Origin: Spirochaetia bacterium
GTDB lineage: Bacteria; Spirochaetota; Spirochaetia; DSM-2461
Reading direction: 5' to 3'
NCBI GenBank assembly: GCA_963666985.2
Contig: CAXXIA010000002.1
Span: 3,057,189 to 3,121,188 of the forward strand
Length of the DNA: 64,000 bases
Made by a program: the position numbers and the translations under genes. Each line of letters starts with the position of its first letter. The first letter of the stretch is position 1. Positions 1 to 64,000 of this stretch are shown here, piece after piece. Under the pieces are notes generated by a model, which did not search any database, was not told the origin of the DNA, and saw only the letters and a list, made by a program, of their open reading frames with translations.

Positions 1-1
1 A

Positions 2-922
2 GGCCACTATCCCCCCTTCGTTCGGCTTCCCATGGTGCTTGGCCACGAAAACGCGGGTACCGTAGTGGAACTCGGGGAAGGCGTGACGGATTTTAAAGTC
101 GGTGACAAACTTCTTTGCGGACCGCCCTCGGCCTGTGCCGAGATGTGTCCTTCCTGCAGGGAGGGCAAAACCAATATCTGTATCAACGGCTTTCCCAATA
201 CGGCCGGCATCGGCGGTCCGGACGGCGGATACTGCGAGTATTTCCTGATCCGCGATGTGGCTCATACCATGCTGATAAAAGTGCCTGAAAACGTGGATAT
301 GAAAGACGCCGTTCTCTTTGATGTTATCTGCGTGGCGCTTCACGGAATCCGTATTTCCCGGTTTAAAATCGGAGACAACGTGGTGGTGAGCGGTACCGGT
401 TCCATCGGCCTTTCCGCCATTCAATTTCTGAAAGCCGGCGGCGCAGACAAAATCGTCGTTCTCGGTACCTCCGATGAAAAAGAGCCCGTCCTCAGGCAAT
501 ATGGAGCGGATCATTTCATCAATTCCAAAAAATGCGAGGACATAGGCGGAGAAATCAGGAAATTCTTCGGCTCATCCGTGGGCGCGGATGTTGTGTTTGA
601 GTGCGCGGGCAATCCGATCAGCTTCAACAACTGTGTCTCTCAATGCGTTAAACCGGGCGGGCAGGTGGTTGTTTTGGGAACCATTAATGAGTCCTTCCCC
701 TTTTCACCCGGAGCCTTTTCCATCTTTGAACCCGATATTCAGTTCAGTTTCGTTTATACCGAAGAAGAGGTGAACATGTACCTCCGGATGCTCGCGGGCG
801 GAAAAATCTCTTTCCCGGGAATGGTTACCGGTATCGTCGGTCTGGATGAAGCCGTGGAGAAGTATATCGGAGCTCCAAGCCGCAAGGGGCATCTGAAAGT
901 TCTGATCGATCCGAGTTTGTAA
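2..922 (+). CDS. Zn-dependent medium-chain alcohol/polyol dehydrogenase (MDR family), 5'-truncated by the window edge
   Basis: Frame is open from nt 2 (GHYPPFVRLPMVLGHE). GHE catalytic-Zn motif, structural-Zn cluster C-x3-C-x2-C-x7-C, Rossmann GTGSIG, VFECAG. Confidence 0.9.
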   Translation, partial: GHYPPFVRLPMVLGHENAGTVVELGEGVTDFKVGDKLLCGPPSACAEMCPSCREGKTNICINGFPNTAGIGGPDGGYCEYFLIRDVAHTMLIKVPENVDMKDAVLFDVICVALHGIRISRFKIGDNVVVSGTGSIGLSAIQFLKAGGADKIVVLGTSDEKEPVLRQYGADHFINSKKCEDIGGEIRKFFGSSVGADVVFECAGNPISFNNCVSQCVKPGGQVVVLGTINESFPFSPGAFSIFEPDIQFSFVYTEEEVNMYLRMLAGGKISFPGMVTGIVGLDEAVEKYIGAPSRKGHLKVLIDPSL

Positions 923-932
923 GGGGAATCGC

Positions 933-2849
933 TTGAAAGAATATCCTCATGTCTTTTCACCCATTCGGGTGGGAAACGTTGTTCTGAAAAACAGAATCAT
1001 ATCCGCTCCCAGCACGATACACAGCTCTTCCTCCGGTCAGCCTTATCCTACCGATGAAGGTATCCGCTTCTTTGAACAGCGGGCCATCGCCGGTGCGGGC
1101 CTGGTAACCTGCGCGGGAGTCAGCCTCGGCGGTGCCTTCAACGACGGACTTCATTGCTCTTGGGATTTGAAGATGGGCAATAAAACCAACCGTCTGGTGG
1201 AGCTGACCGAGCGAATCCATCTTTATGGCGCCAAGTGCACCATGGAACTTATCGGCGTGTTCCCGGACGGTTATACCGTTTCGGACGGCTGTTCCATCAT
1301 GGGTTCTCCTCCCATCGGGAGGGAAATCCCCAAAGAGAAGATGGAATGGTTTAAGAATGAGTATATCGAGGCCGCCTTCACTCTGAAGAAAACAGGCTTT
1401 GACGGTGTTCTTCTTCACTTCGGGCACAGCATTCCCATCGCTCAGTTTTTCAGTCCCTATACCAATAAGCGTACCGACGAGTACGGAGGTTCCACGGAGA
1501 ACCGCACCCGTTATGCTTTGGAGATTCTGCAAGGGATTCGACAAGCCTGCGGTAGGGATTTTCTTATCGATGTCCGCATTTCCGGGGATGAGTTTCAGAA
1601 AGGCGGCATCGACATTGAGGAAGGTCTGCGTATCGCGGAAATCCTGCAGAATCACTGCGACATCCTTCAGGCCAGTGCCGGAATGCATAATCCTGACTGG
1701 ATGACATGGACCCATCCCTGCGGTTTTCTTCCGCCCAACCCCAATGTTTATATCGCTGAGAAATGGAAACAATCCGGGAGGATTAATCAGTGCCGTATAT
1801 CCACGATTGGGGGCATTACGAAGCTTTCGGACTGTGAGGAAATCCTGGCGCAGAACAAGGCTGATTTTGTTGTTGTGGCGCGGCAGTTTTTTGCCGATCC
1901 CGACTGGATTCAAAAATCCCTGGATGGGCGCTCTGAAGACGTGGTGCCTTGCATCAAATGCATGCGCTGCCATGATTCGGATAATTATGCCCAGCACCTT
2001 TTATGCGCCGTGAATCCCCGATGCGGCATGGAAGCCTCGGTGGCGAAGGTCCCGCCGGCAACTGTTCGAAAGAAAGTCGCCGTTATCGGCGGCGGGCCCG
2101 CGGGCATGTCCTGCGCTCTGGAGGCCGTTGAGCGCGGCCATGATGTCACGCTTTTCGAAAAAGAGTCCGTTCTGGGCGGTTTGCTTTCCTATGCCGACCA
2201 TGTCGGGTTTAAATGGCCGCTTGCCTATTATAAAAATTGGCTGATTGATCAGATTCAAAAAAGCCCGGTGACCGTTAAGATGAACTGCGAGGCCGCCCCC
2301 GAGATGATCCGGGGTTTTGATTCGGTTATTGCCGCGGTGGGATCGGAGCCCGTTGTTCCCAAAGCCATTCCCGGAGTGGAGCATGCGCGTATCGCATCCG
2401 CTGTCTACGGGCGGGAAAAAACGCTCGGCAAACGTATCACCGTAATCGGCGGCGGACAGGTCGGTTTGGAAACCGCCGTGCACCTGCAGCGTCTCGGGCA
2501 TGATGTTACGATCCTCGAAATGCTGAGCCAGCTTGCCGGCGATGCTTCCGCGACGCACCGCGACGAGCTTCTTGTCGAGGCGCGCAATCATGCCGAGAAC
2601 ATTCACGTTATTCTGGAAGGAACGTGCACGGAAATAAGGCCCTGCGCGGTTCTCTATGAAAAAGACGGCCTGGCGGAGGAAATCCCCGCCGATGATATTC
2701 TGCTGGCCGTCGGACAGCGTTCCAGGCGGGAATTGGCCGACAGCTTTATGAACTGCGCCGATGATTTCTTTGAAATCGGCGACTGCGTGAAGGCGCGGAC
2801 TCTTGAATGGTGTACGAAAGAGGGGCTTTATGCCGCGCTGAATCTGTAG
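933..2849 (+). CDS. NADH:flavin oxidoreductase, OYE/2,4-dienoyl-CoA reductase-like (FMN barrel + 4Fe-4S + FAD domain)
   Basis: LKNRI, NKRTDEYGGSTENRTR, CIKCMRC-x11-C Fe-S motif, GGGPAG and GGGQVG dinucleotide motifs; TTG start after GGGGA. Confidence 0.9.
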   Translation: MKEYPHVFSPIRVGNVVLKNRIISAPSTIHSSSSGQPYPTDEGIRFFEQRAIAGAGLVTCAGVSLGGAFNDGLHCSWDLKMGNKTNRLVELTERIHLYGAKCTMELIGVFPDGYTVSDGCSIMGSPPIGREIPKEKMEWFKNEYIEAAFTLKKTGFDGVLLHFGHSIPIAQFFSPYTNKRTDEYGGSTENRTRYALEILQGIRQACGRDFLIDVRISGDEFQKGGIDIEEGLRIAEILQNHCDILQASAGMHNPDWMTWTHPCGFLPPNPNVYIAEKWKQSGRINQCRISTIGGITKLSDCEEILAQNKADFVVVARQFFADPDWIQKSLDGRSEDVVPCIKCMRCHDSDNYAQHLLCAVNPRCGMEASVAKVPPATVRKKVAVIGGGPAGMSCALEAVERGHDVTLFEKESVLGGLLSYADHVGFKWPLAYYKNWLIDQIQKSPVTVKMNCEAAPEMIRGFDSVIAAVGSEPVVPKAIPGVEHARIASAVYGREKTLGKRITVIGGGQVGLETAVHLQRLGHDVTILEMLSQLAGDASATHRDELLVEARNHAENIHVILEGTCTEIRPCAVLYEKDGLAEEIPADDILLAVGQRSRRELADSFMNCADDFFEIGDCVKARTLEWCTKEGLYAALNL

Positions 2850-3033
2850 CGGATTGATGGACGAATTCCCCTCGGCCGGGTAAGCCGGGCTTTGGAGCCG
2901 GGAACGATACCGGCCGAGGCGAATCTCAATAACGAAGAGAGACTGCGATGATAACAGGACGGCTAAACATCGGCCGAGGGGCGATAGGGGGTCATCCTCA
3001 AAAAAGACGTTTGAAATAGTGTAAAATGTTTCC

Positions 3034-3975
3034 ATGGAGACATACGCCGTTATCGCCAAGGTCTTTCCTATTTTTCTGCTCTTTCTTCTCGGATACGTTT
3101 TCCGGCGAACCGGATTCCTTTCGGCATCAACCGCTTCGGAAATGAAAAAGCTGGTGGCGAACATCGCCCTGCCGGCGCTTCTGCTTCGGGCTTTTATGAG
3201 CATGGAACCGGGGCGGGATGAGGTGCTGCTGGCTCTGATGATGTTCGCGCTCTGCACCGTCCTGATGGTTGGTTCATTCGCTCTTTTTCGTCTGTTCCGC
3301 AGACGGGGGGATATCCGTTCTTACATGGTGAGCGGCTTCGAAGCGGGTATGCTCGGATACGCGCTTTTTCTTTCGGTCTTCGGGAGTGAAGCTCTGCCGG
3401 TGTTCGCGACCGTTGATCTGGGGCAGGTGCTGTTTGTCTTCATCGTTCTCATGCCGATGCTTTTGGCAAGAGCGCGGAGCACCGATGAGGGATTATCCGC
3501 ATCCGGGATTCTCAGGTCCGTCCTGATGAATGTGGTGAAAAGCCCTGTTGTATGGTCCATCGTCGGCGGACTCATCCTCGGTGCCGTAAGCCGCGCTTTT
3601 CAGATTCCGCCCAAGCCCTTTGCCCCTCTCTCCGGTTTCCTGGAAATTGTCGGGAATCTAACGGCTCCTCTGATTGCCCTGGCGATTGGCTACGAATTGG
3701 AGTTCCGTAAGGACCTTCTCGGCAAGGCCGCGCTTTTCGTGCTTGTTCGGAAAGCCGTTCTGATCGGCGCCGCTCTTTTACTGGCGCGGTTTCTGCCGGT
3801 GAAAAATCCGCTTATTCCCATGGCTTTTCTGACGATGCTTCTTCTTCCGCCGCCTTATGTGGTAACTCTGGCCGCCCGGGAGACTGAACAGCCTCTGGTT
3901 TCGGGGATTCTCTCGTTCAGTACGGTCGTCTCTATTCCGGCTTTCGCGCTGGCGCTTGTCTTGGGCGGCTTATGA
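3034..3975 (+). CDS. AEC (auxin efflux carrier / malate permease) family transporter
   Basis: 313 aa with many hydrophobic segments; IALPALL, GMLGY and SPVVWS repeat-helix pattern typical of AEC. Confidence 0.75.
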   Translation: METYAVIAKVFPIFLLFLLGYVFRRTGFLSASTASEMKKLVANIALPALLLRAFMSMEPGRDEVLLALMMFALCTVLMVGSFALFRLFRRRGDIRSYMVSGFEAGMLGYALFLSVFGSEALPVFATVDLGQVLFVFIVLMPMLLARARSTDEGLSASGILRSVLMNVVKSPVVWSIVGGLILGAVSRAFQIPPKPFAPLSGFLEIVGNLTAPLIALAIGYELEFRKDLLGKAALFVLVRKAVLIGAALLLARFLPVKNPLIPMAFLTMLLLPPPYVVTLAARETEQPLVSGILSFSTVVSIPAFALALVLGGL

Positions 3976-5580
3976 GCGGTTTGAGGCGCTGCGCTTCTTT
4001 TCTTCTTTCATGGCGTACATGCCTTTATCCAGTTCGGCGATATCCAGGGTATCGTTCTCATTGATATTACAGAATCCGTAGCTGAAATCCACGTTTGAAA
4101 TGTTTAAATTTCGGCGGAAATGATTACGGATTCTTTCAATGATTTTTTCAACGATGTCTCTGTTGGCTTCCTTCATGAGAATCAGGAATTCATCGCCTCC
4201 GTATCGGACGACCAGATCGTCCTTACGGAGATTGGATTTGGCGGAATTGACCAGTTCCTTGAGGATTCTGTCTCCTTCTTCATGACCAAGGTTATCGTTG
4301 TATTCCTTGAATCGATCCATATCCAAAAAGACGGCCGAGGCGAACATCCCATCCGGGATATCTTCCAGAATCCTTCGATTATAAGCATTCGTTAGAGTAT
4401 CTTTATTGTATGCTTTTCGGAACAATTCCCGTTCCAAAAGCGCCTTTCGGTAATCCAGTAGGAATTCAACACTGAAAAGGACGAGTGTAATAACCGTTGT
4501 AAATTGCAGGACGGAAGGAAGGTTCGGCGACACAATCATTATAAGAATAAGCTGAATCATGCCCAAAGAAATAAGTCCGGTACCGATGATGTAAAGAGGT
4601 TTGTATGAGAGTTCCTTATGAGTCAGGACAATCGTGATGATGCCGATGAAATGAAGAAGTGAAACAATCATCGCATATACCGAACGGGTGTGGAGAATCC
4701 CGACGGTGGGAGATGCGATAACCAGGATGAGCGTTGCCAATACGGGAATCCAGCTCCAGCGGGATAGAGTGAATCGGCCGTTGGCCCTTCTGTCGACGGC
4801 CGCAAAATAGCAGTAGATACCGAAAAATGCGGCGACTAAAATCAGTCTTTTTACCAGCGCGTAAAACGCATAAGATCCGGTTGATGTCCGATACGTGAAA
4901 TCAAAACAGTAAATCGTTATAAAAAAACAGGTCAGACCTAAGAGTATTCCCTGAATCCGGTTGTAATCGGAATGCCGTGAGAAGAGGATCAGGATAATTC
5001 CAATGATCATGCATCCGCCCATCAGGGTTATAAGAAAATCATGAATGATGAATTGAAAAAGAGCCTGTTTTTGAACGGCCTTTTCGGTTGGGATTAAATA
5101 AGGCTGACGACCCATCGCGATAATTTGAGTTCCCGTGAGTTCAAGAGTTACGGTGTTCTTGGAATCGGAGGAATTCGGAAGCTGGAAAACCATAAAATCA
5201 TTCCAGATGTTCGCCGTTGGATTGGTTTTATCGGCGATATGAAAAACCGCTTTTCCATTAAAAGAGACGGAAACGGCTGTTGCGTTCAAATCCCAGAAAC
5301 AGAGACTTTCGTTTTCCGTCGGGCCCATTTCCGTATAAAGCGTTAATGTCGCGGTATCGCGCAGGTTTTTAAGGAAAGGAATGTCTATGGAATGATTTCC
5401 CGATTCATCGACGAGGTACCATTCGTTTTGATAAGCCTCGCCGGTACTGATTCTGGGAATGTAAAGGATTCCCTGTAAAACTGCGAAAAGCAGCAGAGAT
5501 GCACTAATCGATAAGAAAATGGTTCGCCGCCGATTTTGACGGATTCCGGTTTCAGCGCCTGATTGTTCTTTAATTTTCAT
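3970..5580 (-). CDS. Membrane-bound diguanylate cyclase (N-terminal extracytoplasmic beta domain, multi-TM region, GGDEF)
   Basis: DTLTNAYNRR, DMDRFKEYNDNLGHEEGD and RYGGDEF; N-terminal TM, a periplasmic domain, then about 7 TM helices (7TM-DISM-like layout). Confidence 0.9.
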   Translation of the reverse strand: MKIKEQSGAETGIRQNRRRTIFLSISASLLLFAVLQGILYIPRISTGEAYQNEWYLVDESGNHSIDIPFLKNLRDTATLTLYTEMGPTENESLCFWDLNATAVSVSFNGKAVFHIADKTNPTANIWNDFMVFQLPNSSDSKNTVTLELTGTQIIAMGRQPYLIPTEKAVQKQALFQFIIHDFLITLMGGCMIIGIILILFSRHSDYNRIQGILLGLTCFFITIYCFDFTYRTSTGSYAFYALVKRLILVAAFFGIYCYFAAVDRRANGRFTLSRWSWIPVLATLILVIASPTVGILHTRSVYAMIVSLLHFIGIITIVLTHKELSYKPLYIIGTGLISLGMIQLILIMIVSPNLPSVLQFTTVITLVLFSVEFLLDYRKALLERELFRKAYNKDTLTNAYNRRILEDIPDGMFASAVFLDMDRFKEYNDNLGHEEGDRILKELVNSAKSNLRKDDLVVRYGGDEFLILMKEANRDIVEKIIERIRNHFRRNLNISNVDFSYGFCNINENDTLDIAELDKGMYAMKEEKKRSASNRS

Positions 5581-5715
5581 TTTTTATTTTTATCGGCTAT
5601 AAAAATAAAATACTGTACGAACCGTGATGAAAACGTAAACGAAACAACATTCGAGCAGCCCGGGGATAAGGAACTTGCGGCAGCCTGAATCCGAATGAAT
5701 CTGCGCTGAATGCGG

Positions 5716-6033
5716 TTATTCCATCCGAAACACTTCTCGAAGAGGAATGCTGATTGGAGCGTTGTTTTCTTCGGTCTCCATAAGGTCGGCCATGTAATTC
5801 CACCATTTTTGCACGGCCGGTTCTGCTCCCAAATCCTGAGAGCCTCCTTCGCCGGAAACCTTCTGCACGGCGAAGAGCGAGAGGGTTTGCTCATCATAAA
5901 AGATGCTGTAGTCCGAAATGCCGCCTTCCTTCAGAAGTTCCAGAATCTCCGGCCAGATTTCATCGTGGCGTTTTTTATATTCCTGAATGCAGGAAGCATT
6001 TTTGAGCTTCATCTTGAAGGCGACTCGGGTCAT
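5716..6033 (-). CDS. rhaM: L-rhamnose mutarotase
   Basis: 105 aa; EYKKRHDEIWPE, DYSIF, QKWWNYMADLME, LREVF are RhaM hallmarks; rhamnose context. Confidence 0.93.
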   Translation of the reverse strand: MTRVAFKMKLKNASCIQEYKKRHDEIWPEILELLKEGGISDYSIFYDEQTLSLFAVQKVSGEGGSQDLGAEPAVQKWWNYMADLMETEENNAPISIPLREVFRME

Positions 6034-6043
6034 GGGGGATCTC

Positions 6044-7087
6044 CTATTGATTCTTCAGTTCGGAATGCTGGGAGCGGAGTTTACGGCCCGCTTTCATGGA
6101 GTCCAGTATTTTCGGGATGAGAACGGCAACGATAAGCAGGGCTCCGGTTGTAATCACCATCACCTTGGCCTGAAGATTCACCAGGGCCATTCCGAATTTC
6201 AGGTAACCGACCAGAAGGCTTGCAATCACTACGCCGAAAATGTTTCCTTTACCTCCCGAAATGGAGACTCCGCCGAGAACAACCAGCATAATGGCATCCA
6301 TTTCCCAGCCGGTGGCGATGTTGGGCCTGGTGGAACCGATGCGGCTGGTCAGCAGAATCGCGGCGATTCCGGCAAAAAGTCCGTTTAAGGCGAAATTGAT
6401 GAATCGTATTCTTTCCACGGGAATGCCGGTGAAGCGGCTGGCCGAAGCCGAATTGCCGATGGCGAAAAGTTTTCGTCCGTAGGTTGTGTTGTGCAGAATG
6501 AAACCCATTATCAGCACAAGCAGCAAGTAAAGGAGCGCTTCAAAAGGAATAACGGTTCCCGGGATGTAGCCCTGTCCGAGATAGGCAAAATCCTCGGGGT
6601 AGTGTGTGTAGGCGTTATCCCTTAAAAGAGCCTGAGAAATTCCTCGAAAGACCGAAAGAGTCGCCAGGGTAACGGCGATGGCCGGAATCTTTACTTTGGT
6701 AACCAGCACCCCGTTGACGATTCCCGCGGCCAGTCCCGTTGCCGCACCCAGGAGAATCAGCGTTCCGGTTCCGGCTCCTTTCGAGGCCGCGTTTCCCATA
6801 ACGAACGAAGAGAGCGCGATGATGGAAGCCACCGAGATATCGATGTCTCCGCAGAGGATGACGAAAATCATGGGCAGAGCCAGGATGGACTTTTCCATGA
6901 AGCTGAACGTGGCGTTCATCAGGTTGAAGTAATCCAGAAAGTAGGGACTGATTGCCGTGAAAAACACAAAAACGCCGATGAGAACCAGAAAGAGGATAAA
7001 CTCCCACTGCGTGAGCATCCCGGTAATTCTTTTTTTAAGGGAAAACTCGTTTATGAGCCTGTCCTGTCTGACTAAGTTGCCGCTCAT
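6044..7087 (-). CDS. rhaQ: Rhamnose ABC transporter permease (CUT2, second subunit)
   Basis: DIDISVAS, YGRKLFAIGNS, LGGVSISGGKG. Start placed at MSGNLV (7087), overlapping the upstream stop (ATGA), rather than at the longer ORF start 7309. Confidence 0.85.
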   Translation of the reverse strand: MSGNLVRQDRLINEFSLKKRITGMLTQWEFILFLVLIGVFVFFTAISPYFLDYFNLMNATFSFMEKSILALPMIFVILCGDIDISVASIIALSSFVMGNAASKGAGTGTLILLGAATGLAAGIVNGVLVTKVKIPAIAVTLATLSVFRGISQALLRDNAYTHYPEDFAYLGQGYIPGTVIPFEALLYLLLVLIMGFILHNTTYGRKLFAIGNSASASRFTGIPVERIRFINFALNGLFAGIAAILLTSRIGSTRPNIATGWEMDAIMLVVLGGVSISGGKGNIFGVVIASLLVGYLKFGMALVNLQAKVMVITTGALLIVAVLIPKILDSMKAGRKLRSQHSELKNQ

Positions 7088-8067
7088 GCGAGCCTCCTGT
7101 TCAGGAGCATGGTCTCCCGCCGGCGTTCCATGACGACATTGAGTGTCATCGCCGCGATAACGATAAGTCCTTGGAATAATGTTTGAAAGAAAGCCATGTT
7201 GCGGATCATGGTCATGGAATTGTTCAATAGGCCCATAAAGAGCGCCCCGAGGATGACCCCCGGAACGGTTCCGCTTCCTCCGGCAACCGAAACGCCGCCG
7301 AGAACGCATGACGCTACGGTCTGGAGTTCGAATCCCGTGCCCATTTCGTTCACCGCGGCGGCATACCGGGCCGCCCAGAGTACGCCGCCCAGTCCGCTGA
7401 CAGTCCCGCTGATTGCGAAGATAAGGAACTTCACTTTTTTTTCGCTTACACCGACCAGAACGGCCGCCGATTCGTTCCCGCCTATGGCGTAGATTTCCCG
7501 GCCGCTGCGGGTATATTTCATGAAATAGTAGAACAGTCCGACGACGATTACGGCGAACCAGATAAGGTTGGGCACGCCGAGCACATGACCGTGCGGCAGG
7601 TTCATGAAGGATTCGGTCATTTCATGCGCGGTAACCCATTGTCCTTTGCTCACCACGAAGGTAAATCCCCGGTAAACGCTCATGGTGCCCAGGGTGGCGA
7701 TGATGGCCGGCACCTTGCCGAAGGCCACCAGTACGCCGTTGATCATGCCCAGTCCCATGCCGATAAGCGTTCCCGCCAAAAGACAGATCCACGGAGACAT
7801 TTCGGGATTGTTCATATTGATCAGGCTGGCGGACATGCCCGCCAAAGCGATGATGGAACCCACCGAAAGATCGATGCCCGCGGTCAGAATAACCAGGAAT
7901 TGGCCGCAGGCCACCATAACGAGTATGGAAGAGTCTTTCAGAATGTTCGCCAGATTCGACGGCTTGATGAACCGGGGCATGAAGATGGTCATCATAATCA
8001 TGAAGAACAAAATAAGGGCGATAAGAACCGCTTCTCTGTTTTCAAAGAGTCTGCCGATCCTCTTCAT
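7084..8067 (-). CDS. rhaP: Rhamnose ABC transporter permease (CUT2)
   Basis: GIDLSVGS, GREIYAIGGNESAA, GFELQTVASCVLGGVS. Confidence 0.87.
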   Translation of the reverse strand: MKRIGRLFENREAVLIALILFFMIMMTIFMPRFIKPSNLANILKDSSILVMVACGQFLVILTAGIDLSVGSIIALAGMSASLINMNNPEMSPWICLLAGTLIGMGLGMINGVLVAFGKVPAIIATLGTMSVYRGFTFVVSKGQWVTAHEMTESFMNLPHGHVLGVPNLIWFAVIVVGLFYYFMKYTRSGREIYAIGGNESAAVLVGVSEKKVKFLIFAISGTVSGLGGVLWAARYAAAVNEMGTGFELQTVASCVLGGVSVAGGSGTVPGVILGALFMGLLNNSMTMIRNMAFFQTLFQGLIVIAAMTLNVVMERRRETMLLNRRLA

Positions 8068-9584
8068 GCCATGGCCTCCTCGCCGACCGCGGCGGTGGCG
8101 GCGAGCATCACGCTGTCGGGATTCGCTTCATCCCGATTCATAACGGAGGTAATGAATCCTTCGTGCATAACCACAATACGATCCGACATGCCCAGAACTT
8201 CCGGGAGCTCCGAAGATACCAGAATAATCGCCTTTCCTTCGGCGGCCATTTCCGAAACGATTTTATGAACCCGGGCTTTGGTACCCACGTCGATGCCCTT
8301 GGTCGGCTCGTCCAGAATGAGGATTTCGGGATCGGTGGATAGCCATTTGGCCAAAACCACTTTCTGCTGATTCCCGCCCGAGAGAGTGGAGGTGTTGACC
8401 GAGAGCCCCGCGGATTTAATTTCGATCTTCTTGGCGAAATCACTGGCGAGGATGCGTTCGGCCTTGCGGTCCAGTACGCCGAAGTGGGCCAAGTCGTCGA
8501 TTTTCGGCAGAGTGATATTGTCGGTGATGCTCATATCAAGAATGGTTCCCTGTTCATGACGGTCTTCGGGAATGTAGGCGATACCGGCCCGCATGGCATC
8601 TTTCGGGCGTGAGAAATGAACCTTTTTGCCTTTGAGGCGAACCGTTCCGCCTGAAGCTTTATCGATGCCGAAAAGCACGCGCATAACTTCTGTTCTGCCC
8701 GCGCCGATGAGTCCGAAAAACCCGAGGATTTCCCCCTTATGGAGTTGAAAGCCGACATTCTTGAAAAATCCGATGCGGCTCAAGTTTTCCACTTCTAAAA
8801 TACTCTCACCGATTGCCGCTTCGCCCTTCGGAAAAAGCTGATCCAGAGAACGGCCGACCATCAGATTGATGATGCCGCCTACGGTGGCGTCGGCCACGTT
8901 CCCTTCGCCGACCATTTGTCCGTCTCTGAAAACGGTGTAGGTATCACAGATATCGAAGATTTCTTCAAACTTGTGGGAAATGAAAATGATGGCTTTCCCT
9001 TCATCCCTCAGTCTCCGAATGATTTTGTAAAGATCTTCCACCTCGCGGAGGGTGAGGGCGCTGGTGGGTTCGTCCATAATAACGATTCGGGCATCGATGG
9101 AGAGAGCTTTGGCAATCTCCACCATATGTCTTTGGGCTACGCCGAGGCTCTTTACCGGAGCATCCGGAGAAATGCTGAGTTCCAGGGAATCCAACAGCTC
9201 CCGGGTTCGGGCCTTCATGGACTTCCAGTCGACCGGACCGCGGCCCTTTTTGCCTTTCTTGGTGTGATGCCCCATGAAAATGTTCTCGGTAACCGTCAGT
9301 TCCGAGAACATCGACGCTTCCTGGTGGATGGCCGTAATACCGGCCGCCTGGGCATCCAGAGCGGTTTTAAAAGTGACTTCACCACCGTCCATCAGAATCC
9401 GGCCGGCGGTTTGTTTGTACACTCCGGTCATAATTTTAACCAGAGTGGACTTCCCGGCACCGTTTTCACCGATCAGGGCGTGCACCTCTCCGGGACGGAC
9501 CGTAAAATCAACGTTGTCCAGAGCTTTGATGCCGGGGAAATACATGGAGATGTTTTTCAGCTCCAAGATGGGTTTCGTCTCCAA
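8064..9584 (-). CDS. rhaT: Sugar (rhamnose) ABC transporter ATP-binding protein with two ABC domains
   Basis: GENGAGKST, IMDEPT, LSGGNQQK, LDEPTKGIDVG. Confidence 0.92.
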   Translation of the reverse strand: METKPILELKNISMYFPGIKALDNVDFTVRPGEVHALIGENGAGKSTLVKIMTGVYKQTAGRILMDGGEVTFKTALDAQAAGITAIHQEASMFSELTVTENIFMGHHTKKGKKGRGPVDWKSMKARTRELLDSLELSISPDAPVKSLGVAQRHMVEIAKALSIDARIVIMDEPTSALTLREVEDLYKIIRRLRDEGKAIIFISHKFEEIFDICDTYTVFRDGQMVGEGNVADATVGGIINLMVGRSLDQLFPKGEAAIGESILEVENLSRIGFFKNVGFQLHKGEILGFFGLIGAGRTEVMRVLFGIDKASGGTVRLKGKKVHFSRPKDAMRAGIAYIPEDRHEQGTILDMSITDNITLPKIDDLAHFGVLDRKAERILASDFAKKIEIKSAGLSVNTSTLSGGNQQKVVLAKWLSTDPEILILDEPTKGIDVGTKARVHKIVSEMAAEGKAIILVSSELPEVLGMSDRIVVMHEGFITSVMNRDEANPDSVMLAATAAVGEEAMA

Positions 9585-9812
9585 ATTCTCGACCTCTTAT
9601 TTCATCAGTTCTTGTTGATATGTCATATCTCTGTCCGGCGGCATCCTTCCTTCTCTTCAATTTTTTCAGGAACGATATCGCCGGATAAAGGGCCGCGCTT
9701 TTCGACTCTGGGTTTTATCGGCGCGGCCGTGTTTTTGAAGTAAACGAGGCCCGGCGCTTCTTTCCCCGAGGAAAGACGGCGGCCCGGACCTGTTCGGGTT
9801 CAACCGCCCGAT

Positions 9813-10826
9813 TTAGAAAATGGATGCGAAGTCCGCGACATTCGATGCGTCGAAGACGAACGGAGCGCCCATGATGGCTTCGCCGTTCGCGCCGACTTTG
9901 ATCTCGCCCATCCGGCCCGCGGCAATCACATCGCCTTCGCCGCCGGCGGCCTTGCCGGAGATAAGAGCTTCACAGATGTAAGTTGCGCTGTAGCCCAGAT
10001 CGACGGGATTCCACAGGGCCATCTGGCCGCAGGTTCCGTTTTCGATGTAGTGCTGCATTTCGGAGGGAAGTCCCAAGCCGGTAAGCTGCACTTTGCCTTT
10101 CAGACCTTCGTCCTCGATGGCCTTGGCCGCTGCAAGAACGCCGACGGTGGTGGGGGAAATAATGCCCGCCAGGTTGGGATACTTGCTGAAGAGGCCCACG
10201 GCTTCTCTGTAACTCTTATCCGAAGCATCGTCGCCGTAGACGACTTCGACGATTTTCATCTTGGCATACTCGGGCTTTTTGACTTCTTCGTACATCCACT
10301 TAATCCAGGCGTTCTGGTTGGTTGCCTGACTCGTGGCCGAAAGAATGGCGATTTCTCCCTTGTTGCCGCAGAGTTCGGCGATGAGCTGGACCTGCTGGCG
10401 GCCGATGAACTCGGCATTGGAAGGAGAGAGATTCACCATGCGGCCCGCGGCGGAGATGCCGGAGTCCCAGGAGATCACCTTAATGCCCGCGGCCATGGCC
10501 TTTTTGGTAACGGGCACTAGAGCGTCGGTGTCGTTGGCGCTGATGGCGATGGCGTCGACCTTTTGAGCGATGAGGGTTTCGATGATTTCAATCTGCCCCT
10601 CGGCCGTGGCCTGGCTCGGTCCCATGTATTCGACATCGATGTTGCCGAGTTCACCGGCCGCTTCCTGAGCACCGTCGTCACAGGCTTCGAAGAAGCCGTT
10701 TCCGAGGCTTTTTACCAGGAGAACCATCTTGTACTTGCCGCCATCGGCGGTGTCGGCTTTTCCTGAAGCGAAAACAGCGCCTGCGGCCAGAGAGAGCACG
10801 AGAAGGATGCTGAGAACCTTTTTCAT
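9813..10826 (-). CDS. Rhamnose ABC transporter substrate-binding protein
   Basis: Signal peptide MKKVLS...AVFA|SG after an AGGAG RBS; VKSLGNGFF, SATSQATNQNAWI, GLGLPSEM, LWNPVDLGY match the RhaS-type binding-protein family. Confidence 0.9.
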   Translation of the reverse strand: MKKVLSILLVLSLAAGAVFASGKADTADGGKYKMVLLVKSLGNGFFEACDDGAQEAAGELGNIDVEYMGPSQATAEGQIEIIETLIAQKVDAIAISANDTDALVPVTKKAMAAGIKVISWDSGISAAGRMVNLSPSNAEFIGRQQVQLIAELCGNKGEIAILSATSQATNQNAWIKWMYEEVKKPEYAKMKIVEVVYGDDASDKSYREAVGLFSKYPNLAGIISPTTVGVLAAAKAIEDEGLKGKVQLTGLGLPSEMQHYIENGTCGQMALWNPVDLGYSATYICEALISGKAAGGEGDVIAAGRMGEIKVGANGEAIMGAPFVFDASNVADFASIF

Positions 10827-11061
10827 TCCAAACTCCTTTTCCATAATGGAATATTTATTCAAATCATCGTTGTTCCCCGGAGCGTGATTTCACAAGAGAC
10901 GAAATCTCATATGCATGTGATTTATTCTCCGATCTTAAGCACTCATGCGACAATTTCTCGTATTGTAAGGACAAAAACTCCGATTCGAAGAATGGCAAGC
11001 CGGATATGGCCCTTCAAACCGCGATTTTTTTCAGCCGGTATCGGGGGAAAAGCCGGATGAA

Positions 11062-12567
11062 TTACTCTTCCGGTTCGGCCATCCACTCAGAGGGGGTTCG
11101 GCCGTAGCGGTCTTTAAAGAGTCGCGTGAAGTGACGCCCGCTTTGGTATCCCAGAGAACGGGCCACTTCGCCGACATTCGCTTCCCCGCGCCGAAGAAGT
11201 TCTTTGGATTTTTCCAATCTGAGTTCGGTCAGCCTTCGGGTGAAATTCATTCCGGTCTCTTTTTTAAAGACGGTGCTCAGATAGTTGGGCGTTACTCCGA
11301 GACGCTCTGCGACCTGACCGATTCCGATGTTGTCCCTGTAAAAGCGTTCGAGAATTTTCATGGCGCGTTCCACCAGGGTGTGCGGTGTTTCTCCGGCGTC
11401 ACGGTTTGCGGTATTGATCGCGGCATCCGAAAAGAGATTATGTCCTTCTTCACGAATGCGCCGGGTCAAATCGCCAAAATCCGCCGGCATCGGCGGAGGC
11501 AGCGGAACGGCAAATCGGGCAAACCAAGCCGGACCGTCCTGAATCGGTTCGTTATCCGGAAAATTACGGACAGCCTCTTCCAGGCGGTGTGAGAGAACAT
11601 GAAATTCAGCTTCTTGCCCCAAGGTGTACGCGTCGCGAAGATCCTGAAGAAGATTCGCGGCTTTTAGAAAGCGCTCCGAACCGGCATGCCGGACCATTTC
11701 ATCATATTCGGTTATCCGGCCGGCTCCGAGGAGAAAGCGGAGAATCGATTCTTCATCGAGGATTTCGATTTCGCGGAATAATTCTTCCGGTTCCTTAACC
11801 GCCCGTGTAAGAAGCCATGTATCTCCGATTCCCTCACCGGTCAGATTCCCGGTTATCGCCCGCAGCTCGTCGAATCGACGGCGCCACAACCGGGGAATTC
11901 CGACAGCGGACTGATTTCCCAATGTTGTTGCCAGGATAATAAGGAGACTTCCGTCTTTCATGGAAACAACACTGCCCGAGGAATCGTCGTACGTGTCGAG
12001 TTCCCCGATAATCCGGCCCGCGAAATCTCTTCTGCGGCGCAGGATTTCTTCATGCGGCAAAAGGCTGTCCCAGATAACCATACAGGCCTGCCAGATCCTT
12101 TTCTCCGCGAAAAACGCATCGTATCGGATGGAGGTGGTGTCTCCCAGTACGGCGGCCGCCTTCGCTTCCAGCTCCCGGTTGCCGCGATGCCGTCTTTCAC
12201 GCATCTTAGCCGACAATTTTTTCATCAGTATCTTAAGTTCGTCGGGATCCGCGGGTTTGAGAAGGAAGTCTTCCACGCCCAGTTTCACCGCTTTTTGCGC
12301 ATAGGCGAAATCGGCATGGCCGGTAATCATAACCCAAAGGGTTTCCGGAGAATATTCCCGCGCCTCGGAAACGGCCTCAAGTCCGTCTTTTTTCGGCATG
12401 CGGATATCCACGAATGCTATGTGCGGCCGGATTTCACGAGCTTTTTCGATAAGTTCCAAGCCGTTTTCCGCTTCAACAACGGTTTGTCTTTCTCCCTGAA
12501 TGTCTTCGAGAATGCTGATCAGCCCGTATCGGACCAGAGGCTCATCATCGGCGATCAGGATTCTCAT
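11062..12567 (-). CDS. Two-component response regulator, REC + AraC HTH (YesN-like)
   Basis: IADDE, DIRMP, FLLKP; C-terminal PNYLSTVFKKETG...LGYQSGRHFTRLFK. Confidence 0.92.
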   Translation of the reverse strand: MRILIADDEPLVRYGLISILEDIQGERQTVVEAENGLELIEKAREIRPHIAFVDIRMPKKDGLEAVSEAREYSPETLWVMITGHADFAYAQKAVKLGVEDFLLKPADPDELKILMKKLSAKMRERRHRGNRELEAKAAAVLGDTTSIRYDAFFAEKRIWQACMVIWDSLLPHEEILRRRRDFAGRIIGELDTYDDSSGSVVSMKDGSLLIILATTLGNQSAVGIPRLWRRRFDELRAITGNLTGEGIGDTWLLTRAVKEPEELFREIEILDEESILRFLLGAGRITEYDEMVRHAGSERFLKAANLLQDLRDAYTLGQEAEFHVLSHRLEEAVRNFPDNEPIQDGPAWFARFAVPLPPPMPADFGDLTRRIREEGHNLFSDAAINTANRDAGETPHTLVERAMKILERFYRDNIGIGQVAERLGVTPNYLSTVFKKETGMNFTRRLTELRLEKSKELLRRGEANVGEVARSLGYQSGRHFTRLFKDRYGRTPSEWMAEPEE

Positions 12568-14627
12568 AACGGACTTCCCGCGAATATCGGTTCTTCGATT
12601 TCCAGTCGAATTCGTGTTCCCTCGCCGTCCTGACTCATCACGGAAAATCGGGATCCCGGATAGGTGAGTCTGAGTCTTGCTTTGACATTGGGAAGACCGA
12701 TGCGTCCGCCGCCCTCCAGCACTTCCCGAGGAAGTCCGGCACCGTTGTCCCGGATTTCGATTTCCAAAATGCGCGAGCCGTCTCTGAAGGTCCAGGCGCT
12801 TTCCGCGCTCAAGTGCCCGGGCCGATCCAGCGGTTCGAGGCCGTGGATAATCGCGTTCTCCACGAGGGGCTGGAGCAGCAGCCGCGGTATCACGGCATCG
12901 CCCGTGCCGCCGCGAACAGTCAGATTATATTCCAGTCTTTCGCCGAAGCGGAGTTTTTGGAGTTCCAGGTATTCGCCGAGAAAGGCGAACTCCTCGGCGA
13001 TGGTGGCATCCCGGCGTCCGTCCTGGACGTAGCGGAGCATTTTACGGAAGGAGAGGATGGAAGATTCCAATGTGTCTTTTTCTCCTTTCCGGTTCAGAGC
13101 GAAAAGGGCCGAGAGGACGTTGTAGATAAAGTGAGGCTGAACCTGAGACTGGAGCGCTTCATATTCGGCTTTGCCCTTTTCCAGAATTTCCGCGTAGCGC
13201 CTGTGGTGATCGATGGTGAGGGAGGCGAATTCGGCGAAGGTGACCATGCGGGTAATTCCCAAATCGGTGAACCCTCTCTCCTTGTCCGTGATAACGGCCG
13301 TCAGTACGGCGTCGCAGCGCTCCGCGGGTACGATGGGTACGGCGATGAGAGACGAAATACCGTTCTCCAGGAGAGGAATGGCGCCGAATCGGCGGGCGCT
13401 GTCACGGGTATCGGCAATGATGACCGCATCGCGGCCCTTGGCCGCCGCGGATGGAATCAGAGCTTCGGGATCCGCTTTCGCCAGCGGAAAAAGATTCGAG
13501 CGATCAGTCTCGGAAGATTCCGGACGGCTTTCGGCCGCGACGCCGTCTTTCATCACGGACGATTCCTCAGGGCTCCCCGAATCATCGCCCGCGATGGAAT
13601 CATGTTCGGAGAATCCTCCCGCGAACGAGACCAGTCGGAGCTTCCCGCCGGGTTCCGCCACGTAATATCCCGCGGCGTCGGCCGTTGTATCGCGAACAAC
13701 GGCCTGGACAATCAGCTCCCGGAGGGTATCTTCGGGAACCTCTTCTTCCAAAGCGGCGCCGACGCTGCGGGTCAGTCCGAGAATGCTTTCCACGTTGTCT
13801 TTCAAATCGCGGGAAAGTTCGTCAAAGCGCCGGCCCAGTTCTCCCAGCTCATCGTCGTAGTCGGGATTCAGCGGATGAGAAAAGTCTCCTCGAGAAACAC
13901 GAATAAAGGCCATCTCCAGGCGACGGATTTTCGACAGGAGATCTTTGGAAATCAGATAAATCGTCAGCATGGCTCCGGCGATGATGAGCAGGGCGATTAT
14001 CAGATCGATAAAGATGGTTTGGGTTTGGAGCCGTTCGCCGTACTCCCGGTAGCTCCGGATGAAATAGTTCATGAAGCTTTCGAAACTGTTGGTGAAATAA
14101 TACGAGGTTTCCTGAATCTCATTAAAAAAGGGGATGAGAGTTTCATCCTTCTGCATTCGGTTGTAGAGATCGCCTTCGTTGGTATCGATCGCCTGAACGG
14201 CGAAGAGGATTTCCTCCATGCGCGCCAGTTTCGCCAGGGCCGTGGAATTCATTCGCCTCGCCGTTTCATAGTGATCCGCCAGTTCCGATCCGGTATCGAA
14301 AAAGCGAATCGGACTGTCCATGAACCGGTCGAAGGTTTCCATGTAGTCCTTTACCGCCTCGGTCCATTGGCGCAGCGTAACCGAGGAGCGGGGCGCGTAG
14401 GTAAGGGCGCGTACGTGGCCGTAGAGCTGAGGGGAAAAGAGATCGAAAACCAGATCTTTCATCAGTCCCATCACATCCCGGCTTTTCACCTGAAGTTCCA
14501 TGCCCAGAGAAATGGCTTCCTGGATTTTTCGGGATCTGAGGGTGCTGTAGAGCGTGAGTCCCGTAATGGCCGCCAAAGAGGCGAGTATAACGGCCGAATA
14601 CCAGAGAAGACGCCTTCTGATCGTCAT
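12564..14627 (-). CDS. Sensor histidine kinase, YesM/LytS-type (TM-periplasmic-TM-HAMP-GAF-His_kinase-HATPase)
   Basis: DELGELG HAMP, LQSQVQPHFIYNVL H-box, LQPLVENAIIHG, DNGAG, IGLPNV. Start taken at MTIRRRLL (14627), just before TM1 and overlapping the hipA stop. Confidence 0.9.
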   Translation of the reverse strand: MTIRRRLLWYSAVILASLAAITGLTLYSTLRSRKIQEAISLGMELQVKSRDVMGLMKDLVFDLFSPQLYGHVRALTYAPRSSVTLRQWTEAVKDYMETFDRFMDSPIRFFDTGSELADHYETARRMNSTALAKLARMEEILFAVQAIDTNEGDLYNRMQKDETLIPFFNEIQETSYYFTNSFESFMNYFIRSYREYGERLQTQTIFIDLIIALLIIAGAMLTIYLISKDLLSKIRRLEMAFIRVSRGDFSHPLNPDYDDELGELGRRFDELSRDLKDNVESILGLTRSVGAALEEEVPEDTLRELIVQAVVRDTTADAAGYYVAEPGGKLRLVSFAGGFSEHDSIAGDDSGSPEESSVMKDGVAAESRPESSETDRSNLFPLAKADPEALIPSAAAKGRDAVIIADTRDSARRFGAIPLLENGISSLIAVPIVPAERCDAVLTAVITDKERGFTDLGITRMVTFAEFASLTIDHHRRYAEILEKGKAEYEALQSQVQPHFIYNVLSALFALNRKGEKDTLESSILSFRKMLRYVQDGRRDATIAEEFAFLGEYLELQKLRFGERLEYNLTVRGGTGDAVIPRLLLQPLVENAIIHGLEPLDRPGHLSAESAWTFRDGSRILEIEIRDNGAGLPREVLEGGGRIGLPNVKARLRLTYPGSRFSVMSQDGEGTRIRLEIEEPIFAGSPL

Positions 14628-15967
14628 GCATCCAGTCCTTCGGCGGTTTTGCCGAGCATGAGGGTGATTGTGTCCGCCGTTCGCCGCGGAATGTCGAGTT
14701 CGGAGGCGAGGGAGGGCCATTCGGAGAAGGCATCCCGAATTCGTTCGATATTCAGCCGGGCGTCCCGTGCGGTCAGATCGCAATGGGATGCGAAGGCCAG
14801 AAGATCGTTCATGGAATGCCCGGCGGTTTTACCGTTAAGGGCGGTTTGATGTTCCTTCGTCCACCGGCCGGCCGGGTCGCAGGAATAGGTCAGATCGAAA
14901 GCCGGAGAAAGCCTCCATTCTCCCCGTCTGTCCATGAGAAAACCGAAGTTCTTGCTGTGGTCGTCATGATTCACGCCGACGATATTGTACACCGCCCGGA
15001 GAAAGAGCTGTTCCATATCTTCATGGGAAAGTCCGAGGCGGCGGCAGGCGAGGGCCAGCTGTTCATAGCCGTAGGCTCCCGGCCAGTCGCGATGGGCATG
15101 GTCCAGGCCGCACCAGGAAGCGTAATGGAGCCGGTCCGTCTTTTCTCCGGTATTGATGCGGTCGAATCGTTCAATGAGAAAATGCCGTCTCTCGCCGTCT
15201 TCGGCCAAACGGGTTTCCGGAAGATTGATTCCGGCTTTTCGGGCGATACGCGAATATGCGTATTCAACCAAGGTCATTCCCGGAGGATCGCCGCCGTCAC
15301 GGTCGGCGTTTCCGGTGATGCCGTCGAATTTCAGCAGCCAGTACCGATAAGGTTTTTCCTGAACCGTATGTCCGGGGATAAACACTCCCTCGGGACTTTC
15401 GGCCACGACGGCTTTGGCTCTGGCGCCGCCGGCGCTGGTGCCCACGCGAATCAGATCCAGGGCCGCCTGCGAAGATTCCGCTTTTGAGAGGGCCTCATGG
15501 AAGGATTCGTTCTTCTTCAGAACGGCATCGGCCAATGCCGCCAGGTCTCCCAGATCCAGCGCCGTTCTTCCTGCTTTTTTTTCGAGAGGTACGAGATTCC
15601 GGGCCGGCCTGTAGGTCAGGGCCCCCATTCCCCGGTCGGCGATGTAAAGGAGGCGTTCCACGACGTTGATATCCGCCGGATTGCGCCCCTGTTCGGTGAA
15701 CCATCGGTCCAGGAGGCTTGTACCGAATTTATCCGGCAGACTGTCGACGAACATCCCCGGCAATCCTCGGAATGTCCGTTCACTTTCCCGCTCAAAGGAA
15801 TACACACCCGAGCGGCGCGGCATTTTCAGCGGCGCCGGTTCGATTCCTTTTGCGCCTTCAACGAATTGCTGATCGTACTCGAAAAGGGCGCCTCTCCGGC
15901 CGTCCCGTCCCATGCCGACAACGCCGATCCGGCTGTTCCAGAGCCACACCTCGGCATGAATCATCAT
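14624..15967 (-). CDS. hipA: HipA-family serine/threonine kinase toxin (with N-terminal couple_hipA domain)
   Basis: DSLPDKFG, GTSAGGARAK P-loop, LLKFD, IERFDR, NHDDHSKNF catalytic loop, LSPAFD. Confidence 0.93.
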   Translation of the reverse strand: MMIHAEVWLWNSRIGVVGMGRDGRRGALFEYDQQFVEGAKGIEPAPLKMPRRSGVYSFERESERTFRGLPGMFVDSLPDKFGTSLLDRWFTEQGRNPADINVVERLLYIADRGMGALTYRPARNLVPLEKKAGRTALDLGDLAALADAVLKKNESFHEALSKAESSQAALDLIRVGTSAGGARAKAVVAESPEGVFIPGHTVQEKPYRYWLLKFDGITGNADRDGGDPPGMTLVEYAYSRIARKAGINLPETRLAEDGERRHFLIERFDRINTGEKTDRLHYASWCGLDHAHRDWPGAYGYEQLALACRRLGLSHEDMEQLFLRAVYNIVGVNHDDHSKNFGFLMDRRGEWRLSPAFDLTYSCDPAGRWTKEHQTALNGKTAGHSMNDLLAFASHCDLTARDARLNIERIRDAFSEWPSLASELDIPRRTADTITLMLGKTAEGLDA

Positions 15968-16323
15968 TCATCGCCCCATCGGAAGGTCCTTTTCCCTTCC
16001 GGATCTTCCCTGCCGTTTTTTTTCGTGCGGATTCTTCGTTTTAATCCGCCGGAATCCCTTACCAGGCTCATGGGACCGACAGGCCTCTCATAGTCCACCA
16101 GGGGTTCTAAAAGATCCAAGCGATTGAGTCCCTTTAACGCTTTTATCAGATTCGTCATGGTGACGTTTTTACCGGCTTTCAGATTGGTCCATGTGGAAGA
16201 CTTAATACCGCCTTTCGTGAGAACCTCGGAGTCGGAGAGCTGAGATTCCACTCTCATTTCCTCCAGGTTCTTTCCGATCATCGAGAGAATCTCATCAACG
16301 GATATCAGTTCAACTTCTTTCAT
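15964..16323 (-). CDS. XRE-type HTH antitoxin (HipB-like)
   Basis: IGKNLEEMR...GGIKSSTWTNLKAGKNVTMTNLIKALKGL HTH directly upstream of and overlapping hipA. Start 16323 preferred (ORF track gives 16344) because operator-like repeats lie at 16330-16387. Confidence 0.8.
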   Translation of the reverse strand: MKEVELISVDEILSMIGKNLEEMRVESQLSDSEVLTKGGIKSSTWTNLKAGKNVTMTNLIKALKGLNRLDLLEPLVDYERPVGPMSLVRDSGGLKRRIRTKKNGREDPEGKRTFRWGDE

Positions 16324-16328
16324 TAATA

Positions 16329-16387
16329 GCCAATATATCGGCAATAAAGCCGAAAATCAACAGTAAATACCAATATATTGGTATTTA
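16329..16387. promoter_or_regulatory. Two palindromic operator-like sites upstream of hipBA
   Basis: Perfect 24-bp palindrome TAAATACCAATATATTGGTATTTA (16364-16387) and a second core GCCAATATATCGGC (16329-16342); the cores are 40 bp apart. Confidence 0.65.
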
Positions 16388-16488
16388 TTGTTGGTGGAAA
16401 TCCTCCGCTCCACGGGGCGAAAAAATGAATATAAGTGTGATTCCCCGCTTCTTGCGGCGGGGCGTTTTCTTGAGCGAAGGCCGCCGGT

Positions 16489-17745
16489 TTAAGAGGCGGC
16501 TATCTTGCTCCTGTAATTCTCCACTTCCCAGTCGACGATAAAACGGACGAAGCGCTCTTCCATAAGTTTCGGCCCTCCGAAGCTTTCGGAAAAAGCGCAG
16601 ACTTCCAAGGCGTTCTTCAGCATGAGAACGGCGTTTTTCAGAGCTTTCTCCCCGGCCGCGGCAACCAGAGCCCCGCTGAACGCCGGTCCGTTGAAAAGGG
16701 TAAGGTTCGGCGGCTTTCCCCATCTGTTGATGTATTCACGCGCGCCCGATTCCCAGGCCGAGGCAATAACGGAGGCATCGCCTTCGGGCGTATCGGCGGC
16801 TCCGCCGAGTTTAGCGCCGCCTGTTTCTTCGCCCCGTGCCGCTTTTCCGCAGCCCGCGGACATGTTTGCGTTCAAATACAAGGCTCCCGGTCCCGAATAG
16901 ACGATATGATCCGGAGTAAGGCATCCGGTAAGGGGCGCGGCGGCTTCCGCCGAAGCAAGATACATCTCCAGTTCGCCCCCGGCGGCGAAAGAAACACACG
17001 CGTCCGCGCCGAACAAATCCCGAGCAACATCTGTTATTGCCGCGCCGTTTCCGAAAGCCTCCGTACGTTCCGCCGCCGTTAACTCGGCAGGCATTATTCC
17101 GGGCCGCCTCTGTAACCGAACCTCCAAAGCCTTATTCAAACGCTCGTATTTGCCTCGTACCTCATCGGCATCCCGCCCGCCGGCGAAAATCCCATGATTT
17201 TCCAGAAAGATGTATTCCGGCGAGCCCAGTCCCTTTACCGTTCGGTCCTCAAGCGCCAATTTAATAACATTGGCCAGCACGTATCCCGGATCGGTGTAGG
17301 GAATCCAAACGAGTTTATCGCCGATCAGTTCCGAAGCGATCCGCCGTCCGTCCGCTCCGCAGGTCAAACCGTTTATCAGGGTGGGATGAAGATGAACCAC
17401 CAAAGGCCAGGGCAGAATATCGTGCAGAAGGGTTTCCACGCTCGGCCTTCGTGATTCTCCCGGAAGTCTGGCGGCCATCATATCGGCCAGGACCAAACGC
17501 TCCCGCTCGGCCACGGCCGCGGCATCCGTTCCGGAAGGATAATCGGTTTTCCATATGGCCGCCAGTTTGGCGCGGTCCATATGGGCGAATCCTTCTTCGC
17601 CGATGGTCGCCAAAGGGTATCCCGAGGCCTTTATATACAGAGTCTCTCCGTCTTTCAGCGAAGTGTTCCCGCCTCCGGCCACCACCCAATTCGGATCGGA
17701 GCCGTATTCCCGGCTCAAGGTCACAAGATCATTCATTAAGCGCAT
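16489..17745 (-). CDS. Class II aldolase/adducin-family protein (rhamnulose-1-P aldolase-like N-terminal module of aldolase-SDR fusions, here without SDR)
   Basis: AGGGNTSLK, IKASG, RPSVETLLH, VVHLHP, LENHG, TPDHIVY; ends WEVENYR. Start 17745 (MRLMND, AAGGA RBS); ORF track extends to 17781. Confidence 0.85.
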   Translation of the reverse strand: MRLMNDLVTLSREYGSDPNWVVAGGGNTSLKDGETLYIKASGYPLATIGEEGFAHMDRAKLAAIWKTDYPSGTDAAAVAERERLVLADMMAARLPGESRRPSVETLLHDILPWPLVVHLHPTLINGLTCGADGRRIASELIGDKLVWIPYTDPGYVLANVIKLALEDRTVKGLGSPEYIFLENHGIFAGGRDADEVRGKYERLNKALEVRLQRRPGIMPAELTAAERTEAFGNGAAITDVARDLFGADACVSFAAGGELEMYLASAEAAAPLTGCLTPDHIVYSGPGALYLNANMSAGCGKAARGEETGGAKLGGAADTPEGDASVIASAWESGAREYINRWGKPPNLTLFNGPAFSGALVAAAGEKALKNAVLMLKNALEVCAFSESFGGPKLMEERFVRFIVDWEVENYRSKIAAS

Positions 17746-17749
17746 ATCA

Positions 17750-19006
17750 TCAGTTCCTTTTTGAAAGGACATCCTTTTCATACGCGTGTACCGCCTCTAT
17801 CAAACCGGCATCCGAAACAACGCCTGATTCTTCGCAGAAACGATTCCAAACGGTGCCGAAGGGAAGAGTCTTGGAGCGTTCCAGGAGCGCCAGCCGGGCA
17901 AACGCGTCACCGGCCAGATCATATCGGATCAGCGATTCATGCGGTTCCAGGAAGGCGGCCAAGAGACCCTTAAGCGCCGAGCGGGCGCCGATGGCGTAGG
18001 CACCGACGCGGTTCATCGTGGCGTCGAAGAAATCCAAACCGATATGCGTATCTTCAAGACGCCCGCAGCGTACCAGCTCCCGGGTTAAATCGGCGATATC
18101 GTCGTTGAAAATCACCACATGGTCCGAATCCCAGCGGACCGGCCGGCTCAGATGCAGCATCAGCTCATCGAAAAAGAGGTACACCGAAGAGAGCTTATCC
18201 GCGACCGATTCGGTGGGATGAAAATGCCCCATGTCCAGAGTAACCATCTTGCCGCGGCTGAGCGCGTATCCCATGTAGAACTCGTGCGAACCCACCACGT
18301 AGGATTCGCTGCCGATGCCGAAAAGCTTGGTTTCCACCGCGTCTTTCATGTGCCCGGCCGGATATTCGGGAGCCATCAGGGCATCCAGGGAATCCTTCAG
18401 GCGGGCCCTATAGCCCAGCCGGTCCACCGGAATGTCCTTCGCGCCGTCGGGAATCCAGGTATTGCAGATACACGGAGTGCCCAGCTCCCGGCCGAACATG
18501 TCCGACACTTCCCGGCTTTTCTTTCCATGCTCCACCCAAAAGTCCCGGATGCCCTTATCGGGGTGGGAAAGGGTGAATCCGTCTTCGGCTTTCTGATGAC
18601 TGAAGAATGTGCCGTTGAAATCCGCGCCCAGAGCGCGCTGTTTCAGCCAATCGGCCCATCCGGTGAAATGTTCGGGCCCGATGGCGTCTCTGTCGACGAA
18701 CTTCCCGCCGAATTCGCCGTAGCTCATATGCAGGGCCAAACGGTGCTTCCCGGGAATCAGGGAGTAAACCTTATCCAAATCCGTCCGCATCTCCGCGATT
18801 GTGCGGGCCTTCCCCGGATAATTCCCGGTTACCTGGATACCGCCGCCCGAGAGCTCCGCGCCCGGTTTTTCAAATCCGCCGACATCGTCAACCTGCCAGC
18901 AATGCAGCGACAGGGATATTTTTTTCAAAGCCTCAAGAGCCGCATCAACGTTTACACCCAGCGCCGCATATTGCTCCTGGGCATCTTTATAGACCGATTC
19001 GTTCAT
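17750..19006 (-). CDS. rhaA: L-rhamnose isomerase
   Basis: SLHCWQVDDVGGFE, TGNYPGKAR, WIPDG, ETKLFGIGSESY, DMGHFHPTE, RPVRWDSDHV, LDFFDA; ATG at 19006 after GGAGG. Confidence 0.96.
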   Translation of the reverse strand: MNESVYKDAQEQYAALGVNVDAALEALKKISLSLHCWQVDDVGGFEKPGAELSGGGIQVTGNYPGKARTIAEMRTDLDKVYSLIPGKHRLALHMSYGEFGGKFVDRDAIGPEHFTGWADWLKQRALGADFNGTFFSHQKAEDGFTLSHPDKGIRDFWVEHGKKSREVSDMFGRELGTPCICNTWIPDGAKDIPVDRLGYRARLKDSLDALMAPEYPAGHMKDAVETKLFGIGSESYVVGSHEFYMGYALSRGKMVTLDMGHFHPTESVADKLSSVYLFFDELMLHLSRPVRWDSDHVVIFNDDIADLTRELVRCGRLEDTHIGLDFFDATMNRVGAYAIGARSALKGLLAAFLEPHESLIRYDLAGDAFARLALLERSKTLPFGTVWNRFCEESGVVSDAGLIEAVHAYEKDVLSKRN

Positions 19007-19090
19007 TTTCCACCTCCGCCGCCCATAATAATAATTTCTTAAACGGGCACGTGCCTTGACGGAATCGTCGATTAATAGCACGATTTTGTC

Positions 19091-20101
19091 ATGACCCCCG
19101 AAGCCCGTCGAACCTCCGCCGTTCCCATCCCGCCCACGGGCGTTCCCGCCGATACCGGCGCTTTCTCAGCCTCCCTCCGGGCCGAGAATCTTCCTCCCCA
19201 CGCCGCGTCCTGCATAAGCGGCCCCTCCGTCGGCTGCCGGACTCCTGAGTTCAACATCGAACCCGAAGACGTTCTTCTTCCGCCCGGAGATCCGCTGAAA
19301 ATCATTCGCCGCGAACCGCAAATTCCCTATCCGCTTCATACCCACAGCTTCGCCGAATTGGTCCTCATCACATCCGGAACGGGAGGACACCGCGTTGAGG
19401 ACGGCCTGGTTCCCGTCGGCGCCGGGGATGTTTTCGTTATTCGGGGAGAAAAAGCGCACGGTTATGAAAAACTGAAAGATCTTTATCTCATCAATGTTCT
19501 TTTTCAGCCCTCCCTCTTGGAATATCCCATGCAGGACTTAACGAGACTGGCCGGATTCCACGCTTTGTTCTCTTTGGAGCCGCAATGGCGCGACGGAGGA
19601 GAAACGGTCCATTTGCACCTGGATGCCGGACGTCTGGATGCCGCGCTAACCCTTGTGGAGCGCATTGAAAGTGAACTCCGTGTCCGAGAGGAAGGCTATC
19701 GCTTCATGGCCGCGGCTCATTTCCTTCGCCTGGTGGGGGAGCTTTCCCGGTGGTATTCGGGCGCCTCCCATCCCGGAGCACGCCGGCTTTTCCGGATCGG
19801 CAAGGCCTTGAGCCTCATGGAGCACCGTTTGGAGGGCCCCATTACATCCGAAGAATTGGTCTCATTAACTGGTCTTTCCATCTCAACGCTGAACAGAGCC
19901 TTTCACCGGGCCGTGGGACTCTCTCCTTTGGCCTATCACATGCGGCTGCGGCTCCGCCGGGCCGGAGAAGTGCTGCGGAGTACGGATTTGAGCATCACGG
20001 AAACGGCGGGGCGCTGCGGTTTCGACGATGCGAACTACTTTGCCCGGTGCTTTAAGAAAACGATGGGCTGCTCTCCCCGGGAATACAGGGAACGAAACTG
20101 A
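19091..20101 (+). CDS. AraC-family regulator with cupin sensor domain (RhaR/RhaS-like), divergent from rhaA
   Basis: LHTHSFAELVLITSGTGGH cupin, C-terminal CGFDDANYFARCFKK. The first ~60 aa are low-complexity, so the start is uncertain. Confidence 0.85.
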   Translation: MTPEARRTSAVPIPPTGVPADTGAFSASLRAENLPPHAASCISGPSVGCRTPEFNIEPEDVLLPPGDPLKIIRREPQIPYPLHTHSFAELVLITSGTGGHRVEDGLVPVGAGDVFVIRGEKAHGYEKLKDLYLINVLFQPSLLEYPMQDLTRLAGFHALFSLEPQWRDGGETVHLHLDAGRLDAALTLVERIESELRVREEGYRFMAAAHFLRLVGELSRWYSGASHPGARRLFRIGKALSLMEHRLEGPITSEELVSLTGLSISTLNRAFHRAVGLSPLAYHMRLRLRRAGEVLRSTDLSITETAGRCGFDDANYFARCFKKTMGCSPREYRERN

Positions 20102-20274
20102 AAGCGGCCGCGGCTGAAAATACACCTGCCGATTGAATCAAAATCGACGGACCATCCGCAAATCCTCAAAGCGGGGCGATAAGGGCGATAGGAGCGGAAC
20201 ATCAACAATCCCGCGAAGAGGCCTTTCCATAGAACCTCTCGGTAAATGAAAGCGGCAACCCGGAGGTTGCCCGG

Positions 20275-21615
20275 TACGGGTTCAGGACATCGTTTACACG
20301 AGAGTACCAGGACATCCTTTACACGACAAGAACTAAAATGATCAGCACTTTCCCTTATCGAGGTGCTGGTTATGCCGTGGAAGGAGACCAATATTATGGA
20401 CGTCAAATTCGAGTTCGCCCTCAAGGCCATGGATCCCCATGTCTGTATGAAAGACCTCTGTGCTGAGTACGGGATCTCCCGGCCGACAGGCCTTAAATGG
20501 AAAAACCGGTTTATCCAGGAAGGGCTCGCCGGGTTGAAGGAACGACCCCGTAGACCTCGCAGCAGCCCCAACCAAACGCCTGAAGACGTTATATGCGGTA
20601 TTATCCGGATCAAGACGTTGCACAACTCCAGCTGGGGGCCAAAAAAGATTCTCGAGATCTACCAGAAGACCCATCCTCATAATAATCCCCCAAGCCTCAC
20701 CACCGTCAAACGCATCCTTGATAAAGCAGGACTGGTTCATCATCGAAAGAAACGGCAGCAGACCAAAGGCAGCCGAATCCAAACACATCTGCAGGCCAAA
20801 GCCCCTAATGATATCTGGACGGTCGACTTCAAAGGATGGTGGTACACTCCCGATAATGAAAAGTGTGAACCTCTGACGGTTCGGGATGAATACTCCAAAT
20901 ACATCTTCACCATCAAAGCTCTCCAAAAGGCTGACACACAAGAAGTTAGAACAGAGTTCGAAAAGCTCTTTTCTCTCTATGGAATCCCTCGGGTAATCCG
21001 CTCCGATAACGGACCACCCTTTGCTTCCATGAAGGGATTACTCGGACTCACCCGCTTAAGTGTTTGGTGGCTGGCCTTGGGAATTGAACTTGATCGCATC
21101 ACTCCAGGAAGGCCTTGTGAAAACGGAGGGCATGAAAGAATGCATGCCGATATCAAACGCGAATTGCAGGGACAGATTCAAGGGAACCTCTCAGAACATC
21201 AGGCACACTTTGATGTTTGGAGAAATCAATTCAACAGTGTTCGTCCGCATGAAGCTCTCAAAATGCAGACTCCCGGAAGTATTTACACAAAGTCCAATCG
21301 GCCTTTCCCTCCTCGAATCCCTCAGGTGATCTACCCGGCCGGGTATCTGGTGAGAATGGTGAATAATCGGGGAGCCGTTACTATCGACAGGCATAGAGTC
21401 TTTGTCAGTTATGTCTTTTCAGGATACCAAGTTGGACTTCGGGAGAATGAGGATGAGAGCTTCACCGTATGGTTTGACAATCTCAGATTGGGAGAAATTG
21501 ATTTGAAAACCTATGCCTTTCTCCCTTCAGTTGATGGATTCAAATGCTTCGTTTAAGCTTGTTTTGTGTAAACGATGTCCTGAACCTAAAATGTAAAGGA
21601 TGTCCTGGTCGCTCA
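20275..21615 (+). mobile_element. IS481-family insertion sequence
   Basis: Single transposase flanked by inverted repeats: 20279-20299 is the perfect reverse complement of 21566-21586 (21 bp) and 20306-20323 of 21592-21609 (18 bp). Visibly lower GC. Exact termini inferred by symmetry. Confidence 0.88.
20372..21556 (+). CDS. IS481-family DDE transposase (rve integrase core)
   Basis: MPWKET N-terminus after GAGGTG, HTH GISRPTGLKW, WTVDFKG, SDNGPPF, NGGHERMH, RPHEAL. Confidence 0.93.
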   Translation: MPWKETNIMDVKFEFALKAMDPHVCMKDLCAEYGISRPTGLKWKNRFIQEGLAGLKERPRRPRSSPNQTPEDVICGIIRIKTLHNSSWGPKKILEIYQKTHPHNNPPSLTTVKRILDKAGLVHHRKKRQQTKGSRIQTHLQAKAPNDIWTVDFKGWWYTPDNEKCEPLTVRDEYSKYIFTIKALQKADTQEVRTEFEKLFSLYGIPRVIRSDNGPPFASMKGLLGLTRLSVWWLALGIELDRITPGRPCENGGHERMHADIKRELQGQIQGNLSEHQAHFDVWRNQFNSVRPHEALKMQTPGSIYTKSNRPFPPRIPQVIYPAGYLVRMVNNRGAVTIDRHRVFVSYVFSGYQVGLRENEDESFTVWFDNLRLGEIDLKTYAFLPSVDGFKCFV

Positions 21616-21728
21616 GCCCCGAATCGGTTCTTCCTTAATACGTCCCGCGGCCCGCTTGCCGTTTAATAAGGATTGTGAAAGTCTCCGTAACCTGGCTGAA
21701 CACCGTATTGTTTCGCGAACCGGGGAGG

Positions 21729-22907
21729 CTACAGCCGCACTTCGCTCAGTTCCTTCTCTCCGCCGAGAAAAGCCGCGACTTCTCCCATTAAGCGGGAAAT
21801 ATTCAGCTTCTGCGGACACTTGGTTTCGCATTCGCCGCAGGAAACGCAGTGCAGAGCCCTCGAATCGGTTTTGGAAATGCCTTTCTCAAAAGATGTCAGC
21901 ATCCAGGCATATTTACCGCGGGCTCCGGCGATATCTCCGAACATCGCCGCATTATTAAACGTCTTGAAATTCTCCGGAATATCAACTCCCTGCGGACAGG
22001 GCCGGCAATAACCGCATTCGGTACAGCCGATGGCTTTCAATTGCCGGTAGGCATTCCGGGCTTCGTCGAAGAGAGCCCTCTCTTCATCGTTTAAATCGCC
22101 GACGGAAGCTTCGGCGGCGATGTTTATGTTCTCGCGCGTCTGTGAAAGAGAACTCATGCCGCTTAAAACGATGCCGATTTCCCGCTGATCCCAGAGCCAG
22201 CGGAGCGCTCTTTCCACGGGAGTCCACTCCGGATGCGCCGATTTGGCCCAAATCTCTCGAATCGGCGGCGGCGGATCGGCCAGATTCCCTCCGAGCAGAG
22301 GTTCCATAATGATCACGCCGATCCCTTTTTCATGGGCCAGTTTCAGACCTTTAAGACCGGCCTGTTCTTTCACGTCCATGAAATTGTACTGAATCTGACA
22401 AACATCCCAATCCCACCCGCCGAGGATGGTTTCAAAGGCGGGGTAGGCGTCGTGAAAGCTGAAACCCGCGTATCCAATCTCGCCGGATTCTTTTTTCGCG
22501 GCCAGCCAATCCAAAATGCCGAGATTCACCACGGTCTTCCATCGCTCGCCGTCCAGGGAGTGCAGAAGGTATACGTCAATGCGTTCTCTTTTTAGCCGCC
22601 GTTTCTGCTCGTCGAAGAACCGGTCCATATCCGCCGGCTCTTTTAAAAGCCAGCAAGGCATTTTATCCGCGATTTTTATCTTGTCGCGCCTTTCTCCCGT
22701 AACGGCGTCCGCTATGAACGATTCACTTTCCCCGTCGTGATAGGGCCAAGCCGTATCCAGGTAATCAACCCCCGCGTCGATGGCCTCATGGAGCATGGCC
22801 GCCGATTCTTTTCGTTCGATTTTCCCATTATGCGTGGGAAATCTCATGCAGCCGAAGCCGAGAGCGGACACTTCCGGACCTTTGGGACCGATTTTGCGAC
22901 GATTCAT
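21729..22907 (-). CDS. Aldo/keto reductase with C-terminal 4Fe-4S dicluster domain
   Basis: LGFGCMRFP, DTAWPYH, YLLHSL, IMEPLLGG, VLSGMS; CTECGYCRPC and CVSCGECETKCP. Confidence 0.92.
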   Translation of the reverse strand: MNRRKIGPKGPEVSALGFGCMRFPTHNGKIERKESAAMLHEAIDAGVDYLDTAWPYHDGESESFIADAVTGERRDKIKIADKMPCWLLKEPADMDRFFDEQKRRLKRERIDVYLLHSLDGERWKTVVNLGILDWLAAKKESGEIGYAGFSFHDAYPAFETILGGWDWDVCQIQYNFMDVKEQAGLKGLKLAHEKGIGVIIMEPLLGGNLADPPPPIREIWAKSAHPEWTPVERALRWLWDQREIGIVLSGMSSLSQTRENINIAAEASVGDLNDEERALFDEARNAYRQLKAIGCTECGYCRPCPQGVDIPENFKTFNNAAMFGDIAGARGKYAWMLTSFEKGISKTDSRALHCVSCGECETKCPQKLNISRLMGEVAAFLGGEKELSEVRL

Positions 22908-23129
22908 GGAGCACCTCCCGGGCGATCATTCACGTTATTATAAATATTTTCCGTTTTTCCGGGGAGGGCCAATACATCATCTCCTCTTCCGGTCCAATTT
23001 CCCGCATCCCTCGATTCGGCCGAATCCGGGATGAAGGAAGAACAGGAGGCCTCTCGCCGGGCCTGTCGGAGGTCCGATTTTTTCCGTGCCGGATCTTTTC
23101 AAAAACGCCGAATCGGTTTCTCGCCGCTT

Positions 23130-23681
23130 TTATTCGGAGAAGGCGTTCTCAAGCTCGGCAAGGAATCCCTTGACATCACCGTTGATATACCGCTCTTTAA
23201 TACGGCCCTGCTCGTCGAACGCTTCCCAAATATTTGCGATTCCGATTTGCGTGTCCAAGAGTTTCATGCCGAGAAAGTTCAGGATTTCCCGAAGCTGCCT
23301 AATCGAATGCATAGCCCCGCCTCCGCCGTAACCGACAAAACCCACAGGCTTCCCTTTCCATTCTTTATAGAGGTAATCAACGGCGTTTTTAAGAGCCGGC
23401 GGATAACCATGATTGTATTCGGGAGTAACGAAAACAAATCCGTCCGCGCTTCCGATCAAACGGCTCCAGCTTCGGGTCTGTTCATGCGAATATTCGCCGT
23501 TCCCCATTGAGGGGGGAACCGGTTCGTTCATGAACGGCAAGTTGATCTCCGCCAAATCGATGAGTTCAAAATCCAGATTGCCATCGAAGTTCGCCGTTTG
23601 GTTCATAAACCATTCCGCAACTCTTTTCCCGGCCCGCCCGGTCCGAACGCTCCCGATGACGACTTTAATGTTCTTCTTCAT
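23130..23681 (-). CDS. NADPH-dependent FMN reductase (flavodoxin-like)
   Basis: GSVRTGR, VTPEYNHGYPPALKNAVDY, KPVGFVGYG. Confidence 0.92.
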   Translation of the reverse strand: MKKNIKVVIGSVRTGRAGKRVAEWFMNQTANFDGNLDFELIDLAEINLPFMNEPVPPSMGNGEYSHEQTRSWSRLIGSADGFVFVTPEYNHGYPPALKNAVDYLYKEWKGKPVGFVGYGGGGAMHSIRQLREILNFLGMKLLDTQIGIANIWEAFDEQGRIKERYINGDVKGFLAELENAFSE

Positions 23682-23775
23682 TCTTTTCTCCCTTCATTGC
23701 GGTTCATGCGAATGAAATATCTACGAAAATCATAAATATTATCAAAAAAATCAAGTTTAAACGGCTCATGAAGGA

Positions 23776-23858
23776 TTGAAATAAACATAAAGGCAAACAT
23801 ACAAACAAACACATTTTTCAAGATAACCTGATCGAAAACGAATAAAAACAAAATAAAA
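23776..23858 (+). promoter_or_regulatory. AT-rich promoter region with AAACA direct repeats, putative DeoR operator
   Basis: AAACATA at 23783 and 23795, AAACA at 23803 and 23807, tandem AAAACGAATA/AAAACAAATA at 23835-23854, TTGAAA at 23776; upstream of the DeoR-headed operon. Confidence 0.45.
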
Positions 23859-23936
23859 AGCCAATGGTAAATCTTGAAAAAGCCGAAAGAAGGGAATATA
23901 TTTGGTCGATAGAAAGGTAAGGCAAAGGAGTTCCCC

Positions 23937-24695
23937 TTGCAGCTCCTCAATGAAAGAGAACGGAAAATCATAGACATTCTCATCGAAAATCCCCGCATGG
24001 GGATGAACGACATGAGTAAGCTTCTTGACGTTTCGACGGTAACCCTCCGAAGCGATTTCGATGATCTTGCCGATAAGGGCTACCTCATCCGAACTCGGGG
24101 CGGCGCCCTTCCGGCCTTTCATCCGGCCATTCTCGCCCGGCAAAAGACCTTTACCGAAGCGAAAACGGCCATCGCCAAAGCGGCCGCGGATCTCATATCC
24201 GACGGCGACACCGTCATGATTGAAGCCGGAACCACAACATCCCTCATCGGCCGTTTTCTGCTGGGCAAACGGGGAGTCAAGGTGGTTACCGATTCCACGC
24301 TCCTTTTGCCTTATGCCCGTTCCAATCCCGCACTGCATCTGACCATCGTCGGAGGCATCTTCCATCCCGAGGCCGAATCCATGGTTGGTCCCATCGCGGT
24401 TGATCACCTCAAGCAGTTCCATGTGAAGACGGCGTTCATCGGAACCGACGGGCTTTCGGTGGAAAACGGACTTACAACGCATATGATGGAAGCTACGGAA
24501 GTCGTTCGGACCATGCATAACAGGTCCGACAGAACGGTTCTCTTGGCCGATTCGGGGAAATGGGGACAGGCCGGTTTTGCACGCATCATACCCTTGGATG
24601 AAGTTGATATTCTGGTAACCGACTCCGGACTTTCGGAATCGGCCCGAGATGAAATTAGAACGATGGGGATAGAACTCCTCGTCGCCGAACCGTAA
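23937..24695 (+). CDS. DeoR/GlpR-family transcriptional regulator
   Basis: VSTVTLRSDF...RTRGGA HTH; EAGTTT, LADSGKW sugar-phosphate sensor; TTG start after AAGGAG. Confidence 0.93.
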   Translation: MQLLNERERKIIDILIENPRMGMNDMSKLLDVSTVTLRSDFDDLADKGYLIRTRGGALPAFHPAILARQKTFTEAKTAIAKAAADLISDGDTVMIEAGTTTSLIGRFLLGKRGVKVVTDSTLLLPYARSNPALHLTIVGGIFHPEAESMVGPIAVDHLKQFHVKTAFIGTDGLSVENGLTTHMMEATEVVRTMHNRSDRTVLLADSGKWGQAGFARIIPLDEVDILVTDSGLSESARDEIRTMGIELLVAEP

Positions 24696-24705
24696 AGGAA
24701 GGACT

Positions 24706-26145
24706 ATGGCACAAGAAATCGTCATGCCCAAACTGGGCAACACCGTCGAATCGGTGGTCATCTTGGAATGGCGCAAGAATATCGGAGAGAGCATCGCCGT
24801 CGGGGAGGTTCTCTGCGAAGTGGAGACCGACAAAGCGACACTCGACGTGGAGGCCGAAATTGCTGGCACCCTTCTGGCCAGATATTATGAAGCGGACGAT
24901 GAAGTGGCCGTTCTTGTGCCCTTCGCCGTTATCGGCGAGGCCGGAGAGGATGTTTCTTCTTTTGCAGCCGCCGAAGCTTCATCTTCTGAAGCCTCATCCG
25001 TTTCGGATCAGGGCGCTCCCACCGATACCGGCGCTTCCTCGGCCGCCCCGGCCGCACAGACCGCCTCCTCCGCGGACGGGAAAGGCGGCGCCTTATCCGA
25101 TCAGGCCGCAGGCAACTCGGCCGCGCCGGGAATCTCTCCCCGCGCCCGAAACCTGGCCGCCTCGTCGGGCCTCGGCGGCCTTCCCGCCGCCGGCAGCGGC
25201 CCCGGCGGCCGAATCATCGAACCGGATGTACGGGCCGCCCTTGAGGGACGCATGCCCCTGACTCCCGCGGCCCTGGCCGCCGGCGGTCCGGCTCCCGCGG
25301 TCGGAACCGGAATCGGCGGCCGTGTGACGGCAGCCGATGCGGCCGGTTATGCGGGCCTTCCCGCCGGGGCGGCCGAGGCTTCCGCGGCAAGCCGAGCGCC
25401 TTCCATGCCCGCCGCGTCCGTTTTTTCACGTACGGAAGAGTTCCCCGGCCCCGTGGAGAGCATCCCTGTGAAGGGAGTGCGCAAAGTTATCGCCAAGAGT
25501 ATGTATGCCTCCCTGCATGAAACGGCTCAGCTGACTCTGAATTCCTCGGCGAATGCCGCCGCTTTGCTTTCCTGGCGCGCCGGCTTTAAGAACAGTCCGG
25601 AAGATATGGGACTCTCGAAGATTTCCATCAACGATTTGGTGATGTATGCCGTCGCCAAACTTCTGCCGCTGCATCCGGGCCTTAATGCCCATTTCCTGGG
25701 GTCTGAAATCAAACGGTTTCGGCATGTCCATTTGGGATGCGCCGTGGATACGCCCAAGGGACTCATGGTTCCGGTTATCCGTTATGCCGATACACTCTCG
25801 CTCTCGCAGCTCTCGGCGGAAACACGCCGACTCGCCGCGGCCTGCCGGGATGGAAAGGCCCTCCCCGATGAGCTTTCGGGCGGCACGTTCACCGTTACCA
25901 ATCTGGGTGCTTTCGGCATCGAGAGCTTCACTCCGGTTCTCAACGCGCCGGAAGCGGCCATCCTCGGTGTGGGGACTATCACGAACGCGGCCGTCGAAAA
26001 GCCCGACGGAAGCCTCGGAATCGAAAAGAGGCTGGGACTCTCGCTCACCATAGACCATCAGGCGGTTGACGGAGCGCCCGGTGCCCGATTCCTGAAGGAT
26101 CTCTCCGATATGATCGCGCATTTGGAATGGGCAATGGCCCTGTAG
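24706..26145 (+). CDS. Dihydrolipoamide acyltransferase (E2) with one lipoyl domain
   Basis: VETDKAT lipoyl-Lys, Ala/Ser/Gly linker, ISPRAR...GSGPGGRI subunit-binding domain, GTFTVTNLG, DHQAVDG catalytic motif. Confidence 0.94.
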   Translation: MAQEIVMPKLGNTVESVVILEWRKNIGESIAVGEVLCEVETDKATLDVEAEIAGTLLARYYEADDEVAVLVPFAVIGEAGEDVSSFAAAEASSSEASSVSDQGAPTDTGASSAAPAAQTASSADGKGGALSDQAAGNSAAPGISPRARNLAASSGLGGLPAAGSGPGGRIIEPDVRAALEGRMPLTPAALAAGGPAPAVGTGIGGRVTAADAAGYAGLPAGAAEASAASRAPSMPAASVFSRTEEFPGPVESIPVKGVRKVIAKSMYASLHETAQLTLNSSANAAALLSWRAGFKNSPEDMGLSKISINDLVMYAVAKLLPLHPGLNAHFLGSEIKRFRHVHLGCAVDTPKGLMVPVIRYADTLSLSQLSAETRRLAAACRDGKALPDELSGGTFTVTNLGAFGIESFTPVLNAPEAAILGVGTITNAAVEKPDGSLGIEKRLGLSLTIDHQAVDGAPGARFLKDLSDMIAHLEWAMAL

Positions 26146-26148
26146 AAG

Positions 26149-26309
26149 GAGGCTTCTTCAAAATGTGTCTTTGGTCCGTATACTGTGTTCGGCGATGCTC
26201 GAAATGCTCATGTAGTTTTACTACACTGCGCTTTCTGTGCTTCGGCGGCAGCGAGCTGCGAGTCTCGCTCGCTATCTACGAACAAAATCCATCATTTTGA
26301 AGAAGCCTC
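26149..26309. repeat. 161-bp MITE/REP-like palindromic element
   Basis: Perfect 17-bp terminal inverted repeats GAGGCTTCTTCAAAATG / CATTTTGAAGAAGCCTC; internal GCTCA-TGTAG-TTTTA-CTACA-CTGCGCTTT hairpin core. Confidence 0.75.
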
Positions 26310-26332
26310 TAGGAAATATAAGGAAGAAGTGC

Positions 26333-27673
26333 ATGAGTAATTACGATCTGATCATCGTTGGCGGCGGACCCGGAGGGTACAACGCCGCCGAACGCGCCGC
26401 GGCCGGAGGACTGAAAACCCTGGTGGTGGAAAAAGAACACCTGGGCGGTGTTTGTCTGAACCGCGGGTGCATTCCCACGAAAACGCTTTTGGCCGCGGCC
26501 AAGCATTACCATATTGCAACAGGCAGCGCCGAGTTCGGCGTGAAAGCCGCCGATGTCACCATGGACTGGCCGACGGCCATGAAGAGAAAGGTCAAGACGG
26601 TCCGGGCTCTGCGCTCGGGCGTGGGAACCAAACTCAAGAAACATCACGTCGATGTTATCGAGGGAGAGGCGCGTTTTACCGGTCCTAAGGAAATCGAGGT
26701 GAACGGCGAACGTCACGGCGCCTCCAAGATGCTCATCGCCACGGGCTCGCGTCCCTTCATCCCGCCCATCCCCGGAGCCGATTCCCCGTCGGTGATGACC
26801 AGCCGGGAAATCCTGGATATCGATCACATCCCGGAATCCCTCGTGGTGATCGGCGGCGGCGTGATCGGTCTGGAATTCGCCTCGTTGTTCTCCACGCTGG
26901 GAACGAAGGTGACCATCGTGGAAATGCTCCCTGAGATCGTACCGTCGCTGGATGCCGAGGTGGCGGCTCTGCTTCGCGGGCGCCTGGAAAAGCAGGTAAC
27001 CTTTAAACTCGGCGCCAAGGTTGAGAAAATCGACGGAAACACGGTGCACTATACGGACTCAAACGGTGCGGGAAACGCCGCCGGCGAAGTTATTTTGATG
27101 TCCGTGGGACGTCGCCCCGTCACCGACGGCTTGGGCCTGAAAGAAATCGGACTGGATATTCAGCGCGGCGCGATTGTTGTTGATGAGCACATGAGGACGA
27201 ATCTGCCCGGAGTGTGGGCCGCCGGAGACTGCACCGGAAAGAGCCTCTTGGCTCATTCGGCCTACCGCATGGGCGAGGTTGCCGTCAACGATATGCTTTC
27301 CAAAGCGGATCGGATGCGCTACAGCGCCGTTCCTTCGGTGGTGTACAGCATCCCCGAAGCGGCGGGAGTGGGCTTAACCGAAGCGGACGCGGCGAAGGCC
27401 GGCCGAGAGGTGATCACCAAGCAGCTCCCCATGCAGTACAGCGGCCGCTATCTGGCCGAATACGGTCAGCAGCCCGGTTTCGGAAAAATCGTGATCGACG
27501 CGAAAACCCGCGTTCTTCTCGGCGTGCATCTGGTCGGCGCTCAGTGCTCGGAGATGATTTGGGGAGCCGCCGCTCTGATTGAGGCCGAATTCCGCGTGGA
27601 TGAAGTGAAGGAACTCATTTTCCCGCATCCGACGGTCTCTGAAATCATACGGGAAACGGCCTGGGAGTTTTAG
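26333..27673 (+). CDS. lpdA: Dihydrolipoamide dehydrogenase (E3)
   Basis: GGGPGGY, GGVCLNRGCIP redox disulfide, GGGVIGLE, HPTVSE; start MSNYD. Confidence 0.95.
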   Translation: MSNYDLIIVGGGPGGYNAAERAAAGGLKTLVVEKEHLGGVCLNRGCIPTKTLLAAAKHYHIATGSAEFGVKAADVTMDWPTAMKRKVKTVRALRSGVGTKLKKHHVDVIEGEARFTGPKEIEVNGERHGASKMLIATGSRPFIPPIPGADSPSVMTSREILDIDHIPESLVVIGGGVIGLEFASLFSTLGTKVTIVEMLPEIVPSLDAEVAALLRGRLEKQVTFKLGAKVEKIDGNTVHYTDSNGAGNAAGEVILMSVGRRPVTDGLGLKEIGLDIQRGAIVVDEHMRTNLPGVWAAGDCTGKSLLAHSAYRMGEVAVNDMLSKADRMRYSAVPSVVYSIPEAAGVGLTEADAAKAGREVITKQLPMQYSGRYLAEYGQQPGFGKIVIDAKTRVLLGVHLVGAQCSEMIWGAAALIEAEFRVDEVKELIFPHPTVSEIIRETAWEF

Positions 27674-27804
27674 CGGACCGATTGTCCGTCCTCGGGTGAA
27701 AGGGACGCTTGGACCGTTAAGCGACAGGCGTCATGGAAGAGAAATCAGAACACCGGCGGCGTTCGCCGGTGAGTCGGAATATTAGGAACCAAGGAGATCA
27801 TCCA

Positions 27805-30261
27805 ATGCCCAAATGCCAAATCGTCGACCCCAAAGAGGTTCGTAAAAGCGGTAAAATTAAGTTTAACGACATTCCGGTCAATCAGTATAAAAGCGACTAC
27901 GCCAAGGAAGTGAAGACCTGGGGCGTGGAACGGCTGAAAGCGGCCTACTACCACATGCTGCTTATCCGGGAATTCGAAACGGTGATGGATTCCATCAAGA
28001 AAACCGGTGCCTACAAGGGCGTGGAATACAATCACGCGGGACCGGCGCATTTGTCCGTCGGTCAGGAAGCCGCCGCGGTCGGTCAGTCCATGGCCCTCAC
28101 TCACGAGGACTTTATTTTCGGTTCCCACCGTTCCCACGGCGAGATTCTGGCCAAGACGCTTTCGGCCGTCGTTACGATGGACGAGGCGGATCTTTTGAAC
28201 ATCATGAAGGAGTACTGGGGCGGCGAAATTCTCTCGGTTGTGGAGAAAAGCGGATCCTCGGATGTTCGGGATTTAACCGTGGACTTCATCCTCTACGGCA
28301 CCATGGCCGAAATTTTCGCGCGGAAAGCCGGCTTCAACCGGGGCTTGGGCGGTTCCATGCATACCTTCTTCCCGCCCTTCGGCTCCATGCCGAACAACGC
28401 CATCGTGGGCGGAAGCGGCGATATTTCCGTCGGAGCGGCGCTTTACAAGAGAATCAACCGGAAGCCGGGCATCGTTATCGGCAACATCGGTGATGCCGCC
28501 ATGGGCTGCGGACCGGTGTGGGAAGGCCTGATGATGGCTTCGATGGATCAGTACAAAACCCTCTGGGACAAGGAGGTGGGCGGTGCGCCTCCGGTGCTGC
28601 TGAATTTCTTCAACAATTTCTACGGCATGGGCGGTCAGCCGGTGGGCGAAACCATGGGATTCGGCATGCTGGCCCGATTGGGCGCCGGAATCAATCCCGA
28701 CAATATGCATTCCGAACGGGTGGACGGCTATAATCCGCTGGCGGTGGCCGACGCCACGGCCCGAAAGAAGAAGATTCTCCTCGCCGGCGACGGTCCTGCC
28801 ATGCTGGATGTGGTGACTTACCGGCTTTCGGGCCACAGTCCTTCGGACGCATCGAGCTACCGCACCAAGGAAGAAACCGAACTCTGGCAGGCTCAGGACT
28901 GTCTTGAAGGTTACGAGGCCTATCTGAAAAAGAACGGAGCCCTGGACGATTCGGCCATAGGCGCGTATCGGGAAACGGTGGATAAAAAGCTGATGGATAC
29001 GTTCCTGAAAGCCATCGATTTGAAGATTTCACCGCGGCCCGAAGGACGCTTTATCGAGTCGGTTATGTTCTCCAACCAAAAAGTGGAGGCCTTCGACGAC
29101 AGAGAGCCTGAAATGCTCCAGAAGCCGGAAGACAATGAGCGGGTGAAGAGTCTGAAGAAGAAGATCCGGAGTGCCAAGGACGAGAACGGCAAGCCGGTGA
29201 GTTCCGCCAAGCTGTTCGCGTTCCGGGATGCGCTTTTCGAGGCCATGATTCACCGTTATTCCATCGATCCGACTCTGGCGGCCTGGGGCGAGGAAAACCG
29301 GGACTGGGGCGGAGCTTTCGCGGTTTACAGAGGGCTCACCGAAGCGATTCCCTACCACCGGCTGTTCAATTCTCCGATTTCCGAAGGCGCCATCGTCGGC
29401 GCGGGCGTGGGGTATGCCCTCTCGGGCGGCCGGGCGGTTGTGGAACTGATGTACTGCGACTTCCTGGGCCGGGCCGGGGACGAGGTGTTCAACCAGATGT
29501 CCAAGTGGCAGAGCATGAGCGCCGGTGTTCTGAAAATGCCTCTGACTCTGCGGGTTTCGGTGGGCGCCAAGTACGGGGCGCAGCATGCTCAGGACTGGAC
29601 CTCCCTGGTGGCTCATATCCCCGGACTGAAAGTCTATTTCCCGGCGACTCCCACGGACGCCAAGGGTATGCTGAACCTGGCCCTTTCCGGCACCGATCCG
29701 GTGGTGTTCCTGGAGAGCCAGAGACTCTACGGCATCGGAGAAGAGTTCGAACCGGGCGGTGTCCCCGAGGGCTATTACGAAACCCCCGAAGGTGTTCCCG
29801 CGGTGCGGAAGCAGGGAAAGGATCTGACGATCATCACTTTGGGCGCGACGCTTTACACGGCGCTGAAGGCCGCGGACACGTTGGCCGAAACATACGGGGT
29901 GGACGCCGAGGTTATCGATATGCGCTTCGTGAATCCGCTGAATTACGATGTTCTGGCCGAATCGGTGAAAAAGACCGGCCGGGTGATTTTGGCTTCCGAC
30001 GCGGTGGAGCGGGGCAACTATCTGCAGACCGTGGCCAACAATTTGAGCCAGATCTGCTTCGACTCTCTGGATGCCCCGCCGGTGGTGCTGGGGTCACGCA
30101 ACTGGATTTCTCCGGCGGCGGAAATGGAGAGCGACTTCTTTCCGCAGAGCGAATGGCTTATAGACCTGGTGCATGAGCGGATTCTTCCTCTTAAGGGTCA
30201 TGTTCCCACAACGGTACAGACCATCGGCGAACTGATTCGCCGGGAGAGGAGCGGCGTGTGA
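27805..30261 (+). CDS. ThDP-dependent dehydrogenase E1 with fused alpha and beta subunits (acetoin/2-oxoacid dehydrogenase-like)
   Basis: Alpha: [23 protein letters not shown]...NN ThDP motif, YRLSGHS. Beta: GEE, SPISEG, ELMYCDF, AQH, IDMR. Start MPKCQ after AAGGAG. Confidence 0.92.
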
Positions 30262-31595
30262 GCAGCAAGGCCGAACTGGAGGCTTTGAGACTCGACGGGA
30301 GCGACGCGGCCTCCCGGCTGGCGCGGCTGGAGGAAAAGCTGGCGGCGGATCGCACGGCGGGGTTCGCTCCGCCGAAGACCGGCGAGGTGAACAACCATAT
30401 CCACACGAGTTACTCTTTCAGTCCTTATTCGCCCGCCGAGGCGGCCTACGGCGCCTGGCGGGCCGGGCTGGAAGCGGCCGGGATTGTGGACCATGAATCG
30501 GTTTCCGGCTGCGCCGAAATGAGTGAAGCCGGAAAACGGATCGGTCTGGGCGTAACCTCGGGCTGCGAGCTTCGGGTGGATGCCGCCGGGACGCCGCTTG
30601 AGGGCCGCCGGATTAACAATCCGGACTCGCTGGGGCTGCTGTACATGGTGATTCACGGCATCCCGAAAAGCGGCCTGGCCGAAGTGGACGCGTACCTGGC
30701 GAAAATCCGGAAATCCCGGAACGCGAGAATGCGGGACCAGACCGCGGCGCTGAACGGTATTCTGGCCGAAGCGGGACTGCCGATCCTGGATTTCGATGAC
30801 GATGTGGCGGCGATTTCCAGGAGTGCCGAGGGCGGCAGCATCACCGAACGGCACATCCTTTTCGCTCTGGCGAAAAAGGCGGCGGATGCCTACGGACGCG
30901 GAGAAACGCTGGTCGGAATGCTGGATTCGGCTTTCGGGCTCTCGGTGCCGCCGGTTATCGCTCAGCGTCTTTCCGATCCGGAGAATCCCCATTTTCTCTA
31001 CGATCTTCTGGGTCTGTTTAAAGGATCTCTGGTGCCGCGATTCTTCCGGCAGCCGGATTCCGTTGAGTGTCCGCCGGCGGCCGAAGCGACCGCCCTGGCC
31101 GCTCGGGTGGGCGCCATTCCCGCTTATCCTTATCTGGGCGATGTGGGCGAGTCTCCCACGGGCGATAAGAAGGCCGAGAAGTATGAGGACGATTGGCTGG
31201 AAGAACTGTTTGAGGTTCTGCCCGAGATGGGCTATAAGGCCGTAACCTACATGCCTCCGCGGAATACGAAAGAGCAGCTTTCGCGGGTGAAGGATTTCTG
31301 CGGCAAAAAGGGCCTGATGCAGATCTCCGGCGTGGATATCAATTCTTCGCGGCAGGATTTTCGGTGCCCCGAAGTAACCGATCCCGATTTCGTGCATTTG
31401 AACGACAGCACGTGGGCCCTGATTGCCCATGAACATCTTTCGAATCACGGCGGTCCGGGGCTCTTCGACGAGGCTTCGCCCATGAAGGACGCGCCTTTGG
31501 AAATTCGGCTGGATATTTACGCGAGAATCGGCCGGCGAATGGATCCTTCGCATCCGGAAACCATTCTCGCCGCGGCCAAACGGGAGGGCTTATGA
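30258..31595 (+). CDS. PHP-domain metalloenzyme (phosphoesterase-like, function unknown)
   Basis: [29 protein letters not shown] start overlaps the E1 stop and its stop overlaps the SDR start. Confidence 0.8.
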
Positions 31596-32794
31596 ATCGA
31601 TTGATTTTAACTCCGATACTCCGCGGGGCCTATATGGAAGCCCTCAAGGGGCCTGTTTTCCTTCTTTTCAGCGAGACTGAAAATACCGATCTGCCCGAGC
31701 TCGTTCTCGGAGGAGACGGCGGACGCCGAATGAAAGAGGACTTTTCCTCCGGCGAAGTCTATACCGCCGAAAACCGGGAGTGGGAACGGAAAATAGGAAA
31801 ACAGGCCCGGGACGCTCTGGCCGCGATGAAGGACGCCGACGGTTTACTGCCCGCCGGCGTTCGTGTCTCGGGTTTGGGGAGCTTTTATGCCGGAAGAACT
31901 TGGGAAGAGGCCGAGGCTCATCGCCGCGGCGCGGCCGGCCGTTTGCCTGAGGCGGCATGTTCCGGACGGGCCGATGTTGTTCGGGGGCGTATCGCGTTGG
32001 TAACGGGAGGCGCTCAAGGCTTCGGCGCGGAAATAGCCCGGGGGCTGGCGGATGAAGGAGCCTTTGTGTTCGTGGCGGACATCAACGCCGAGGGCGCCGA
32101 AGCTTTCGCCGCGGAACTGAACGGAACGGGAGCCAAACGGGCCGCCGCCGTGGCCGCGGATGTGTCGGATGAGGATTCCATTCGGGCCATGGCCGACTCC
32201 GTGGTCGCCGAGGCCGGGGGGCTGGATCTTCTGGTGAGCAACGCCGGCGTGCTTCGCGCCGGGTCGGTTCTGGAACAGCCCGCTCGGGATTTCGATTTCG
32301 TTACACAAATCAATTACAGCGCCTTTTTTATGGTGGTGAAGCACTGCGCTCCGGTGATGATTCGGCAGAGATCGGCGTGTCCGTCGCGAAGAAGCGACAT
32401 TCTGCAAATCAATTCCAAGAGCGGCTTGGCGGGGTCGAATAAAAACGGCGCTTATGCCGGCGGAAAGTTCGGAGGAATCGGCTTGGTGCAGAGCTTCGCC
32501 ATGGAACTGGTGGAGTACGGAATCAAGGTGAACGCGGTCTGCCCCGGCAACTTCTTCGACGGACCTTTGTGGTCCGATCCTCAAAAAGGGCTTTTCGTTC
32601 AGTACTTGAACACGGGGAAGGTGCCCGGTGCGAAGAGCGTGGCCGATGTGAAGAGATTTTACGAGGCGAAAGTGCCCATGGGACGAGGATGCGAAGGCGC
32701 GGACGTGCTGCGGGCCATCCTTTACTGCGTTGAGCAGGAATATGAAACGGGTCAGGCCGTGCCGGTTACAGGCGGTCAGATTATGCTGAAATAG
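31592..32794 (+). CDS. SDR oxidoreductase, sorbitol-6-phosphate dehydrogenase (SrlD/SorD)-like, with ~130-aa N-terminal extension
   Basis: TGGAQGFG, SNAG, QINSKSG, YAGGKFGG, QSFAMEL, VPMGRGC, TGQAVPVTGGQ. Confidence 0.87.
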   Translation: MNRLILTPILRGAYMEALKGPVFLLFSETENTDLPELVLGGDGGRRMKEDFSSGEVYTAENREWERKIGKQARDALAAMKDADGLLPAGVRVSGLGSFYAGRTWEEAEAHRRGAAGRLPEAACSGRADVVRGRIALVTGGAQGFGAEIARGLADEGAFVFVADINAEGAEAFAAELNGTGAKRAAAVAADVSDEDSIRAMADSVVAEAGGLDLLVSNAGVLRAGSVLEQPARDFDFVTQINYSAFFMVVKHCAPVMIRQRSACPSRRSDILQINSKSGLAGSNKNGAYAGGKFGGIGLVQSFAMELVEYGIKVNAVCPGNFFDGPLWSDPQKGLFVQYLNTGKVPGAKSVADVKRFYEAKVPMGRGCEGADVLRAILYCVEQEYETGQAVPVTGGQIMLK

Positions 32795-32810
32795 CTCGCC
32801 GAAGCGGTCC

Positions 32811-32910
32811 TTTGGCCTTAATGCGGCGCCGGGGAATTGATTGAATTGCTCACGTGCCGGAGCACGCTGCGCTTTTTTCGCCGGATTCCCCGGCCTGCCT
32901 TTAGGCCAAA
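32811..32910. repeat. Second palindromic intergenic element related to 26149-26309
   Basis: Nested arms TTTGGCCT/AGGCCAAA and GCCGGGGAAT/ATTCCCCGGC around core GCTCA-CGTGC-CGGA-GCACG-CTGCGCTTT. Confidence 0.65.
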
Positions 32911-32970
32911 TCGCTTGCTTGGGCAAACTGCTTGTTGCTGGTGAATGAAGGAAATATAAGGAGTAGTGAA

Positions 32971-34239
32971 ATGAAAACCAATGCGGTTCGAATGTACGGA
33001 AAGGAAGATCTTCGGCTCGAAGAGTTCGAACTTCCCGAGATGAAGGACGATGAGATACTGGCGCACATCATTTCCGACAGTATCTGTATGAGTACCTATA
33101 AAGCCGCCGAACAGGGAACGGCTCATAAGCGTGTTCCGGCGAATATCGCCGAAGAGCCCGTTATGATCGGTCATGAATTCTGCGGCCGGATTCTCAAAGT
33201 GGGATCCAAGTGGGCCGGGAAATACAAGGAAGGCGACAAGTTCACCATTCAGCCGGCGCTGAACTACAAAGGGAGTCTGGATGCTCCCGGATACAGCTTC
33301 CGGTGGATCGGCGGAGCGGCCACCGACATCCTCATTCCCAATGAGGTGATGGAGATGGACTGCCTTCTGCCTTACGACCAGGAAGCATATTACTTCGGCA
33401 GCCTTTCGGAACCCATGAGCTGCATCGTGGGCGCTTTCCGCGCCAGCTATCATGTTCCGCAGGGAACTTACAATCATCAGATGGGTCTCAAACCCGGCGG
33501 TACGATGGCCATTCTGGCCGGCGCCGGTCCCATGGGACTGGGCGCGGTTGATTTGGCTCTTCACGGCGATATCAAGCCGCGAAAACTGGTGGTGACCGAT
33601 ATCGACGATGCGCGGCTTGCGCGCGCCGAGTCCCTCTTTCCCGCATCCGAGGCGGAAAAAGTCGGCGTGGAATTGGTTTATATGAACACCGCCAAAGTCG
33701 ACGATCCGGTGGCCGCTTTAAAGGCGCAGGCCGGTTCGGACGGATTCGACGATGTCTTCGTTATGGCGCCCGTCGCTCCGGTTATCGAACAGGCGGACCG
33801 CATTCTGGGTAAGGACGGCTGCATGAATTTTTTCGCCGGTCCCACAAATCCCGAATTCACGGCGAAGGTCAACTTTTACGACGTTCACTATGCTTTCCAT
33901 CACATCGTCGGAACCAGCGGCGGAAACACCGAAGATATGATGATTTCCTTGGAAATGATGAGAATCGGACGTATTGACCCCTCCATCATGATTACTCATG
34001 TCGGCGGATTGAATTCGGTGATTGAGACCACGCTGAATCTGCCGAAGATTCCCGGCGGCAAAAAGCTCATTTACACGAACGTGAAGCTGCCGCTCGTCGC
34101 CATTGAGGATTTTGCCGAAAAGGGAAAAAGCGATCCGTTCTGGGCGGCCCTCGCGGAGATTACCGGGAAGAACAACGGGATTTGGAACGCGGAAGCGGAG
34201 GCTTATCTTCTGGCGAACGCTCCGGCCATCTGCGGCTGA
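32971..34239 (+). CDS. L-sorbose-1-phosphate reductase (SorE)-like MDR dehydrogenase
   Basis: DSICMSTYK, IGHEFCG, IQPALN, APGYS, EPMSC, GAGPMG, NFFAGP, GTSGG, THVGGL, PGGKKLIY; no structural-Zn Cys cluster, as in SorE-like proteins. Confidence 0.85.
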   Translation: MKTNAVRMYGKEDLRLEEFELPEMKDDEILAHIISDSICMSTYKAAEQGTAHKRVPANIAEEPVMIGHEFCGRILKVGSKWAGKYKEGDKFTIQPALNYKGSLDAPGYSFRWIGGAATDILIPNEVMEMDCLLPYDQEAYYFGSLSEPMSCIVGAFRASYHVPQGTYNHQMGLKPGGTMAILAGAGPMGLGAVDLALHGDIKPRKLVVTDIDDARLARAESLFPASEAEKVGVELVYMNTAKVDDPVAALKAQAGSDGFDDVFVMAPVAPVIEQADRILGKDGCMNFFAGPTNPEFTAKVNFYDVHYAFHHIVGTSGGNTEDMMISLEMMRIGRIDPSIMITHVGGLNSVIETTLNLPKIPGGKKLIYTNVKLPLVAIEDFAEKGKSDPFWAALAEITGKNNGIWNAEAEAYLLANAPAICG

Positions 34240-34380
34240 AAAATCGGAGAATATCCCAAGGCGGCCGGAAAAATTTATACCTCCGGTTTCGGCTATATCA
34301 TGAGATAATTGTTTACGGCGGATTCTTTAAAGGACCGCCGTGAATGTTTTAATAACTGATTTTTTCGGAGGAATTCTTAT

Positions 34381-36183
34381 ATGAAGTTCAAAGCGGCGAA
34401 AACAGGAGAATGGCGTTATACCGGCGGAAGGCCTAAAATCGGCATCAGACCGACGATCGACGGACGTCTCGGCGGCGTTCGGGAGAGTCTGGAAGATCAG
34501 ACGATGAGCATGGCCAAAGCCGCCGCCGATCTTATCTCCGGGAAATTAAAGTATATCGACGGAACACCGGTGGAATGCGTTATCGCGGAGAGCTGCATCG
34601 GCGGTGTCGCCGAGGCTTCTGCCTGTCAGGCCAAGTTTGAAGCCTCCGGAGTCGGCGCCACTCTCACGGTAACGCCCTGCTGGTGTTACGGTTCGGAAAC
34701 CATGGATATGGATCCCAAGACTCCCAAGGCCGTTTGGGGATTCAACGGGACCGAGCGGCCCGGTGCCGTTTATTTGGCCGCCGTTCTTGCCGCCCATGCT
34801 CAGAAGGGGCTTCCCGCGTTCGGAATCTACGGGCGGAACGTGCAGGATTCAAGCGACACAAGCCTTCCCGCCGACGTGGAAGAGAAAATTTTAAGGTTCG
34901 CCAGGGCCGCCGTGGCTTTCGCCACCATGCGAGGCAAAAGCTATCTTTCCATCGGTTCTGTGTCCATGGGCATCGCCGGCTGCATTGTCGATGAAAGTTT
35001 CTTCCAGAATTATCTCGGCATGCGCAACGAGTACGTGGACATGAGTGAAATCGGCAGGCGCATCAGGGAAGAAATTTACGATACCGCGGAATACGAGCGG
35101 GCCCGTGCCTGGGTGAAGGAAAACTTGAAGATCGGGGCCGATCCCAATCCCGCCGACCAGCGGCATTCACCGGAACGGAAAGAGGCCGAATGGGACGAAT
35201 CGGTAAAGATGGCCCTTATCGCGAAGGATCTGATGAGCGGAAATCCGGCGCTGGCCGAAAAAGGTTTCGGCGAAGAGGCCCACGGACACAACGCCATCGC
35301 CGCGGGTTTTCAGGGACAGCGGCAATGGACCGATTGGAGAGCCAACGGCGATTTCATGGAGACCATGGCCAACACCAGTTTCGACTGGGACGGATTCCGG
35401 CAGCCTTACATCCTGGCCACGGAGAACGACACCCTGAACGGCATTACCATGCTGTTCGGGCATCTCTTAACGAATACGGCTCAGATTTTCAGCGATGTAC
35501 GCACCTTCTGGAGCCCCGAAGCCGTGGAACGCGTTACGGGACATAAGCTCGGCGGCCGGGGTGAGGGAGGACTGATCCACCTGATCAATTCCGGCTCCAC
35601 CTGTCTTGACGGTACCGGCGAGCAGACCGTAAACGGAACGCCGGGCATCAAGCCTTTCTGGGAGATTACCGAAGCGGAAGCCGAAGCCTGTGTGAAGGCC
35701 ACGAATTTTTGTCCCGGAAATTTAGGCTATTTCCGCGGCGGCGGCTATTCCTCCGATTTCCTTACCAAAGGGAATATGCCCTGCACCATGAGCCGTCTGA
35801 ACTTGATTAAAGGGCAGGGACCGATCCTGCAGATCGCCGAGGGCTGGACCGTGGAAATCCCGGGTGAGGTTCATGATAAGCTCGACAAGCGAACCGATCC
35901 CACCTGGCCGACCACTTGGTTTTCGCCTCGCCTTACGGGCACGGGGAATTTCAAGGATGTCTATTCGGTCATGGCCGCCTGGGGCGCCAATCACGGAGCC
36001 GTCAGTTACGGACATATCGGCGCCGATTTGATTTCCCTGGCGGCGATGCTCCGTATTCCGGTTTCCATGCACAATGTCGCAGATGAAGCGATTTTCCGTC
36101 CGGCCGCCTGGAATCACTTCGGTCAGGATAAGGAAGGAGCCGATTTCAGGGCCTGCGCGAACTTCGGCCCGATGTATAAATAG
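34381..36183 (+). CDS. fucI: L-fucose isomerase (also D-arabinose isomerase)
   Basis: [63 protein letters not shown]. Confidence 0.96.
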
Positions 36184-36381
36184 ATTTTTCTTCTCCGGGG
36201 CGGCCTGCTGACGATAAGTGCCGCCTTGGGGATCACGGGGGCGTACCGCGTAACCGCGTAAATATCAGTGTGCTGACGTCGGAAACGGACAGCTTTGAGA
36301 ACGTACCGGACATCTGCGCGGAAGACTGCACGGCAGTGAGGTACGCCCCGATCAATATTCCACAATTCCGGGAGAACCGTA

Positions 36382-37881
36382 ATGAGCTACACAGTCGCCG
36401 TCTTGGACATCGGAAAGACCAACAAGAAAGTCGCTTTATATGATGAAGAGATGAACCCCATCGCCGTACGTAAGAGAAAGATTGAAACGTACGTACAGGA
36501 TGGTCTGGATATCGAAGACATCGAAACGGTGGTCGACTGGTTCCTTCAGCAGCTCGGGGAACTCGGGAAGGAATATGAGATTCGAAGCATTGCCGTTACA
36601 ACACACGGCGCCACGTTCGTTTGTCTTGACGGTGAAGGACATCCGTCGGTTCCGCCTGTGGCCTACACCAACGAAGTGGATGAGAGCGTTCATGAACGGT
36701 TTTGGGCCGCCATGGGAAACCCCAAGGAAATTCAGCGAAACACCGCAACCGCTGAAGTCAAGCCTTTAATCAATCCGGCCAAGCTCCTTTGGTTTTTGAA
36801 GGAAAGCCGGCCTGAGGATTTTAAGCGGACCAAGCATATCCTTCTCTATCCGCAGTACTTTGCCTACAGGCTGACCGGCAGGATCGCGGCCGACATTACC
36901 TATACGGGCTGTCACAGCTACCTCTGGGACTTCGGAAAGAACGATTGGTCGGAAGTGACCGATAAGCTTGGGATTCGCGGCATGCTGCCGAAGAAGCCGG
37001 GACTGCCGACCGAAGAGCTCGGTCCCCTTTCGCCGGAAGTTGCCGCACGGACCGGTTTGTCTCCGGATGTAAAAGTTACGCTGGGGATTCACGATTCCAA
37101 TTCGTCGCTCATTCCCTATTTGATTACTCAAAAGAAAGATTTCGTGCTGAATTCCACCGGAACCTGGTGCGTAGCCATGCATCCGGTGGACCAAGTGCGT
37201 TTCGAAGCCGATGAGCTGGGAAAGATGATCTTCTACAACTTATCGTTTGAGGGACGGCCGGTGAAAACGTCCATCCTCATGGGCGGGTTGGAATACGCCT
37301 TTTATACCGAAGCCGTCATGAAGCATCACGGCAGGCAGGAATGGCCGGATTATGATCCGGCGATGTATGCCGATATCCTTTCCCTGCCGCGGACCTTCCT
37401 GCTTCCGTCCCTGGTTCCGGGAAGCGGTCAGTTCCCCGACTCGGTCGCCAGAGTCGTTGACGAGGGAGAAGAGTATTCGCCGAACGATATCGAAACCGGG
37501 AACCGCTGGCCCAAGGCTTTCGAGGATTATCGCGCCGGATTCGCTCTGGCCAATCTTTCTCTGGCCATTCAAACCCGTATCGCGCTGCTTCGCGTCGGAC
37601 TTACCCCCGGAACGGAAGTGTTCATCGAGGGCGGATTCCGGCAGAACGAAAATTACGGCGCCCTTCTCGGTGCGCTGCTCCCGGAAAATCCTCTCTATTT
37701 AACGTCTCTTGATGAAGCGACAAGTTTCGGCGCGGCTCTGACGGCCAAAGCCCTGGCGGACGGTGTGTCCGTTGCGTCCTTAAAAAAGTATGTCAAACTC
37801 GACAAGCAGCCGGTAACCCCGGCCCGATTGGATGGGCTGGAGGATTATGTCGCGGCGTTTATGGCGTATATCGAGGGCTGA
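36382..37881 (+). CDS. FGGY-family carbohydrate kinase (fuculo-/rhamnulokinase-like)
   Basis: LDIGKTNKK, TTHGA, GCHSYLWDF, GIHDSN, NSTGTW, IEGGF; directly after fucI. Confidence 0.85.
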   Translation: MSYTVAVLDIGKTNKKVALYDEEMNPIAVRKRKIETYVQDGLDIEDIETVVDWFLQQLGELGKEYEIRSIAVTTHGATFVCLDGEGHPSVPPVAYTNEVDESVHERFWAAMGNPKEIQRNTATAEVKPLINPAKLLWFLKESRPEDFKRTKHILLYPQYFAYRLTGRIAADITYTGCHSYLWDFGKNDWSEVTDKLGIRGMLPKKPGLPTEELGPLSPEVAARTGLSPDVKVTLGIHDSNSSLIPYLITQKKDFVLNSTGTWCVAMHPVDQVRFEADELGKMIFYNLSFEGRPVKTSILMGGLEYAFYTEAVMKHHGRQEWPDYDPAMYADILSLPRTFLLPSLVPGSGQFPDSVARVVDEGEEYSPNDIETGNRWPKAFEDYRAGFALANLSLAIQTRIALLRVGLTPGTEVFIEGGFRQNENYGALLGALLPENPLYLTSLDEATSFGAALTAKALADGVSVASLKKYVKLDKQPVTPARLDGLEDYVAAFMAYIEG

Positions 37882-38016
37882 TTCGCTTCCTGCGGCAAAG
37901 CGGTGAATCCGCAGCCGCGGGATTGAATGTTCCGGCCGTGCCTGCGATTCCGCCTGAGGCGGGGGAGTGATTCGATAAGTCGTTTAGGGGTATCCTGAAA
38001 GCCCGAGGTATTTTTC

Positions 38017-38721
38017 ATGCCCCTGCACATCGATAATTTCCATATCGCCGCGGATGATTTTCCAACAACCGAACAGTATCCCTATTCCCTGGAACTCGTT
38101 AGGACGATGTCCGGGGTTTCCTTTGATTCTCCGATTACGCTGTTTGTCGGGGAGAACGGAACCGGAAAATCCACCATCCTTGAAGCTCTGGCCAGAGCCT
38201 GCGGCGTTCATATTTGGCGCTTTGAAACGGGCGCTCGCTATAGAAACAACCGTTTTGAGGAAACCCTTTACAGGCATATTCGCGTCGGATGGACCCGCGG
38301 ACCGGTTCCCGGAGCTTTTTTCGGTTCCGAAATTTTCAAGGATTTCGCCTATCTGCTCGATGAATGGGCTTCCACGGACCCCGGACAGCTGAAATATTTC
38401 GGAGGGGAATCCCTCGTTACTCAATCCCACGGCCAGTCCATGATGGCTTATTTTCAATCCCGATACGCCGTTAAGGGACTCTATTTTCTGGATGAACCCG
38501 AGACGGCTCTCTCTCCGCGCAGCCAAATGGAACTGATGGAGATTATTCAAAAGAACGCGGGCGCCGGTCATGCCCAATTCGTGATTACGACGCATTCGCC
38601 GCTTCTTCTGACCATGGAAGGGGCCCGGATTTACAGTTTTGATCATCTTCCCGTGAAAAGCGTTTCTTTTCGGGAAACCGAGCATTTTCGTGTGTATAAG
38701 GAATTCTTTTCGGGATTCTGA
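38017..38721 (+). CDS. Stand-alone ABC-type/AAA ATPase (COG3910-like)
   Basis: GENGTGKST, QSHGQS signature, LDEPETALSP, TTHSP; no TM partner. Confidence 0.85.
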   Translation: MPLHIDNFHIAADDFPTTEQYPYSLELVRTMSGVSFDSPITLFVGENGTGKSTILEALARACGVHIWRFETGARYRNNRFEETLYRHIRVGWTRGPVPGAFFGSEIFKDFAYLLDEWASTDPGQLKYFGGESLVTQSHGQSMMAYFQSRYAVKGLYFLDEPETALSPRSQMELMEIIQKNAGAGHAQFVITTHSPLLLTMEGARIYSFDHLPVKSVSFRETEHFRVYKEFFSGF

Positions 38722-38775
38722 TTGCCGCGGTGATGCCGGAACGTACGGCTGAAACCGTTGAAAATTGTGTTTCTT

Positions 38776-39504
38776 TTACGGATCGGTCGGGTCGTCCGAT
38801 TCGGTCAATTCCTCCAAAAGTGTTCGTACGGATGTGTTTTCACCGTATTCCAAAGACTGTTTCAGACTTAGGATCGCCTTTTCCCTATATCCCAGGCCGA
38901 AGGCTTGAATCTCTGCGATGATGAGGTAAAGATGAGAATCTCGATGTCCTTTCTCAATCAGACGAAGGAATCGTTCAAGGGCTTCGTTATAGCGTGATTT
39001 TCTGTAAAAAAAAGCGCCTTCGAGGGCCAGCAGCCGGGAATCTTCTTCATCGATATATCGGGCTCTCTCCAGATATTCTTCGGCTTGCTTCCATTCCAGG
39101 GCGTTCAGTGAAGATTCGGCTTTATCGAGCAGATGAGATTGAGAGAGAAGCCGGGCATAGAGAACTTGTTTTCGGCTGGTAAAATTTAAATCGACGATTC
39201 GGCTTTCAAAGTCGTCTTTTGAGAGCCGAAGTGTGTGATTTCCCCGGCTGAGGCCGGGAAGAACGAATCTTCCGTCGATATCGGTAATCGATGAATATTT
39301 ATCTTTGCCGTCCGCCCGGACGACCGCTCCGCGGCAGGGACGATTTTCCGAATCATAGACGATGCCGATGAAGTCGGCTTGCAAAAAATCGCCCATATCT
39401 TCATTCCCGGCTTTCGGAGAAGAGGAACACGCGGCTGTAATCAGCATGACGCCGATAAGGGCGATGATGAGACAGAATGAGTTTCGGCGGCTGTTCATGA
39501 ACAT
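38776..39504 (-). CDS. Lipoprotein with carboxypeptidase-regulatory-like beta domain and TPR repeats (last gene of the T2SS operon)
   Basis: Lipobox LITAA|C; GIVYD...TDIDGRFVL...G-H-L beta-sandwich pattern; C-terminal helical TPR-like repeats. Confidence 0.7.
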   Translation of the reverse strand: MFMNSRRNSFCLIIALIGVMLITAACSSSPKAGNEDMGDFLQADFIGIVYDSENRPCRGAVVRADGKDKYSSITDIDGRFVLPGLSRGNHTLRLSKDDFESRIVDLNFTSRKQVLYARLLSQSHLLDKAESSLNALEWKQAEEYLERARYIDEEDSRLLALEGAFFYRKSRYNEALERFLRLIEKGHRDSHLYLIIAEIQAFGLGYREKAILSLKQSLEYGENTSVRTLLEELTESDDPTDP

Positions 39505-40406
39505 TCCTCCCGAGGGACTACGTGAGTCTTCTCTTCGATTCGGATTATTAAAAGACCGTCATCGTCGGAAAGCAGGCGCCAACCGGAGCGTTCTTCTCCG
39601 ACACGCAGACGGCGGATTCGGCCTGTTCGGCCGTCCTTCATGGCATAGATATATCCCCCCGATCCTTCGATATAGCGTCCCACGATGCATATCGGAATAG
39701 CCGGAGTATCGGATTCAGGAAAACTCGCTTCTTCGGGTTCCGGCGGCTCAAGCGGCCGAGGAGACGATTGAGGAGAGGCGTTACGGAACGTCGGCCCGAA
39801 AAGAATCTCGGCGGCCGCCGCAAGAGCATCGGGTGTTTTTGCGACGAGGTTTTTTTCAAAACCGATACTTTTACCGATGGCCGTATCGATTTGTATCGAG
39901 GAATCGTATTCACCGATTTCTTCTTTGTTACAGCGGGCCGGAAGGATTGTAAGTGTTACGGAGAGTCTTTTATCGAGTACTGTGAAGGAAGCGCGGGAAA
40001 CATCCAGGATCGGTTCGGCGGATTCCAGAATCATCAGAAACGGCATGACCTGCGCCGGAAGTCCTGAAAAGATAATCTCCAGAGTGGGAATTTCGTTTCG
40101 AAGAAAAAAAGAATAGGAGGAAACCGAGAGTCCCAGCCTATCGGTCTCGTCGATGATGATGGCGGCGGACTCGATAAAATGATCATACGGCGGATCATCG
40201 TACCGTTCGCGTTCTTCGGCGATTTTATTCCGCAGTACGGCGTTAATGCGGTTTGGATCCTCGAGCCGTTTTTTCTCCGCCGGCGCGGGGAAAAAGGCCG
40301 CCGAAGGGAATGACTTTTCCGTATTTCGTGAGAGCAAGGCCGCGACGGCTCCGGCTCCCAAGGAAAGGAGAATGAAGATAATGATGAGAAGGCGTTTAAG
40401 GACCAT
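39495..40406 (-). CDS. Bitopic membrane protein, probable T2SS/T4P assembly component (GspM/PilO-like N-part, GspC/PilP-like C-part)
   Basis: Start MVLKRLL, then a TM helix, a ferredoxin-like segment (IIFSG...VMPFLMILE), Pro-rich linker and C-terminal beta motif (LRVGEERSGWRL). Position in operon. Confidence 0.5.
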   Translation of the reverse strand: MVLKRLLIIIFILLSLGAGAVAALLSRNTEKSFPSAAFFPAPAEKKRLEDPNRINAVLRNKIAEERERYDDPPYDHFIESAAIIIDETDRLGLSVSSYSFFLRNEIPTLEIIFSGLPAQVMPFLMILESAEPILDVSRASFTVLDKRLSVTLTILPARCNKEEIGEYDSSIQIDTAIGKSIGFEKNLVAKTPDALAAAAEILFGPTFRNASPQSSPRPLEPPEPEEASFPESDTPAIPICIVGRYIEGSGGYIYAMKDGRTGRIRRLRVGEERSGWRLLSDDDGLLIIRIEEKTHVVPREECS

Positions 40407-41403
40407 CAAAGAGCCCCTCGATTGAAATCTCCCGGTTCTCAAGGCCCCCGGATTCGGCGACTTCAACGGCGTTAATACCGGAAAAACGGGGATGAGCACG
40501 CAGAGAGCGAACCAGGGCCATCGGGTCGGAGGAACGGCCCTTGAAGCGGAACCCGCGGCCGTCGACGGAAAGGTATGTGATTTCCAGATTCGAAGCGGTC
40601 GCGGGTGCGGCGATGCCGGTATTTTTTTCGCCTGAGTCCGAACCGGCGCTTCCGGCTTCCGCAAGAGCGGCCAGCAGATCCGTCGGACGCCTGGGACGGC
40701 CGCGGACGAGGTTTTGCCATTGATTTTCCAGGGCCGACAGTTCGGCTTTCCGCTCCGTTTCGGCGGCGATTCTGCTTTCTTGGAGCCGAGAGGCTTCAAA
40801 GAGCAACGACGCGGTTTCTTTGTCTTTACGGACCAGCGTGACGGGGATAAGGGATGAGACCGCCAGAAAAACAGCGACAGATAGGGGAAGAAGAATATCC
40901 GCAGGCCGTTTGCGGCGGGGGCGGAAGACTTCCCTGATGCGGCGGGAGTGTGACGGAACGGCCGGGTGGTTTTGGTCGCGGTGACTCCGGGGAAAATCCC
41001 GCTCGCCGGGTTTGTGTAATTCATCTTGCCGTTCATCCGGGAGCGCCGTTAGTGCTTTTTCGGCTTCCGGAACCGTAATGCGCGCCAGAGGAAATCTGCT
41101 TCGAATCAAGTTGAGTCTTTCCTTGAGGATCAGGACGGCGACGGCGCGGCGGGTTTGTCCTCTTTGCGGTGAAAGGAGAGTGTCCGTTTCATATCGTTCA
41201 AGGGGTCCCGGAATATGGGAGGCCGTCTTTACTTCCGGAAAGCGGCGGAATTTATTCCAGGATTGTATCGGCGCGTCCTCGATAACAAGTTCCACGAGGA
41301 TCGAATCCAATGCAAGAGTAAGGACGCGTCGGCTGAACGCTATGTCCGGCGAGCAGATAAGATCGTCTCCGGAAAAGCCGATCCGGATAAGTTTCGTCTT
41401 CAT
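40396..41403 (-). CDS. GspL/PilN-like inner-membrane platform protein
   Basis: Cytoplasmic N-region, single TM, coiled coil, C-terminal FRFKGRS...LRAHPRF PilN-like domain; follows gspF. Confidence 0.6.
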   Translation of the reverse strand: MKTKLIRIGFSGDDLICSPDIAFSRRVLTLALDSILVELVIEDAPIQSWNKFRRFPEVKTASHIPGPLERYETDTLLSPQRGQTRRAVAVLILKERLNLIRSRFPLARITVPEAEKALTALPDERQDELHKPGERDFPRSHRDQNHPAVPSHSRRIREVFRPRRKRPADILLPLSVAVFLAVSSLIPVTLVRKDKETASLLFEASRLQESRIAAETERKAELSALENQWQNLVRGRPRRPTDLLAALAEAGSAGSDSGEKNTGIAAPATASNLEITYLSVDGRGFRFKGRSSDPMALVRSLRAHPRFSGINAVEVAESGGLENREISIEGLFDGP

Positions 41404-42512
41404 TGAATTTCTCCCAGCATCCGGAAAAGCGGCAGAACATAGCGGACCACGATCAGAATCATGCCTCCTCCTACAAAGAGGATAAGGATCGGTTCAATCA
41501 GACGCGCCGCGGAATCGACGCTTCTGGCGATGCGTGTTTCGAAGTGTTTTCTGAGAACGGAAAAGATCGACTGAACGCGGCCGGTTCTCTCGCCGATTCG
41601 AATCCATCCGGCCATCATGCCGGGAATCCATGACTCGTCGGAGAGCAGGCGGGAAAGGGACTCGCCGCGGCTTACACCTTCGGCCGCGTGAACCAGACGA
41701 TTGCGCAGATATGAGTGTCGCACCGTTTCGGCCGCCTGCAGAAGCGCTGCGTCCAGCGGCATGCCGCGGCCGGCGCAAATCTCCAGCGCGAAAGACCATT
41801 CCATCAGATTCCAATCGCGCAGAAAGGCGCCGATTCCCGGAATGAAAAGGATCATTTTTTTCAGCTTTTCGCCGTTTCTTTCACTCCTCGATCGGTAATG
41901 GAGCAGAGTCATAACGGCCGGTATCGCCGCCGAGCAGAGAAGAAGAGGAACGGCGAACGAAATCCCGGATCGGCTCGAAATTCCTGATGCTCGGTCCGCC
42001 GAAAAACCCAGGACTTCCATGCTTGCCCGCAAGTTAGGAAGTGTAACCGCGGTTAGGTAGATAACCGCCGCGAGTGCCGTTACGCAGACCATAACGGGGT
42101 AGGCAAGAGCTCCCTTTAACTTTTCCCGCAGCCGCTCGAGCCTGTCGTAATGATGTTCCAAGTGACGCATGGCTTCGGCGAGCGAGCCGGTGGATTCGGC
42201 AATCCCCGAGAGGGCTTTAAAGAGTTGGGGAATTGTTATGGGACAAATCTCCAAAGCTTTTCGAAAAGACTCCCCTCGATTCAATTCCCGCGAGAGTCCT
42301 CGGGTTACGGCGGCGATAGTTTCTTCTCCGCGGAATTCTCCCAGAAGATAAACGGCTTCCTGGAGCGTATGCCCGCCTTCCAGAAGCATGGCCAGCTCTC
42401 CGGCGAATTCTCCTGTTTTTTTCAGCGAAAGACGTTTTGTTCGGTCCTTTCGGTTCGAACGGATCGGGCGGCGCGGATTCTTTTTATCGGAGGTAAAGAG
42501 AGCCGCTTTCAT
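41400..42512 (-). CDS. gspF: Type II secretion/T4P inner-membrane platform protein GspF/PilC
   Basis: ELAMLLEGG, AESTGSL, ALAYP, GERTG, LIEP, LPLF: two T2SSF domains. Confidence 0.9.
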   Translation of the reverse strand: MKAALFTSDKKNPRRPIRSNRKDRTKRLSLKKTGEFAGELAMLLEGGHTLQEAVYLLGEFRGEETIAAVTRGLSRELNRGESFRKALEICPITIPQLFKALSGIAESTGSLAEAMRHLEHHYDRLERLREKLKGALAYPVMVCVTALAAVIYLTAVTLPNLRASMEVLGFSADRASGISSRSGISFAVPLLLCSAAIPAVMTLLHYRSRSERNGEKLKKMILFIPGIGAFLRDWNLMEWSFALEICAGRGMPLDAALLQAAETVRHSYLRNRLVHAAEGVSRGESLSRLLSDESWIPGMMAGWIRIGERTGRVQSIFSVLRKHFETRIARSVDSAARLIEPILILFVGGGMILIVVRYVLPLFRMLGEIQ

Positions 42513-44182
42513 GAGATTACCGCCCGCCGTATTTCTTCCACCGTGGTGATTCCCATGGCGGCTTTCGCGAAGGCGTCACGAAGCATGGGCACATATCCGA
42601 AGAGGTTTTCCCGTTCTTCTCCGTCCGGCCTCCAATGTCCGGAGGCGATTGTCGCGGAGGTCTTTTCATCCGGTGAGAACCATTCTGAGACGGCGATGCG
42701 GCCGGAATAACCGGTCTTTCCGCAGGCCGAGCAGCCCTTTGCGCGGCCGAAACGGAGGTTCCGTACGGATTCCGGGCGGATTTGTTCATCGGCGAATATC
42801 CGGCCGCCGGATTCGGAAATCCCGTACGCGGCCGCCAGAGACCTTTCGTCGGTATCGGCCGCGGATAGAAAACCGCAAACCGGACAGAGTCGCCGTACCA
42901 GGCGCTGAGCCAGGACGCCTTTGAGTACCGCGCTTAAAAGGTACGGAGGAACCCCCATGTCGGTAAGTCGGGATATCGCGGAAGGCGCATCAAGCGTATG
43001 CAGGGTCGCCAGCACCAGATGTCCGGTAAGGGCGGCCCGCACCGCCAGCATCGCCGTTTCGGGATCTCTTATTTCTCCCACCATCATCACGTCCGGATCT
43101 TGTCTGAGCACGCGCCGAAGCAGACTCTCGAAGGTCAGCCCTATCGCTTCGTTCACCTGGATCTGTTCGATGCCCGGGATAATGTATTCCACGGGATCTT
43201 CAATTGTGGTGATTTGTCTGTAGTCTTCTTTGATTTCCGTCAGGAATGTTCCGAGCGTGGTGGTTTTGCCGCTGCCGGTCGGACCCGTGGTTAAAAGAAG
43301 TCCGTGAGGTGCCGCAAGGATGCGGCGCAGTGCCTTTACGGTTGATTGTGGAAAACCGAGATTGTCCGGTCGGATCAGGTTTTCGGCTTTCTGAAAGATC
43401 CGGAGAACAAGTGATTCGCCTCGAATAAGCGGAACGGTCGAAAGACGGATATGAACGTCGCGGCCGCCTAAGGTTACGGTCAGACGTCCGTCCTGGGGAA
43501 GACGGCTTTCCATGATGTTCAGATTCGCCATGAGTTTGATCCGTGAAGATACCGAAGCGAATCGTTCCGGCGGACGGACGGCAACGGTTTGAAGCAATCC
43601 GTCCAGCCTGTAGCGAACGCGCATGGATTCATCGTCTTTCACGATGTGAATGTCGGAAGCTCCGATACGAACGGCGTCCAGGATGATGCTGTTGACCAGA
43701 TTCACCGTGGGGGCATCCTCGGTGAGTGTCTCCAGCGGTGCCGGAAGTCCGCCGAATTCCGGCACGGGGTCTTTTATGCCCCCGGTTTCTTCCCGGGAAA
43801 AATAGCGTGCCAATGCCGAGCGGAACTCGGCCGCCGGAGCTATCCGCAGATCGACGGAACGGGGAGCGTGAAAACGCCACAGTTTTCCGGCGGCGGCTTC
43901 GGCATCCGTTCCTTCTTCGAGCACGGCCGTAACGATTTTGTCGTTTTCTTCCACTTTCAGAACACGGTATTCTTTAATGAACTCCAGTCCGTACTGCTCG
44001 AGAACGGACCAGGAAGGGTAGGTTTTCAGGAGGGGGTAGGCTCCGGAGGAGTCAATGAGCGTTCCCGGGGATTTATCGGCGTTTCGCGAGGTCTTCCGAC
44101 ATGGAGGCCGTTCCGGAATAGCGGTAAGGCTTTCAGCGTTCAATGTACTTCTCATAAACATGACGGAACAGGCCTCCTTCAT
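42509..44182 (-). CDS. gspE: Type II secretion ATPase GspE/PilB
   Basis: ASDIHI, RLPQDGR, GPTGSGKTTT, TIEDPVE, RQDPDVMMVGEIRD, TGHLV, CPVC...CSAC Zn motif. True start may be somewhat downstream. Confidence 0.93.
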   Translation of the reverse strand: MKEACSVMFMRSTLNAESLTAIPERPPCRKTSRNADKSPGTLIDSSGAYPLLKTYPSWSVLEQYGLEFIKEYRVLKVEENDKIVTAVLEEGTDAEAAAGKLWRFHAPRSVDLRIAPAAEFRSALARYFSREETGGIKDPVPEFGGLPAPLETLTEDAPTVNLVNSIILDAVRIGASDIHIVKDDESMRVRYRLDGLLQTVAVRPPERFASVSSRIKLMANLNIMESRLPQDGRLTVTLGGRDVHIRLSTVPLIRGESLVLRIFQKAENLIRPDNLGFPQSTVKALRRILAAPHGLLLTTGPTGSGKTTTLGTFLTEIKEDYRQITTIEDPVEYIIPGIEQIQVNEAIGLTFESLLRRVLRQDPDVMMVGEIRDPETAMLAVRAALTGHLVLATLHTLDAPSAISRLTDMGVPPYLLSAVLKGVLAQRLVRRLCPVCGFLSAADTDERSLAAAYGISESGGRIFADEQIRPESVRNLRFGRAKGCSACGKTGYSGRIAVSEWFSPDEKTSATIASGHWRPDGEERENLFGYVPMLRDAFAKAAMGITTVEEIRRAVIS

Positions 44183-46310
44183 CGGAAGAATCGTCTCTGT
44201 CGTATTCGATGTGAGGAACGATATAAACCACGAATTCCGTGTTTTCCATGGTCGAATTTTCTTTTCGAAAGAGATAACCGAGAAGAGGTATTTTCCCGAG
44301 AAGCGGAACTCTTGTCTCTGTTTCCGTTTTTTCCCGCTGAGTCAGGCCGCCGATGACGACGGGTGTGCCTTCGGCGGCGCGGATGCGGGTATTGATGATT
44401 TTTTCCGACGTGGGAGGCAGTCCTCCGGAATCCTCGTTCGCGCTTAACTGTTTGGAGATGGTGGTTTCGACGGCCATGGTGATCATGCCGTCTCCGGACA
44501 CACGGCCTTCGATGTTGATGAAGAGCCCCGAAGTGATTTCCTTTTCCGTGGAAAGGATCAGGTTGCCGTTGGCATCCTGCTGAATATCCTGGTAGCGGAA
44601 CGTGTTGGTGTTTCGGAAGCTGATTTTTTCACCGGAAAGACCGTTGAGCGTGGAATCGGCGATTACCTTGGCCCTGGATTCGGAGATTTCGGCCGAGAGT
44701 CCGACGGCGAACCGGTATCCGAAAGCGGAAGCGATGTCAAAATTCAGATTCAGCAGGGGGCTTAAGTTCCCCACGATTGCCGTTCCGTCGGAAGATCCGC
44801 CGGGTTGGAAGGAAGCATCGCTTTCCCAGTCCCATTGACGGCTGTCCTGATATTGGATGACAAGAAGGTCATAGCGGATTTGCGGAATAGGCCGATCCAT
44901 GGCGTCCAGAGCCTCTCTGAACGCCCTGAGCTTGTCCGGCCCGCCGTTGAAAAAGATGAGATTGGGATTTTGCGTTCGGGAGATATCCCGCTCATCAAAA
45001 GCCGGCGGCAGATTGGCCGTTAATTCTTCCGAAGTGATGTAGCGAAGCGTGATTGGAATGCCTTCTCGGACGCGATCGACCGTTTTCAGCCACGCGGCGA
45101 ATCTTCGGGACTGATCTTCGCCGGCCAGAACAAGAATCCCGGAATCTTCCGGCAAATTCTTCATCGGAAGATGCGCGAGATTATCAGGCAGAATCGAGGG
45201 AAGGTTCGAAGCGTCTAAAAACTCAAGATCGAAACGAATCCAGCTTTTATCGGCCGGAGTCACATCCATGGTGTCGAGGAAGGACTGTATCGGCGCCAAA
45301 TCCTCCAGCGATCCTCTGAGAATGAGGGCGTTACGTTCCTTGTCGATTGTCATCGAAGATCGGCCCAAAAGTCCCTGCGGCAGAAGGGATGAAACGGATT
45401 TTGCATCCAGATGTTCCAGCGGCCGATGGATGATACAGTCATATTTACGCAGCACATCGGAACGCTGGATATCAAAGATGTATCGAATATCTCCAACAAG
45501 TATGGAATCGGCGTTGCCCTGCTCCAGAAGAAGACGCAGCGTATCGTCAAAAGGCCGCGGTCGGAAGTTCAGTTTGGATATTACACCGTCGTTTCTGCCC
45601 AGGAAGGAATACTCTTTGTCGGCCAGGCTGAAAAGTTCGTCGAGAACATCGCCGAATCGGACATTTCGCACGTTAAGGGAATACAGATCGCCTTCTTTCT
45701 CAACGTTCCCCGCGGCCGAACGATTTCGGTTCCCGCTGACGGCCCGTTTAAGACGGATGTAGAGAAGCCCTTCTTTCGTTTCCAGAGTGTAGTCGGGGTA
45801 TTTATGAATTATGAAAGAGATTAAGTCTGATGCCGATTGCCCGTCGGCGTGAAAGCTCAGCCGTTCGGACGGAAGCGCATCGAAGAGAAGTGTTTCGGGA
45901 ATGTTTCGCGAGAGGGCCAGAACGATATCCTGGAGGCGTGCGTCCTCGGCGTCCAGATTCAATCTTCCGTTTTCGCTGGGAACAATCCGAATCCTGGAAA
46001 CATAGAGAATATCGTTGTCCCAGGAGCCGTAGAGGCGATTTTCTTTCAGAAAAAGATTCAGCGCTTCATGAGCATCCATGCCGGGAGAGCGAAAACTCGT
46101 TCGGCCTTCCACGGTTTCATCCGCCGAAATCGTCATGCCGCCGGCCGTTCCGATAACATCCAGCACGTCCCGAATGTCCTGGTTCAGAAAGGACAGTTCT
46201 TCCAATTCTTCTCCCGATATCGGAAAAGCTGTCGCAGTGAGGAGAACGGCCGTGAGGGAAACGGCGGTGAAAAAGTTGTTTCTGAAATGAATCAAAGACG
46301 CTTTTTTCAT
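44133..46310 (-). CDS. gspD: Outer-membrane secretin (GspD/PilQ family)
   Basis: Signal peptide from MKKAS, DIRDVL N0, repeated N domains, C-terminal VVIGGL...RVPLLGKIPLLGYLF...EFVVYIVPHI. Confidence 0.9.
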   Translation of the reverse strand: MKKASLIHFRNNFFTAVSLTAVLLTATAFPISGEELEELSFLNQDIRDVLDVIGTAGGMTISADETVEGRTSFRSPGMDAHEALNLFLKENRLYGSWDNDILYVSRIRIVPSENGRLNLDAEDARLQDIVLALSRNIPETLLFDALPSERLSFHADGQSASDLISFIIHKYPDYTLETKEGLLYIRLKRAVSGNRNRSAAGNVEKEGDLYSLNVRNVRFGDVLDELFSLADKEYSFLGRNDGVISKLNFRPRPFDDTLRLLLEQGNADSILVGDIRYIFDIQRSDVLRKYDCIIHRPLEHLDAKSVSSLLPQGLLGRSSMTIDKERNALILRGSLEDLAPIQSFLDTMDVTPADKSWIRFDLEFLDASNLPSILPDNLAHLPMKNLPEDSGILVLAGEDQSRRFAAWLKTVDRVREGIPITLRYITSEELTANLPPAFDERDISRTQNPNLIFFNGGPDKLRAFREALDAMDRPIPQIRYDLLVIQYQDSRQWDWESDASFQPGGSSDGTAIVGNLSPLLNLNFDIASAFGYRFAVGLSAEISESRAKVIADSTLNGLSGEKISFRNTNTFRYQDIQQDANGNLILSTEKEITSGLFINIEGRVSGDGMITMAVETTISKQLSANEDSGGLPPTSEKIINTRIRAAEGTPVVIGGLTQREKTETETRVPLLGKIPLLGYLFRKENSTMENTEFVVYIVPHIEYDRDDSSDEGGLFRHVYEKYIER

Positions 46311-46771
46311 TGAATCGCTCCGATGCGAAAAATCGCGACCGATAAAGCGCCGATTGTCAGATAGGGAGCGAAGGGCAGGGGATTGCCGATTTCCCGGTGA
46401 TCTCCTGCCGTCCTGACGGCGAAATCCGCAAAGGCGCATAATACCGCCGCTCCCAGAGCCGTAAGCCATCCCGCCGGTTCAAGAAAACCGCCGAGAAGCA
46501 GGGAATACTTCACATCGCCCAGACCGAAGCGATCACATCCGCCGTGCTTTTCTTTTCTCCGGCGGCAGCGTCCGAAGCCGTAAACAACAGCCGTCTGTCC
46601 TCCTGCGAGAGCCATGCCCGTTAACGCGCCGGCAGGTTCTAAGATTCCGATCAGGCATCCGGCGGTCAGAAACGCCAATCCCGCAATGATCGCTTCATCG
46701 GGAATTATGAAATCACGGGCGTCACGGATGGAAATCCAGCCGCCGAAAATCATCAGGACGGCAAGAGTCAT
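46307..46771 (-). CDS. Short A24-family prepilin peptidase
   Basis: SIRD...IPD, GLGDVK and LPFAPYL motifs; 154 aa with no N-terminal Cys-Zn domain. Confidence 0.85.
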   Translation of the reverse strand: MTLAVLMIFGGWISIRDARDFIIPDEAIIAGLAFLTAGCLIGILEPAGALTGMALAGGQTAVVYGFGRCRRRKEKHGGCDRFGLGDVKYSLLLGGFLEPAGWLTALGAAVLCAFADFAVRTAGDHREIGNPLPFAPYLTIGALSVAIFRIGAIQ

Positions 46772-47889
46772 AAAGCGGCTCCTTCGAAACGGCGGGAGAT
46801 AACCCGAAAAACAGCCGTACCGTTTTCGTTCATTGCCGGAAGGCGCGCCAAAATCACCGTCAGCGATCCTCCCTTTGACGGCGTTCCGTTTTGTCCTGCC
46901 ATTGTCTCTGGGGCCGCGTTAAGGCGGATTTCCCAAAACCAAGTGGTCGTGCCTAAAAGTGAAAGAACCTCGTCCTGACCCTCTTCACGTTCGATGAGAG
47001 ACTCCAGATCGGTCGGAGATACTTCTTTCACGATACGGGCGAACAGCAGATCGTTCCGCGCTCTTGTTTTTTCCGGAAGGCTTTTCCCTCCGTATTTGAA
47101 ATCGAGAATCGCCGAAATCAATTCGGCGTTCGCGAAATGAACGTTAATCGTTCCTCTCGTCGTAAGGAGCGCGGAAAGGTCGTAAGGATCGTTTCCCAGA
47201 ACCGCTGCCGTCCGCTTTGTTCGTTCTCCTCGGGGTGCTTGAGACGCGGCGATGAGGGAAATCGCCAGTTCTTCGGCATCCGCCCTGCCGCCGCTTCGGG
47301 CGCGGATTAAAGCCGAAAGGGAAGAGAGGTCACCGATCGCGGGATTCCAAAGTCCCCAGACCGTAAAAAAGCGGTTTTCATCTTTTTCAGGGATAACATC
47401 CGAGGCGTCCTCAGGGCTGAGGTAGGGCCCTTTCGAGTCAAGATGATCGGCGATAATTCCCGGCGCGGAGAACGACGTATATTGAGTTCGGACGGCATCC
47501 TCCCGCAAATACCGAGCCGCGAGAGAATTGATGTTCAAGGCCGATGAAATGTCTGTGAGAATTAGTGTATCTCCGTGCGAAGTTCCCTTGTCGACGACTG
47601 TCCACACCGGATCGGACGATGCATCCGAATATGGCGTCGGATCTGCTCTGAGGGCGGATACCGTTTCGTCCAGTCCATCGAGAAGACGACTCCGTAAAGC
47701 GGCGCGTTCCGAGTCGCGAAGGATGATTTCCGCCGGTTTCCCTGGAGCCGTTCGGACCGATGAAGCCGCGATACCCAAAAGCGTCAGGATCATGAGGGCC
47801 GTCGGGGCCGCGGACCCGGATGAACTCGACGCGGCCGCCGCAGACGAGGTTATTGGCGATCTCATCTTCTTCGCGCGGTTTTTAATCAT
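46768..47889 (-). CDS. GspK-like minor pseudopilin
   Basis: G|SAAPTALMILTLLG hydrophobic N-terminus; DISSALNINS and GTINVHFA motifs typical of GspK. Confidence 0.65.
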   Translation of the reverse strand: MIKNRAKKMRSPITSSAAAASSSSGSAAPTALMILTLLGIAASSVRTAPGKPAEIILRDSERAALRSRLLDGLDETVSALRADPTPYSDASSDPVWTVVDKGTSHGDTLILTDISSALNINSLAARYLREDAVRTQYTSFSAPGIIADHLDSKGPYLSPEDASDVIPEKDENRFFTVWGLWNPAIGDLSSLSALIRARSGGRADAEELAISLIAASQAPRGERTKRTAAVLGNDPYDLSALLTTRGTINVHFANAELISAILDFKYGGKSLPEKTRARNDLLFARIVKEVSPTDLESLIEREEGQDEVLSLLGTTTWFWEIRLNAAPETMAGQNGTPSKGGSLTVILARLPAMNENGTAVFRVISRRFEGAAL

Positions 47890-48433
47890 CGTCGGTATCC
47901 CGCGGACCCGGATTTACGAGCTTTACGCTTTGTAAGGGCCGCTCGGTAAGTCGGCATTGGGTTTTAACGCCTCCGGCAGAAACAATTTCGATTCCCGATG
48001 CACATCCGTCACGATTAACGGCGACTAATGACGGTGCTTTTCCGCGGAAGGAATATCTGCGCCGGTTTTCTCCTGAAATCACGTCGACGGCATGCTCATC
48101 GATGTACCAGAAAACTGAGCCGGTGTTCGATTCGGGCTCGGCGACGACCGACCAATAGGGAATACGAATTTTCTCCGTCGTACGACGAAGATCTTCATAG
48201 AGATAAACGTAAGCCGACACATCCCGCAGCTTCTCATCGCCCGCAGGTAGAACATGCATGAGTGTTTTTAACAATGGCGGCACCATTCCTATAGCGAGGG
48301 CGCTGATTAAAAGTGCCAAGGCCGTATCAGCGAAAGTGAATCCTAAGGACGATTGTTTATCGCGGAGTATGATCGTCGATACCCTTATCCGTACCGTAGT
48401 CCCAGCTTTCGGACTCCCGAAGAGTCGAAACAT
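47882..48433 (-). CDS. Minor pseudopilin (GspJ-like)
   Basis: Prepilin site SLG|FTFADTALALLISAL; position between I-like and K-like genes; start uncertain. Confidence 0.6.
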   Translation of the reverse strand: MFRLFGSPKAGTTVRIRVSTIILRDKQSSLGFTFADTALALLISALAIGMVPPLLKTLMHVLPAGDEKLRDVSAYVYLYEDLRRTTEKIRIPYWSVVAEPESNTGSVFWYIDEHAVDVISGENRRRYSFRGKAPSLVAVNRDGCASGIEIVSAGGVKTQCRLTERPLQSVKLVNPGPRDTDDD

Positions 48434-48596
48434 TTTGAACCTCCGTCAGACGTGTGGAGTATGCTTCGGCCGCTTTATTTCTTCCTGCCGTCAGAGGAAG
48501 AACGGTTTGCCAGGCCAAAGCGATTATCAAGAGAGCCGTCAGTGCATCCAAACATGCAAAACCGTTTTCAGTTTTCCCAGGAGACGATATCCGCAT
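48357..48596 (-). CDS. Small minor pseudopilin (GspI-like)
   Basis: MRISSPGKTENG|FACLDALTALLIIAL; 79 aa from the ATG at 48596, inside the longer ORF 48357-48896. Confidence 0.6.
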   Translation of the reverse strand: MRISSPGKTENGFACLDALTALLIIALAWQTVLPLTAGRNKAAEAYSTRLTEVQNVSTLRESESWDYGTDKGIDDHTPR

Positions 48597-49038
48597 CTTT
48601 ATCCTCCCCGCCTTCTTTTCCGTCGGCTCCGAAAGAGCGGATTTCAAAAGGAAGACCGTATGGCCCCGGAACTCGGTAGTTATAGTCCCGATTCCACGGA
48701 TCGGTGAAATCGTTCTTGGAAACATAGGGGCCGTTCCAATCTTCAGGGATTGGAGCCGCAGAAGGTTGTTCCCAAAGGGATTTGAGTCCTTGGATTTCAG
48801 TGGGATAGACGGCGTTGTCCAGGTAATATCCGTCAAGGGCCAGAGTGAGGGCCGCGATTTCTCCTGCCGCACCGGTTGTTCTGGCCCTCTCCACATAACG
48901 GATTCCGGCCACGCCCACGGTGCCGGTAAGGATAAGAATGATGGTGATGACGATGATGGATTCGATAAAAGTCCAGCCGCACCTTGAATCGTTGTCCCCG
49001 GTATCGGCGCATGTTGGAAGGAAACCGTAATACCTCAT
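48568..49038 (-). CDS. gspG: Major pseudopilin GspG
   Basis: G|WTFIE prepilin site; YYLDNAVYPT..QGL, WNGPY, DPWNRDYNY, SFGADG..GGE..DADI signature. Confidence 0.93.
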   Translation of the reverse strand: MRYYGFLPTCADTGDNDSRCGWTFIESIIVITIILILTGTVGVAGIRYVERARTTGAAGEIAALTLALDGYYLDNAVYPTEIQGLKSLWEQPSAAPIPEDWNGPYVSKNDFTDPWNRDYNYRVPGPYGLPFEIRSFGADGKEGGEDKDADIVSWEN

Positions 49039-49151
49039 GACTGATCTCTTTGCTCCTTATCCGTCTCCCGCTGAAAACGGCCGGAGCGCCGCAGACTGGA
49101 TGTTTTCCCGTGCTCCGACGCTCATCGGCCAAACCTTTTCGGAAACGTGCC

Positions 49152-49340
49152 TGTTATAACCGCGCCGCCGGAAGATTCGCTTGAGAGGAAAACGGTTTTT
49201 TACCGCGGATTTCCCTTCTTGATCAGCAGTGCCGAACCGTGCATCCTTGTGGAAATCGGACGGAGAATGATTCCTCTGGGAACAGAAGCGGGCTTTCCGC
49301 TTCATTCCTTCCGGAAAATGCAAAGACATCAGGAAGAGAC
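49152..49340 (+). promoter_or_regulatory. Extended -10 (TGnTATAAC, 49152-49160) and a structured 5' leader of metY
   Basis: Nested helices in which 49215-49223 pairs with 49328-49336, covering the AGGAAG RBS; see findings. Confidence 0.45.
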
Positions 49341-50612
49341 ATGGAAAAGAATTGGGCTTTTGAAACCAACACCATTCAGGCCGGATATACTCCGAAAAAC
49401 GGCGAACCGAGAGTTTTGCCGATTGCCCAGAGTACAACCTTCGCCTACGACACCGCGCAGGCGGTTGCCGATTTATTCGACCTGAAAGCTCCCGGTCATA
49501 TGTATTCGCGGATTTCCAATCCGACTGTGGAAGCTTTTGAAAATAAAATGGCGGTTCTGGAAGGCGGGGTAGGCGCTCTGGCGACATCCGCCGGACAAAC
49601 GGCCAATGCCTTTGCCCTGATGAATATCGCCCAGGCCGGTCAGCATGTGGTGTCGACCGCCAAATTGTATGGTGGCACCTTCAATCTTCTGGCTCATACA
49701 CTGAAGAAATGCGGGATTGAAGTAACCTTTGTTGATCAGAACGCACCCGAGGCTGAAATAAAGAAGGCCTTTCGGCCGAATACCCGAGCTTTGTTCGGCG
49801 AAACATTAACCAATCCCGGAACCGAGGTTCTGGATTTGGAGAAAATGGTGAACATCGCCGATGAAATGCAGGTACCGGTGATTGTGGACAACACATTCCC
49901 CACACCGTATTTCTGCAACCCGTTCCAGTATGGCGTGGCTATCGCAACCCATGCCTCCACCAAATATATCGACGGTCACGCCACAAGCGTGGGCGGCGTG
50001 ATTGTGGACGGCGGCAATTTTGACTGGGCCAACGGCCGGTATCCGGAACTGAGTGATCCCGACCCGACATACCACGGCCTTTCCTACACCGAAACATTCG
50101 GAAATGCGGCCTATATTACCAAGGCCCGTGTTCAGCTGACCCGCGACTTCGGCGCCTATATGCATCCCATGAATGCCTGGCTGTCCAATCTGGGACTGGA
50201 AACACTTCATGTCCGGATGGACCGCCATACCGAAAACGCCCAGAAGCTGGCCGAATGGCTGGAAGCCGATCCCCGCGTGGCCTGGGTGAAATATCCGGGA
50301 CTCAAAAACGATCCCGATTATGCATTGGCGAAAAAGTATCTTCGCGGATGCAGCGGCGTTCTTACCTTCGGGGTGAAAGGCGGCCGTGAGGCCAGCGAGA
50401 AAACCATGAATGCGCTGAAACTGGCAACCATCGAAGTGCATGTCGCCGATATCCGCACCTGCGTTCTGCATCCGGCCAGCATGACGCACCGTCAGCTGAA
50501 TGAAGAGCAGCAGATCGCCGCGGGCGTACTTCCCGATTTGGTTCGTGTTTCCGTGGGACTGGAGAATATCAGCGATATCATCGCGGATTTCGATCAGGCA
50601 CTTTCCGCGTAA
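49341..50612 (+). CDS. metY: O-acetylhomoserine aminocarboxypropyltransferase/sulfhydrylase (PLP)
   Basis: YSRISNPT, LYGGT, VDNTF, HASTKYIDGH PLP-Lys, HPASMTH, RVSVGLE; start MEKNW. Confidence 0.9.
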   Translation: MEKNWAFETNTIQAGYTPKNGEPRVLPIAQSTTFAYDTAQAVADLFDLKAPGHMYSRISNPTVEAFENKMAVLEGGVGALATSAGQTANAFALMNIAQAGQHVVSTAKLYGGTFNLLAHTLKKCGIEVTFVDQNAPEAEIKKAFRPNTRALFGETLTNPGTEVLDLEKMVNIADEMQVPVIVDNTFPTPYFCNPFQYGVAIATHASTKYIDGHATSVGGVIVDGGNFDWANGRYPELSDPDPTYHGLSYTETFGNAAYITKARVQLTRDFGAYMHPMNAWLSNLGLETLHVRMDRHTENAQKLAEWLEADPRVAWVKYPGLKNDPDYALAKKYLRGCSGVLTFGVKGGREASEKTMNALKLATIEVHVADIRTCVLHPASMTHRQLNEEQQIAAGVLPDLVRVSVGLENISDIIADFDQALSA

Positions 50613-50704
50613 TCCAAAGGGACATCTGCTCGATTCGGCGGAAGGACCGCGTTTTTCGGCAAGGGAAGCGCGGTTCAAAATGTTTCTCTGCACATATTTT
50701 TTTC

Positions 50705-50755
50705 TTGACATCAATATGAAGTGAGATTTAGAATCCCATTGAAAGCGTTTACAAA
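50705..50755 (+). promoter_or_regulatory. Sigma70 promoter with LacI-type operator
   Basis: TTGACA (50705-50710), 18 nt, TAGAAT (50729-50734); operator TGAAAGCGTTTACA at 50740-50753. Confidence 0.75.
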
Positions 50756-51775
50756 TTGCAGAAAACTATGGTGACAATGAAAGACATCGCCGAACGGTCG
50801 GGAGTTTCCCTGGCCACTGTTTCTCGAGTATTAAGCGGAAGTTCCGCCGTCAGCCTCGATAAACGACGGCTGGTAATGACATGGGTTCGAAAGCTTGATT
50901 ATCGGCCAAATGCAACGGCGCAGATACTGGCGCAGAAGAAAGCTTTTCTGCTCGGTGTTATATTGCCGGAGATATCCAATCCATTTTTTGCTGAAGTACT
51001 TCACCAGATTGAAGCTTATGCGTTTCTTTCAGGGTTTAATATCATTATCGGAAATGCCTGCGGAAATGAAGCGAAAGCGGTGGAGTACGTGGCATCATTT
51101 CTTTCACGGCAGGTAGATGGTATTCTCGTCTGTCCCGGTGATATTTCCGGAGAGGCGATTTTTGATCGTATTCCGGCATCAACTCCCGTAACGGTTGTAA
51201 CGCAGTCATTTGAAGGGATTGACTCGGTTTTTACCTCCATGGAATGGGGCGGAGATCTTGTTGCAAGGCATTTAATTGGTTTGGGACATGAGCGAATCGC
51301 CCTTCTTGGAGAAGGAAAAGATCCGAAGTTTGTCGGGTTCACCGGAGAGATGAAAAAGAACGGAATCGATATTAATCCGGAATGGATGCTTGCGGAATCG
51401 CCTTGGGGAGAGGATGTACCGGCGAATTCCTACTCGATTACAAGAGATTTTTTCTCGAATCATTCGGACGGTGTTACGGCTCTGTTCGCCGCGAATGATT
51501 ATGCCGCAATCGGTGCACTCCATGCACTTCAGGATTTGGGAATCCGTGTTCCCGAAGATGTCGCGGTGGTCGGTTTTGATAATACTTACCTTTCCCGCCA
51601 GGTTCGTCCGACTCTGACGTCGGTGGGGCAGCCGATTGAAGATATCGGAAGAATCGCCGTCGAAACAATTCTATCGAAGATTGACGGCGAACGGGTAGCC
51701 GAGCCGCGGTGGATCCCTTTGGAACCGCGTTTGGTTCCAAGAGAGAGTACCGCCAGCAGAAGAAACAGCAGTTGA
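50756..51775 (+). CDS. LacI-family transcriptional regulator
   Basis: TMKDIAERSGVSLATVSRVL, YRPN, NPFF, ANDYAA, VVGFD, LTSV; start may be 50768 or 50777. Confidence 0.94.
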   Translation: MQKTMVTMKDIAERSGVSLATVSRVLSGSSAVSLDKRRLVMTWVRKLDYRPNATAQILAQKKAFLLGVILPEISNPFFAEVLHQIEAYAFLSGFNIIIGNACGNEAKAVEYVASFLSRQVDGILVCPGDISGEAIFDRIPASTPVTVVTQSFEGIDSVFTSMEWGGDLVARHLIGLGHERIALLGEGKDPKFVGFTGEMKKNGIDINPEWMLAESPWGEDVPANSYSITRDFFSNHSDGVTALFAANDYAAIGALHALQDLGIRVPEDVAVVGFDNTYLSRQVRPTLTSVGQPIEDIGRIAVETILSKIDGERVAEPRWIPLEPRLVPRESTASRRNSS

Positions 51776-51808
51776 TGAAACAGGAGAAAAATTTGGTTTA
51801 CATTATCA

Positions 51809-51824
51809 TGAAAGCGTTTACAAA
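51809..51824. promoter_or_regulatory. Second LacI-type operator, upstream of the GH32 operon
   Basis: TGAAAGCGTTTACAAA, identical to 50740-50755. Confidence 0.78.
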
Positions 51825-51851
51825 ATTGCGAAAACAAATTGGGGTCCTATA

Positions 51852-53270
51852 ATGAATCTTCCGTTTCCCTTAATTCATTATTACCATCGCAACGCATGGA
51901 TTAACGATCCAAACGGCCTCATTTTCATTGACGGTGTGTACCATCTTTTCTATCAGCTCAATCCCTCCGGAACACGATGGAATTCCATTCACTGGGGACA
52001 TTCTGTCAGCGGGGATCTCAAAAACTGGTCCGTTTTGCCGCCGGTGCTCAAACCTGAAGAAATCCTGGGTGAGCCTTTTTCCGGAACGGCCATACAAACA
52101 ACCGACGGATTGTATGCTCTCTATACACGATCGTTGCCTTCGGGATTTCAGGAGCAGTATCTCGCAAAATACAGTGAAAAAACGAATTCTTTCTTAGATC
52201 TTCCCAAGGGACCGCACATTCCCAATCCGGAATTAAAGGATTTTCGCGATCCTTGCATTTGGAACGATGGAGAATTTAATTGTGTTGTTTCCGGTGGAAA
52301 TCAACTTCTTTTTTACCGGTATATCCGCGGAATCGACGCTGAGAAAAAGACGGAATCCTTTGTCGGCGGGAGTTGGGAACTCGCATCGACACTCTCTCTT
52401 CCCTTTGAAGATGCCATCGCTGAATGCCCGTTGATTTGCTCATTTCCGTTATTAGGGGGAGAAAGTCACGATGTCTTGATTATCAGTCTTAACCGTCCTG
52501 AAACAGTTTCTTCCGCTAATGTTCTCTACCAGATAGGTCGGCTTAAAGGAGCATCATTTCACCCTGATGAACCGGACCGCTGGATTCCGCTTGATTACGG
52601 ACATGATTTCTACGCACCGCAAGTTTGGAAAGACACACCGGCCGGCGGAATTGTTCTGTTGGGCTGGATGAATAACTGGGCCTATGCTGATCGATTTGGT
52701 TCTCTCCGGTGGAGCGGGGCGTTTTCCGTTCCGCGAAAGCTGGAACTTGTTGTTCAAGATGGTGAAGCCATGCTTTTGCAGCATCCTTGCGCACCCGTTG
52801 AAGAGTCCGAAGCCGCTATGGAATGTATTCCGGATAACTGGAAGTGGACGATGAACGGTGAAACCGCGATGTCGGCTCGTTATCTCTGGAGTTCGAAACG
52901 GATCAATCGTCTCTCATTGGAAATCAATGATGAAGCGAATCGATCCGTTTGTTTTGAACTGATTGTCAAAGACGATCGGATCAATCTGGAAATACGGAGA
53001 TCGCCGACCGTTTTGCCGCTGAAAACGGGTATTGATCGAACGGAAGTATTTGGAAGACGTACTCGATCATCGGATGTGGAGGTAATGGTCATTGTTGATT
53101 TCTGTTCGGTTGAACTGTTTGTTGACGGTGGCCGTTATGTCGTTACAGAGCTCACGCCGTGGGAGAGTGATTCCCGGACGTGTGTCACTCGTTATTGCGC
53201 TGATTCGAAAGGAGGTGTTCGCTGCGCATTAAGCCCAATGTCACCCTTGGTTATGGATTTCACCGAGTAA
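51852..53270 (+). CDS. Glycoside hydrolase family 32 (beta-fructofuranosidase/levanase-like), no signal peptide
   Basis: WINDPNG, HLFYQ, HWGH, FSG, FRDP, ECP, DFYAPQ, GWMNNW, SVELF. Confidence 0.92.
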   Translation: MNLPFPLIHYYHRNAWINDPNGLIFIDGVYHLFYQLNPSGTRWNSIHWGHSVSGDLKNWSVLPPVLKPEEILGEPFSGTAIQTTDGLYALYTRSLPSGFQEQYLAKYSEKTNSFLDLPKGPHIPNPELKDFRDPCIWNDGEFNCVVSGGNQLLFYRYIRGIDAEKKTESFVGGSWELASTLSLPFEDAIAECPLICSFPLLGGESHDVLIISLNRPETVSSANVLYQIGRLKGASFHPDEPDRWIPLDYGHDFYAPQVWKDTPAGGIVLLGWMNNWAYADRFGSLRWSGAFSVPRKLELVVQDGEAMLLQHPCAPVEESEAAMECIPDNWKWTMNGETAMSARYLWSSKRINRLSLEINDEANRSVCFELIVKDDRINLEIRRSPTVLPLKTGIDRTEVFGRRTRSSDVEVMVIVDFCSVELFVDGGRYVVTELTPWESDSRTCVTRYCADSKGGVRCALSPMSPLVMDFTE

Positions 53271-53298
53271 GCGGTGAGCAATGCTCAAATAGGAGGAG

Positions 53299-54615
53299 AT
53301 GCAAATGAAAACAGTCAAACTGGTTGTTGTGATGTTAACGGCTCTGGCGATCTGCGGTGTTTTTGCCGGAGGATCGGGTGAAACTCCCGCCGACGGAGCT
53401 AAAGAACTTCATCTTTGGTTCCATGGAGGGACGGCCGACGAAACCGAAGCGATGAGAGATCAGATTAAACGGTTTAACGATTCTCAGGATGGTTATGTTG
53501 TCGTAATGACTGAGATTCCAGGCGGAGCCGTTGCCGGAAGCGGATACAATGATTCTGTAAACGCCGCTGCCGTCGCAGGGGATTTGCCCGATATTCTCGA
53601 TTTGGACGGACCTAATCTCTATAACTACGCTTGGGCGGGTTATTTGGAAGGATTGGACGGATATATGTCCGAACAGCTTCGTTCCGAACTTCTGCCTTCG
53701 CTGATTGATCAGGGAACATATCGAGGAAAGATTTACGCCATTGGACAATATGATTCCGGTTTATCCTTAGTGGGACGTGTTTCACTTCTGAAAAAAGCGG
53801 GAGTTCGAATTCCCCGTTCAATCGATGACGCATGGGATCTTGATGAATTTGTCGCCGCATTAAAAGCTCTGCAAGCTTTACCGGAAGTTGAATACGCCCT
53901 TGATTGCAAGATGAATTACGGCGCCGGTGAGTGGATGACATACGCCTTTTCGCCCGTATTACAGAGTTTCGGTGGCGATCTTATCGATCGTGATACCTAT
54001 CAATCGGCGGAAAATATACTCAACGGTCCTAAATCGGTAAAAGCGATGAATTTTCTTCAGTGGATCTTTGAAAACGGATACTCCGTTGTCAGTCCCCCGG
54101 ACGACAATGAATTTGTCAACGGAAAGGCGGCATTGGGCTGGATGGGTCATTGGGTTTGGAAAGGATATCATGATAAGTTTGGCGATGATGTCGTAGCGAT
54201 TCCGATGCCTGATTTTGGTTCCGGTGCCGTTACAGGAATGGGATCGTGGGCATGGGCGGTTTCATCGCAGAGTAAACATCCCGAAGGGGCATGGAAATTT
54301 CTGGAATATATCCTACAGCCGGAAGAAATACTTGCTATTACAGATATAAATGGTGCTGTTCCGGGACGTTCTACGGCTCTTGAAAAATCAACTCTTTTCG
54401 GGAACGGCGGTGATTTGAATATATTCGTTCAACAGCTCCAAAAAGGTGTAGCGGTTCCTCGTCCCAAAACACCCGGTTATCCGGCGATTACGACGGCGTT
54501 TTATACCGCTATGGATAATATTATTAAGGGTTCGGACATACAGTCCGAGTTGGATGCCGCGGTTGACGCAATCGCCGACGATATTCGTCAGAACAACGGC
54601 TATCCGGTTCAATAG
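53299..54615 (+). CDS. Carbohydrate ABC transporter substrate-binding protein (CUT1)
   Basis: Signal peptide ...VFA|GG, GDLPDI, GSWAWAV, AWKFLEY, PRPKTPGY; GGAGGAG RBS. Confidence 0.9.
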   Translation: MQMKTVKLVVVMLTALAICGVFAGGSGETPADGAKELHLWFHGGTADETEAMRDQIKRFNDSQDGYVVVMTEIPGGAVAGSGYNDSVNAAAVAGDLPDILDLDGPNLYNYAWAGYLEGLDGYMSEQLRSELLPSLIDQGTYRGKIYAIGQYDSGLSLVGRVSLLKKAGVRIPRSIDDAWDLDEFVAALKALQALPEVEYALDCKMNYGAGEWMTYAFSPVLQSFGGDLIDRDTYQSAENILNGPKSVKAMNFLQWIFENGYSVVSPPDDNEFVNGKAALGWMGHWVWKGYHDKFGDDVVAIPMPDFGSGAVTGMGSWAWAVSSQSKHPEGAWKFLEYILQPEEILAITDINGAVPGRSTALEKSTLFGNGGDLNIFVQQLQKGVAVPRPKTPGYPAITTAFYTAMDNIIKGSDIQSELDAAVDAIADDIRQNNGYPVQ

Positions 54616-54630
54616 TTCGGCAAATATTAA

Positions 54631-54660
54631 GCCGGCGGTGCTCTGAAAACACCGTCGGTT
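54631..54660 (+). terminator. Intercistronic stem-loop after the binding-protein gene
   Basis: GCCGGCGGTG-ctctgaaaa-CACCGTCGGT; typical stabiliser/partial terminator position. Confidence 0.5.
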
Positions 54661-54689
54661 TGAAAACGCTTGTTTTTTCTGAGGTAGGT

Positions 54690-55730
54690 ATGAGACGTAA
54701 AACGCATTCACTGCAGGCAAATCAGCGAACATACGCATGGCTCATGGGACTGCCGGGGATTGTGATGCTTATTACCTTTGTTGTTCTTCCATTGCTTCTT
54801 GGAGCATTTTGGAGTTTGACAAATAAACGTCTCATTTCTCCTGTACCGACGCAGTTCGTCGGTTTCGAAAATTATCGAAATCTTTTATCGATCAAGACTC
54901 TTCAAGTCGAACAGGATAATCCGGAGAAAATACGAGAGATTTTACGGAATGATTCTGAATATCGGGGATACCGGGAATTATTCCGCATGAAAGGACCTCA
55001 CGGTACTCGTCTCGTGTTGGCGTCGGATGTCGTTTTCCTTAAGTCATTAAGAAACACAATTATCTTTGTTCTCTTTATTGTTCCCGGGCAGGGCGGTGCC
55101 GCATTGATACTGGCGCTTTTGGTAAATCGAAAAATTCGAGGTCGGAATTTTTATCGGGCCACGTATTTCGCTCCCGTGGTTACATCTATGGCCGTAATCG
55201 CGATAGTCTGGTCTTTTCTATACAATCCCAGTCAGGGTGTAATCAATGTTCTTTTAAAGAAGATGACCTTTGGTAAGGTTTCCGATATCGGCTGGCTTGT
55301 CGATGTCCGATACGCTCTGCCCGCGATTATTATTGTTTCCGCTTGGCAGGCGACGGGATTTCAAATGGTCATCTTTCTGGCGGGTCTTCAAAACATCCCC
55401 GTTCATCTCTATGAACAGGCGGGAATTGACGGCGCCGGTGAATTCCAACGTTTTCGATATATAACATTTCCCCAACTAAGAAATACAACAATTTTTGTTG
55501 TTATCAGTACGACAATTTTGGCTTTCCGTGTTTTTACGCAAATCGACGTTATGACTCACGGCGGACCGGAAAACTCAACCAGTTCCGTTGTTTATTACGC
55601 GGTGGAACAGGGATTCCGGCAGCAGCGGATCGGTTACGGTTCGGCGATAACAATGATTTTCTTTGTATTTGTTCTCGGTGTAGCTCTTCTGCAAAATTTC
55701 TTATTGAAGTCGGAGAAAGCAATTGACTGA
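54690..55730 (+). CDS. Carbohydrate ABC transporter permease (MalF-like)
   Basis: FVGFENY, FAPVVTS, LAGLQNIP..LYEQAGIDGA EAA loop; ATG after GAGGT. Confidence 0.9.
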   Translation: MRRKTHSLQANQRTYAWLMGLPGIVMLITFVVLPLLLGAFWSLTNKRLISPVPTQFVGFENYRNLLSIKTLQVEQDNPEKIREILRNDSEYRGYRELFRMKGPHGTRLVLASDVVFLKSLRNTIIFVLFIVPGQGGAALILALLVNRKIRGRNFYRATYFAPVVTSMAVIAIVWSFLYNPSQGVINVLLKKMTFGKVSDIGWLVDVRYALPAIIIVSAWQATGFQMVIFLAGLQNIPVHLYEQAGIDGAGEFQRFRYITFPQLRNTTIFVVISTTILAFRVFTQIDVMTHGGPENSTSSVVYYAVEQGFRQQRIGYGSAITMIFFVFVLGVALLQNFLLKSEKAID

Positions 55731-56592
55731 CCGTTTGGGTTTCAAACCGCATTTTTACCGGATTGCCTCACATGCCGTAATGATTCTCTTTGCGCTTTAT
55801 TTCATTTTTCCTTTGGTTTTTATGATTGTTTCATCATTTAAAAGCGAGCAGAGGATTTTCTCGGACCTAAAGACCATCGTATTCGCTTTTCTTCCGACGG
55901 AATTTACTTTTGAGAATTATGCGTATGTTTTTCATCGGGTTCCTTTTTGGCGTTTTTTCTTCAATTCGGTTTTTGTGACGGCATCAACAGTAATTCTTGG
56001 ATTGTTTATCAACAGTATGCTTGCTTTCTCTTTGGCTCGTCTCTACTGGCCGGTGAAAAAAATAGTCCTTTCCTTCATCATTGCCGTGGCGATAGTTCCC
56101 CTTGAGACAATAGCTGTTCCGATGCTTGTTCTTGTGAACCATCTCCCCTGGTTTGATGGGTCGGTCTCTTGGCTGGATACATATCGGGTACAGATTTTCC
56201 CCTTTGCGGCGGAAGCGTTTTCCACTTTTTTATTTTATCAGCTTTTTATAGGTATCCCCAAAGAAATTGATGAGTCGTGTTACGTTGACGGAGTGAAACC
56301 GTTTCGAATCTATTGGAATGTAACGTTACCGCTTTCTAAACCCGTTTTCGCGACAGTGACGATTCTTCAATCCTTGGCGATATGGAATTCTTATCTCTGG
56401 CCTCTTATGGTTACGAGAACCGAATCGGTTCGTCCTCTTCCCATCGGTATTACGGCTCTTTATGTGCTGAATATGCGCTGGGGGCATATTCTCGCCTTCG
56501 CATCCCTTATTACATTCCCGATGTTGATTCTTTTTGTTTTATTTCAACGATGGTTTGTACAGAGCATCGCTTCGGCGGGTTTAAAAGGGTAG
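55723..56592 (+). CDS. Carbohydrate ABC transporter permease (MalG-like)
   Basis: SSFK, TFENY, IPKEIDESCYVDG, WNSYLWPL, FQRWFV..GLKG. Confidence 0.9.
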   Translation: MTDRLGFKPHFYRIASHAVMILFALYFIFPLVFMIVSSFKSEQRIFSDLKTIVFAFLPTEFTFENYAYVFHRVPFWRFFFNSVFVTASTVILGLFINSMLAFSLARLYWPVKKIVLSFIIAVAIVPLETIAVPMLVLVNHLPWFDGSVSWLDTYRVQIFPFAAEAFSTFLFYQLFIGIPKEIDESCYVDGVKPFRIYWNVTLPLSKPVFATVTILQSLAIWNSYLWPLMVTRTESVRPLPIGITALYVLNMRWGHILAFASLITFPMLILFVLFQRWFVQSIASAGLKG

Positions 56593-56688
56593 TGCGGAAC
56601 TAAGGTGTAAACATCAGCAATCCAAGATGCTTTTCATCACACTTTCGGCACAGTATTTATTCGGCCGTGAGATGAAGTGTTTTCGGCG

Positions 56689-57117
56689 CTAAACGATAAA
56701 CATCCCGCTCAAAACCGCCGCGGCGAAGAGAACGAGATTCGCCGCGGGCAGCAGCCAGGGAATTTTTCGCTTCAGGGAACGCAGCGGAGCGAAGGCGAAG
56801 ATAAGAACGATGGGAAGCAGGCCGAAGACGGCGTGAAGCGCTCTCAGGGCGGCCGGGACGTTTTTTTCGACGGCCGTAACCGTTTCTCCCGCCGTTAAGC
56901 CGCTTAGAGGAACGCCCCGGGAAAGTGCGAGACGGACGAAAAAACCCGTTACGATTACCACGGGGAGTCCGAAATGGCTTCCGGCGCGGGCGATTCTGTC
57001 CCAGGAAGTCGGCCTTCCGCCGTTTTTTCGCATGGCGAGTCCCCTGAAGAGAAAAAAAGCATGACAGAGCAGCAGCAGGATGCCCGCGACGGCGTGTATC
57101 AGAGCCATTATGAGCAA
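56689..57117 (-). CDS. Small integral membrane protein of unknown function
   Basis: About four hydrophobic segments; fills the gap better than the overlapping alternatives. Confidence 0.5.
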   Translation of the reverse strand: MLIMALIHAVAGILLLLCHAFFLFRGLAMRKNGGRPTSWDRIARAGSHFGLPVVIVTGFFVRLALSRGVPLSGLTAGETVTAVEKNVPAALRALHAVFGLLPIVLIFAFAPLRSLKRKIPWLLPAANLVLFAAAVLSGMFIV

Positions 57118-57354
57118 GTAAATCCGGCTGTCGGCGTTGGGTCAAGGTCCGGGGTGCCGGGAAACGGGACTCAAGGGCGAGCTTCGCGGGGTCATTGAGT
57201 AAAAAAATAAGGGAATCGGCCGTCGTTATTTCTTGACTCGGCGGGGTTTTGGTAGGGTTTGTGCTTTTTTCGCTCAGTCTCTTCCGGCGGGGAGAAAACG
57301 CGGATTTCCGAATCGCCGCCTTGGGCCGCTTGCCTGTAAAAGGTGTGAAGATTT

Positions 57355-58407
57355 ATGCTGGCGGGGATGCAGAGAAAATCCCGAACAGCTTTTTTTCCGT
57401 GTTTCATCGTTTTTTCAGCCGTTCTCTTGGCCGCGCTTTTCGCGTATCCGGCGGCGGCCGAGGCACCCGCCGAAGCCAAGGGATTTTCCGGCGGGGGGCT
57501 GCATCTGTATCCGCTGGGCTGGTCTTCGGAAGGGCGCTGGGGTGCTCTGATCGGAAGGAATGAGGGAGATGAAACTTCTCAGGTTACGATTTTGGTGGTT
57601 GATGCGGTAACCGATGAGGTTCTTCATCGATCGGAGCCTCTTCCCTGGTCGGGGCCGGATTCTTTCGGGGCTTTCTGGAATCGGTATTCGGCCAAAGTGA
57701 AGGAAGTGACGGCTTCGTTTAATCTGGAGCTGGGGCTGCGTCCCGATGTGCGCGATGCCCGGTTCACGACGGGAGGATACAACTACGAGTTTGAGATGAA
57801 TCCTCCATCACCTGCTTCCGGACGCTATTCTTTGAGTCTGAAATCCTCCCGCGGCGATATGAAGGATGTGTTTCAAAGTCCGGTGGAAAAAGCTCCGCGG
57901 CGATCCTATCTGCTCGGTTCTCTGGTGAGTCCTTTCGAGGCGAGGGCCCTGGCCGTGATTCGCGAGGAGCCGTCCTACGGCGAGGGCTTGCCGGAGTACC
58001 GGTTCAGCGGGGCTCATCTTTCCCTCGGTTTTATTTCCATGCGAACCGACGATTCGGTGGGCAGTCTGATTTCCGCGGTGATGAACGGTCAGGAATATCT
58101 GGTGAAATCGCGGCTTGCCGCCGGAGCCGACCCTGAGGAAGCCGATGCCCGGAACTATACCGCTCTGCTCTTGGCGGCGAGGCTGGGGCATTGGACCATG
58201 CTGGGTGATCTCCTGGCGGCCGGCGCTTCCCCCAATCCCCGGGACGCCGAGGGCCGAACCCCGCTGCATTACGCGGCTTTCCGCGGCAATCCTATAGCGG
58301 TGAAGGCGCTGCTGGATGCCGGAGCCGACAAGAGCCTTCGGGACAGGGCCGGGCGTACTCCGGCGGAATTGGCGGCCGATTCTCAGGTGCGGGAAATGCT
58401 GCGGTAA
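57355..58407 (+). CDS. Exported protein with C-terminal ankyrin repeats
   Basis: Signal peptide ...PAAA|E; TALLLAA, GRTPLHYAA...LLDAGAD, GRTPAELA ankyrin repeats. Confidence 0.8.
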   Translation: MLAGMQRKSRTAFFPCFIVFSAVLLAALFAYPAAAEAPAEAKGFSGGGLHLYPLGWSSEGRWGALIGRNEGDETSQVTILVVDAVTDEVLHRSEPLPWSGPDSFGAFWNRYSAKVKEVTASFNLELGLRPDVRDARFTTGGYNYEFEMNPPSPASGRYSLSLKSSRGDMKDVFQSPVEKAPRRSYLLGSLVSPFEARALAVIREEPSYGEGLPEYRFSGAHLSLGFISMRTDDSVGSLISAVMNGQEYLVKSRLAAGADPEEADARNYTALLLAARLGHWTMLGDLLAAGASPNPRDAEGRTPLHYAAFRGNPIAVKALLDAGADKSLRDRAGRTPAELAADSQVREMLR

Positions 58408-58604
58408 TCCGCGGGACAGCGGAGTCGTTTCATCCGAAGGAATCCGGGAGTTGCGGGGCGGCGACGGGTGTGTTTATGCCCTCCTGTGTCCCGCTGCGCG
58501 GCTGAAACTTCCCGCCCGATTGTATCCGGAAGCGGCGGCGCGGGAGAATTTCCTTATCCGAAGTTCTCAGGAATCCGCGGGGCCGCGGAGTCGTTTCATC
58601 CGAA
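58406..58604. repeat. Pair of 33-bp direct repeats in an intergenic region
   Basis: 58406-58438 and 58572-58604, 31/33 identical (AATCCGCGGGRCMGCGGAGTCGTTTCATCCGAA). Confidence 0.7.
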
Positions 58605-58686
58605 AATACAGGGGCATTGAGCCGCGGCGGGACTTATCGCCGAGCAGGCCGTTTCTTCCGCCGGGCAATACCGATAAAATACTTTC

Positions 58687-59214
58687 ATGATCTATGAATA
58701 TGAAGGACACCGTCCGAAGCTCGACGGCGAGAGAATCTTTATCGCTCCCGGAGCGGATGTTATCGGCGATGTCGTTCTCGGCGAGGATACGGGTGTGTGG
58801 TTTAATGCCACGCTGCGGGGCGATCTGGAACCCATTACCGTGGGCCGGGGAAGCAATATCCAGGACGGCTGTACCGTCCATACCGATACGGGCGTACCCA
58901 CGAACATCGGGGAGGATGTGACGATAGGACACAACTGCGTTATTCACGGCTGCGATATTGGAGACGGATGTTTGATCGGGATGGGATCGGTCGTTTTAAG
59001 CGGCGCGAAGATCGGGAAAAACTGTTTGATCGGCGGCGGCTCTCTGGTAACCGGCGGCATGGATGTTCCCGACGGTATGCTGGTTCTCGGATCTCCGGCG
59101 AAGGTTATTAAGCCGCTGGGAGAGGGTGCTATCGCCAAGGGGCGCCGGAATTCCGAAAGCTATGTGGAGAAGAAGGATAAATACTTGGCCGCGGGGATAG
59201 GCCGGCCGGAGTAG
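58687..59214 (+). CDS. Gamma carbonic anhydrase-like hexapeptide protein (YrdA/PaaY family)
   Basis: VIGDV, LRGD, SNIQDG.TVH, TIGH..VIHGC, IGMGS, GSPAK. Confidence 0.92.
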   Translation: MIYEYEGHRPKLDGERIFIAPGADVIGDVVLGEDTGVWFNATLRGDLEPITVGRGSNIQDGCTVHTDTGVPTNIGEDVTIGHNCVIHGCDIGDGCLIGMGSVVLSGAKIGKNCLIGGGSLVTGGMDVPDGMLVLGSPAKVIKPLGEGAIAKGRRNSESYVEKKDKYLAAGIGRPE

Positions 59215-59317
59215 GCGATTTTTAGTGTCGGCGGCGGCATTGTATGGCGTTTCTCCGGGAACGGCGGTCCGAAGCAGAGGGTGCCCCCAATCCCACGTTC
59301 CGCGGCGCATTATCAGT

Positions 59318-59797
59318 CTACTTATGATAGGTTTCACCGGCCCTGATTTTTTCCGCCCGATAGATTTGCTCCAGCAGCATGACGCGAAAAAGACGATGAG
59401 GATAGGTGTTCGCTCCGAAGGAAATACAGTCCCGGCATCGTTCCCTCACCGCCGGAGACAGGCCGTTTGAACCGCCTATGGCGAAAAGCAGATGGCTGCT
59501 GCCCGAGGAGAGTCTCTTCGAGATTAATTTCGCCAGTCCCTCGGAGCCCAAATCGGTTCCCGTTTGATCCAGAGCGATTCCCCAGGCTCCTTCGGGCCAT
59601 TTGGACAGCATCTTTCGGCCCTCAATCTCGACGGCTTGAGCCAATTGTGCCTCGGAAAAGCGCTCGGGAACTTTCTCGTCGGGTATTTCGATGATGGAGA
59701 GCTTCGCGAATCGTTTAAGCCGGCCGGCATATTCGGCCACGCCTTCGGAGATCCACCGTTCTTTAATTTTCCCCGAGGCCAATATGGTAATGTTCAT
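59318..59797 (-). CDS. rlmH: 23S rRNA (pseudouridine1915-N3)-methyltransferase
   Basis: MNITILASGKIKE, EY..RL, IGGSNG, HRLFRVMLLEQIYRA, YHK C-terminus. Confidence 0.94.
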   Translation of the reverse strand: MNITILASGKIKERWISEGVAEYAGRLKRFAKLSIIEIPDEKVPERFSEAQLAQAVEIEGRKMLSKWPEGAWGIALDQTGTDLGSEGLAKLISKRLSSGSSHLLFAIGGSNGLSPAVRERCRDCISFGANTYPHRLFRVMLLEQIYRAEKIRAGETYHK

Positions 59798-59961
59798 CAA
59801 ATCCATTGTATCAGATGACAAAACGAATCGGCATGTTTCGCTCCCGTCCGCCGGAATCCCGCCGGGAGATTCGATATGCCTTCTTCCTCGTTCGTTTTTC
59901 GCCCGCTTGCGAACATTCCGGCCCCGCGGCATACTTGGATCATTCTCCAGGAGGGCCCGCG

Positions 59962-61281
59962 ATGACTCCCGACAAAAAAGCCGCCGACGCTTTTCTTTTC
60001 GACCATAAGATGCATCCGGACGCCATAGATATGAACGCTATGGTTGATCATATCACCCGTGAAATGACCAAGGGACTCGACGGAGATGATTCTTCTCTGG
60101 CCATGATTCCGACCTATATTGAAGTTGGGGCCGCTATCCCCGTGGATAAGCGCGTAGTGGTTCTGGACGCCGGAGGAACCAATTTGAGATCCGCTTTGGT
60201 GTCGTTTTCCGATGAAGGCAAGCCGGTTATCGAGGATTTCAGCAAACAGCCCATGCCCGGAACGCAAGGGAAAGAAGTCGGAAAAGACGAGTTCTTCGAT
60301 TCCCTGGCGAAGCTGGTGGAGCCGCTGATCGGCCGCGGCGAAAAGATCGGCTTCTGTTTTTCCTTTCCCACAGAGATTTTCCCCAACCGCGACGGCCGCC
60401 TGATTCATTGGTCCAAGGAAATCCGCGCCTCCGAGGTGGAAGGCCGAATCATCGGAACGGATTTGAGGGCGGCTCTGGCCGAACGCGGCGCTTCCGATCC
60501 GCCCGAGGTTGTTATTCTCAACGATACGGTCGCCACTCTTCTTACCGGCAAGGCTTCGCAGAAGGACAGGGACTGGGGCGGTTATGTCGGTTTTATTCTG
60601 GGAACGGGAACGAATACCTGTTATGTGGAATCCAACGCCGCAATCGGTAAAGTCTCGAATCTTAAGTCTTCCCACGTTCAGATTATCAACGTCGAATCGG
60701 GGAGCTACGCTTGTCCGAATCGCGGAACCGCCGATGAAATGCTCGGCGCTCTTACGGCGAAACCCGAAACGTATTGGCTTGAAAAGATGCTTTCCGGCGC
60801 TTATTTCGGTGCCTTGGCCACGCAGACTCTGATTCTGGCCGGCCGTGAAGGCTTGATTTCACCGAAATTAGCCGCGGCTCTGTCCGAACTTGGGACGATT
60901 TCCACGAAAGACGCGGATAATTACGCTCATAATCCGTCGGATGTTGGTTCCAACGCGCTGGCCGCGGCGGTGAAATCGGCGGGTTCCGGAGAGGATGCCG
61001 TTCGAATCTGGCATCTGACGGATGCGCTTTTGGAACGCGCCGCGAAAGTTACGGCGGCGAATCTGGCGGCGGCGGCTTTGAAAGGACCAAGCGGAAACGG
61101 ACCCATGTCGCCGATATGCCTGACCATAGACGGAACAACGTATTACCGCTATTACCGTTTTCAATCGCGCGTGGAATCGTATCTGCGTCCCTTTATGACA
61201 TCCCGAGATAAATACTACGAAACCGTCAAGGTTGAGGATGCGCCGCTGATCGGAGCCGCTGTTGCCGCGCTGACGAATTAG
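59962..61281 (+). CDS. Hexokinase (eukaryote-type hexokinase family)
   Basis: MIPTY, LDAGGTNLR, GFCFSFP, WSKE, NDTVATL, ILGTGTNTCY, NVESG, EKMLSGAY, DGT; ATG after AGGAGG. Confidence 0.92.
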   Translation: MTPDKKAADAFLFDHKMHPDAIDMNAMVDHITREMTKGLDGDDSSLAMIPTYIEVGAAIPVDKRVVVLDAGGTNLRSALVSFSDEGKPVIEDFSKQPMPGTQGKEVGKDEFFDSLAKLVEPLIGRGEKIGFCFSFPTEIFPNRDGRLIHWSKEIRASEVEGRIIGTDLRAALAERGASDPPEVVILNDTVATLLTGKASQKDRDWGGYVGFILGTGTNTCYVESNAAIGKVSNLKSSHVQIINVESGSYACPNRGTADEMLGALTAKPETYWLEKMLSGAYFGALATQTLILAGREGLISPKLAAALSELGTISTKDADNYAHNPSDVGSNALAAAVKSAGSGEDAVRIWHLTDALLERAAKVTAANLAAAALKGPSGNGPMSPICLTIDGTTYYRYYRFQSRVESYLRPFMTSRDKYYETVKVEDAPLIGAAVAALTN

Positions 61282-61377
61282 AGAAACAATGGAGTTTTTT
61301 CGTTAATATTTTCATTTCTTCTTTGATAAAGGAATTTACGCCGGAAAATTAGAAGTTTATTATTTGGTGCTGATGTG

Positions 61378-61758
61378 ATGAATAATAATCAACTGAAAGG
61401 TAAGTCCATTCTTATCGCCGACGATGAAGACTATGTCAGGCAGCATCTGGCGAAGCACCTCGAGAATCTCGGTTTGACGATTTATCAGGCGGGAAGCGGC
61501 GATGAGGCTCTGATTCTTGCGGAGAATGAGCCGAGCTTAATTATTCTGGATGTGAAAATGCCGAATCTCGACGGCATTCAAACAACCAGGCGTCTTAAAG
61601 AAAACGGAAAAACACGCGCAATACCCGTGATCCTTTTAAGCGCCATGGTCCAGAACGGCGAAGTGTCCGAAGGCATGGCCGCCGGCGCCAGCGGATATTT
61701 ATTAAAACCCATTACTTTCGCCAGATTATTGGATTCAATCAAGGAATATATCGGTTGA
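61378..61758 (+). CDS. Single-domain response regulator (CheY-like REC)
   Basis: IADDE, LDVKMP, LSA, YLLKP. Confidence 0.92.
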   Translation: MNNNQLKGKSILIADDEDYVRQHLAKHLENLGLTIYQAGSGDEALILAENEPSLIILDVKMPNLDGIQTTRRLKENGKTRAIPVILLSAMVQNGEVSEGMAAGASGYLLKPITFARLLDSIKEYIG

Positions 61759-61761
61759 TAT

Positions 61762-63828
61762 ATGGATTTCAATGATGAGAACATTCAGGAAGATGAGCGG
61801 CGGCTGCTTCAGAAGGAACTCATTCAGCTTGAAGATGAGAAGATTGTTGCCGAGCAGCGGTACCGGTCTTTATTTGAAAGCGCCCTTGTCGGTCTGTTTC
61901 GAGGCGATTTGGAAAAGGGCGTTCTTCTGGAGGCCAATCAGGAGACGGCTCGGATTTTCGGTTATGATTCCGCAAAAGAGTTGATTGAGTTCTTCAATTC
62001 CAACAGAGGGTATAATTTTCTTGTTCGTGTCCGCTCTTTATTCCGTGAGGCTTTCTCCAATGAAACCCGAACTTTTTCATCGAAATTGCGGCGTGCGGAC
62101 GGCAGTGAAATCTGGGTACAGTTTTGGATAAGGTTTATCGGTCAAAGTCTTAATGTCGAAGGGGCCGTGAGAGAAATAACCGATCAGGTTGAGGCCATTG
62201 AGAAATTTCGGCAGGCGAAATTGGAAGCCGAAGAAGCCAACAAGGCTAAAAGCCGCTTTTTGGCCACCATGTCCCATGAAATCCGTACCCCTTTGAACGG
62301 GATAATCGGCTATACCGAGATTATCGCTTCGGGAGACAGCGGCGACCCGAAAGCCTATGCGCGCAAAATTCTCGATGAATCAGACAGGCTGATGCTCCTG
62401 TTGAATCAGCTTCTTGATTTGTCCCGCCTTGAAGCCGAAAAAACCGAATTGGAAACCATTCTTTTTGATCTGAACGAAGTTTTAAACGATGCCGAATCGG
62501 TTGTGATGAAGGACATCTTGGAAAAGGGATTGGATTATCGGCGGGATAGGGGAAGATCGGTTCCTCAATGGTTTATCGGCGATCCCCTGCGTCTCGGTCA
62601 GATTTTAATGAATCTGCTTACCAACGCGGTGAAATTCACGGATAAGGGAAAAATCGTTCTTCGTCTGCGGCGGAAAAAGAGTTCCGGACGGTCCCTCCGC
62701 ATCGAGTTCTCCGTTATTGATACGGGAATCGGTATTCCTTTGGACAAACAGGATGCGATTTTCGCCAGTTTTGAACAAGCGGATTCCAGCATCAGCAGAC
62801 GATACGGCGGTTCCGGACTGGGTGTTCCCATCTGCCGGGAGCTCGTGGATTTAATGGACGGAACGCTTTTATTGGACAGTATTCCCGGGGAAGGATCGGA
62901 TTTCCATTTCACGATACCGATGACTCCCGCACCGGAATCCGTAAAAGACGTTCCCGTGAAGAAGTACGCCAATCCGGTGAATGAAAAACTTCTCAAAGGC
63001 GTTTCCGTTCTTATCGTGGAGGATTATGAAACGAACAGAGAAATTGTTCGTCATCATCTCGAAAAAGCCGGCTGTCTTGTCGATTGTGTGAACGACGGTA
63101 AGGAAGCCGTTGAGTTTCTCTTGCATAACGATTCGGTTCGGCTTGTTTTCATGGATATGCATTTGCCCGTTATGGACGGTTTGACGGCAACGCGGGAACT
63201 CCGTTCACGGGGATTTACCGGACCCATTATCGGCTTAACGGCAAGCGCTTACGCCAACGACAGGATTAAGTGTCTCGGGGCCGGTATGGACGATTTTCTC
63301 ACCAAACCCATTCGCCGTGCGGCGCTGTTGTCCAAGGCCGTTGATTGGATTATTTCTCAGAATATTGAGAGCGGAACGTTACGAATAGAAGACAAAACCG
63401 AACGTTTCCTCCTGACCGAGTATGATTCGGTGACTCCCGCTTCGGTCATCCGGTATAATGACCTTTTGGAAGAGTTGAACGGAGCCGAAGATTTGGCTTT
63501 TGAGCTTATGAACGGATTTGTTGAGAATACCGCCGCCGGCCTGAAAAAGGCCGCCGCCGATTTGCACGCGGGAATGTTCAGCGAAGTCCATCGTGAAGTT
63601 CATTCAATCAAGGGCGGTGCTTTAAACCTGATGGCCGACGATTTGGCGATTCAGGCCATTAACTTGGAGAGGGCCTTGAGGGATACCGTGGACATCGATG
63701 TTTACGACGATATCGAAGGGTTTGAAGATCTCCTGGAAAAACTGAAAAAAGCATTTAACGGCTTTGAAGAATGGCTTAGAAAACGGGAGAATAATGAAAC
63801 CGCTGAAAGACAGCCTGGTCCTTTATAA
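61762..63828 (+). CDS. Cytoplasmic hybrid histidine kinase (PAS-HisKA-HATPase-REC-HPt)
   Basis: PAS (LEAN...IFGY...RADG), FLATMSHEIRTPLN, NAVKFT, DTGIG, GGSGLG, MDMHLP, HSIKG; no TM segments. Confidence 0.93.
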   Translation: MDFNDENIQEDERRLLQKELIQLEDEKIVAEQRYRSLFESALVGLFRGDLEKGVLLEANQETARIFGYDSAKELIEFFNSNRGYNFLVRVRSLFREAFSNETRTFSSKLRRADGSEIWVQFWIRFIGQSLNVEGAVREITDQVEAIEKFRQAKLEAEEANKAKSRFLATMSHEIRTPLNGIIGYTEIIASGDSGDPKAYARKILDESDRLMLLLNQLLDLSRLEAEKTELETILFDLNEVLNDAESVVMKDILEKGLDYRRDRGRSVPQWFIGDPLRLGQILMNLLTNAVKFTDKGKIVLRLRRKKSSGRSLRIEFSVIDTGIGIPLDKQDAIFASFEQADSSISRRYGGSGLGVPICRELVDLMDGTLLLDSIPGEGSDFHFTIPMTPAPESVKDVPVKKYANPVNEKLLKGVSVLIVEDYETNREIVRHHLEKAGCLVDCVNDGKEAVEFLLHNDSVRLVFMDMHLPVMDGLTATRELRSRGFTGPIIGLTASAYANDRIKCLGAGMDDFLTKPIRRAALLSKAVDWIISQNIESGTLRIEDKTERFLLTEYDSVTPASVIRYNDLLEELNGAEDLAFELMNGFVENTAAGLKKAAADLHAGMFSEVHREVHSIKGGALNLMADDLAIQAINLERALRDTVDIDVYDDIEGFEDLLEKLKKAFNGFEEWLRKRENNETAERQPGPL

Positions 63829-64000
63829 ACAATCACCGGCATTGGTAACATCGGAAGGGGAGAAAATCGACATTCTGCTTCCCGGAGGGAAAACCCGCAG
63901 CGTGAGGGAAAAAGACATTTTTCCTCTGCATCCCGGCCCCGTTTCCGGTTATCCGGATTTGGAGAGCGGAATCCCCGAAGGACAGCCCGAAGAGGCTTGG
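63794..64000 (+). CDS. Probable RNB-domain ribonuclease (RNase II/R-like), 3'-truncated by the window edge
   Basis: Not in the ORF track. Open frame MKPLKDSLVLYKQSPALV...VREKDIFPLHPGP...PEEAW after GGGAG; resembles RNB-family N-termini as I recall them. Confidence 0.6.
   Translation, partial: MKPLKDSLVLYKQSPALVTSEGEKIDILLPGGKTRSVREKDIFPLHPGPVSGYPDLESGIPEGQPEEAW

What the first reader, a model, noticed from the sequence alone, without database searches (positions are those of the whole stretch)
23937..37881. Candidate new sugar-catabolic system: a lipoate-dependent E1/E2/E3 complex built into a fucose-isomerase / ketose-phosphate gene cluster
Seen: one co-directional run deoR-E2-E3-E1(fused)-PHP-SDR-SorE-like-fucI-FGGY kinase, with overlapping stop/start codons at E1/PHP and PHP/SDR. 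Established: DeoR proteins sense sugar phosphates; acetoin dehydrogenase (AcoABCL) cleaves CH3-CO-CHOH-R acyloins to acetyl-CoA plus an aldehyde; SorE plus SorD convert L-sorbose-1-P via glucitol-6-P to fructose-6-P. Inference: this complex is not a housekeeping PDH but a ketose-phosphate-cleaving dehydrogenase. SorE/SorD chemistry on a 6-deoxy-ketose-1-P would give a 1-deoxy-ketose-6-P, which is a methyl acyloin. An Aco-type complex would cleave it to acetyl-CoA, a tetrose-4-P (erythrose-4-P if the sorbose configuration is reached) and NADH, avoiding lactaldehyde/propanediol. An alternative is D-arabinose to xylulose-5-P, then glycolyl-CoA plus G3P. I know of no characterised pathway of this kind, but could not check the literature.
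Basis: partly seen in the sequence, partly recalled or inferred. Interest (0 to 1): 0.9.

Follow-up and report, generated by a model that had tools for sequence, protein, structure and literature searches.

The report
Deoxy-sugar operon with own lipoyl complex
A repressor-controlled operon joins fucose and rhamnose genes to a second, unusual pyruvate-dehydrogenase-like complex, a widely conserved gene set that may break these sugars down without the usual aldolase, though nobody has measured what it does.

Summary
Window 23937-37881 encodes, on one strand, DeoR, E2, E3, a fused E1 alpha-beta, a PHP-fold protein, an SrlD-like SDR, a SorE-like MDR, FucI and an FGGY kinase.

- **Not the housekeeping PDH.** The genome has a separate AceE-AceF-Lpd set.
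- **A family of its own.** The E1 reaches no curated PDH cutoff. Its orthologues are 59-86% identical across several phyla.
- **Conserved neighbourhood.** In 30 loci with at least 9 kb on both sides, E2 occurs in 30, E3 in 28, DeoR in 27, SDR in 24 and PHP in 21.
- **Genome-level co-occurrence.** Among 251 genomes of the phylum, 12 carry the E1. Of these, 10 also carry the PHP protein, against 1 of the other 239, and all 12 carry FucI or RhaA.
- **Missing aldolase.** Of 16 genomes with fucI beside the module, 10 have no class II aldolase-family gene other than AraD.

My best reading (0.45) is that the complex cleaves a deoxy-ketose phosphate, re-functionalised by the MDR and SDR, into an acyl-CoA plus a phosphorylated aldehyde. 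The main rival (0.3) is oxidation of the lactaldehyde branch, which has been predicted in print for Caldicellulosiruptor. No assay was found in my nine literature searches. Earlier notes of this scan describe the same gene set on other DNA.

The parts
23937..24695 (+). DeoR-family repressor that heads the operon
   Evidence: PF08220 plus PF00455. It reaches no NCBIfam equivalog cutoff; the best model is AgaR at 163.6 bits against 260. A DeoR gene was found in 27 of 30 loci with at least 9 kb of flank on both sides.
24706..26145 (+). E2 dihydrolipoyl acyltransferase
   Evidence: Lipoyl, E3-binding and 2-oxoacid_dh catalytic domains. Motifs ETDKA and DHQAVDG are present. All PDH and OGDH E2 equivalog cutoffs are missed. 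Found in 30 of 30 loci.
26237..27673 (+). E3 dihydrolipoyl dehydrogenase
   Evidence: TIGR01350 scores 480.9 bits against a cutoff of 408.8. Found in 28 of 30 loci.
27805..30261 (+). Fused E1 alpha-beta, ThDP-dependent. The ORF opens at 27733; homologues point to a start at 27805 (818 aa).
   Evidence: PF00676, PF02779 and PF02780. The best PDH E1 models score 162-220 bits against cutoffs of 321-454. Homologues of 818 aa are 68-86% identical. At least 583 stretches in species-representative genomes encode a relative.
30258..31595 (+). PHP-fold metalloenzyme with no assigned step
   Evidence: The model has a mean pLDDT of 92.6. The best PDB matches are 3o0f/3e0f, 2yb1 (Cv1693) and 9etk (RNase AM), with target TM-scores of 0.66-0.74. 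H47, H49, D78, H79, E104, H199, D360 and H391 are invariant in 32 sequences. It co-occurs with the E1 in 10 of 12 carrier genomes and in 1 of 239 others.
31592..32794 (+). SrlD-like / RhaW-like short-chain dehydrogenase with an N-terminal extension of about 130 aa
   Evidence: NF009050 (sorbitol-6-P dehydrogenase) scores 224.5 bits against 307. Residues 104-400 are 57% identical to the SDR half of a 654-aa Aldolase_II-SDR fusion in L085.
32932..34239 (+). SorE-like medium-chain (zinc-type) dehydrogenase. The form in the protein database is 415 aa.
   Evidence: PF08240 plus PF00107. Homologues at about 70% identity are named 'L-sorbose 1-phosphate reductase' by JGI. PDB sequence hits are ketose reductase and sorbitol dehydrogenase.
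34381..36183 (+). L-fucose isomerase FucI
   Evidence: NF008220 scores 1067 bits (cutoff 775) and TIGR01089 scores 1035 bits (cutoff 850).
36382..37881 (+). FGGY-family sugar kinase (FGGY_C_2 type), presumed 6-deoxy-ketose kinase
   Evidence: PF00370 plus PF21546. All equivalog cutoffs are missed: XylB 71.9, rhamnulokinase 61.9, fuculokinase 48.8 bits. It lies inside the module in 8 of 30 loci.
17750..19081 (-). L-rhamnose isomerase RhaA, about 5 kb upstream of deoR
   Evidence: PF06134 scores 591.7 bits.
16489..17781 (-). RhaE-like class II aldolase-fold protein (430 aa), the other half of the split RhaEW-like pair
   Evidence: PF00596 scores 65.5 bits. The best NCBIfam models are bifunctional aldolase/SDR families, all below cutoff. 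It aligns to residues 1-377 of the L085 fusion at 32% identity.
19091..20101 (+). AraC-family regulator divergent from rhaA
   Evidence: AraC_binding plus HTH_18.

Best explanation
This is a self-contained, DeoR-repressed catabolic module for the 6-deoxyhexoses L-fucose and L-rhamnose.

Shown from sequence:
- An isomerase (FucI here, RhaA about 5 kb upstream) and an FGGY kinase are present.
- A complete ThDP/lipoyl E1-E2-E3 complex, additional to the cell's AceE-type PDH, is co-inherited with a PHP-fold metalloenzyme, an SrlD-like SDR and a SorE-like MDR.

Inferred:
1. The isomerase and kinase make a 6-deoxy-ketose-1-phosphate.
2. The MDR reduces its C2 ketone, as SorE does with sorbose-1-P.
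3. The SDR oxidises the hydroxyl next to the methyl end, as SrlD does with sorbitol-6-P. This gives a 1-deoxy-ketose-6-phosphate, which is a methyl acyloin.
4. The acetoin-dehydrogenase-like complex cleaves it oxidatively into acetyl-CoA, NADH and a tetrose-4-phosphate. A cut one bond further in would instead give lactyl-CoA plus glyceraldehyde-3-P.

This would replace the FucA aldolase and the lactaldehyde/propanediol branch, and it would save the cleavage energy as a thioester. The PHP protein's step is open. It could hydrolyse a phosphoester or correct the stereochemistry of an intermediate.
For: **A second, distinct complex.** AceE (TIGR00759, 1333.7 bits against a cutoff of 859.9), an E2 and an Lpd lie elsewhere in the genome. 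The window E1 is below all curated cutoffs. Its alpha part matches PDH and BCKDH alpha chains only weakly, at 65 bits or less. Other fused E1s in the phylum are only 35-38% identical to it.

**Conserved synteny.** Of 30 loci with at least 9 kb on both sides, E2 is in 30, E3 in 28, DeoR in 27, SDR in 24 and PHP in 21. MDR is in at least 14 (the identity threshold misses a long form), FGGY in 8 and fucI in 8.

**Genome-level co-occurrence in 251 genomes of the phylum.** E1 orthologues (at least 59% identity) occur in 12. The PHP protein occurs in 10 of those 12 and in 1 of the 239 others. Clear FucI matches occur in 9 of 12 and RhaA in 9 of 12; one or the other occurs in all 12.

**Fucose loci without an aldolase.** Of 16 genomes with fucI within 10 kb of the module, 6 have no PF00596 match and 4 have only AraD-type epimerases. 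None reaches a FucA or RhaD equivalog cutoff. G190, not one of these 16, is 99% complete. It has LplA, then MDR-FGGY-SDR-PHP-E1-E3-E2-DeoR on one strand, facing FucU-ABC transporter-LacI-FucI on the other, and no PF00596 match.

**Homology sets the likely regiochemistry.** The SDR's best model is sorbitol-6-P 2-dehydrogenase. MDR homologues are named sorbose-1-P reductase. A paper's table gives 51% and 54% identity to E. coli SrlD and Klebsiella SorE for genes of a matching C. bescii gene set, and lists acetoin-dehydrogenase components as the best characterised hits of its E1, E2 and E3.

**A known gap.** A 2017 survey recorded FucA as unexplained missing in 23 gut genomes (passages).
Against: - No biochemical evidence was found in any of my literature searches.
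- C. saccharolyticus ferments rhamnose to 1,2-propanediol, acetate, H2 and CO2 at 1:1:1:1 (passages). Its rhamnose-induced cluster Csac_0865-0876 is listed with SrlD, SorE, E2, E3, E1, DeoR and RhaA. I did not compare those sequences with the window.
- The SDR is the homologue of the SDR half of RhaEW-like fusions. Validated RhaEW enzymes give DHAP plus lactate (passages).
- RhaE-like aldolase-fold genes sit beside rhaA in the window, in G035 and in G099. An aldolase route may therefore exist for rhamnose.
- Some E1 carriers lack the PHP protein: 3 of 5 tested. In L085 and L071 the complex sits instead with an Aldolase_II-SDR fusion, DJ-1/PfpI and a glyoxalase-family gene. That context points to C3 carbonyl chemistry.
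- By my own derivation the tetrose product would be D-threose-4-P, which is not a central metabolite.
- The PHP fold matches phosphoesterases, and the scheme has no obvious need for one.
Confidence: 0.45

Rival explanations
1. The complex works after an aldolase, on the three-carbon half of the sugar. It would oxidise L-lactaldehyde to an acyl-CoA directly (lactyl-CoA), or act after conversion to lactate and pyruvate, or act on methylglyoxal. The SDR and MDR would then be lactaldehyde dehydrogenase and reductase. This is the reading printed for Caldicellulosiruptor bescii.
For: [quoted passage not shown]
- The SDR is 57% identical to the SDR half of an Aldolase_II-SDR fusion, and the window's RhaE-like protein matches the other half.
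- Validated RhaEW enzymes make DHAP plus lactate.
- RhaE-like genes lie next to rhaA in the window, G035 and G099.
- L085 and L071 place DJ-1/PfpI and a glyoxalase-family gene directly after E1.
- C. saccharolyticus makes 1,2-propanediol from rhamnose at 1:1.
Against: - 10 of 16 genomes with fucI beside the module have no class II aldolase-family gene other than AraD, and the 99%-complete G190 has none. No source of lactaldehyde is visible there.
- The MDR and SDR resemble sugar-phosphate enzymes (SorE, SrlD) rather than C3 enzymes.
- A DeoR regulator and a kinase sit inside the module.
- A separate PDH already exists in this genome.
- The PHP protein is unexplained here too.
Confidence: 0.3
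2. The module acts on another sugar that FucI and the kinase also accept, or on an imported polyol. One example is D-arabinose via D-ribulose and a pentulose phosphate, with the complex giving glycolyl-CoA plus a triose phosphate.
For: - Only 8 of 30 well-flanked loci have fucI within 10 kb.
- Several loci have only a ribose-type ABC transporter next to the module.
- The kinase fits no curated kinase family; its best model is XylB at 71.9 bits.
Against: - All 12 E1 carriers in the phylum sample have FucI or RhaA.
- FucU, rhaA and rhamnulokinase-like genes are the recurring neighbours.
- No arabinose-specific gene recurs in the loci I annotated.
Confidence: 0.1
3. It is an ordinary pyruvate, branched-chain or acetoin dehydrogenase complex that merely lies beside sugar genes.
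For: - The domain architecture is that of any E1-E2-E3 complex.
- The beta half of E1 matches PDH and BCKDH beta chains at 145-184 bits.
- Some databases name homologues 2-oxoisovalerate or acetoin dehydrogenase.
Against: - Synteny with PHP, SDR, MDR and DeoR is conserved across phyla.
- Co-occurrence with the PHP protein is 10 of 12 carriers against 1 of 239 others.
- All PDH E1 and E2 equivalog cutoffs are missed.
- A separate AceE-type PDH is present.
Confidence: 0.05

Closest known systems
Caldicellulosiruptor rhamnose locus (C. bescii Athe_0695-0706, C. saccharolyticus Csac_0865-0876)
   Same: The paper's supplementary table lists FucA, RhaD1, SrlD, SorE, lipoyl synthase, E2, E3, E1, a DeoR regulator (RhaR2) and RhaA in one locus. 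The cluster is induced on rhamnose, and the role of its 'other genes' is stated to be unclear.
   Different: - I did not compare the sequences, so orthology rests on gene content and on earlier notes of this scan.
- That locus has predicted aldolases, and the organism excretes 1,2-propanediol.
- The window has fucI and an FGGY kinase in the run and no short FucA-type gene in it.
- The table rows I saw list no PHP gene.
Acetoin dehydrogenase enzyme system AcoABCL
   Same: It is a ThDP- and lipoate-dependent E1-E2-E3 system that cleaves a methyl acyloin into acetyl-CoA and an aldehyde (recalled). Acetoin-dehydrogenase components are the best characterised hits given for the C. bescii genes, at 33-42% identity.
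   Different: - The E1 here is one fused 818-aa chain.
- The NCBIfam AcoC model matches only the lipoyl end, at 60 bits against a cutoff of 307.
- The neighbours are sugar genes, not butanediol or acetoin genes.
- The substrate is untested.
L-sorbose pathway pair SorE (sorbose-1-P reductase) and SorD/SrlD (glucitol-6-P 2-dehydrogenase)
   Same: An MDR and an SDR of these families lie side by side, which suggests the same reduce-then-oxidise move of the carbonyl along a hexose phosphate.
   Different: - The SDR is below the SrlD cutoff (224.5 against 307).
- No curated SorE model matched the MDR.
- No sorbose PTS genes are present.
- The context is fucose and rhamnose.
RhaEW (B. subtilis YuxG, Chloroflexus Caur_2283), bifunctional rhamnulose-1-P aldolase / lactaldehyde dehydrogenase
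   Same: The window's 430-aa RhaE-like protein and the module SDR align end to end with a 654-aa Aldolase_II-SDR fusion. Fusions of this architecture were shown to convert rhamnulose-1-P to DHAP and lactate.
   Different: - The two halves are split here and about 14 kb apart.
- TIGR02632 scores 92 and 142 bits for the two halves, against a cutoff of 568.
- The SDR scores higher on the SrlD model.
- FucI-only carriers lack the RhaE-like half.
Canonical phosphorylated fucose pathway (FucI, FucK, FucA, FucO)
   Same: FucI is at equivalog level. A kinase, the FucU mutarotase and transporters are present in related loci.
   Different: No FucA-level aldolase is present in the cluster, and in 10 of 16 fucI-linked carrier genomes none was found beyond AraD. 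The kinase is not FucK-like.

Membership tests
2-oxoacid dehydrogenase complexes (PDH / BCKDH / OGDH) | E1 with a ThDP fold, E2 with lipoyl, E3-binding and catalytic domains, and an FAD E3 | tested here: met
   Pfam domains. E3 is over the TIGR01350 cutoff. The lipoyl-lysine and catalytic-histidine motifs are present.
2-oxoacid dehydrogenase complexes (PDH / BCKDH / OGDH) | E1 and E2 reach a curated equivalog score for PDH, OGDH or BCKDH | tested here: not met
   E1 alpha scores 162 bits against 394, E1 beta 220 against 454 and E2 275 against 445.
2-oxoacid dehydrogenase complexes (PDH / BCKDH / OGDH) | Oxidative decarboxylation of a 2-oxo acid | not testable with these tools
   Needs an enzyme assay.
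Acetoin dehydrogenase system AcoABCL | AcoC-type E2 matched by the curated model | tested here: not met
   NF011457 scores 60 bits against 307, over the lipoyl end only.
Acetoin dehydrogenase system AcoABCL | Cleavage of a methyl acyloin to acetyl-CoA plus an aldehyde | not testable with these tools
   Inferred only. Characterised Aco proteins are the best hits reported for the C. bescii genes.
SorE / SrlD pair of the sorbose pathway | SDR reaches the sorbitol-6-P dehydrogenase equivalog score | tested here: not met
   NF009050 scores 224.5 bits against 307. It is still the best model.
SorE / SrlD pair of the sorbose pathway | MDR is an orthologue of L-sorbose-1-P reductase | tested here: inconclusive
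   No curated model hit; the best is IolM at 75 bits. JGI names some homologues SorE. 54% identity to a Klebsiella SorE is reported for the C. bescii gene.
RhaEW bifunctional aldolase / dehydrogenase | Aldolase_II domain and SDR domain homologous to a fusion protein | tested here: met
   The two window proteins cover residues 1-377 and 365-654 of the L085 fusion.
RhaEW bifunctional aldolase / dehydrogenase | Reaches the TIGR02632 equivalog score | tested here: not met
   92 bits (RhaE-like), 142 bits (SDR) and 288 bits (the L085 fusion), against a cutoff of 568.
Canonical FucIKA pathway | FucI at equivalog level | tested here: met
   NF008220 scores 1067 bits against 775.
Canonical FucIKA pathway | FucK and FucA at equivalog level | tested here: not met
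   The kinase scores 48.8 bits against 470.9 on the fuculokinase model. No FucA or RhaD model cutoff was reached by any class II aldolase-family gene of the window's genome that I scored.
PHP-family trinuclear phosphoesterases (Cv1693 / TrpH group) | PHP fold | tested here: met
   Foldseek E-values of 3e-11 to 9e-10 and target TM-scores of 0.66-0.74 to 3o0f, 2yb1 and 9etk.
PHP-family trinuclear phosphoesterases (Cv1693 / TrpH group) | Pfam PF02811 over its gathering score | tested here: not met
   24 bits against 26.4.
PHP-family trinuclear phosphoesterases (Cv1693 / TrpH group) | Phosphoester hydrolysis | not testable with these tools
   His, Asp and Glu residues are invariant. That they are the metal ligands is my inference from the recalled PHP motifs.

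The most novel reading that the evidence does not exclude
The lipoyl complex is itself the carbon-carbon-cleaving enzyme of an aldolase-free fucose and rhamnose pathway. It would cut a deoxy-ketose phosphate prepared by SorE-like and SrlD-like dehydrogenases into acetyl-CoA (or lactyl-CoA) and a sugar phosphate. All six carbons would stay in central metabolism and an extra thioester would be gained, with no propanediol and no microcompartment. In that scheme the PHP-fold protein and the RhaE-like protein may be epimerases (C3 and C4) that steer both sugars to the sorbose configuration, so that erythrose-4-P results.
Probability: 0.4. Interest if true: 0.88.

Novelty: new variant of a known kind. 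Interest (0 to 1): 0.74.

Why it matters
Fucose and rhamnose are major sugars of mucins, pectins and algal polymers. The textbook routes leave half of each sugar as lactaldehyde or propanediol.

A 2017 survey recorded that many gut bacteria have fucI and fucK but no FucA. A 2021 study left this dehydrogenase unassigned in Caldicellulosiruptor.

The gene set occurs in oral Actinomycetaceae, termite-gut and other spirochaetes, Propionibacteriaceae, Verrucomicrobiota and others. If the complex cleaves the sugar skeleton, that would be a new role for a lipoate-dependent complex. It would also change carbon and redox budgets for deoxy-sugar fermentation. The question can be tested directly with a few purified proteins.

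Tried and rejected
- **Literature.** Nine full-text searches found no assay of this complex and no paper on 1-deoxy-ketose-6-P cleavage. The van de Werken 2008 paper is not held.
- **A tenth conserved protein.** Five neighbouring proteins of about 275 aa with no Pfam match turned out to be unrelated to each other.
- **Lactaldehyde salvage through an F6P-aldolase.** The TAL/FSA family was found in only 2 of 5 carrier genomes and in 0 of 3 spirochaetes that are 99% complete. This cannot be the general route.
- **Tetrose use.** Transketolase is present in 5 of 5 carriers, which neither supports nor excludes a tetrose product.
- **MDR in PHP-less carriers.** The search returned nothing in any of 5 genomes, including one that has the PHP protein. 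The tool warns that such a blank shows nothing.
- **Promoter and terminator scan.** Counts were at shuffle level: 8 against 7.1 and 23 against 21.3.
- **ESM Atlas for the PHP protein.** It returned only 'PHP domain' clusters.
- **ORF picking.** Greedy picking of the longest ORFs failed in GC-rich loci and was replaced by a GC3-weighted pick.
- **Not attempted.** E1 active-site comparison, an E1 tree against named Aco, PDH and BCKDH proteins, and RNA-seq read mapping.

Full report
**1. Observation**

Window 23937-37881 holds nine co-directional ORFs. Pfam and NCBIfam give the following.
- DeoR regulator.
- E2 with lipoyl, E3-binding and catalytic domains.
- E3: TIGR01350 scores 480.9 bits against a cutoff of 408.8.
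- One fused E1 alpha-beta chain.
- A 445-aa protein with a sub-threshold PHP match.
- An SDR whose best model is sorbitol-6-P dehydrogenase (224.5 bits against 307).
- A divergent zinc-type MDR.
- FucI at equivalog level (1067 bits against 775).
- An FGGY kinase that fits no curated kinase family.

E1/PHP and PHP/SDR each overlap by four bases. E2 has the lipoyl-lysine and catalytic-histidine motifs. Homologues of the E1 are 818 aa, so its start is probably 27805.

**2. Surroundings**

Upstream on the minus strand lie RhaA (17750-19081) and a 430-aa class II aldolase-fold protein (16489-17781). An AraC regulator, an IS481-type transposase and a ribose-type ABC sugar transporter (6044-10862) are also there. 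Both a fucose isomerase and a rhamnose isomerase therefore flank the complex.

The genome (4.86 Mb, 93% complete) has a separate AceE (TIGR00759, 1333.7 bits against 859.9), an E2 and an Lpd on another contig. The window complex is thus an additional one.

**3. A distinct, mobile family**

The E1 is below every curated PDH and transketolase cutoff. Its alpha half matches solved PDH and BCKDH alpha chains at 65 bits or less, and its beta half at up to 184 bits.

Close homologues (68-86% identity, 818 aa) come from spirochaetes, candidate division KSB3 and others. A scan of species-representative genomes found at least 583 stretches that encode a relative. The best 80 (61-86% identity) include Treponema, Actinomycetaceae, Propionibacteriaceae, Lentisphaerales, Verrucomicrobiota, Caldilineae and Anaeromyxobacter. 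In a sample of 251 genomes of the window's phylum, 12 carry an orthologue (at least 59% identity). Other fused E1s there are only 35-38% identical.

**4. Conserved module**

tblastn of the nine window proteins against the 80 loci shows the order DeoR-E2-E3-E1-PHP-SDR-(FGGY)-MDR again and again.

| Gene | Loci with it, of 30 with at least 9 kb on both sides |
|---|---|
| E2 | 30 |
| E3 | 28 |
| DeoR | 27 |
| SDR | 24 |
| PHP | 21 |
| MDR | at least 14 (the 45% threshold misses a long MDR form seen) |
| FGGY | 8 |
| fucI | 8 |

At genome level, the PHP protein is in 10 of the 12 E1 carriers and in 1 of the 239 other genomes of the phylum sample. The three mismatches are fragmented genomes that are 80-93% complete.

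Clear FucI matches occur in 9 of the 12 carriers and RhaA in 9 of the 12, and every carrier has one or the other. Across the whole sample, FucI-family matches occur in 52 of 251 genomes and RhaA matches in 25 of 251. Related genomes are not independent, so I give no statistic.

In Actinomycetaceae the locus reads sugar-binding protein, FucI, a rhamnulokinase-like kinase, LacI, FucU, DeoR, E2, E3, E1, PHP, SDR, MDR. In G190 (99% complete) it reads LplA, then MDR-FGGY-SDR-PHP-E1-E3-E2-DeoR on one strand, facing FucU, an ABC transporter, LacI and FucI on the other.

**5. The missing aldolase**

I examined 16 genomes in which fucI lies within 10 kb of the module.
- 6 have no match to the class II aldolase family.
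- 4 have only AraD-type L-ribulose-5-P epimerases, which score over the NF005123 cutoff.
- 6 have a RhaE-like long form, a short ambiguous member, or both.
- None reaches a FucA or RhaD equivalog cutoff.

Most of the ten are Actinomycetaceae, and their completeness was not reported. One of them is a complete chromosome record. G190 is not among the 16 because its fucI lies just over 10 kb from the E1; it also has no match.

A 2017 survey listed the absence of FucA in 23 gut genomes as an open problem (passages). In these genomes some module protein must break the carbon chain. E1 is the only member of a family known to cleave carbon-carbon bonds.

**6. The companions**

*SDR.* The SDR and the 430-aa RhaE-like protein are the two halves of a RhaEW-type protein. 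They align to residues 365-654 (57% identity) and 1-377 (32% identity) of a 654-aa Aldolase_II-SDR fusion in a Propionicimonas locus. The SDR half of that fusion scores 228.7 bits on the SrlD model, like the window SDR.

Validated RhaEW enzymes convert rhamnulose-1-P to DHAP and lactate. The authors also saw no DHAP when NAD+ was left out (passages). This leaves room for oxidation before cleavage, which is my inference.

*MDR.* Its homologues are named L-sorbose 1-phosphate reductase by JGI.

*PHP protein.* The model is confident (pLDDT 92.6). It matches the Cv1693 / RNase AM group of PHP phosphoesterases. Its His, Asp and Glu residues are invariant in 32 sequences. Its role is open.

**7. Variants**

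Three of five E1 carriers whose loci lack a PHP gene lack the PHP protein altogether. In L085 and L071 the operon reads DeoR-E2-E3-E1-DJ-1/PfpI-AraC-glyoxalase family. In L085 an Aldolase_II-SDR fusion, a glycerate kinase and a TAL/FSA gene lie upstream. This context fits reactive C3 carbonyl compounds, and it is the best argument for the rival reading.

**8. What is in print**

Nine searches found no assay.
- Rodionov et al. 2021 (PMC8579813; passages and supplementary file 2) list the following in C. bescii:
  - Athe_0695 FucA and Athe_0696 RhaD1;
  - Athe_0698 SrlD (51% to E. coli SrlD) and Athe_0699 SorE (54% to a Klebsiella SorE);
  - Athe_0701 lipoyl synthase;
  - Athe_0702-4 'predicted dehydrogenase in rhamnose utilization' (33-42% to acetoin dehydrogenase parts);
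  - Athe_0705 DeoR and Athe_0706 RhaA.
- The same paper suggests that the dehydrogenase handles lactaldehyde.
- A 2013 review (PMC4187192, passages) reports that the matching Csac_0865-0876 cluster is induced on rhamnose and that the role of its other genes is unclear. It also reports that rhamnose yields 1,2-propanediol, acetate, H2 and CO2 at 1:1:1:1.
- I did not align those proteins with the window's.
- Earlier notes of this scan describe the same gene set on other DNA (8 notes and 8, one of them in both). They gave me the lead to these two papers.

**9. Mechanism**

Shown: the gene content, its conservation, its link to FucI and RhaA, and the lack of an aldolase in many carriers.

Inferred:
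1. The kinase makes a 6-deoxy-ketose-1-P.
2. The SorE-like MDR reduces C2.
3. The SrlD-like SDR oxidises C5.
4. The resulting 1-deoxy-ketose-6-P is cleaved by the complex into acetyl-CoA, NADH and a tetrose-4-P.

By Fischer-projection bookkeeping (my inference), fuculose-1-P and rhamnulose-1-P differ only at C4, which becomes the aldehyde carbon. Both would therefore give the same product, D-threose-4-P, unless C3 is inverted first. An inversion to the sorbose configuration would give erythrose-4-P.

A cut between C3 and C4 of a 4-keto intermediate would give lactyl-CoA plus glyceraldehyde-3-P instead.

The data do not decide between these cuts, nor fully against the lactaldehyde reading.

**10. 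Verdict**

This is a real, widely inherited and biochemically untested module. One organism's fermentation balance speaks against it, if that organism's genes are true orthologues.

Noticed in passing
window 20363-21556 (+): An IS481-type transposase (rve plus HTH_32 and LZ_Tnp_IS481) lies between the rhaA/AraC block and the DeoR operon. It is followed on the minus strand by an aldo-keto reductase fused to a 4Fe-4S dicluster domain (21729-22907) and an FMN reductase (23130-23681). The insertion may have separated the rhamnose genes from the module.
   Followed up: no
window 14624-15967 (-): A HipA-like kinase ORF (HipA_C plus Couple_hipA) lies between the two-component system and the RhaE-like gene.
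   Followed up: no
window 38017-38721 (+) and 38776-42512 (-): Directly after the kinase there is an AAA_21/AAA_15 ATPase of the AbiEii-like type. Minus-strand genes follow, including a CarboxypepD_reg-domain protein and a T2SS protein F homologue. The operon ends at 37881.
   Followed up: no
G000:C2:2411705-2412241 (-), outside the window: The genome holds a second FucI-family gene (254.5 bits on Fucose_iso_N2, open frame of 666 aa) far from the module.
   Followed up: no
L115:39-1046 (+) in G190; Athe_0701 in print: A lipoate-protein ligase LplA lies next to the module in G190, and a lipoyl synthase lies next to the C. bescii set. Cofactor supply seems to travel with the complex in anaerobes.
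   Followed up: partly
L085:12538-13965 and L071:12598-14134: In Propionicimonas-type loci, DJ-1/PfpI and a glyoxalase-family gene follow E1. L071 also has a PFL-like glycyl-radical enzyme with its activase upstream.
   Followed up: partly
L016:16474-17121 (-) and L035:4183-5472 (-): The short or doubled class II aldolase-fold genes next to the module in these two loci score best on the 3-oxo-tetronate-4-phosphate decarboxylase model, at 129 and 153 bits against a cutoff of 250. This is a faint hint of four-carbon phosphate chemistry.
   Followed up: no
L066 and L084 (record titles Xylanimonas cellulosilytica 352_XCEL and Sanguibacter keddieii 250_SKED): Their loci have gene coordinates almost identical to those of the Schaalia loci, with 80-85% identity in a flanking protein. 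The organism labels of these records may be wrong.
   Followed up: no

Follow-up and report, generated by a model that had tools for sequence, protein, structure and literature searches.

A SrlD-like and SorE-like dehydrogenase pair belongs to a conserved nine-gene operon with a proposed aldolase-independent route for fucose and rhamnose

A locus of a Spirochaetia bacterium, studied here in a window of 64,000 nucleotides (the whole stretch of DNA that was analysed), raises the question which sugar is served by an adjacent SDR and MDR that lie next to an isomerase and a kinase. An earlier note on this DNA suggested that the isomerase and kinase supply a ketose-1-phosphate, which the pair turns end over end into a ketose with a terminal phosphate, replacing the usual aldolase step. 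Glycans of algae, plants and hosts contain fucose and rhamnose as major constituents, and the anaerobic degradation of these sugars is taken to proceed via lactaldehyde and propanediol. We judge it somewhat probable, with the chemistry deduced from the protein families present, that the locus encodes an aldolase-independent route for these 6-deoxyhexoses, in which the carbon chain would be cut 2+4 and not 3+3 as by an aldolase.

Both open reading frames are confirmed on the + strand, with the SDR gene first. The pair is only part of a widely conserved operon of nine genes, all on the + strand, here called the cassette. The run and its linked loci are as follows.

23937..24695, + strand: DeoR-family regulator at the operon head (TTG start; Pfam HTH_DeoR and DeoRC)
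24706..26145, + strand: E2 lipoyl acyltransferase (Pfam Biotin_lipoyl, E3_binding and 2-oxoacid_dh)
26333..27673, + strand: E3 dihydrolipoyl dehydrogenase (481 bits with TIGR01350; cut-off 408.8)
27805..30261, + strand: fused E1 alpha-beta ThDP enzyme of 818 aa (Pfam E1_dh, Transket_pyr and Transketolase_C)
30258..31595, + strand: PHP-fold protein (predicted structure; closest folds 3O0F, 2YB1 and RNase AM)
31592..32794, + strand: SrlD-like SDR of 400 aa (profile scores, identities and best PDB match 5O3Z)
32971..34239, + strand: SorE/YggP-like MDR of 422 aa (ATG with ribosome-binding site; sequence identities)
34381..36183, + strand: L-fucose isomerase FucI (1035 bits with TIGR01089; cut-off 850)
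36382..37881, + strand: divergent FGGY kinase (Pfam FGGY_N and FGGY_C_2; under every named cut-off)
17750..19081, - strand: L-rhamnose isomerase RhaA, linked locus (624.6 bits with PRK01076; cut-off 572)
16489..17781, - strand: RhaE-like class II aldolase-fold protein (Pfam Aldolase_II; RhaEW-type models)
19091..20101, + strand: AraC-family regulator, divergent from rhaA (family assignment)
5716..10862, - strand: sugar ABC transporter (binding protein, ATPase and two permeases) and RhaM mutarotase

The DeoR and E2 genes are separated by 10 bp, and 4-bp overlaps join E1 to PHP and PHP to SDR. The rhaA and RhaE-like genes lie 6 kb farther upstream of the cassette. A promoter and terminator scan of the locus stayed at chance level (6 versus 6.3; 18 versus 18.4). 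The earlier note did not mention the class II aldolase gene, nor the DeoR, E2, E3, E1 and PHP genes of the run.

The origin of the ketose phosphate was addressed through the PTS. The lack of sorbose and glucitol PTS genes, originally noted for the window, extends to the genome at its completeness of 93.1%, against which this and the other absences are to be read: EII-Sor (PF03609) and EII-GUT (PF03608) gave no matches, tblastn with sorbose, glucitol and cryptic-mannitol PTS proteins returned nothing, SorC had no match, and a single EIIC match fell below the cut-off. The comparison was widened to 50 MDR-bearing genomes from Spirochaetota, Bacteroidota, Bacillota and Atribacterota. EII-Sor occurs in none of them, whereas 47 encode FucI or RhaA (39 and 30, respectively, counted by protein queries that miss RhaI-type isomerases). 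The most likely source of the ketose-1-phosphate is an isomerase together with the FGGY kinase, rather than a PTS, as had been suggested. We propose that this kinase, which sits inside the cassette in G029, G087, G143, G168 and G218, is a fuculokinase.

The identity of the two dehydrogenases only partly follows the earlier designations. The MDR carries the motif DSICMSTYK at residue 36, and the CxxCxxC structural-zinc loop is absent from it, from SorE and from YggP alike, in keeping with the initial description. It shares 52% identity with E. coli YggP and 49.5% with Citrobacter SorE (over 418 residues), so that the label SorE-like stands, and is proposed to be a ketose-1-phosphate reductase. 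The SDR shows QINSKSG at residue 272 and YAGGK at residue 288. It had been called SorD/SrlD-like; its domain is SrlD-like rather than SorD-like, as identity is 38% to SrlD and 25% to SorD. Identity to RhaW domains is 30% (Rhizobium) and 38% (Rhodococcus, over 186 residues). Against the SrlD equivalog PRK12384 the protein scores 224.5 bits, below the cut-off of 307 and still the top score of 213 families. The best PDB match is 5O3Z, to which the protein aligns at QINSKSG, YxxxKFG and the C-terminal motifs; an N-terminal extension of 130 aa matches an aldolase-SDR linker marginally (E 0.0098). In a tree the domain groups with SrlD (support 92/93, unstarred), a weak placement since long branches meet. 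We propose that the SDR is a polyol-phosphate dehydrogenase.

Such a pair could simply belong to a PTS-free L-sorbose pathway, in which ABC uptake, the kinase, SorE and SrlD lead to fructose-6-phosphate. L-sorbose-1-phosphate fits both enzyme templates exactly, and the PMC8579813 supplement files the C. bescii genes as ‘Sorbose?’. This reading is nevertheless highly improbable given neighbours that are fucose and rhamnose genes, a gene run without a SorC or SorD orthologue, and four proteins (E1, E2, E3 and PHP) to which it assigns no role.

The 2+4 cleavage that we favour would give each of these four proteins a role. FucI, an L-fucose isomerase by family, and the FGGY kinase would make L-fuculose-1-phosphate. 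The MDR would reduce C2 with SorE stereochemistry to L-fucitol-1-phosphate, which is 1-deoxy-D-galactitol-6-phosphate, and the SDR would then oxidise the carbon adjoining the methyl group, giving 1-deoxy-D-tagatose-6-phosphate, a methyl ketone that resembles acetoin in its neighbouring hydroxyl. The end-over-end conversion of the earlier note is most likely right and yet incomplete, as a 6-deoxy sugar yields a 1-deoxy ketose-6-phosphate that is unable to enter glycolysis directly. By analogy with acetoin dehydrogenase, E1/E2/E3 could cleave this product to acetyl-CoA, NADH and a tetrose-4-phosphate. For rhamnose, entry would be through RhaA and a kinase, with the RhaE-like protein either interconverting rhamnulose-1-phosphate and fuculose-1-phosphate or cleaving part of the flux conventionally. 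Drawn as Fischer projections, the polyol from fuculose departs from the SrlD substrate at one stereocentre and that from rhamnulose at two. The polyol from D-ribulose is configured the opposite way at the carbon that is oxidised; D-arabinose is disfavoured as main substrate, on stereochemistry only.

The 2-oxoacid/acetoin dehydrogenase set is present in full: E1 has the ThDP motif, E2 carries the lipoyl motif ETDKA and the catalytic DHQAVDG, and E3 completes it. In E1, residues D230, N270/N271, H344, E527 and H594 are invariant in 12/12 sequences. Its scores lie under all PDH cut-offs (162 versus 394 for TIGR03182; 219 versus 321 for PRK09212). We propose, from the acetoin dehydrogenase analogy, that E1 cleaves the 1-deoxyketose-6-phosphate. 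Its structure model (pLDDT 66) was judged poor and left unused. The lipoate/biotin ligase family PF03099 has three matches in the genome.

FucI has a broad substrate range, and the true substrate might be a non-deoxy sugar taken by FucI or RhaA (L-galactose, L-xylose or D-arabinose). The pair would then suffice by itself to produce D-tagatose-6-phosphate or D-xylulose-5-phosphate, with E1/E2/E3 as a co-regulated pyruvate dehydrogenase. This is near to what the earlier note envisaged. Stereochemistry permits the conversions of L-tagatose-1-phosphate to D-tagatose-6-phosphate and of L-xylulose-1-phosphate to D-xylulose-5-phosphate, and E1 is the sole match in the genome for an E1 query. We consider this explanation doubtful at best in view of the sub-threshold PDH scores of E1: it also leaves unexplained why 45 and 46 of the 50 genomes have the fused E1 and PHP, respectively, alongside the MDR, as well as the association with RhaA, RhaM and rhamnose transport. 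The genomes compared here share ancestry and are for the most part incomplete assemblies, which means that the counts are not independent tests.

The PHP protein would act in the weakest step of the 2+4 route, either as a 4-epimerase giving 1-deoxy-D-fructose-6-phosphate, which yields erythrose-4-phosphate upon cleavage, or as a D-threose-4-phosphate isomerase. Its predicted structure (pLDDT 91.7; Foldseek E 8e-12 to 3O0F and 3.5e-10 to 2YB1) suggests the fold of TrpH/RNase AM-type PHP phosphoesterases. Residues H47, H49, E104, R198 and H199 are invariant in 14/14 sequences. Set against the canonical three-metal ligand list, F54 replaces the Asp of 3E0F in the first motif and the last motif ends in an invariant N362; the Bacteroidota group shows variation at H79 and H133. 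An Atlas search labels the protein as PHP only. Its family comprises at least 4829 clusters, with homologues listed for Marispirochaeta aestuarii and Salinispira pacifica. It is a candidate epimerase or isomerase. No tetrose-phosphate enzyme recurs in the cassette loci examined, a point against the route.

This genome does not offer a clean case of the pair replacing an aldolase: the RhaE-like class II aldolase adjoins rhaA in the window. By sequence, this protein shows the features of the class II aldolase fold, aligned to FucA structures: a phosphate loop (GGGNTS), the acid-base Glu (PSVE) and the three zinc histidines (HLHP and ENHG). Glu occupies the FucA acid-base position in 21/22 sequences, which suits a true aldolase, and a pure 4-epimerase role is for this reason kept only as a possibility. 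Five further class II aldolase-family genes, three without assignment, are present in the genome. Five Fe-ADH genes pass the cut-off, so that lactaldehyde reduction is possible; no microcompartment genes were found in the genome. The sugars could be cut by a usual aldolase (the RhaE-like protein, a FucA-like gene elsewhere or an unrecognised aldolase such as PHP). The cassette would then act on the resulting three-carbon compound, with MDR and SDR as interconverting enzymes for lactaldehyde, propanediol, acetol or lactate, one of which, or else pyruvate, would be oxidised by E1/E2/E3. In C. saccharolyticus, rhamnose fermentation yields propanediol, acetate, H2 and CO2 at 1:1:1:1, as expected of an aldolase route (PMC4187192). 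These products, the aldolase-type Glu and the five further aldolase-family genes count against the aldolase-free proposal, and PMC8579813 proposes an acetoin-dehydrogenase-like trio for the lactaldehyde step. Moreover, the RhaE-like domain is fused to the SDR N-terminus in many relatives (two genes here), which is the architecture of RhaEW, a proven aldolase/lactaldehyde dehydrogenase (PMC3870299).

We still regard a usual aldolase as unlikely to explain the cassette. The MDR shares about 50% identity with a sugar-phosphate reductase, SorE, and for the SDR domain the score with SrlD exceeds that with RhaW, in line with the weak tree. Aldolase-free carriers also exist: a single contig of G168 (99% complete) carries the cassette, the ABC transporter and fucI, and PF00596 has no match in this genome, nor in G268 and G270, which both carry FucI and the cassette. 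In G260 and G264 the sole PF00596-type match is AraD-like. Counting against the aldolase-free proposal, FucA-like genes without assignment occur in G225, G143 and G218. The RhaE-like protein tracks RhaA (strong matches in 27/30 genomes with RhaA and 5/20 without). The part of the claim that is supported is that carriers without a class II aldolase match exist; the replacing step is most likely the co-inherited E1/E2/E3.

MDR was found in 9 of 220 other genomes sampled from the phylum and E1 in 8; 7 have both genes, in every case no more than 10 kb apart. FucI occurs in 6 of these 7 versus 44/220 overall. MDR is missing from 37 of the 44 FucI genomes, which implies that the cassette is dispensable for fucose use in general.

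Beside the aldolase and non-phosphorylating pathways, we put at even chances a third route for fucose and rhamnose, comprising redox transposition, ThDP-lipoamide cleavage to acetyl-CoA and tetrose-4-phosphate, and a PHP epimerase/isomerase. If true, the 2+4 cleavage avoids lactaldehyde, oxidises all six carbons and, by a hand estimate, gives ~3.7 ATP per sugar versus 2 when hydrogen is removed. It would add a new reaction to the E1/E2/E3 family, give the PHP family a function and explain the unassigned genes of a rhamnose-induced Caldicellulosiruptor cluster. No description of the route was found in the mostly open-access literature searched; PMC8269263 yielded no rhamnose or fucose passage, and the passages of PMC11365079 nothing further on the cluster.

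The L-sorbose operon sorCDFBAME (PMC12817954) has a related MDR, SorE, which shares the catalytic-zinc motifs and likewise has no structural-zinc loop, and it follows the same reduce-then-oxidise logic. It relies on a mannose-family PTS, SorD and SorC, whereas here there is no such PTS, the SDR is SrlD-like and the regulator is DeoR; here the pair is accompanied by FucI, a kinase, PHP and E1/E2/E3. E. coli YggP (cmtBA-yggP-glpX/yggF locus), the closest annotated MDR relative found, adjoins a mannitol-type PTS, and its record names it merely a zinc-binding dehydrogenase. Compared with the sorbitol-6-phosphate 2-dehydrogenase SrlD/GutD, the present SDR falls below the equivalog cut-off, lacks a glucitol PTS and has an N-terminal extension or aldolase-fold fusion. 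The acetoin dehydrogenase AcoABCL shares the E1/E2/E3 layout, which can in principle cleave a methyl alpha-hydroxyketone to acetyl-CoA and an aldehyde. Set against AcoA/AcoB by description, the present E1 has fused alpha and beta parts with a long N-terminal part and a sugar-phosphate enzyme context.

RhaEW shares the aldolase-II and SDR fusion with the relatives at 25-29% identity. With TIGR02632 (cut-off 567.75), the scores of two fused relatives are 302 and 256, and two annotated RhaEW have Asp at the RhaD Glu117 position, unlike the Glu of the cassette-type sequences. RhaEW is a single chain, whereas the present system is split, with an SDR half nearer to SrlD. A similar cluster is that of Caldicellulosiruptor, Csac_0865-0876/Athe_0695-0706, with SrlD, SorE, E2, E3, a single-gene E1, DeoR, RhaA and a hypothetical protein, equated with the present cassette through published labels only (PMC4187192 and PMC8579813). 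It is strongly rhamnose-induced and tracks growth on rhamnose (PMC4187192), which speaks for the proposed route. It additionally has predicted FucA and lipoate genes, and, as a point against, the PMC8579813 supplement places two predicted aldolases in the C. saccharolyticus cluster. In print its function is left open or guessed to be lactaldehyde oxidation. A cluster of this type is already in print; the aldolase-free route through it is what we propose as new.

The two dehydrogenases on which the earlier note centered, an SDR and the MDR that follows it, are indeed both present, within a same-strand run of nine genes encoding DeoR, E2, E3, a fused E1, PHP, SDR, MDR, FucI and an FGGY kinase; the neighboring isomerase and kinase are part of the same run. 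E1, PHP and SDR are joined by 4 bp overlaps. Upstream, the opposite strand carries rhaA, a RhaE-like gene of class II aldolase fold, a sugar ABC transporter and rhaM.

14624..16344, minus strand: HipA-like gene and small upstream ORF without Pfam match, inside the rhamnose locus, with the aldolase-like gene on one side and a two-component pair on the other
16489..17781, minus strand: RhaE-like gene
17750..19081, minus strand: rhaA
20363..21556: IS481-like integrase/transposase, separating the rhamnose locus from the DeoR operon
23937..37881, plus strand: nine-gene cassette
31592..32794, plus strand: SDR
32971..34239, plus strand: MDR
38776..46469, minus strand: translations resembling type II secretion or pilus assembly components

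Elsewhere in the source genome (G000), a second FucI paralogue (53%; C2:2410982-2412769) adjoins, on inspection by eye, a TRAP-like transporter and a TIM-barrel-like gene, and a rhamnulokinase-like gene (C2:36337-37746; 50% to the kinase of locus L012) lies distant from rhaA.

The description of the SDR as SorD/SrlD-like stands for SrlD, its nearest relative at the domain level (38%; PDB 5O3Z), and not for SorD (25%). The missing sorbose/glucitol PTS, first noted for the window, extends to the whole genome (93.1% complete), in which no permease of either type was found. PTS Enzyme I domains do occur: despite four N-terminal domains (C1:152297, C1:316603, C2:1940958 and C2:2714121), one of them near a weak RpiB-like match and a transketolase match, no EIIC scored above the cut-off in this genome.

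The pair is one part of a deoxyhexose cassette that is conserved and uncharacterised. A survey of 220 other genomes from the phylum found MDR in 9 and E1 in 8; the two co-occur in 7, each time ≤10 kb apart. FucI is found in 44, including 6 of these 7, and MDR is absent from 37 of the 44. Among 81 loci (the window and the best 80 of 262 confirmed, at ≥30% identity to window proteins), many of which end at contig ends, SDR was found in 58, PHP in 47, E1 in 38, E2 in 31, an aldolase-like protein in 19, FucI in 12 and RhaA in 10. A more distant PHP group added eight Bacteroidota loci. Several Bacillota and Bacteroidota loci encode an aldolase-like domain and the SDR as one fused chain of ~650 residues; among the 38 unfused SDRs listed, 19 have an N-terminal extension resembling the fusion linker, a resemblance that is only marginal for the window SDR. 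Two loci are atypical: L066, with the MDR near a two-gene E1, and L069, with a stand-alone 260-aa SDR grouping with SrlD.

We lean towards a 2+4 cleavage route as the best reading of the cassette; our literature search found no paper describing it. SorE converts L-sorbose-1-P to D-sorbitol-6-P, according to the available part of PMC12817954. With the same facial selectivity, the MDR would convert L-fuculose-1-P to 1-deoxy-D-galactitol-6-P, which differs from the SrlD substrate in one stereocentre (C4) and the absent C1 hydroxyl. Oxidation by the SDR would then give 1-deoxy-D-tagatose-6-P, a methyl ketone with a neighboring hydroxyl. Such a group is cleaved by acetoin dehydrogenase. E1, E2 and E3 retain their catalytic motifs, E1 scores under every PDH cut-off, and cleavage would yield acetyl-CoA and D-threose-4-P, or erythrose-4-P if 4-epimerisation comes first. 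The PHP protein is a candidate for this epimerisation because of its TrpH/RNase AM fold, the apparent replacement of part of the usual metal set and its place between E1 and SDR. The rhamnulose-derived polyol has two mismatches to the SrlD substrate and fits more poorly than the fuculose-derived one, which would account for the RhaE-like protein in rhamnose users.

The earlier note had the pair turn a ketose-1-P from FucI and the kinase end-over-end in place of an aldolase step. This interpretation is partly supported. Fifty genomes were surveyed out of the 80 that supplied loci, all MDR carriers, related to one another and mostly incomplete: none has EII-Sor, and FucI occurs in 39, RhaA in 30 and either isomerase in 47. 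The cassette is wider than the pair, with E1 in 45, PHP in 46 and the RhaE-like protein in 38. Strong RhaE-like matches (E < 1e-27) occur in 27/30 RhaA genomes versus 5/20 without RhaA, the latter rising to 11/20 once weak matches count, and eight FucI-only genomes keep E1 and lack the RhaE-like protein. PF00596 (class II aldolase family) was searched in ten genomes, the second five chosen for absence of the RhaE-like gene. Three (G168, G268, G270) gave no match; G168, which is 99% complete, carries the cassette on the same contig as the transporter and fucI. The sole match in G260 and G264 is AraD-like. The single-contig genomes G029 and G087 hold an AraD-like and a RhaE-like gene, the cassette of G029 adjoining rhamnose genes with FucI absent, and G143, G218 and G225 additionally hold unassigned FucA-like genes.

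Evidence against the 2+4 route comes from Caldicellulosiruptor. In C. saccharolyticus, Csac_0865-0876 is strongly induced on rhamnose, whose fermentation gives propanediol, acetate, H2 and CO2 in a 1:1:1:1 ratio; the available part of the paper leaves the remaining genes of the cluster unexplained (PMC4187192). Because the organism has predicted aldolases, this ratio shows the aldolase route to be dominant there and is silent on the cassette's role. The C. bescii cluster, similar to the cassette by its published labels, lists FucA, RhaD1, SrlD and SorE ('Sorbose?'), and its acetoin-dehydrogenase-like trio is assigned a guessed role on lactaldehyde in the accessible text (PMC8579813).

Compared with known dehydrogenases, the MDR shares 52% identity with E. 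coli YggP and 49.5% with Citrobacter SorE; its closest relatives are from uncultured Spirochaetaceae. It keeps the Cys/His/Glu motifs and, as noted earlier, has no structural Zn site, sharing the absence of the four-cysteine loop with both YggP and SorE. YggP itself (L088:5001-6278, its E. coli locus) is nearer to the MDR (52%) than to SorE (45%). RhaE has Asp at the position of FucA's Glu, according to the available part of PMC3870299, whereas the RhaE-like protein has Glu in 21/22 sequences and, since it thereby resembles FucA rather than RhaE, may be a plain aldolase, a second point against the 2+4 route.
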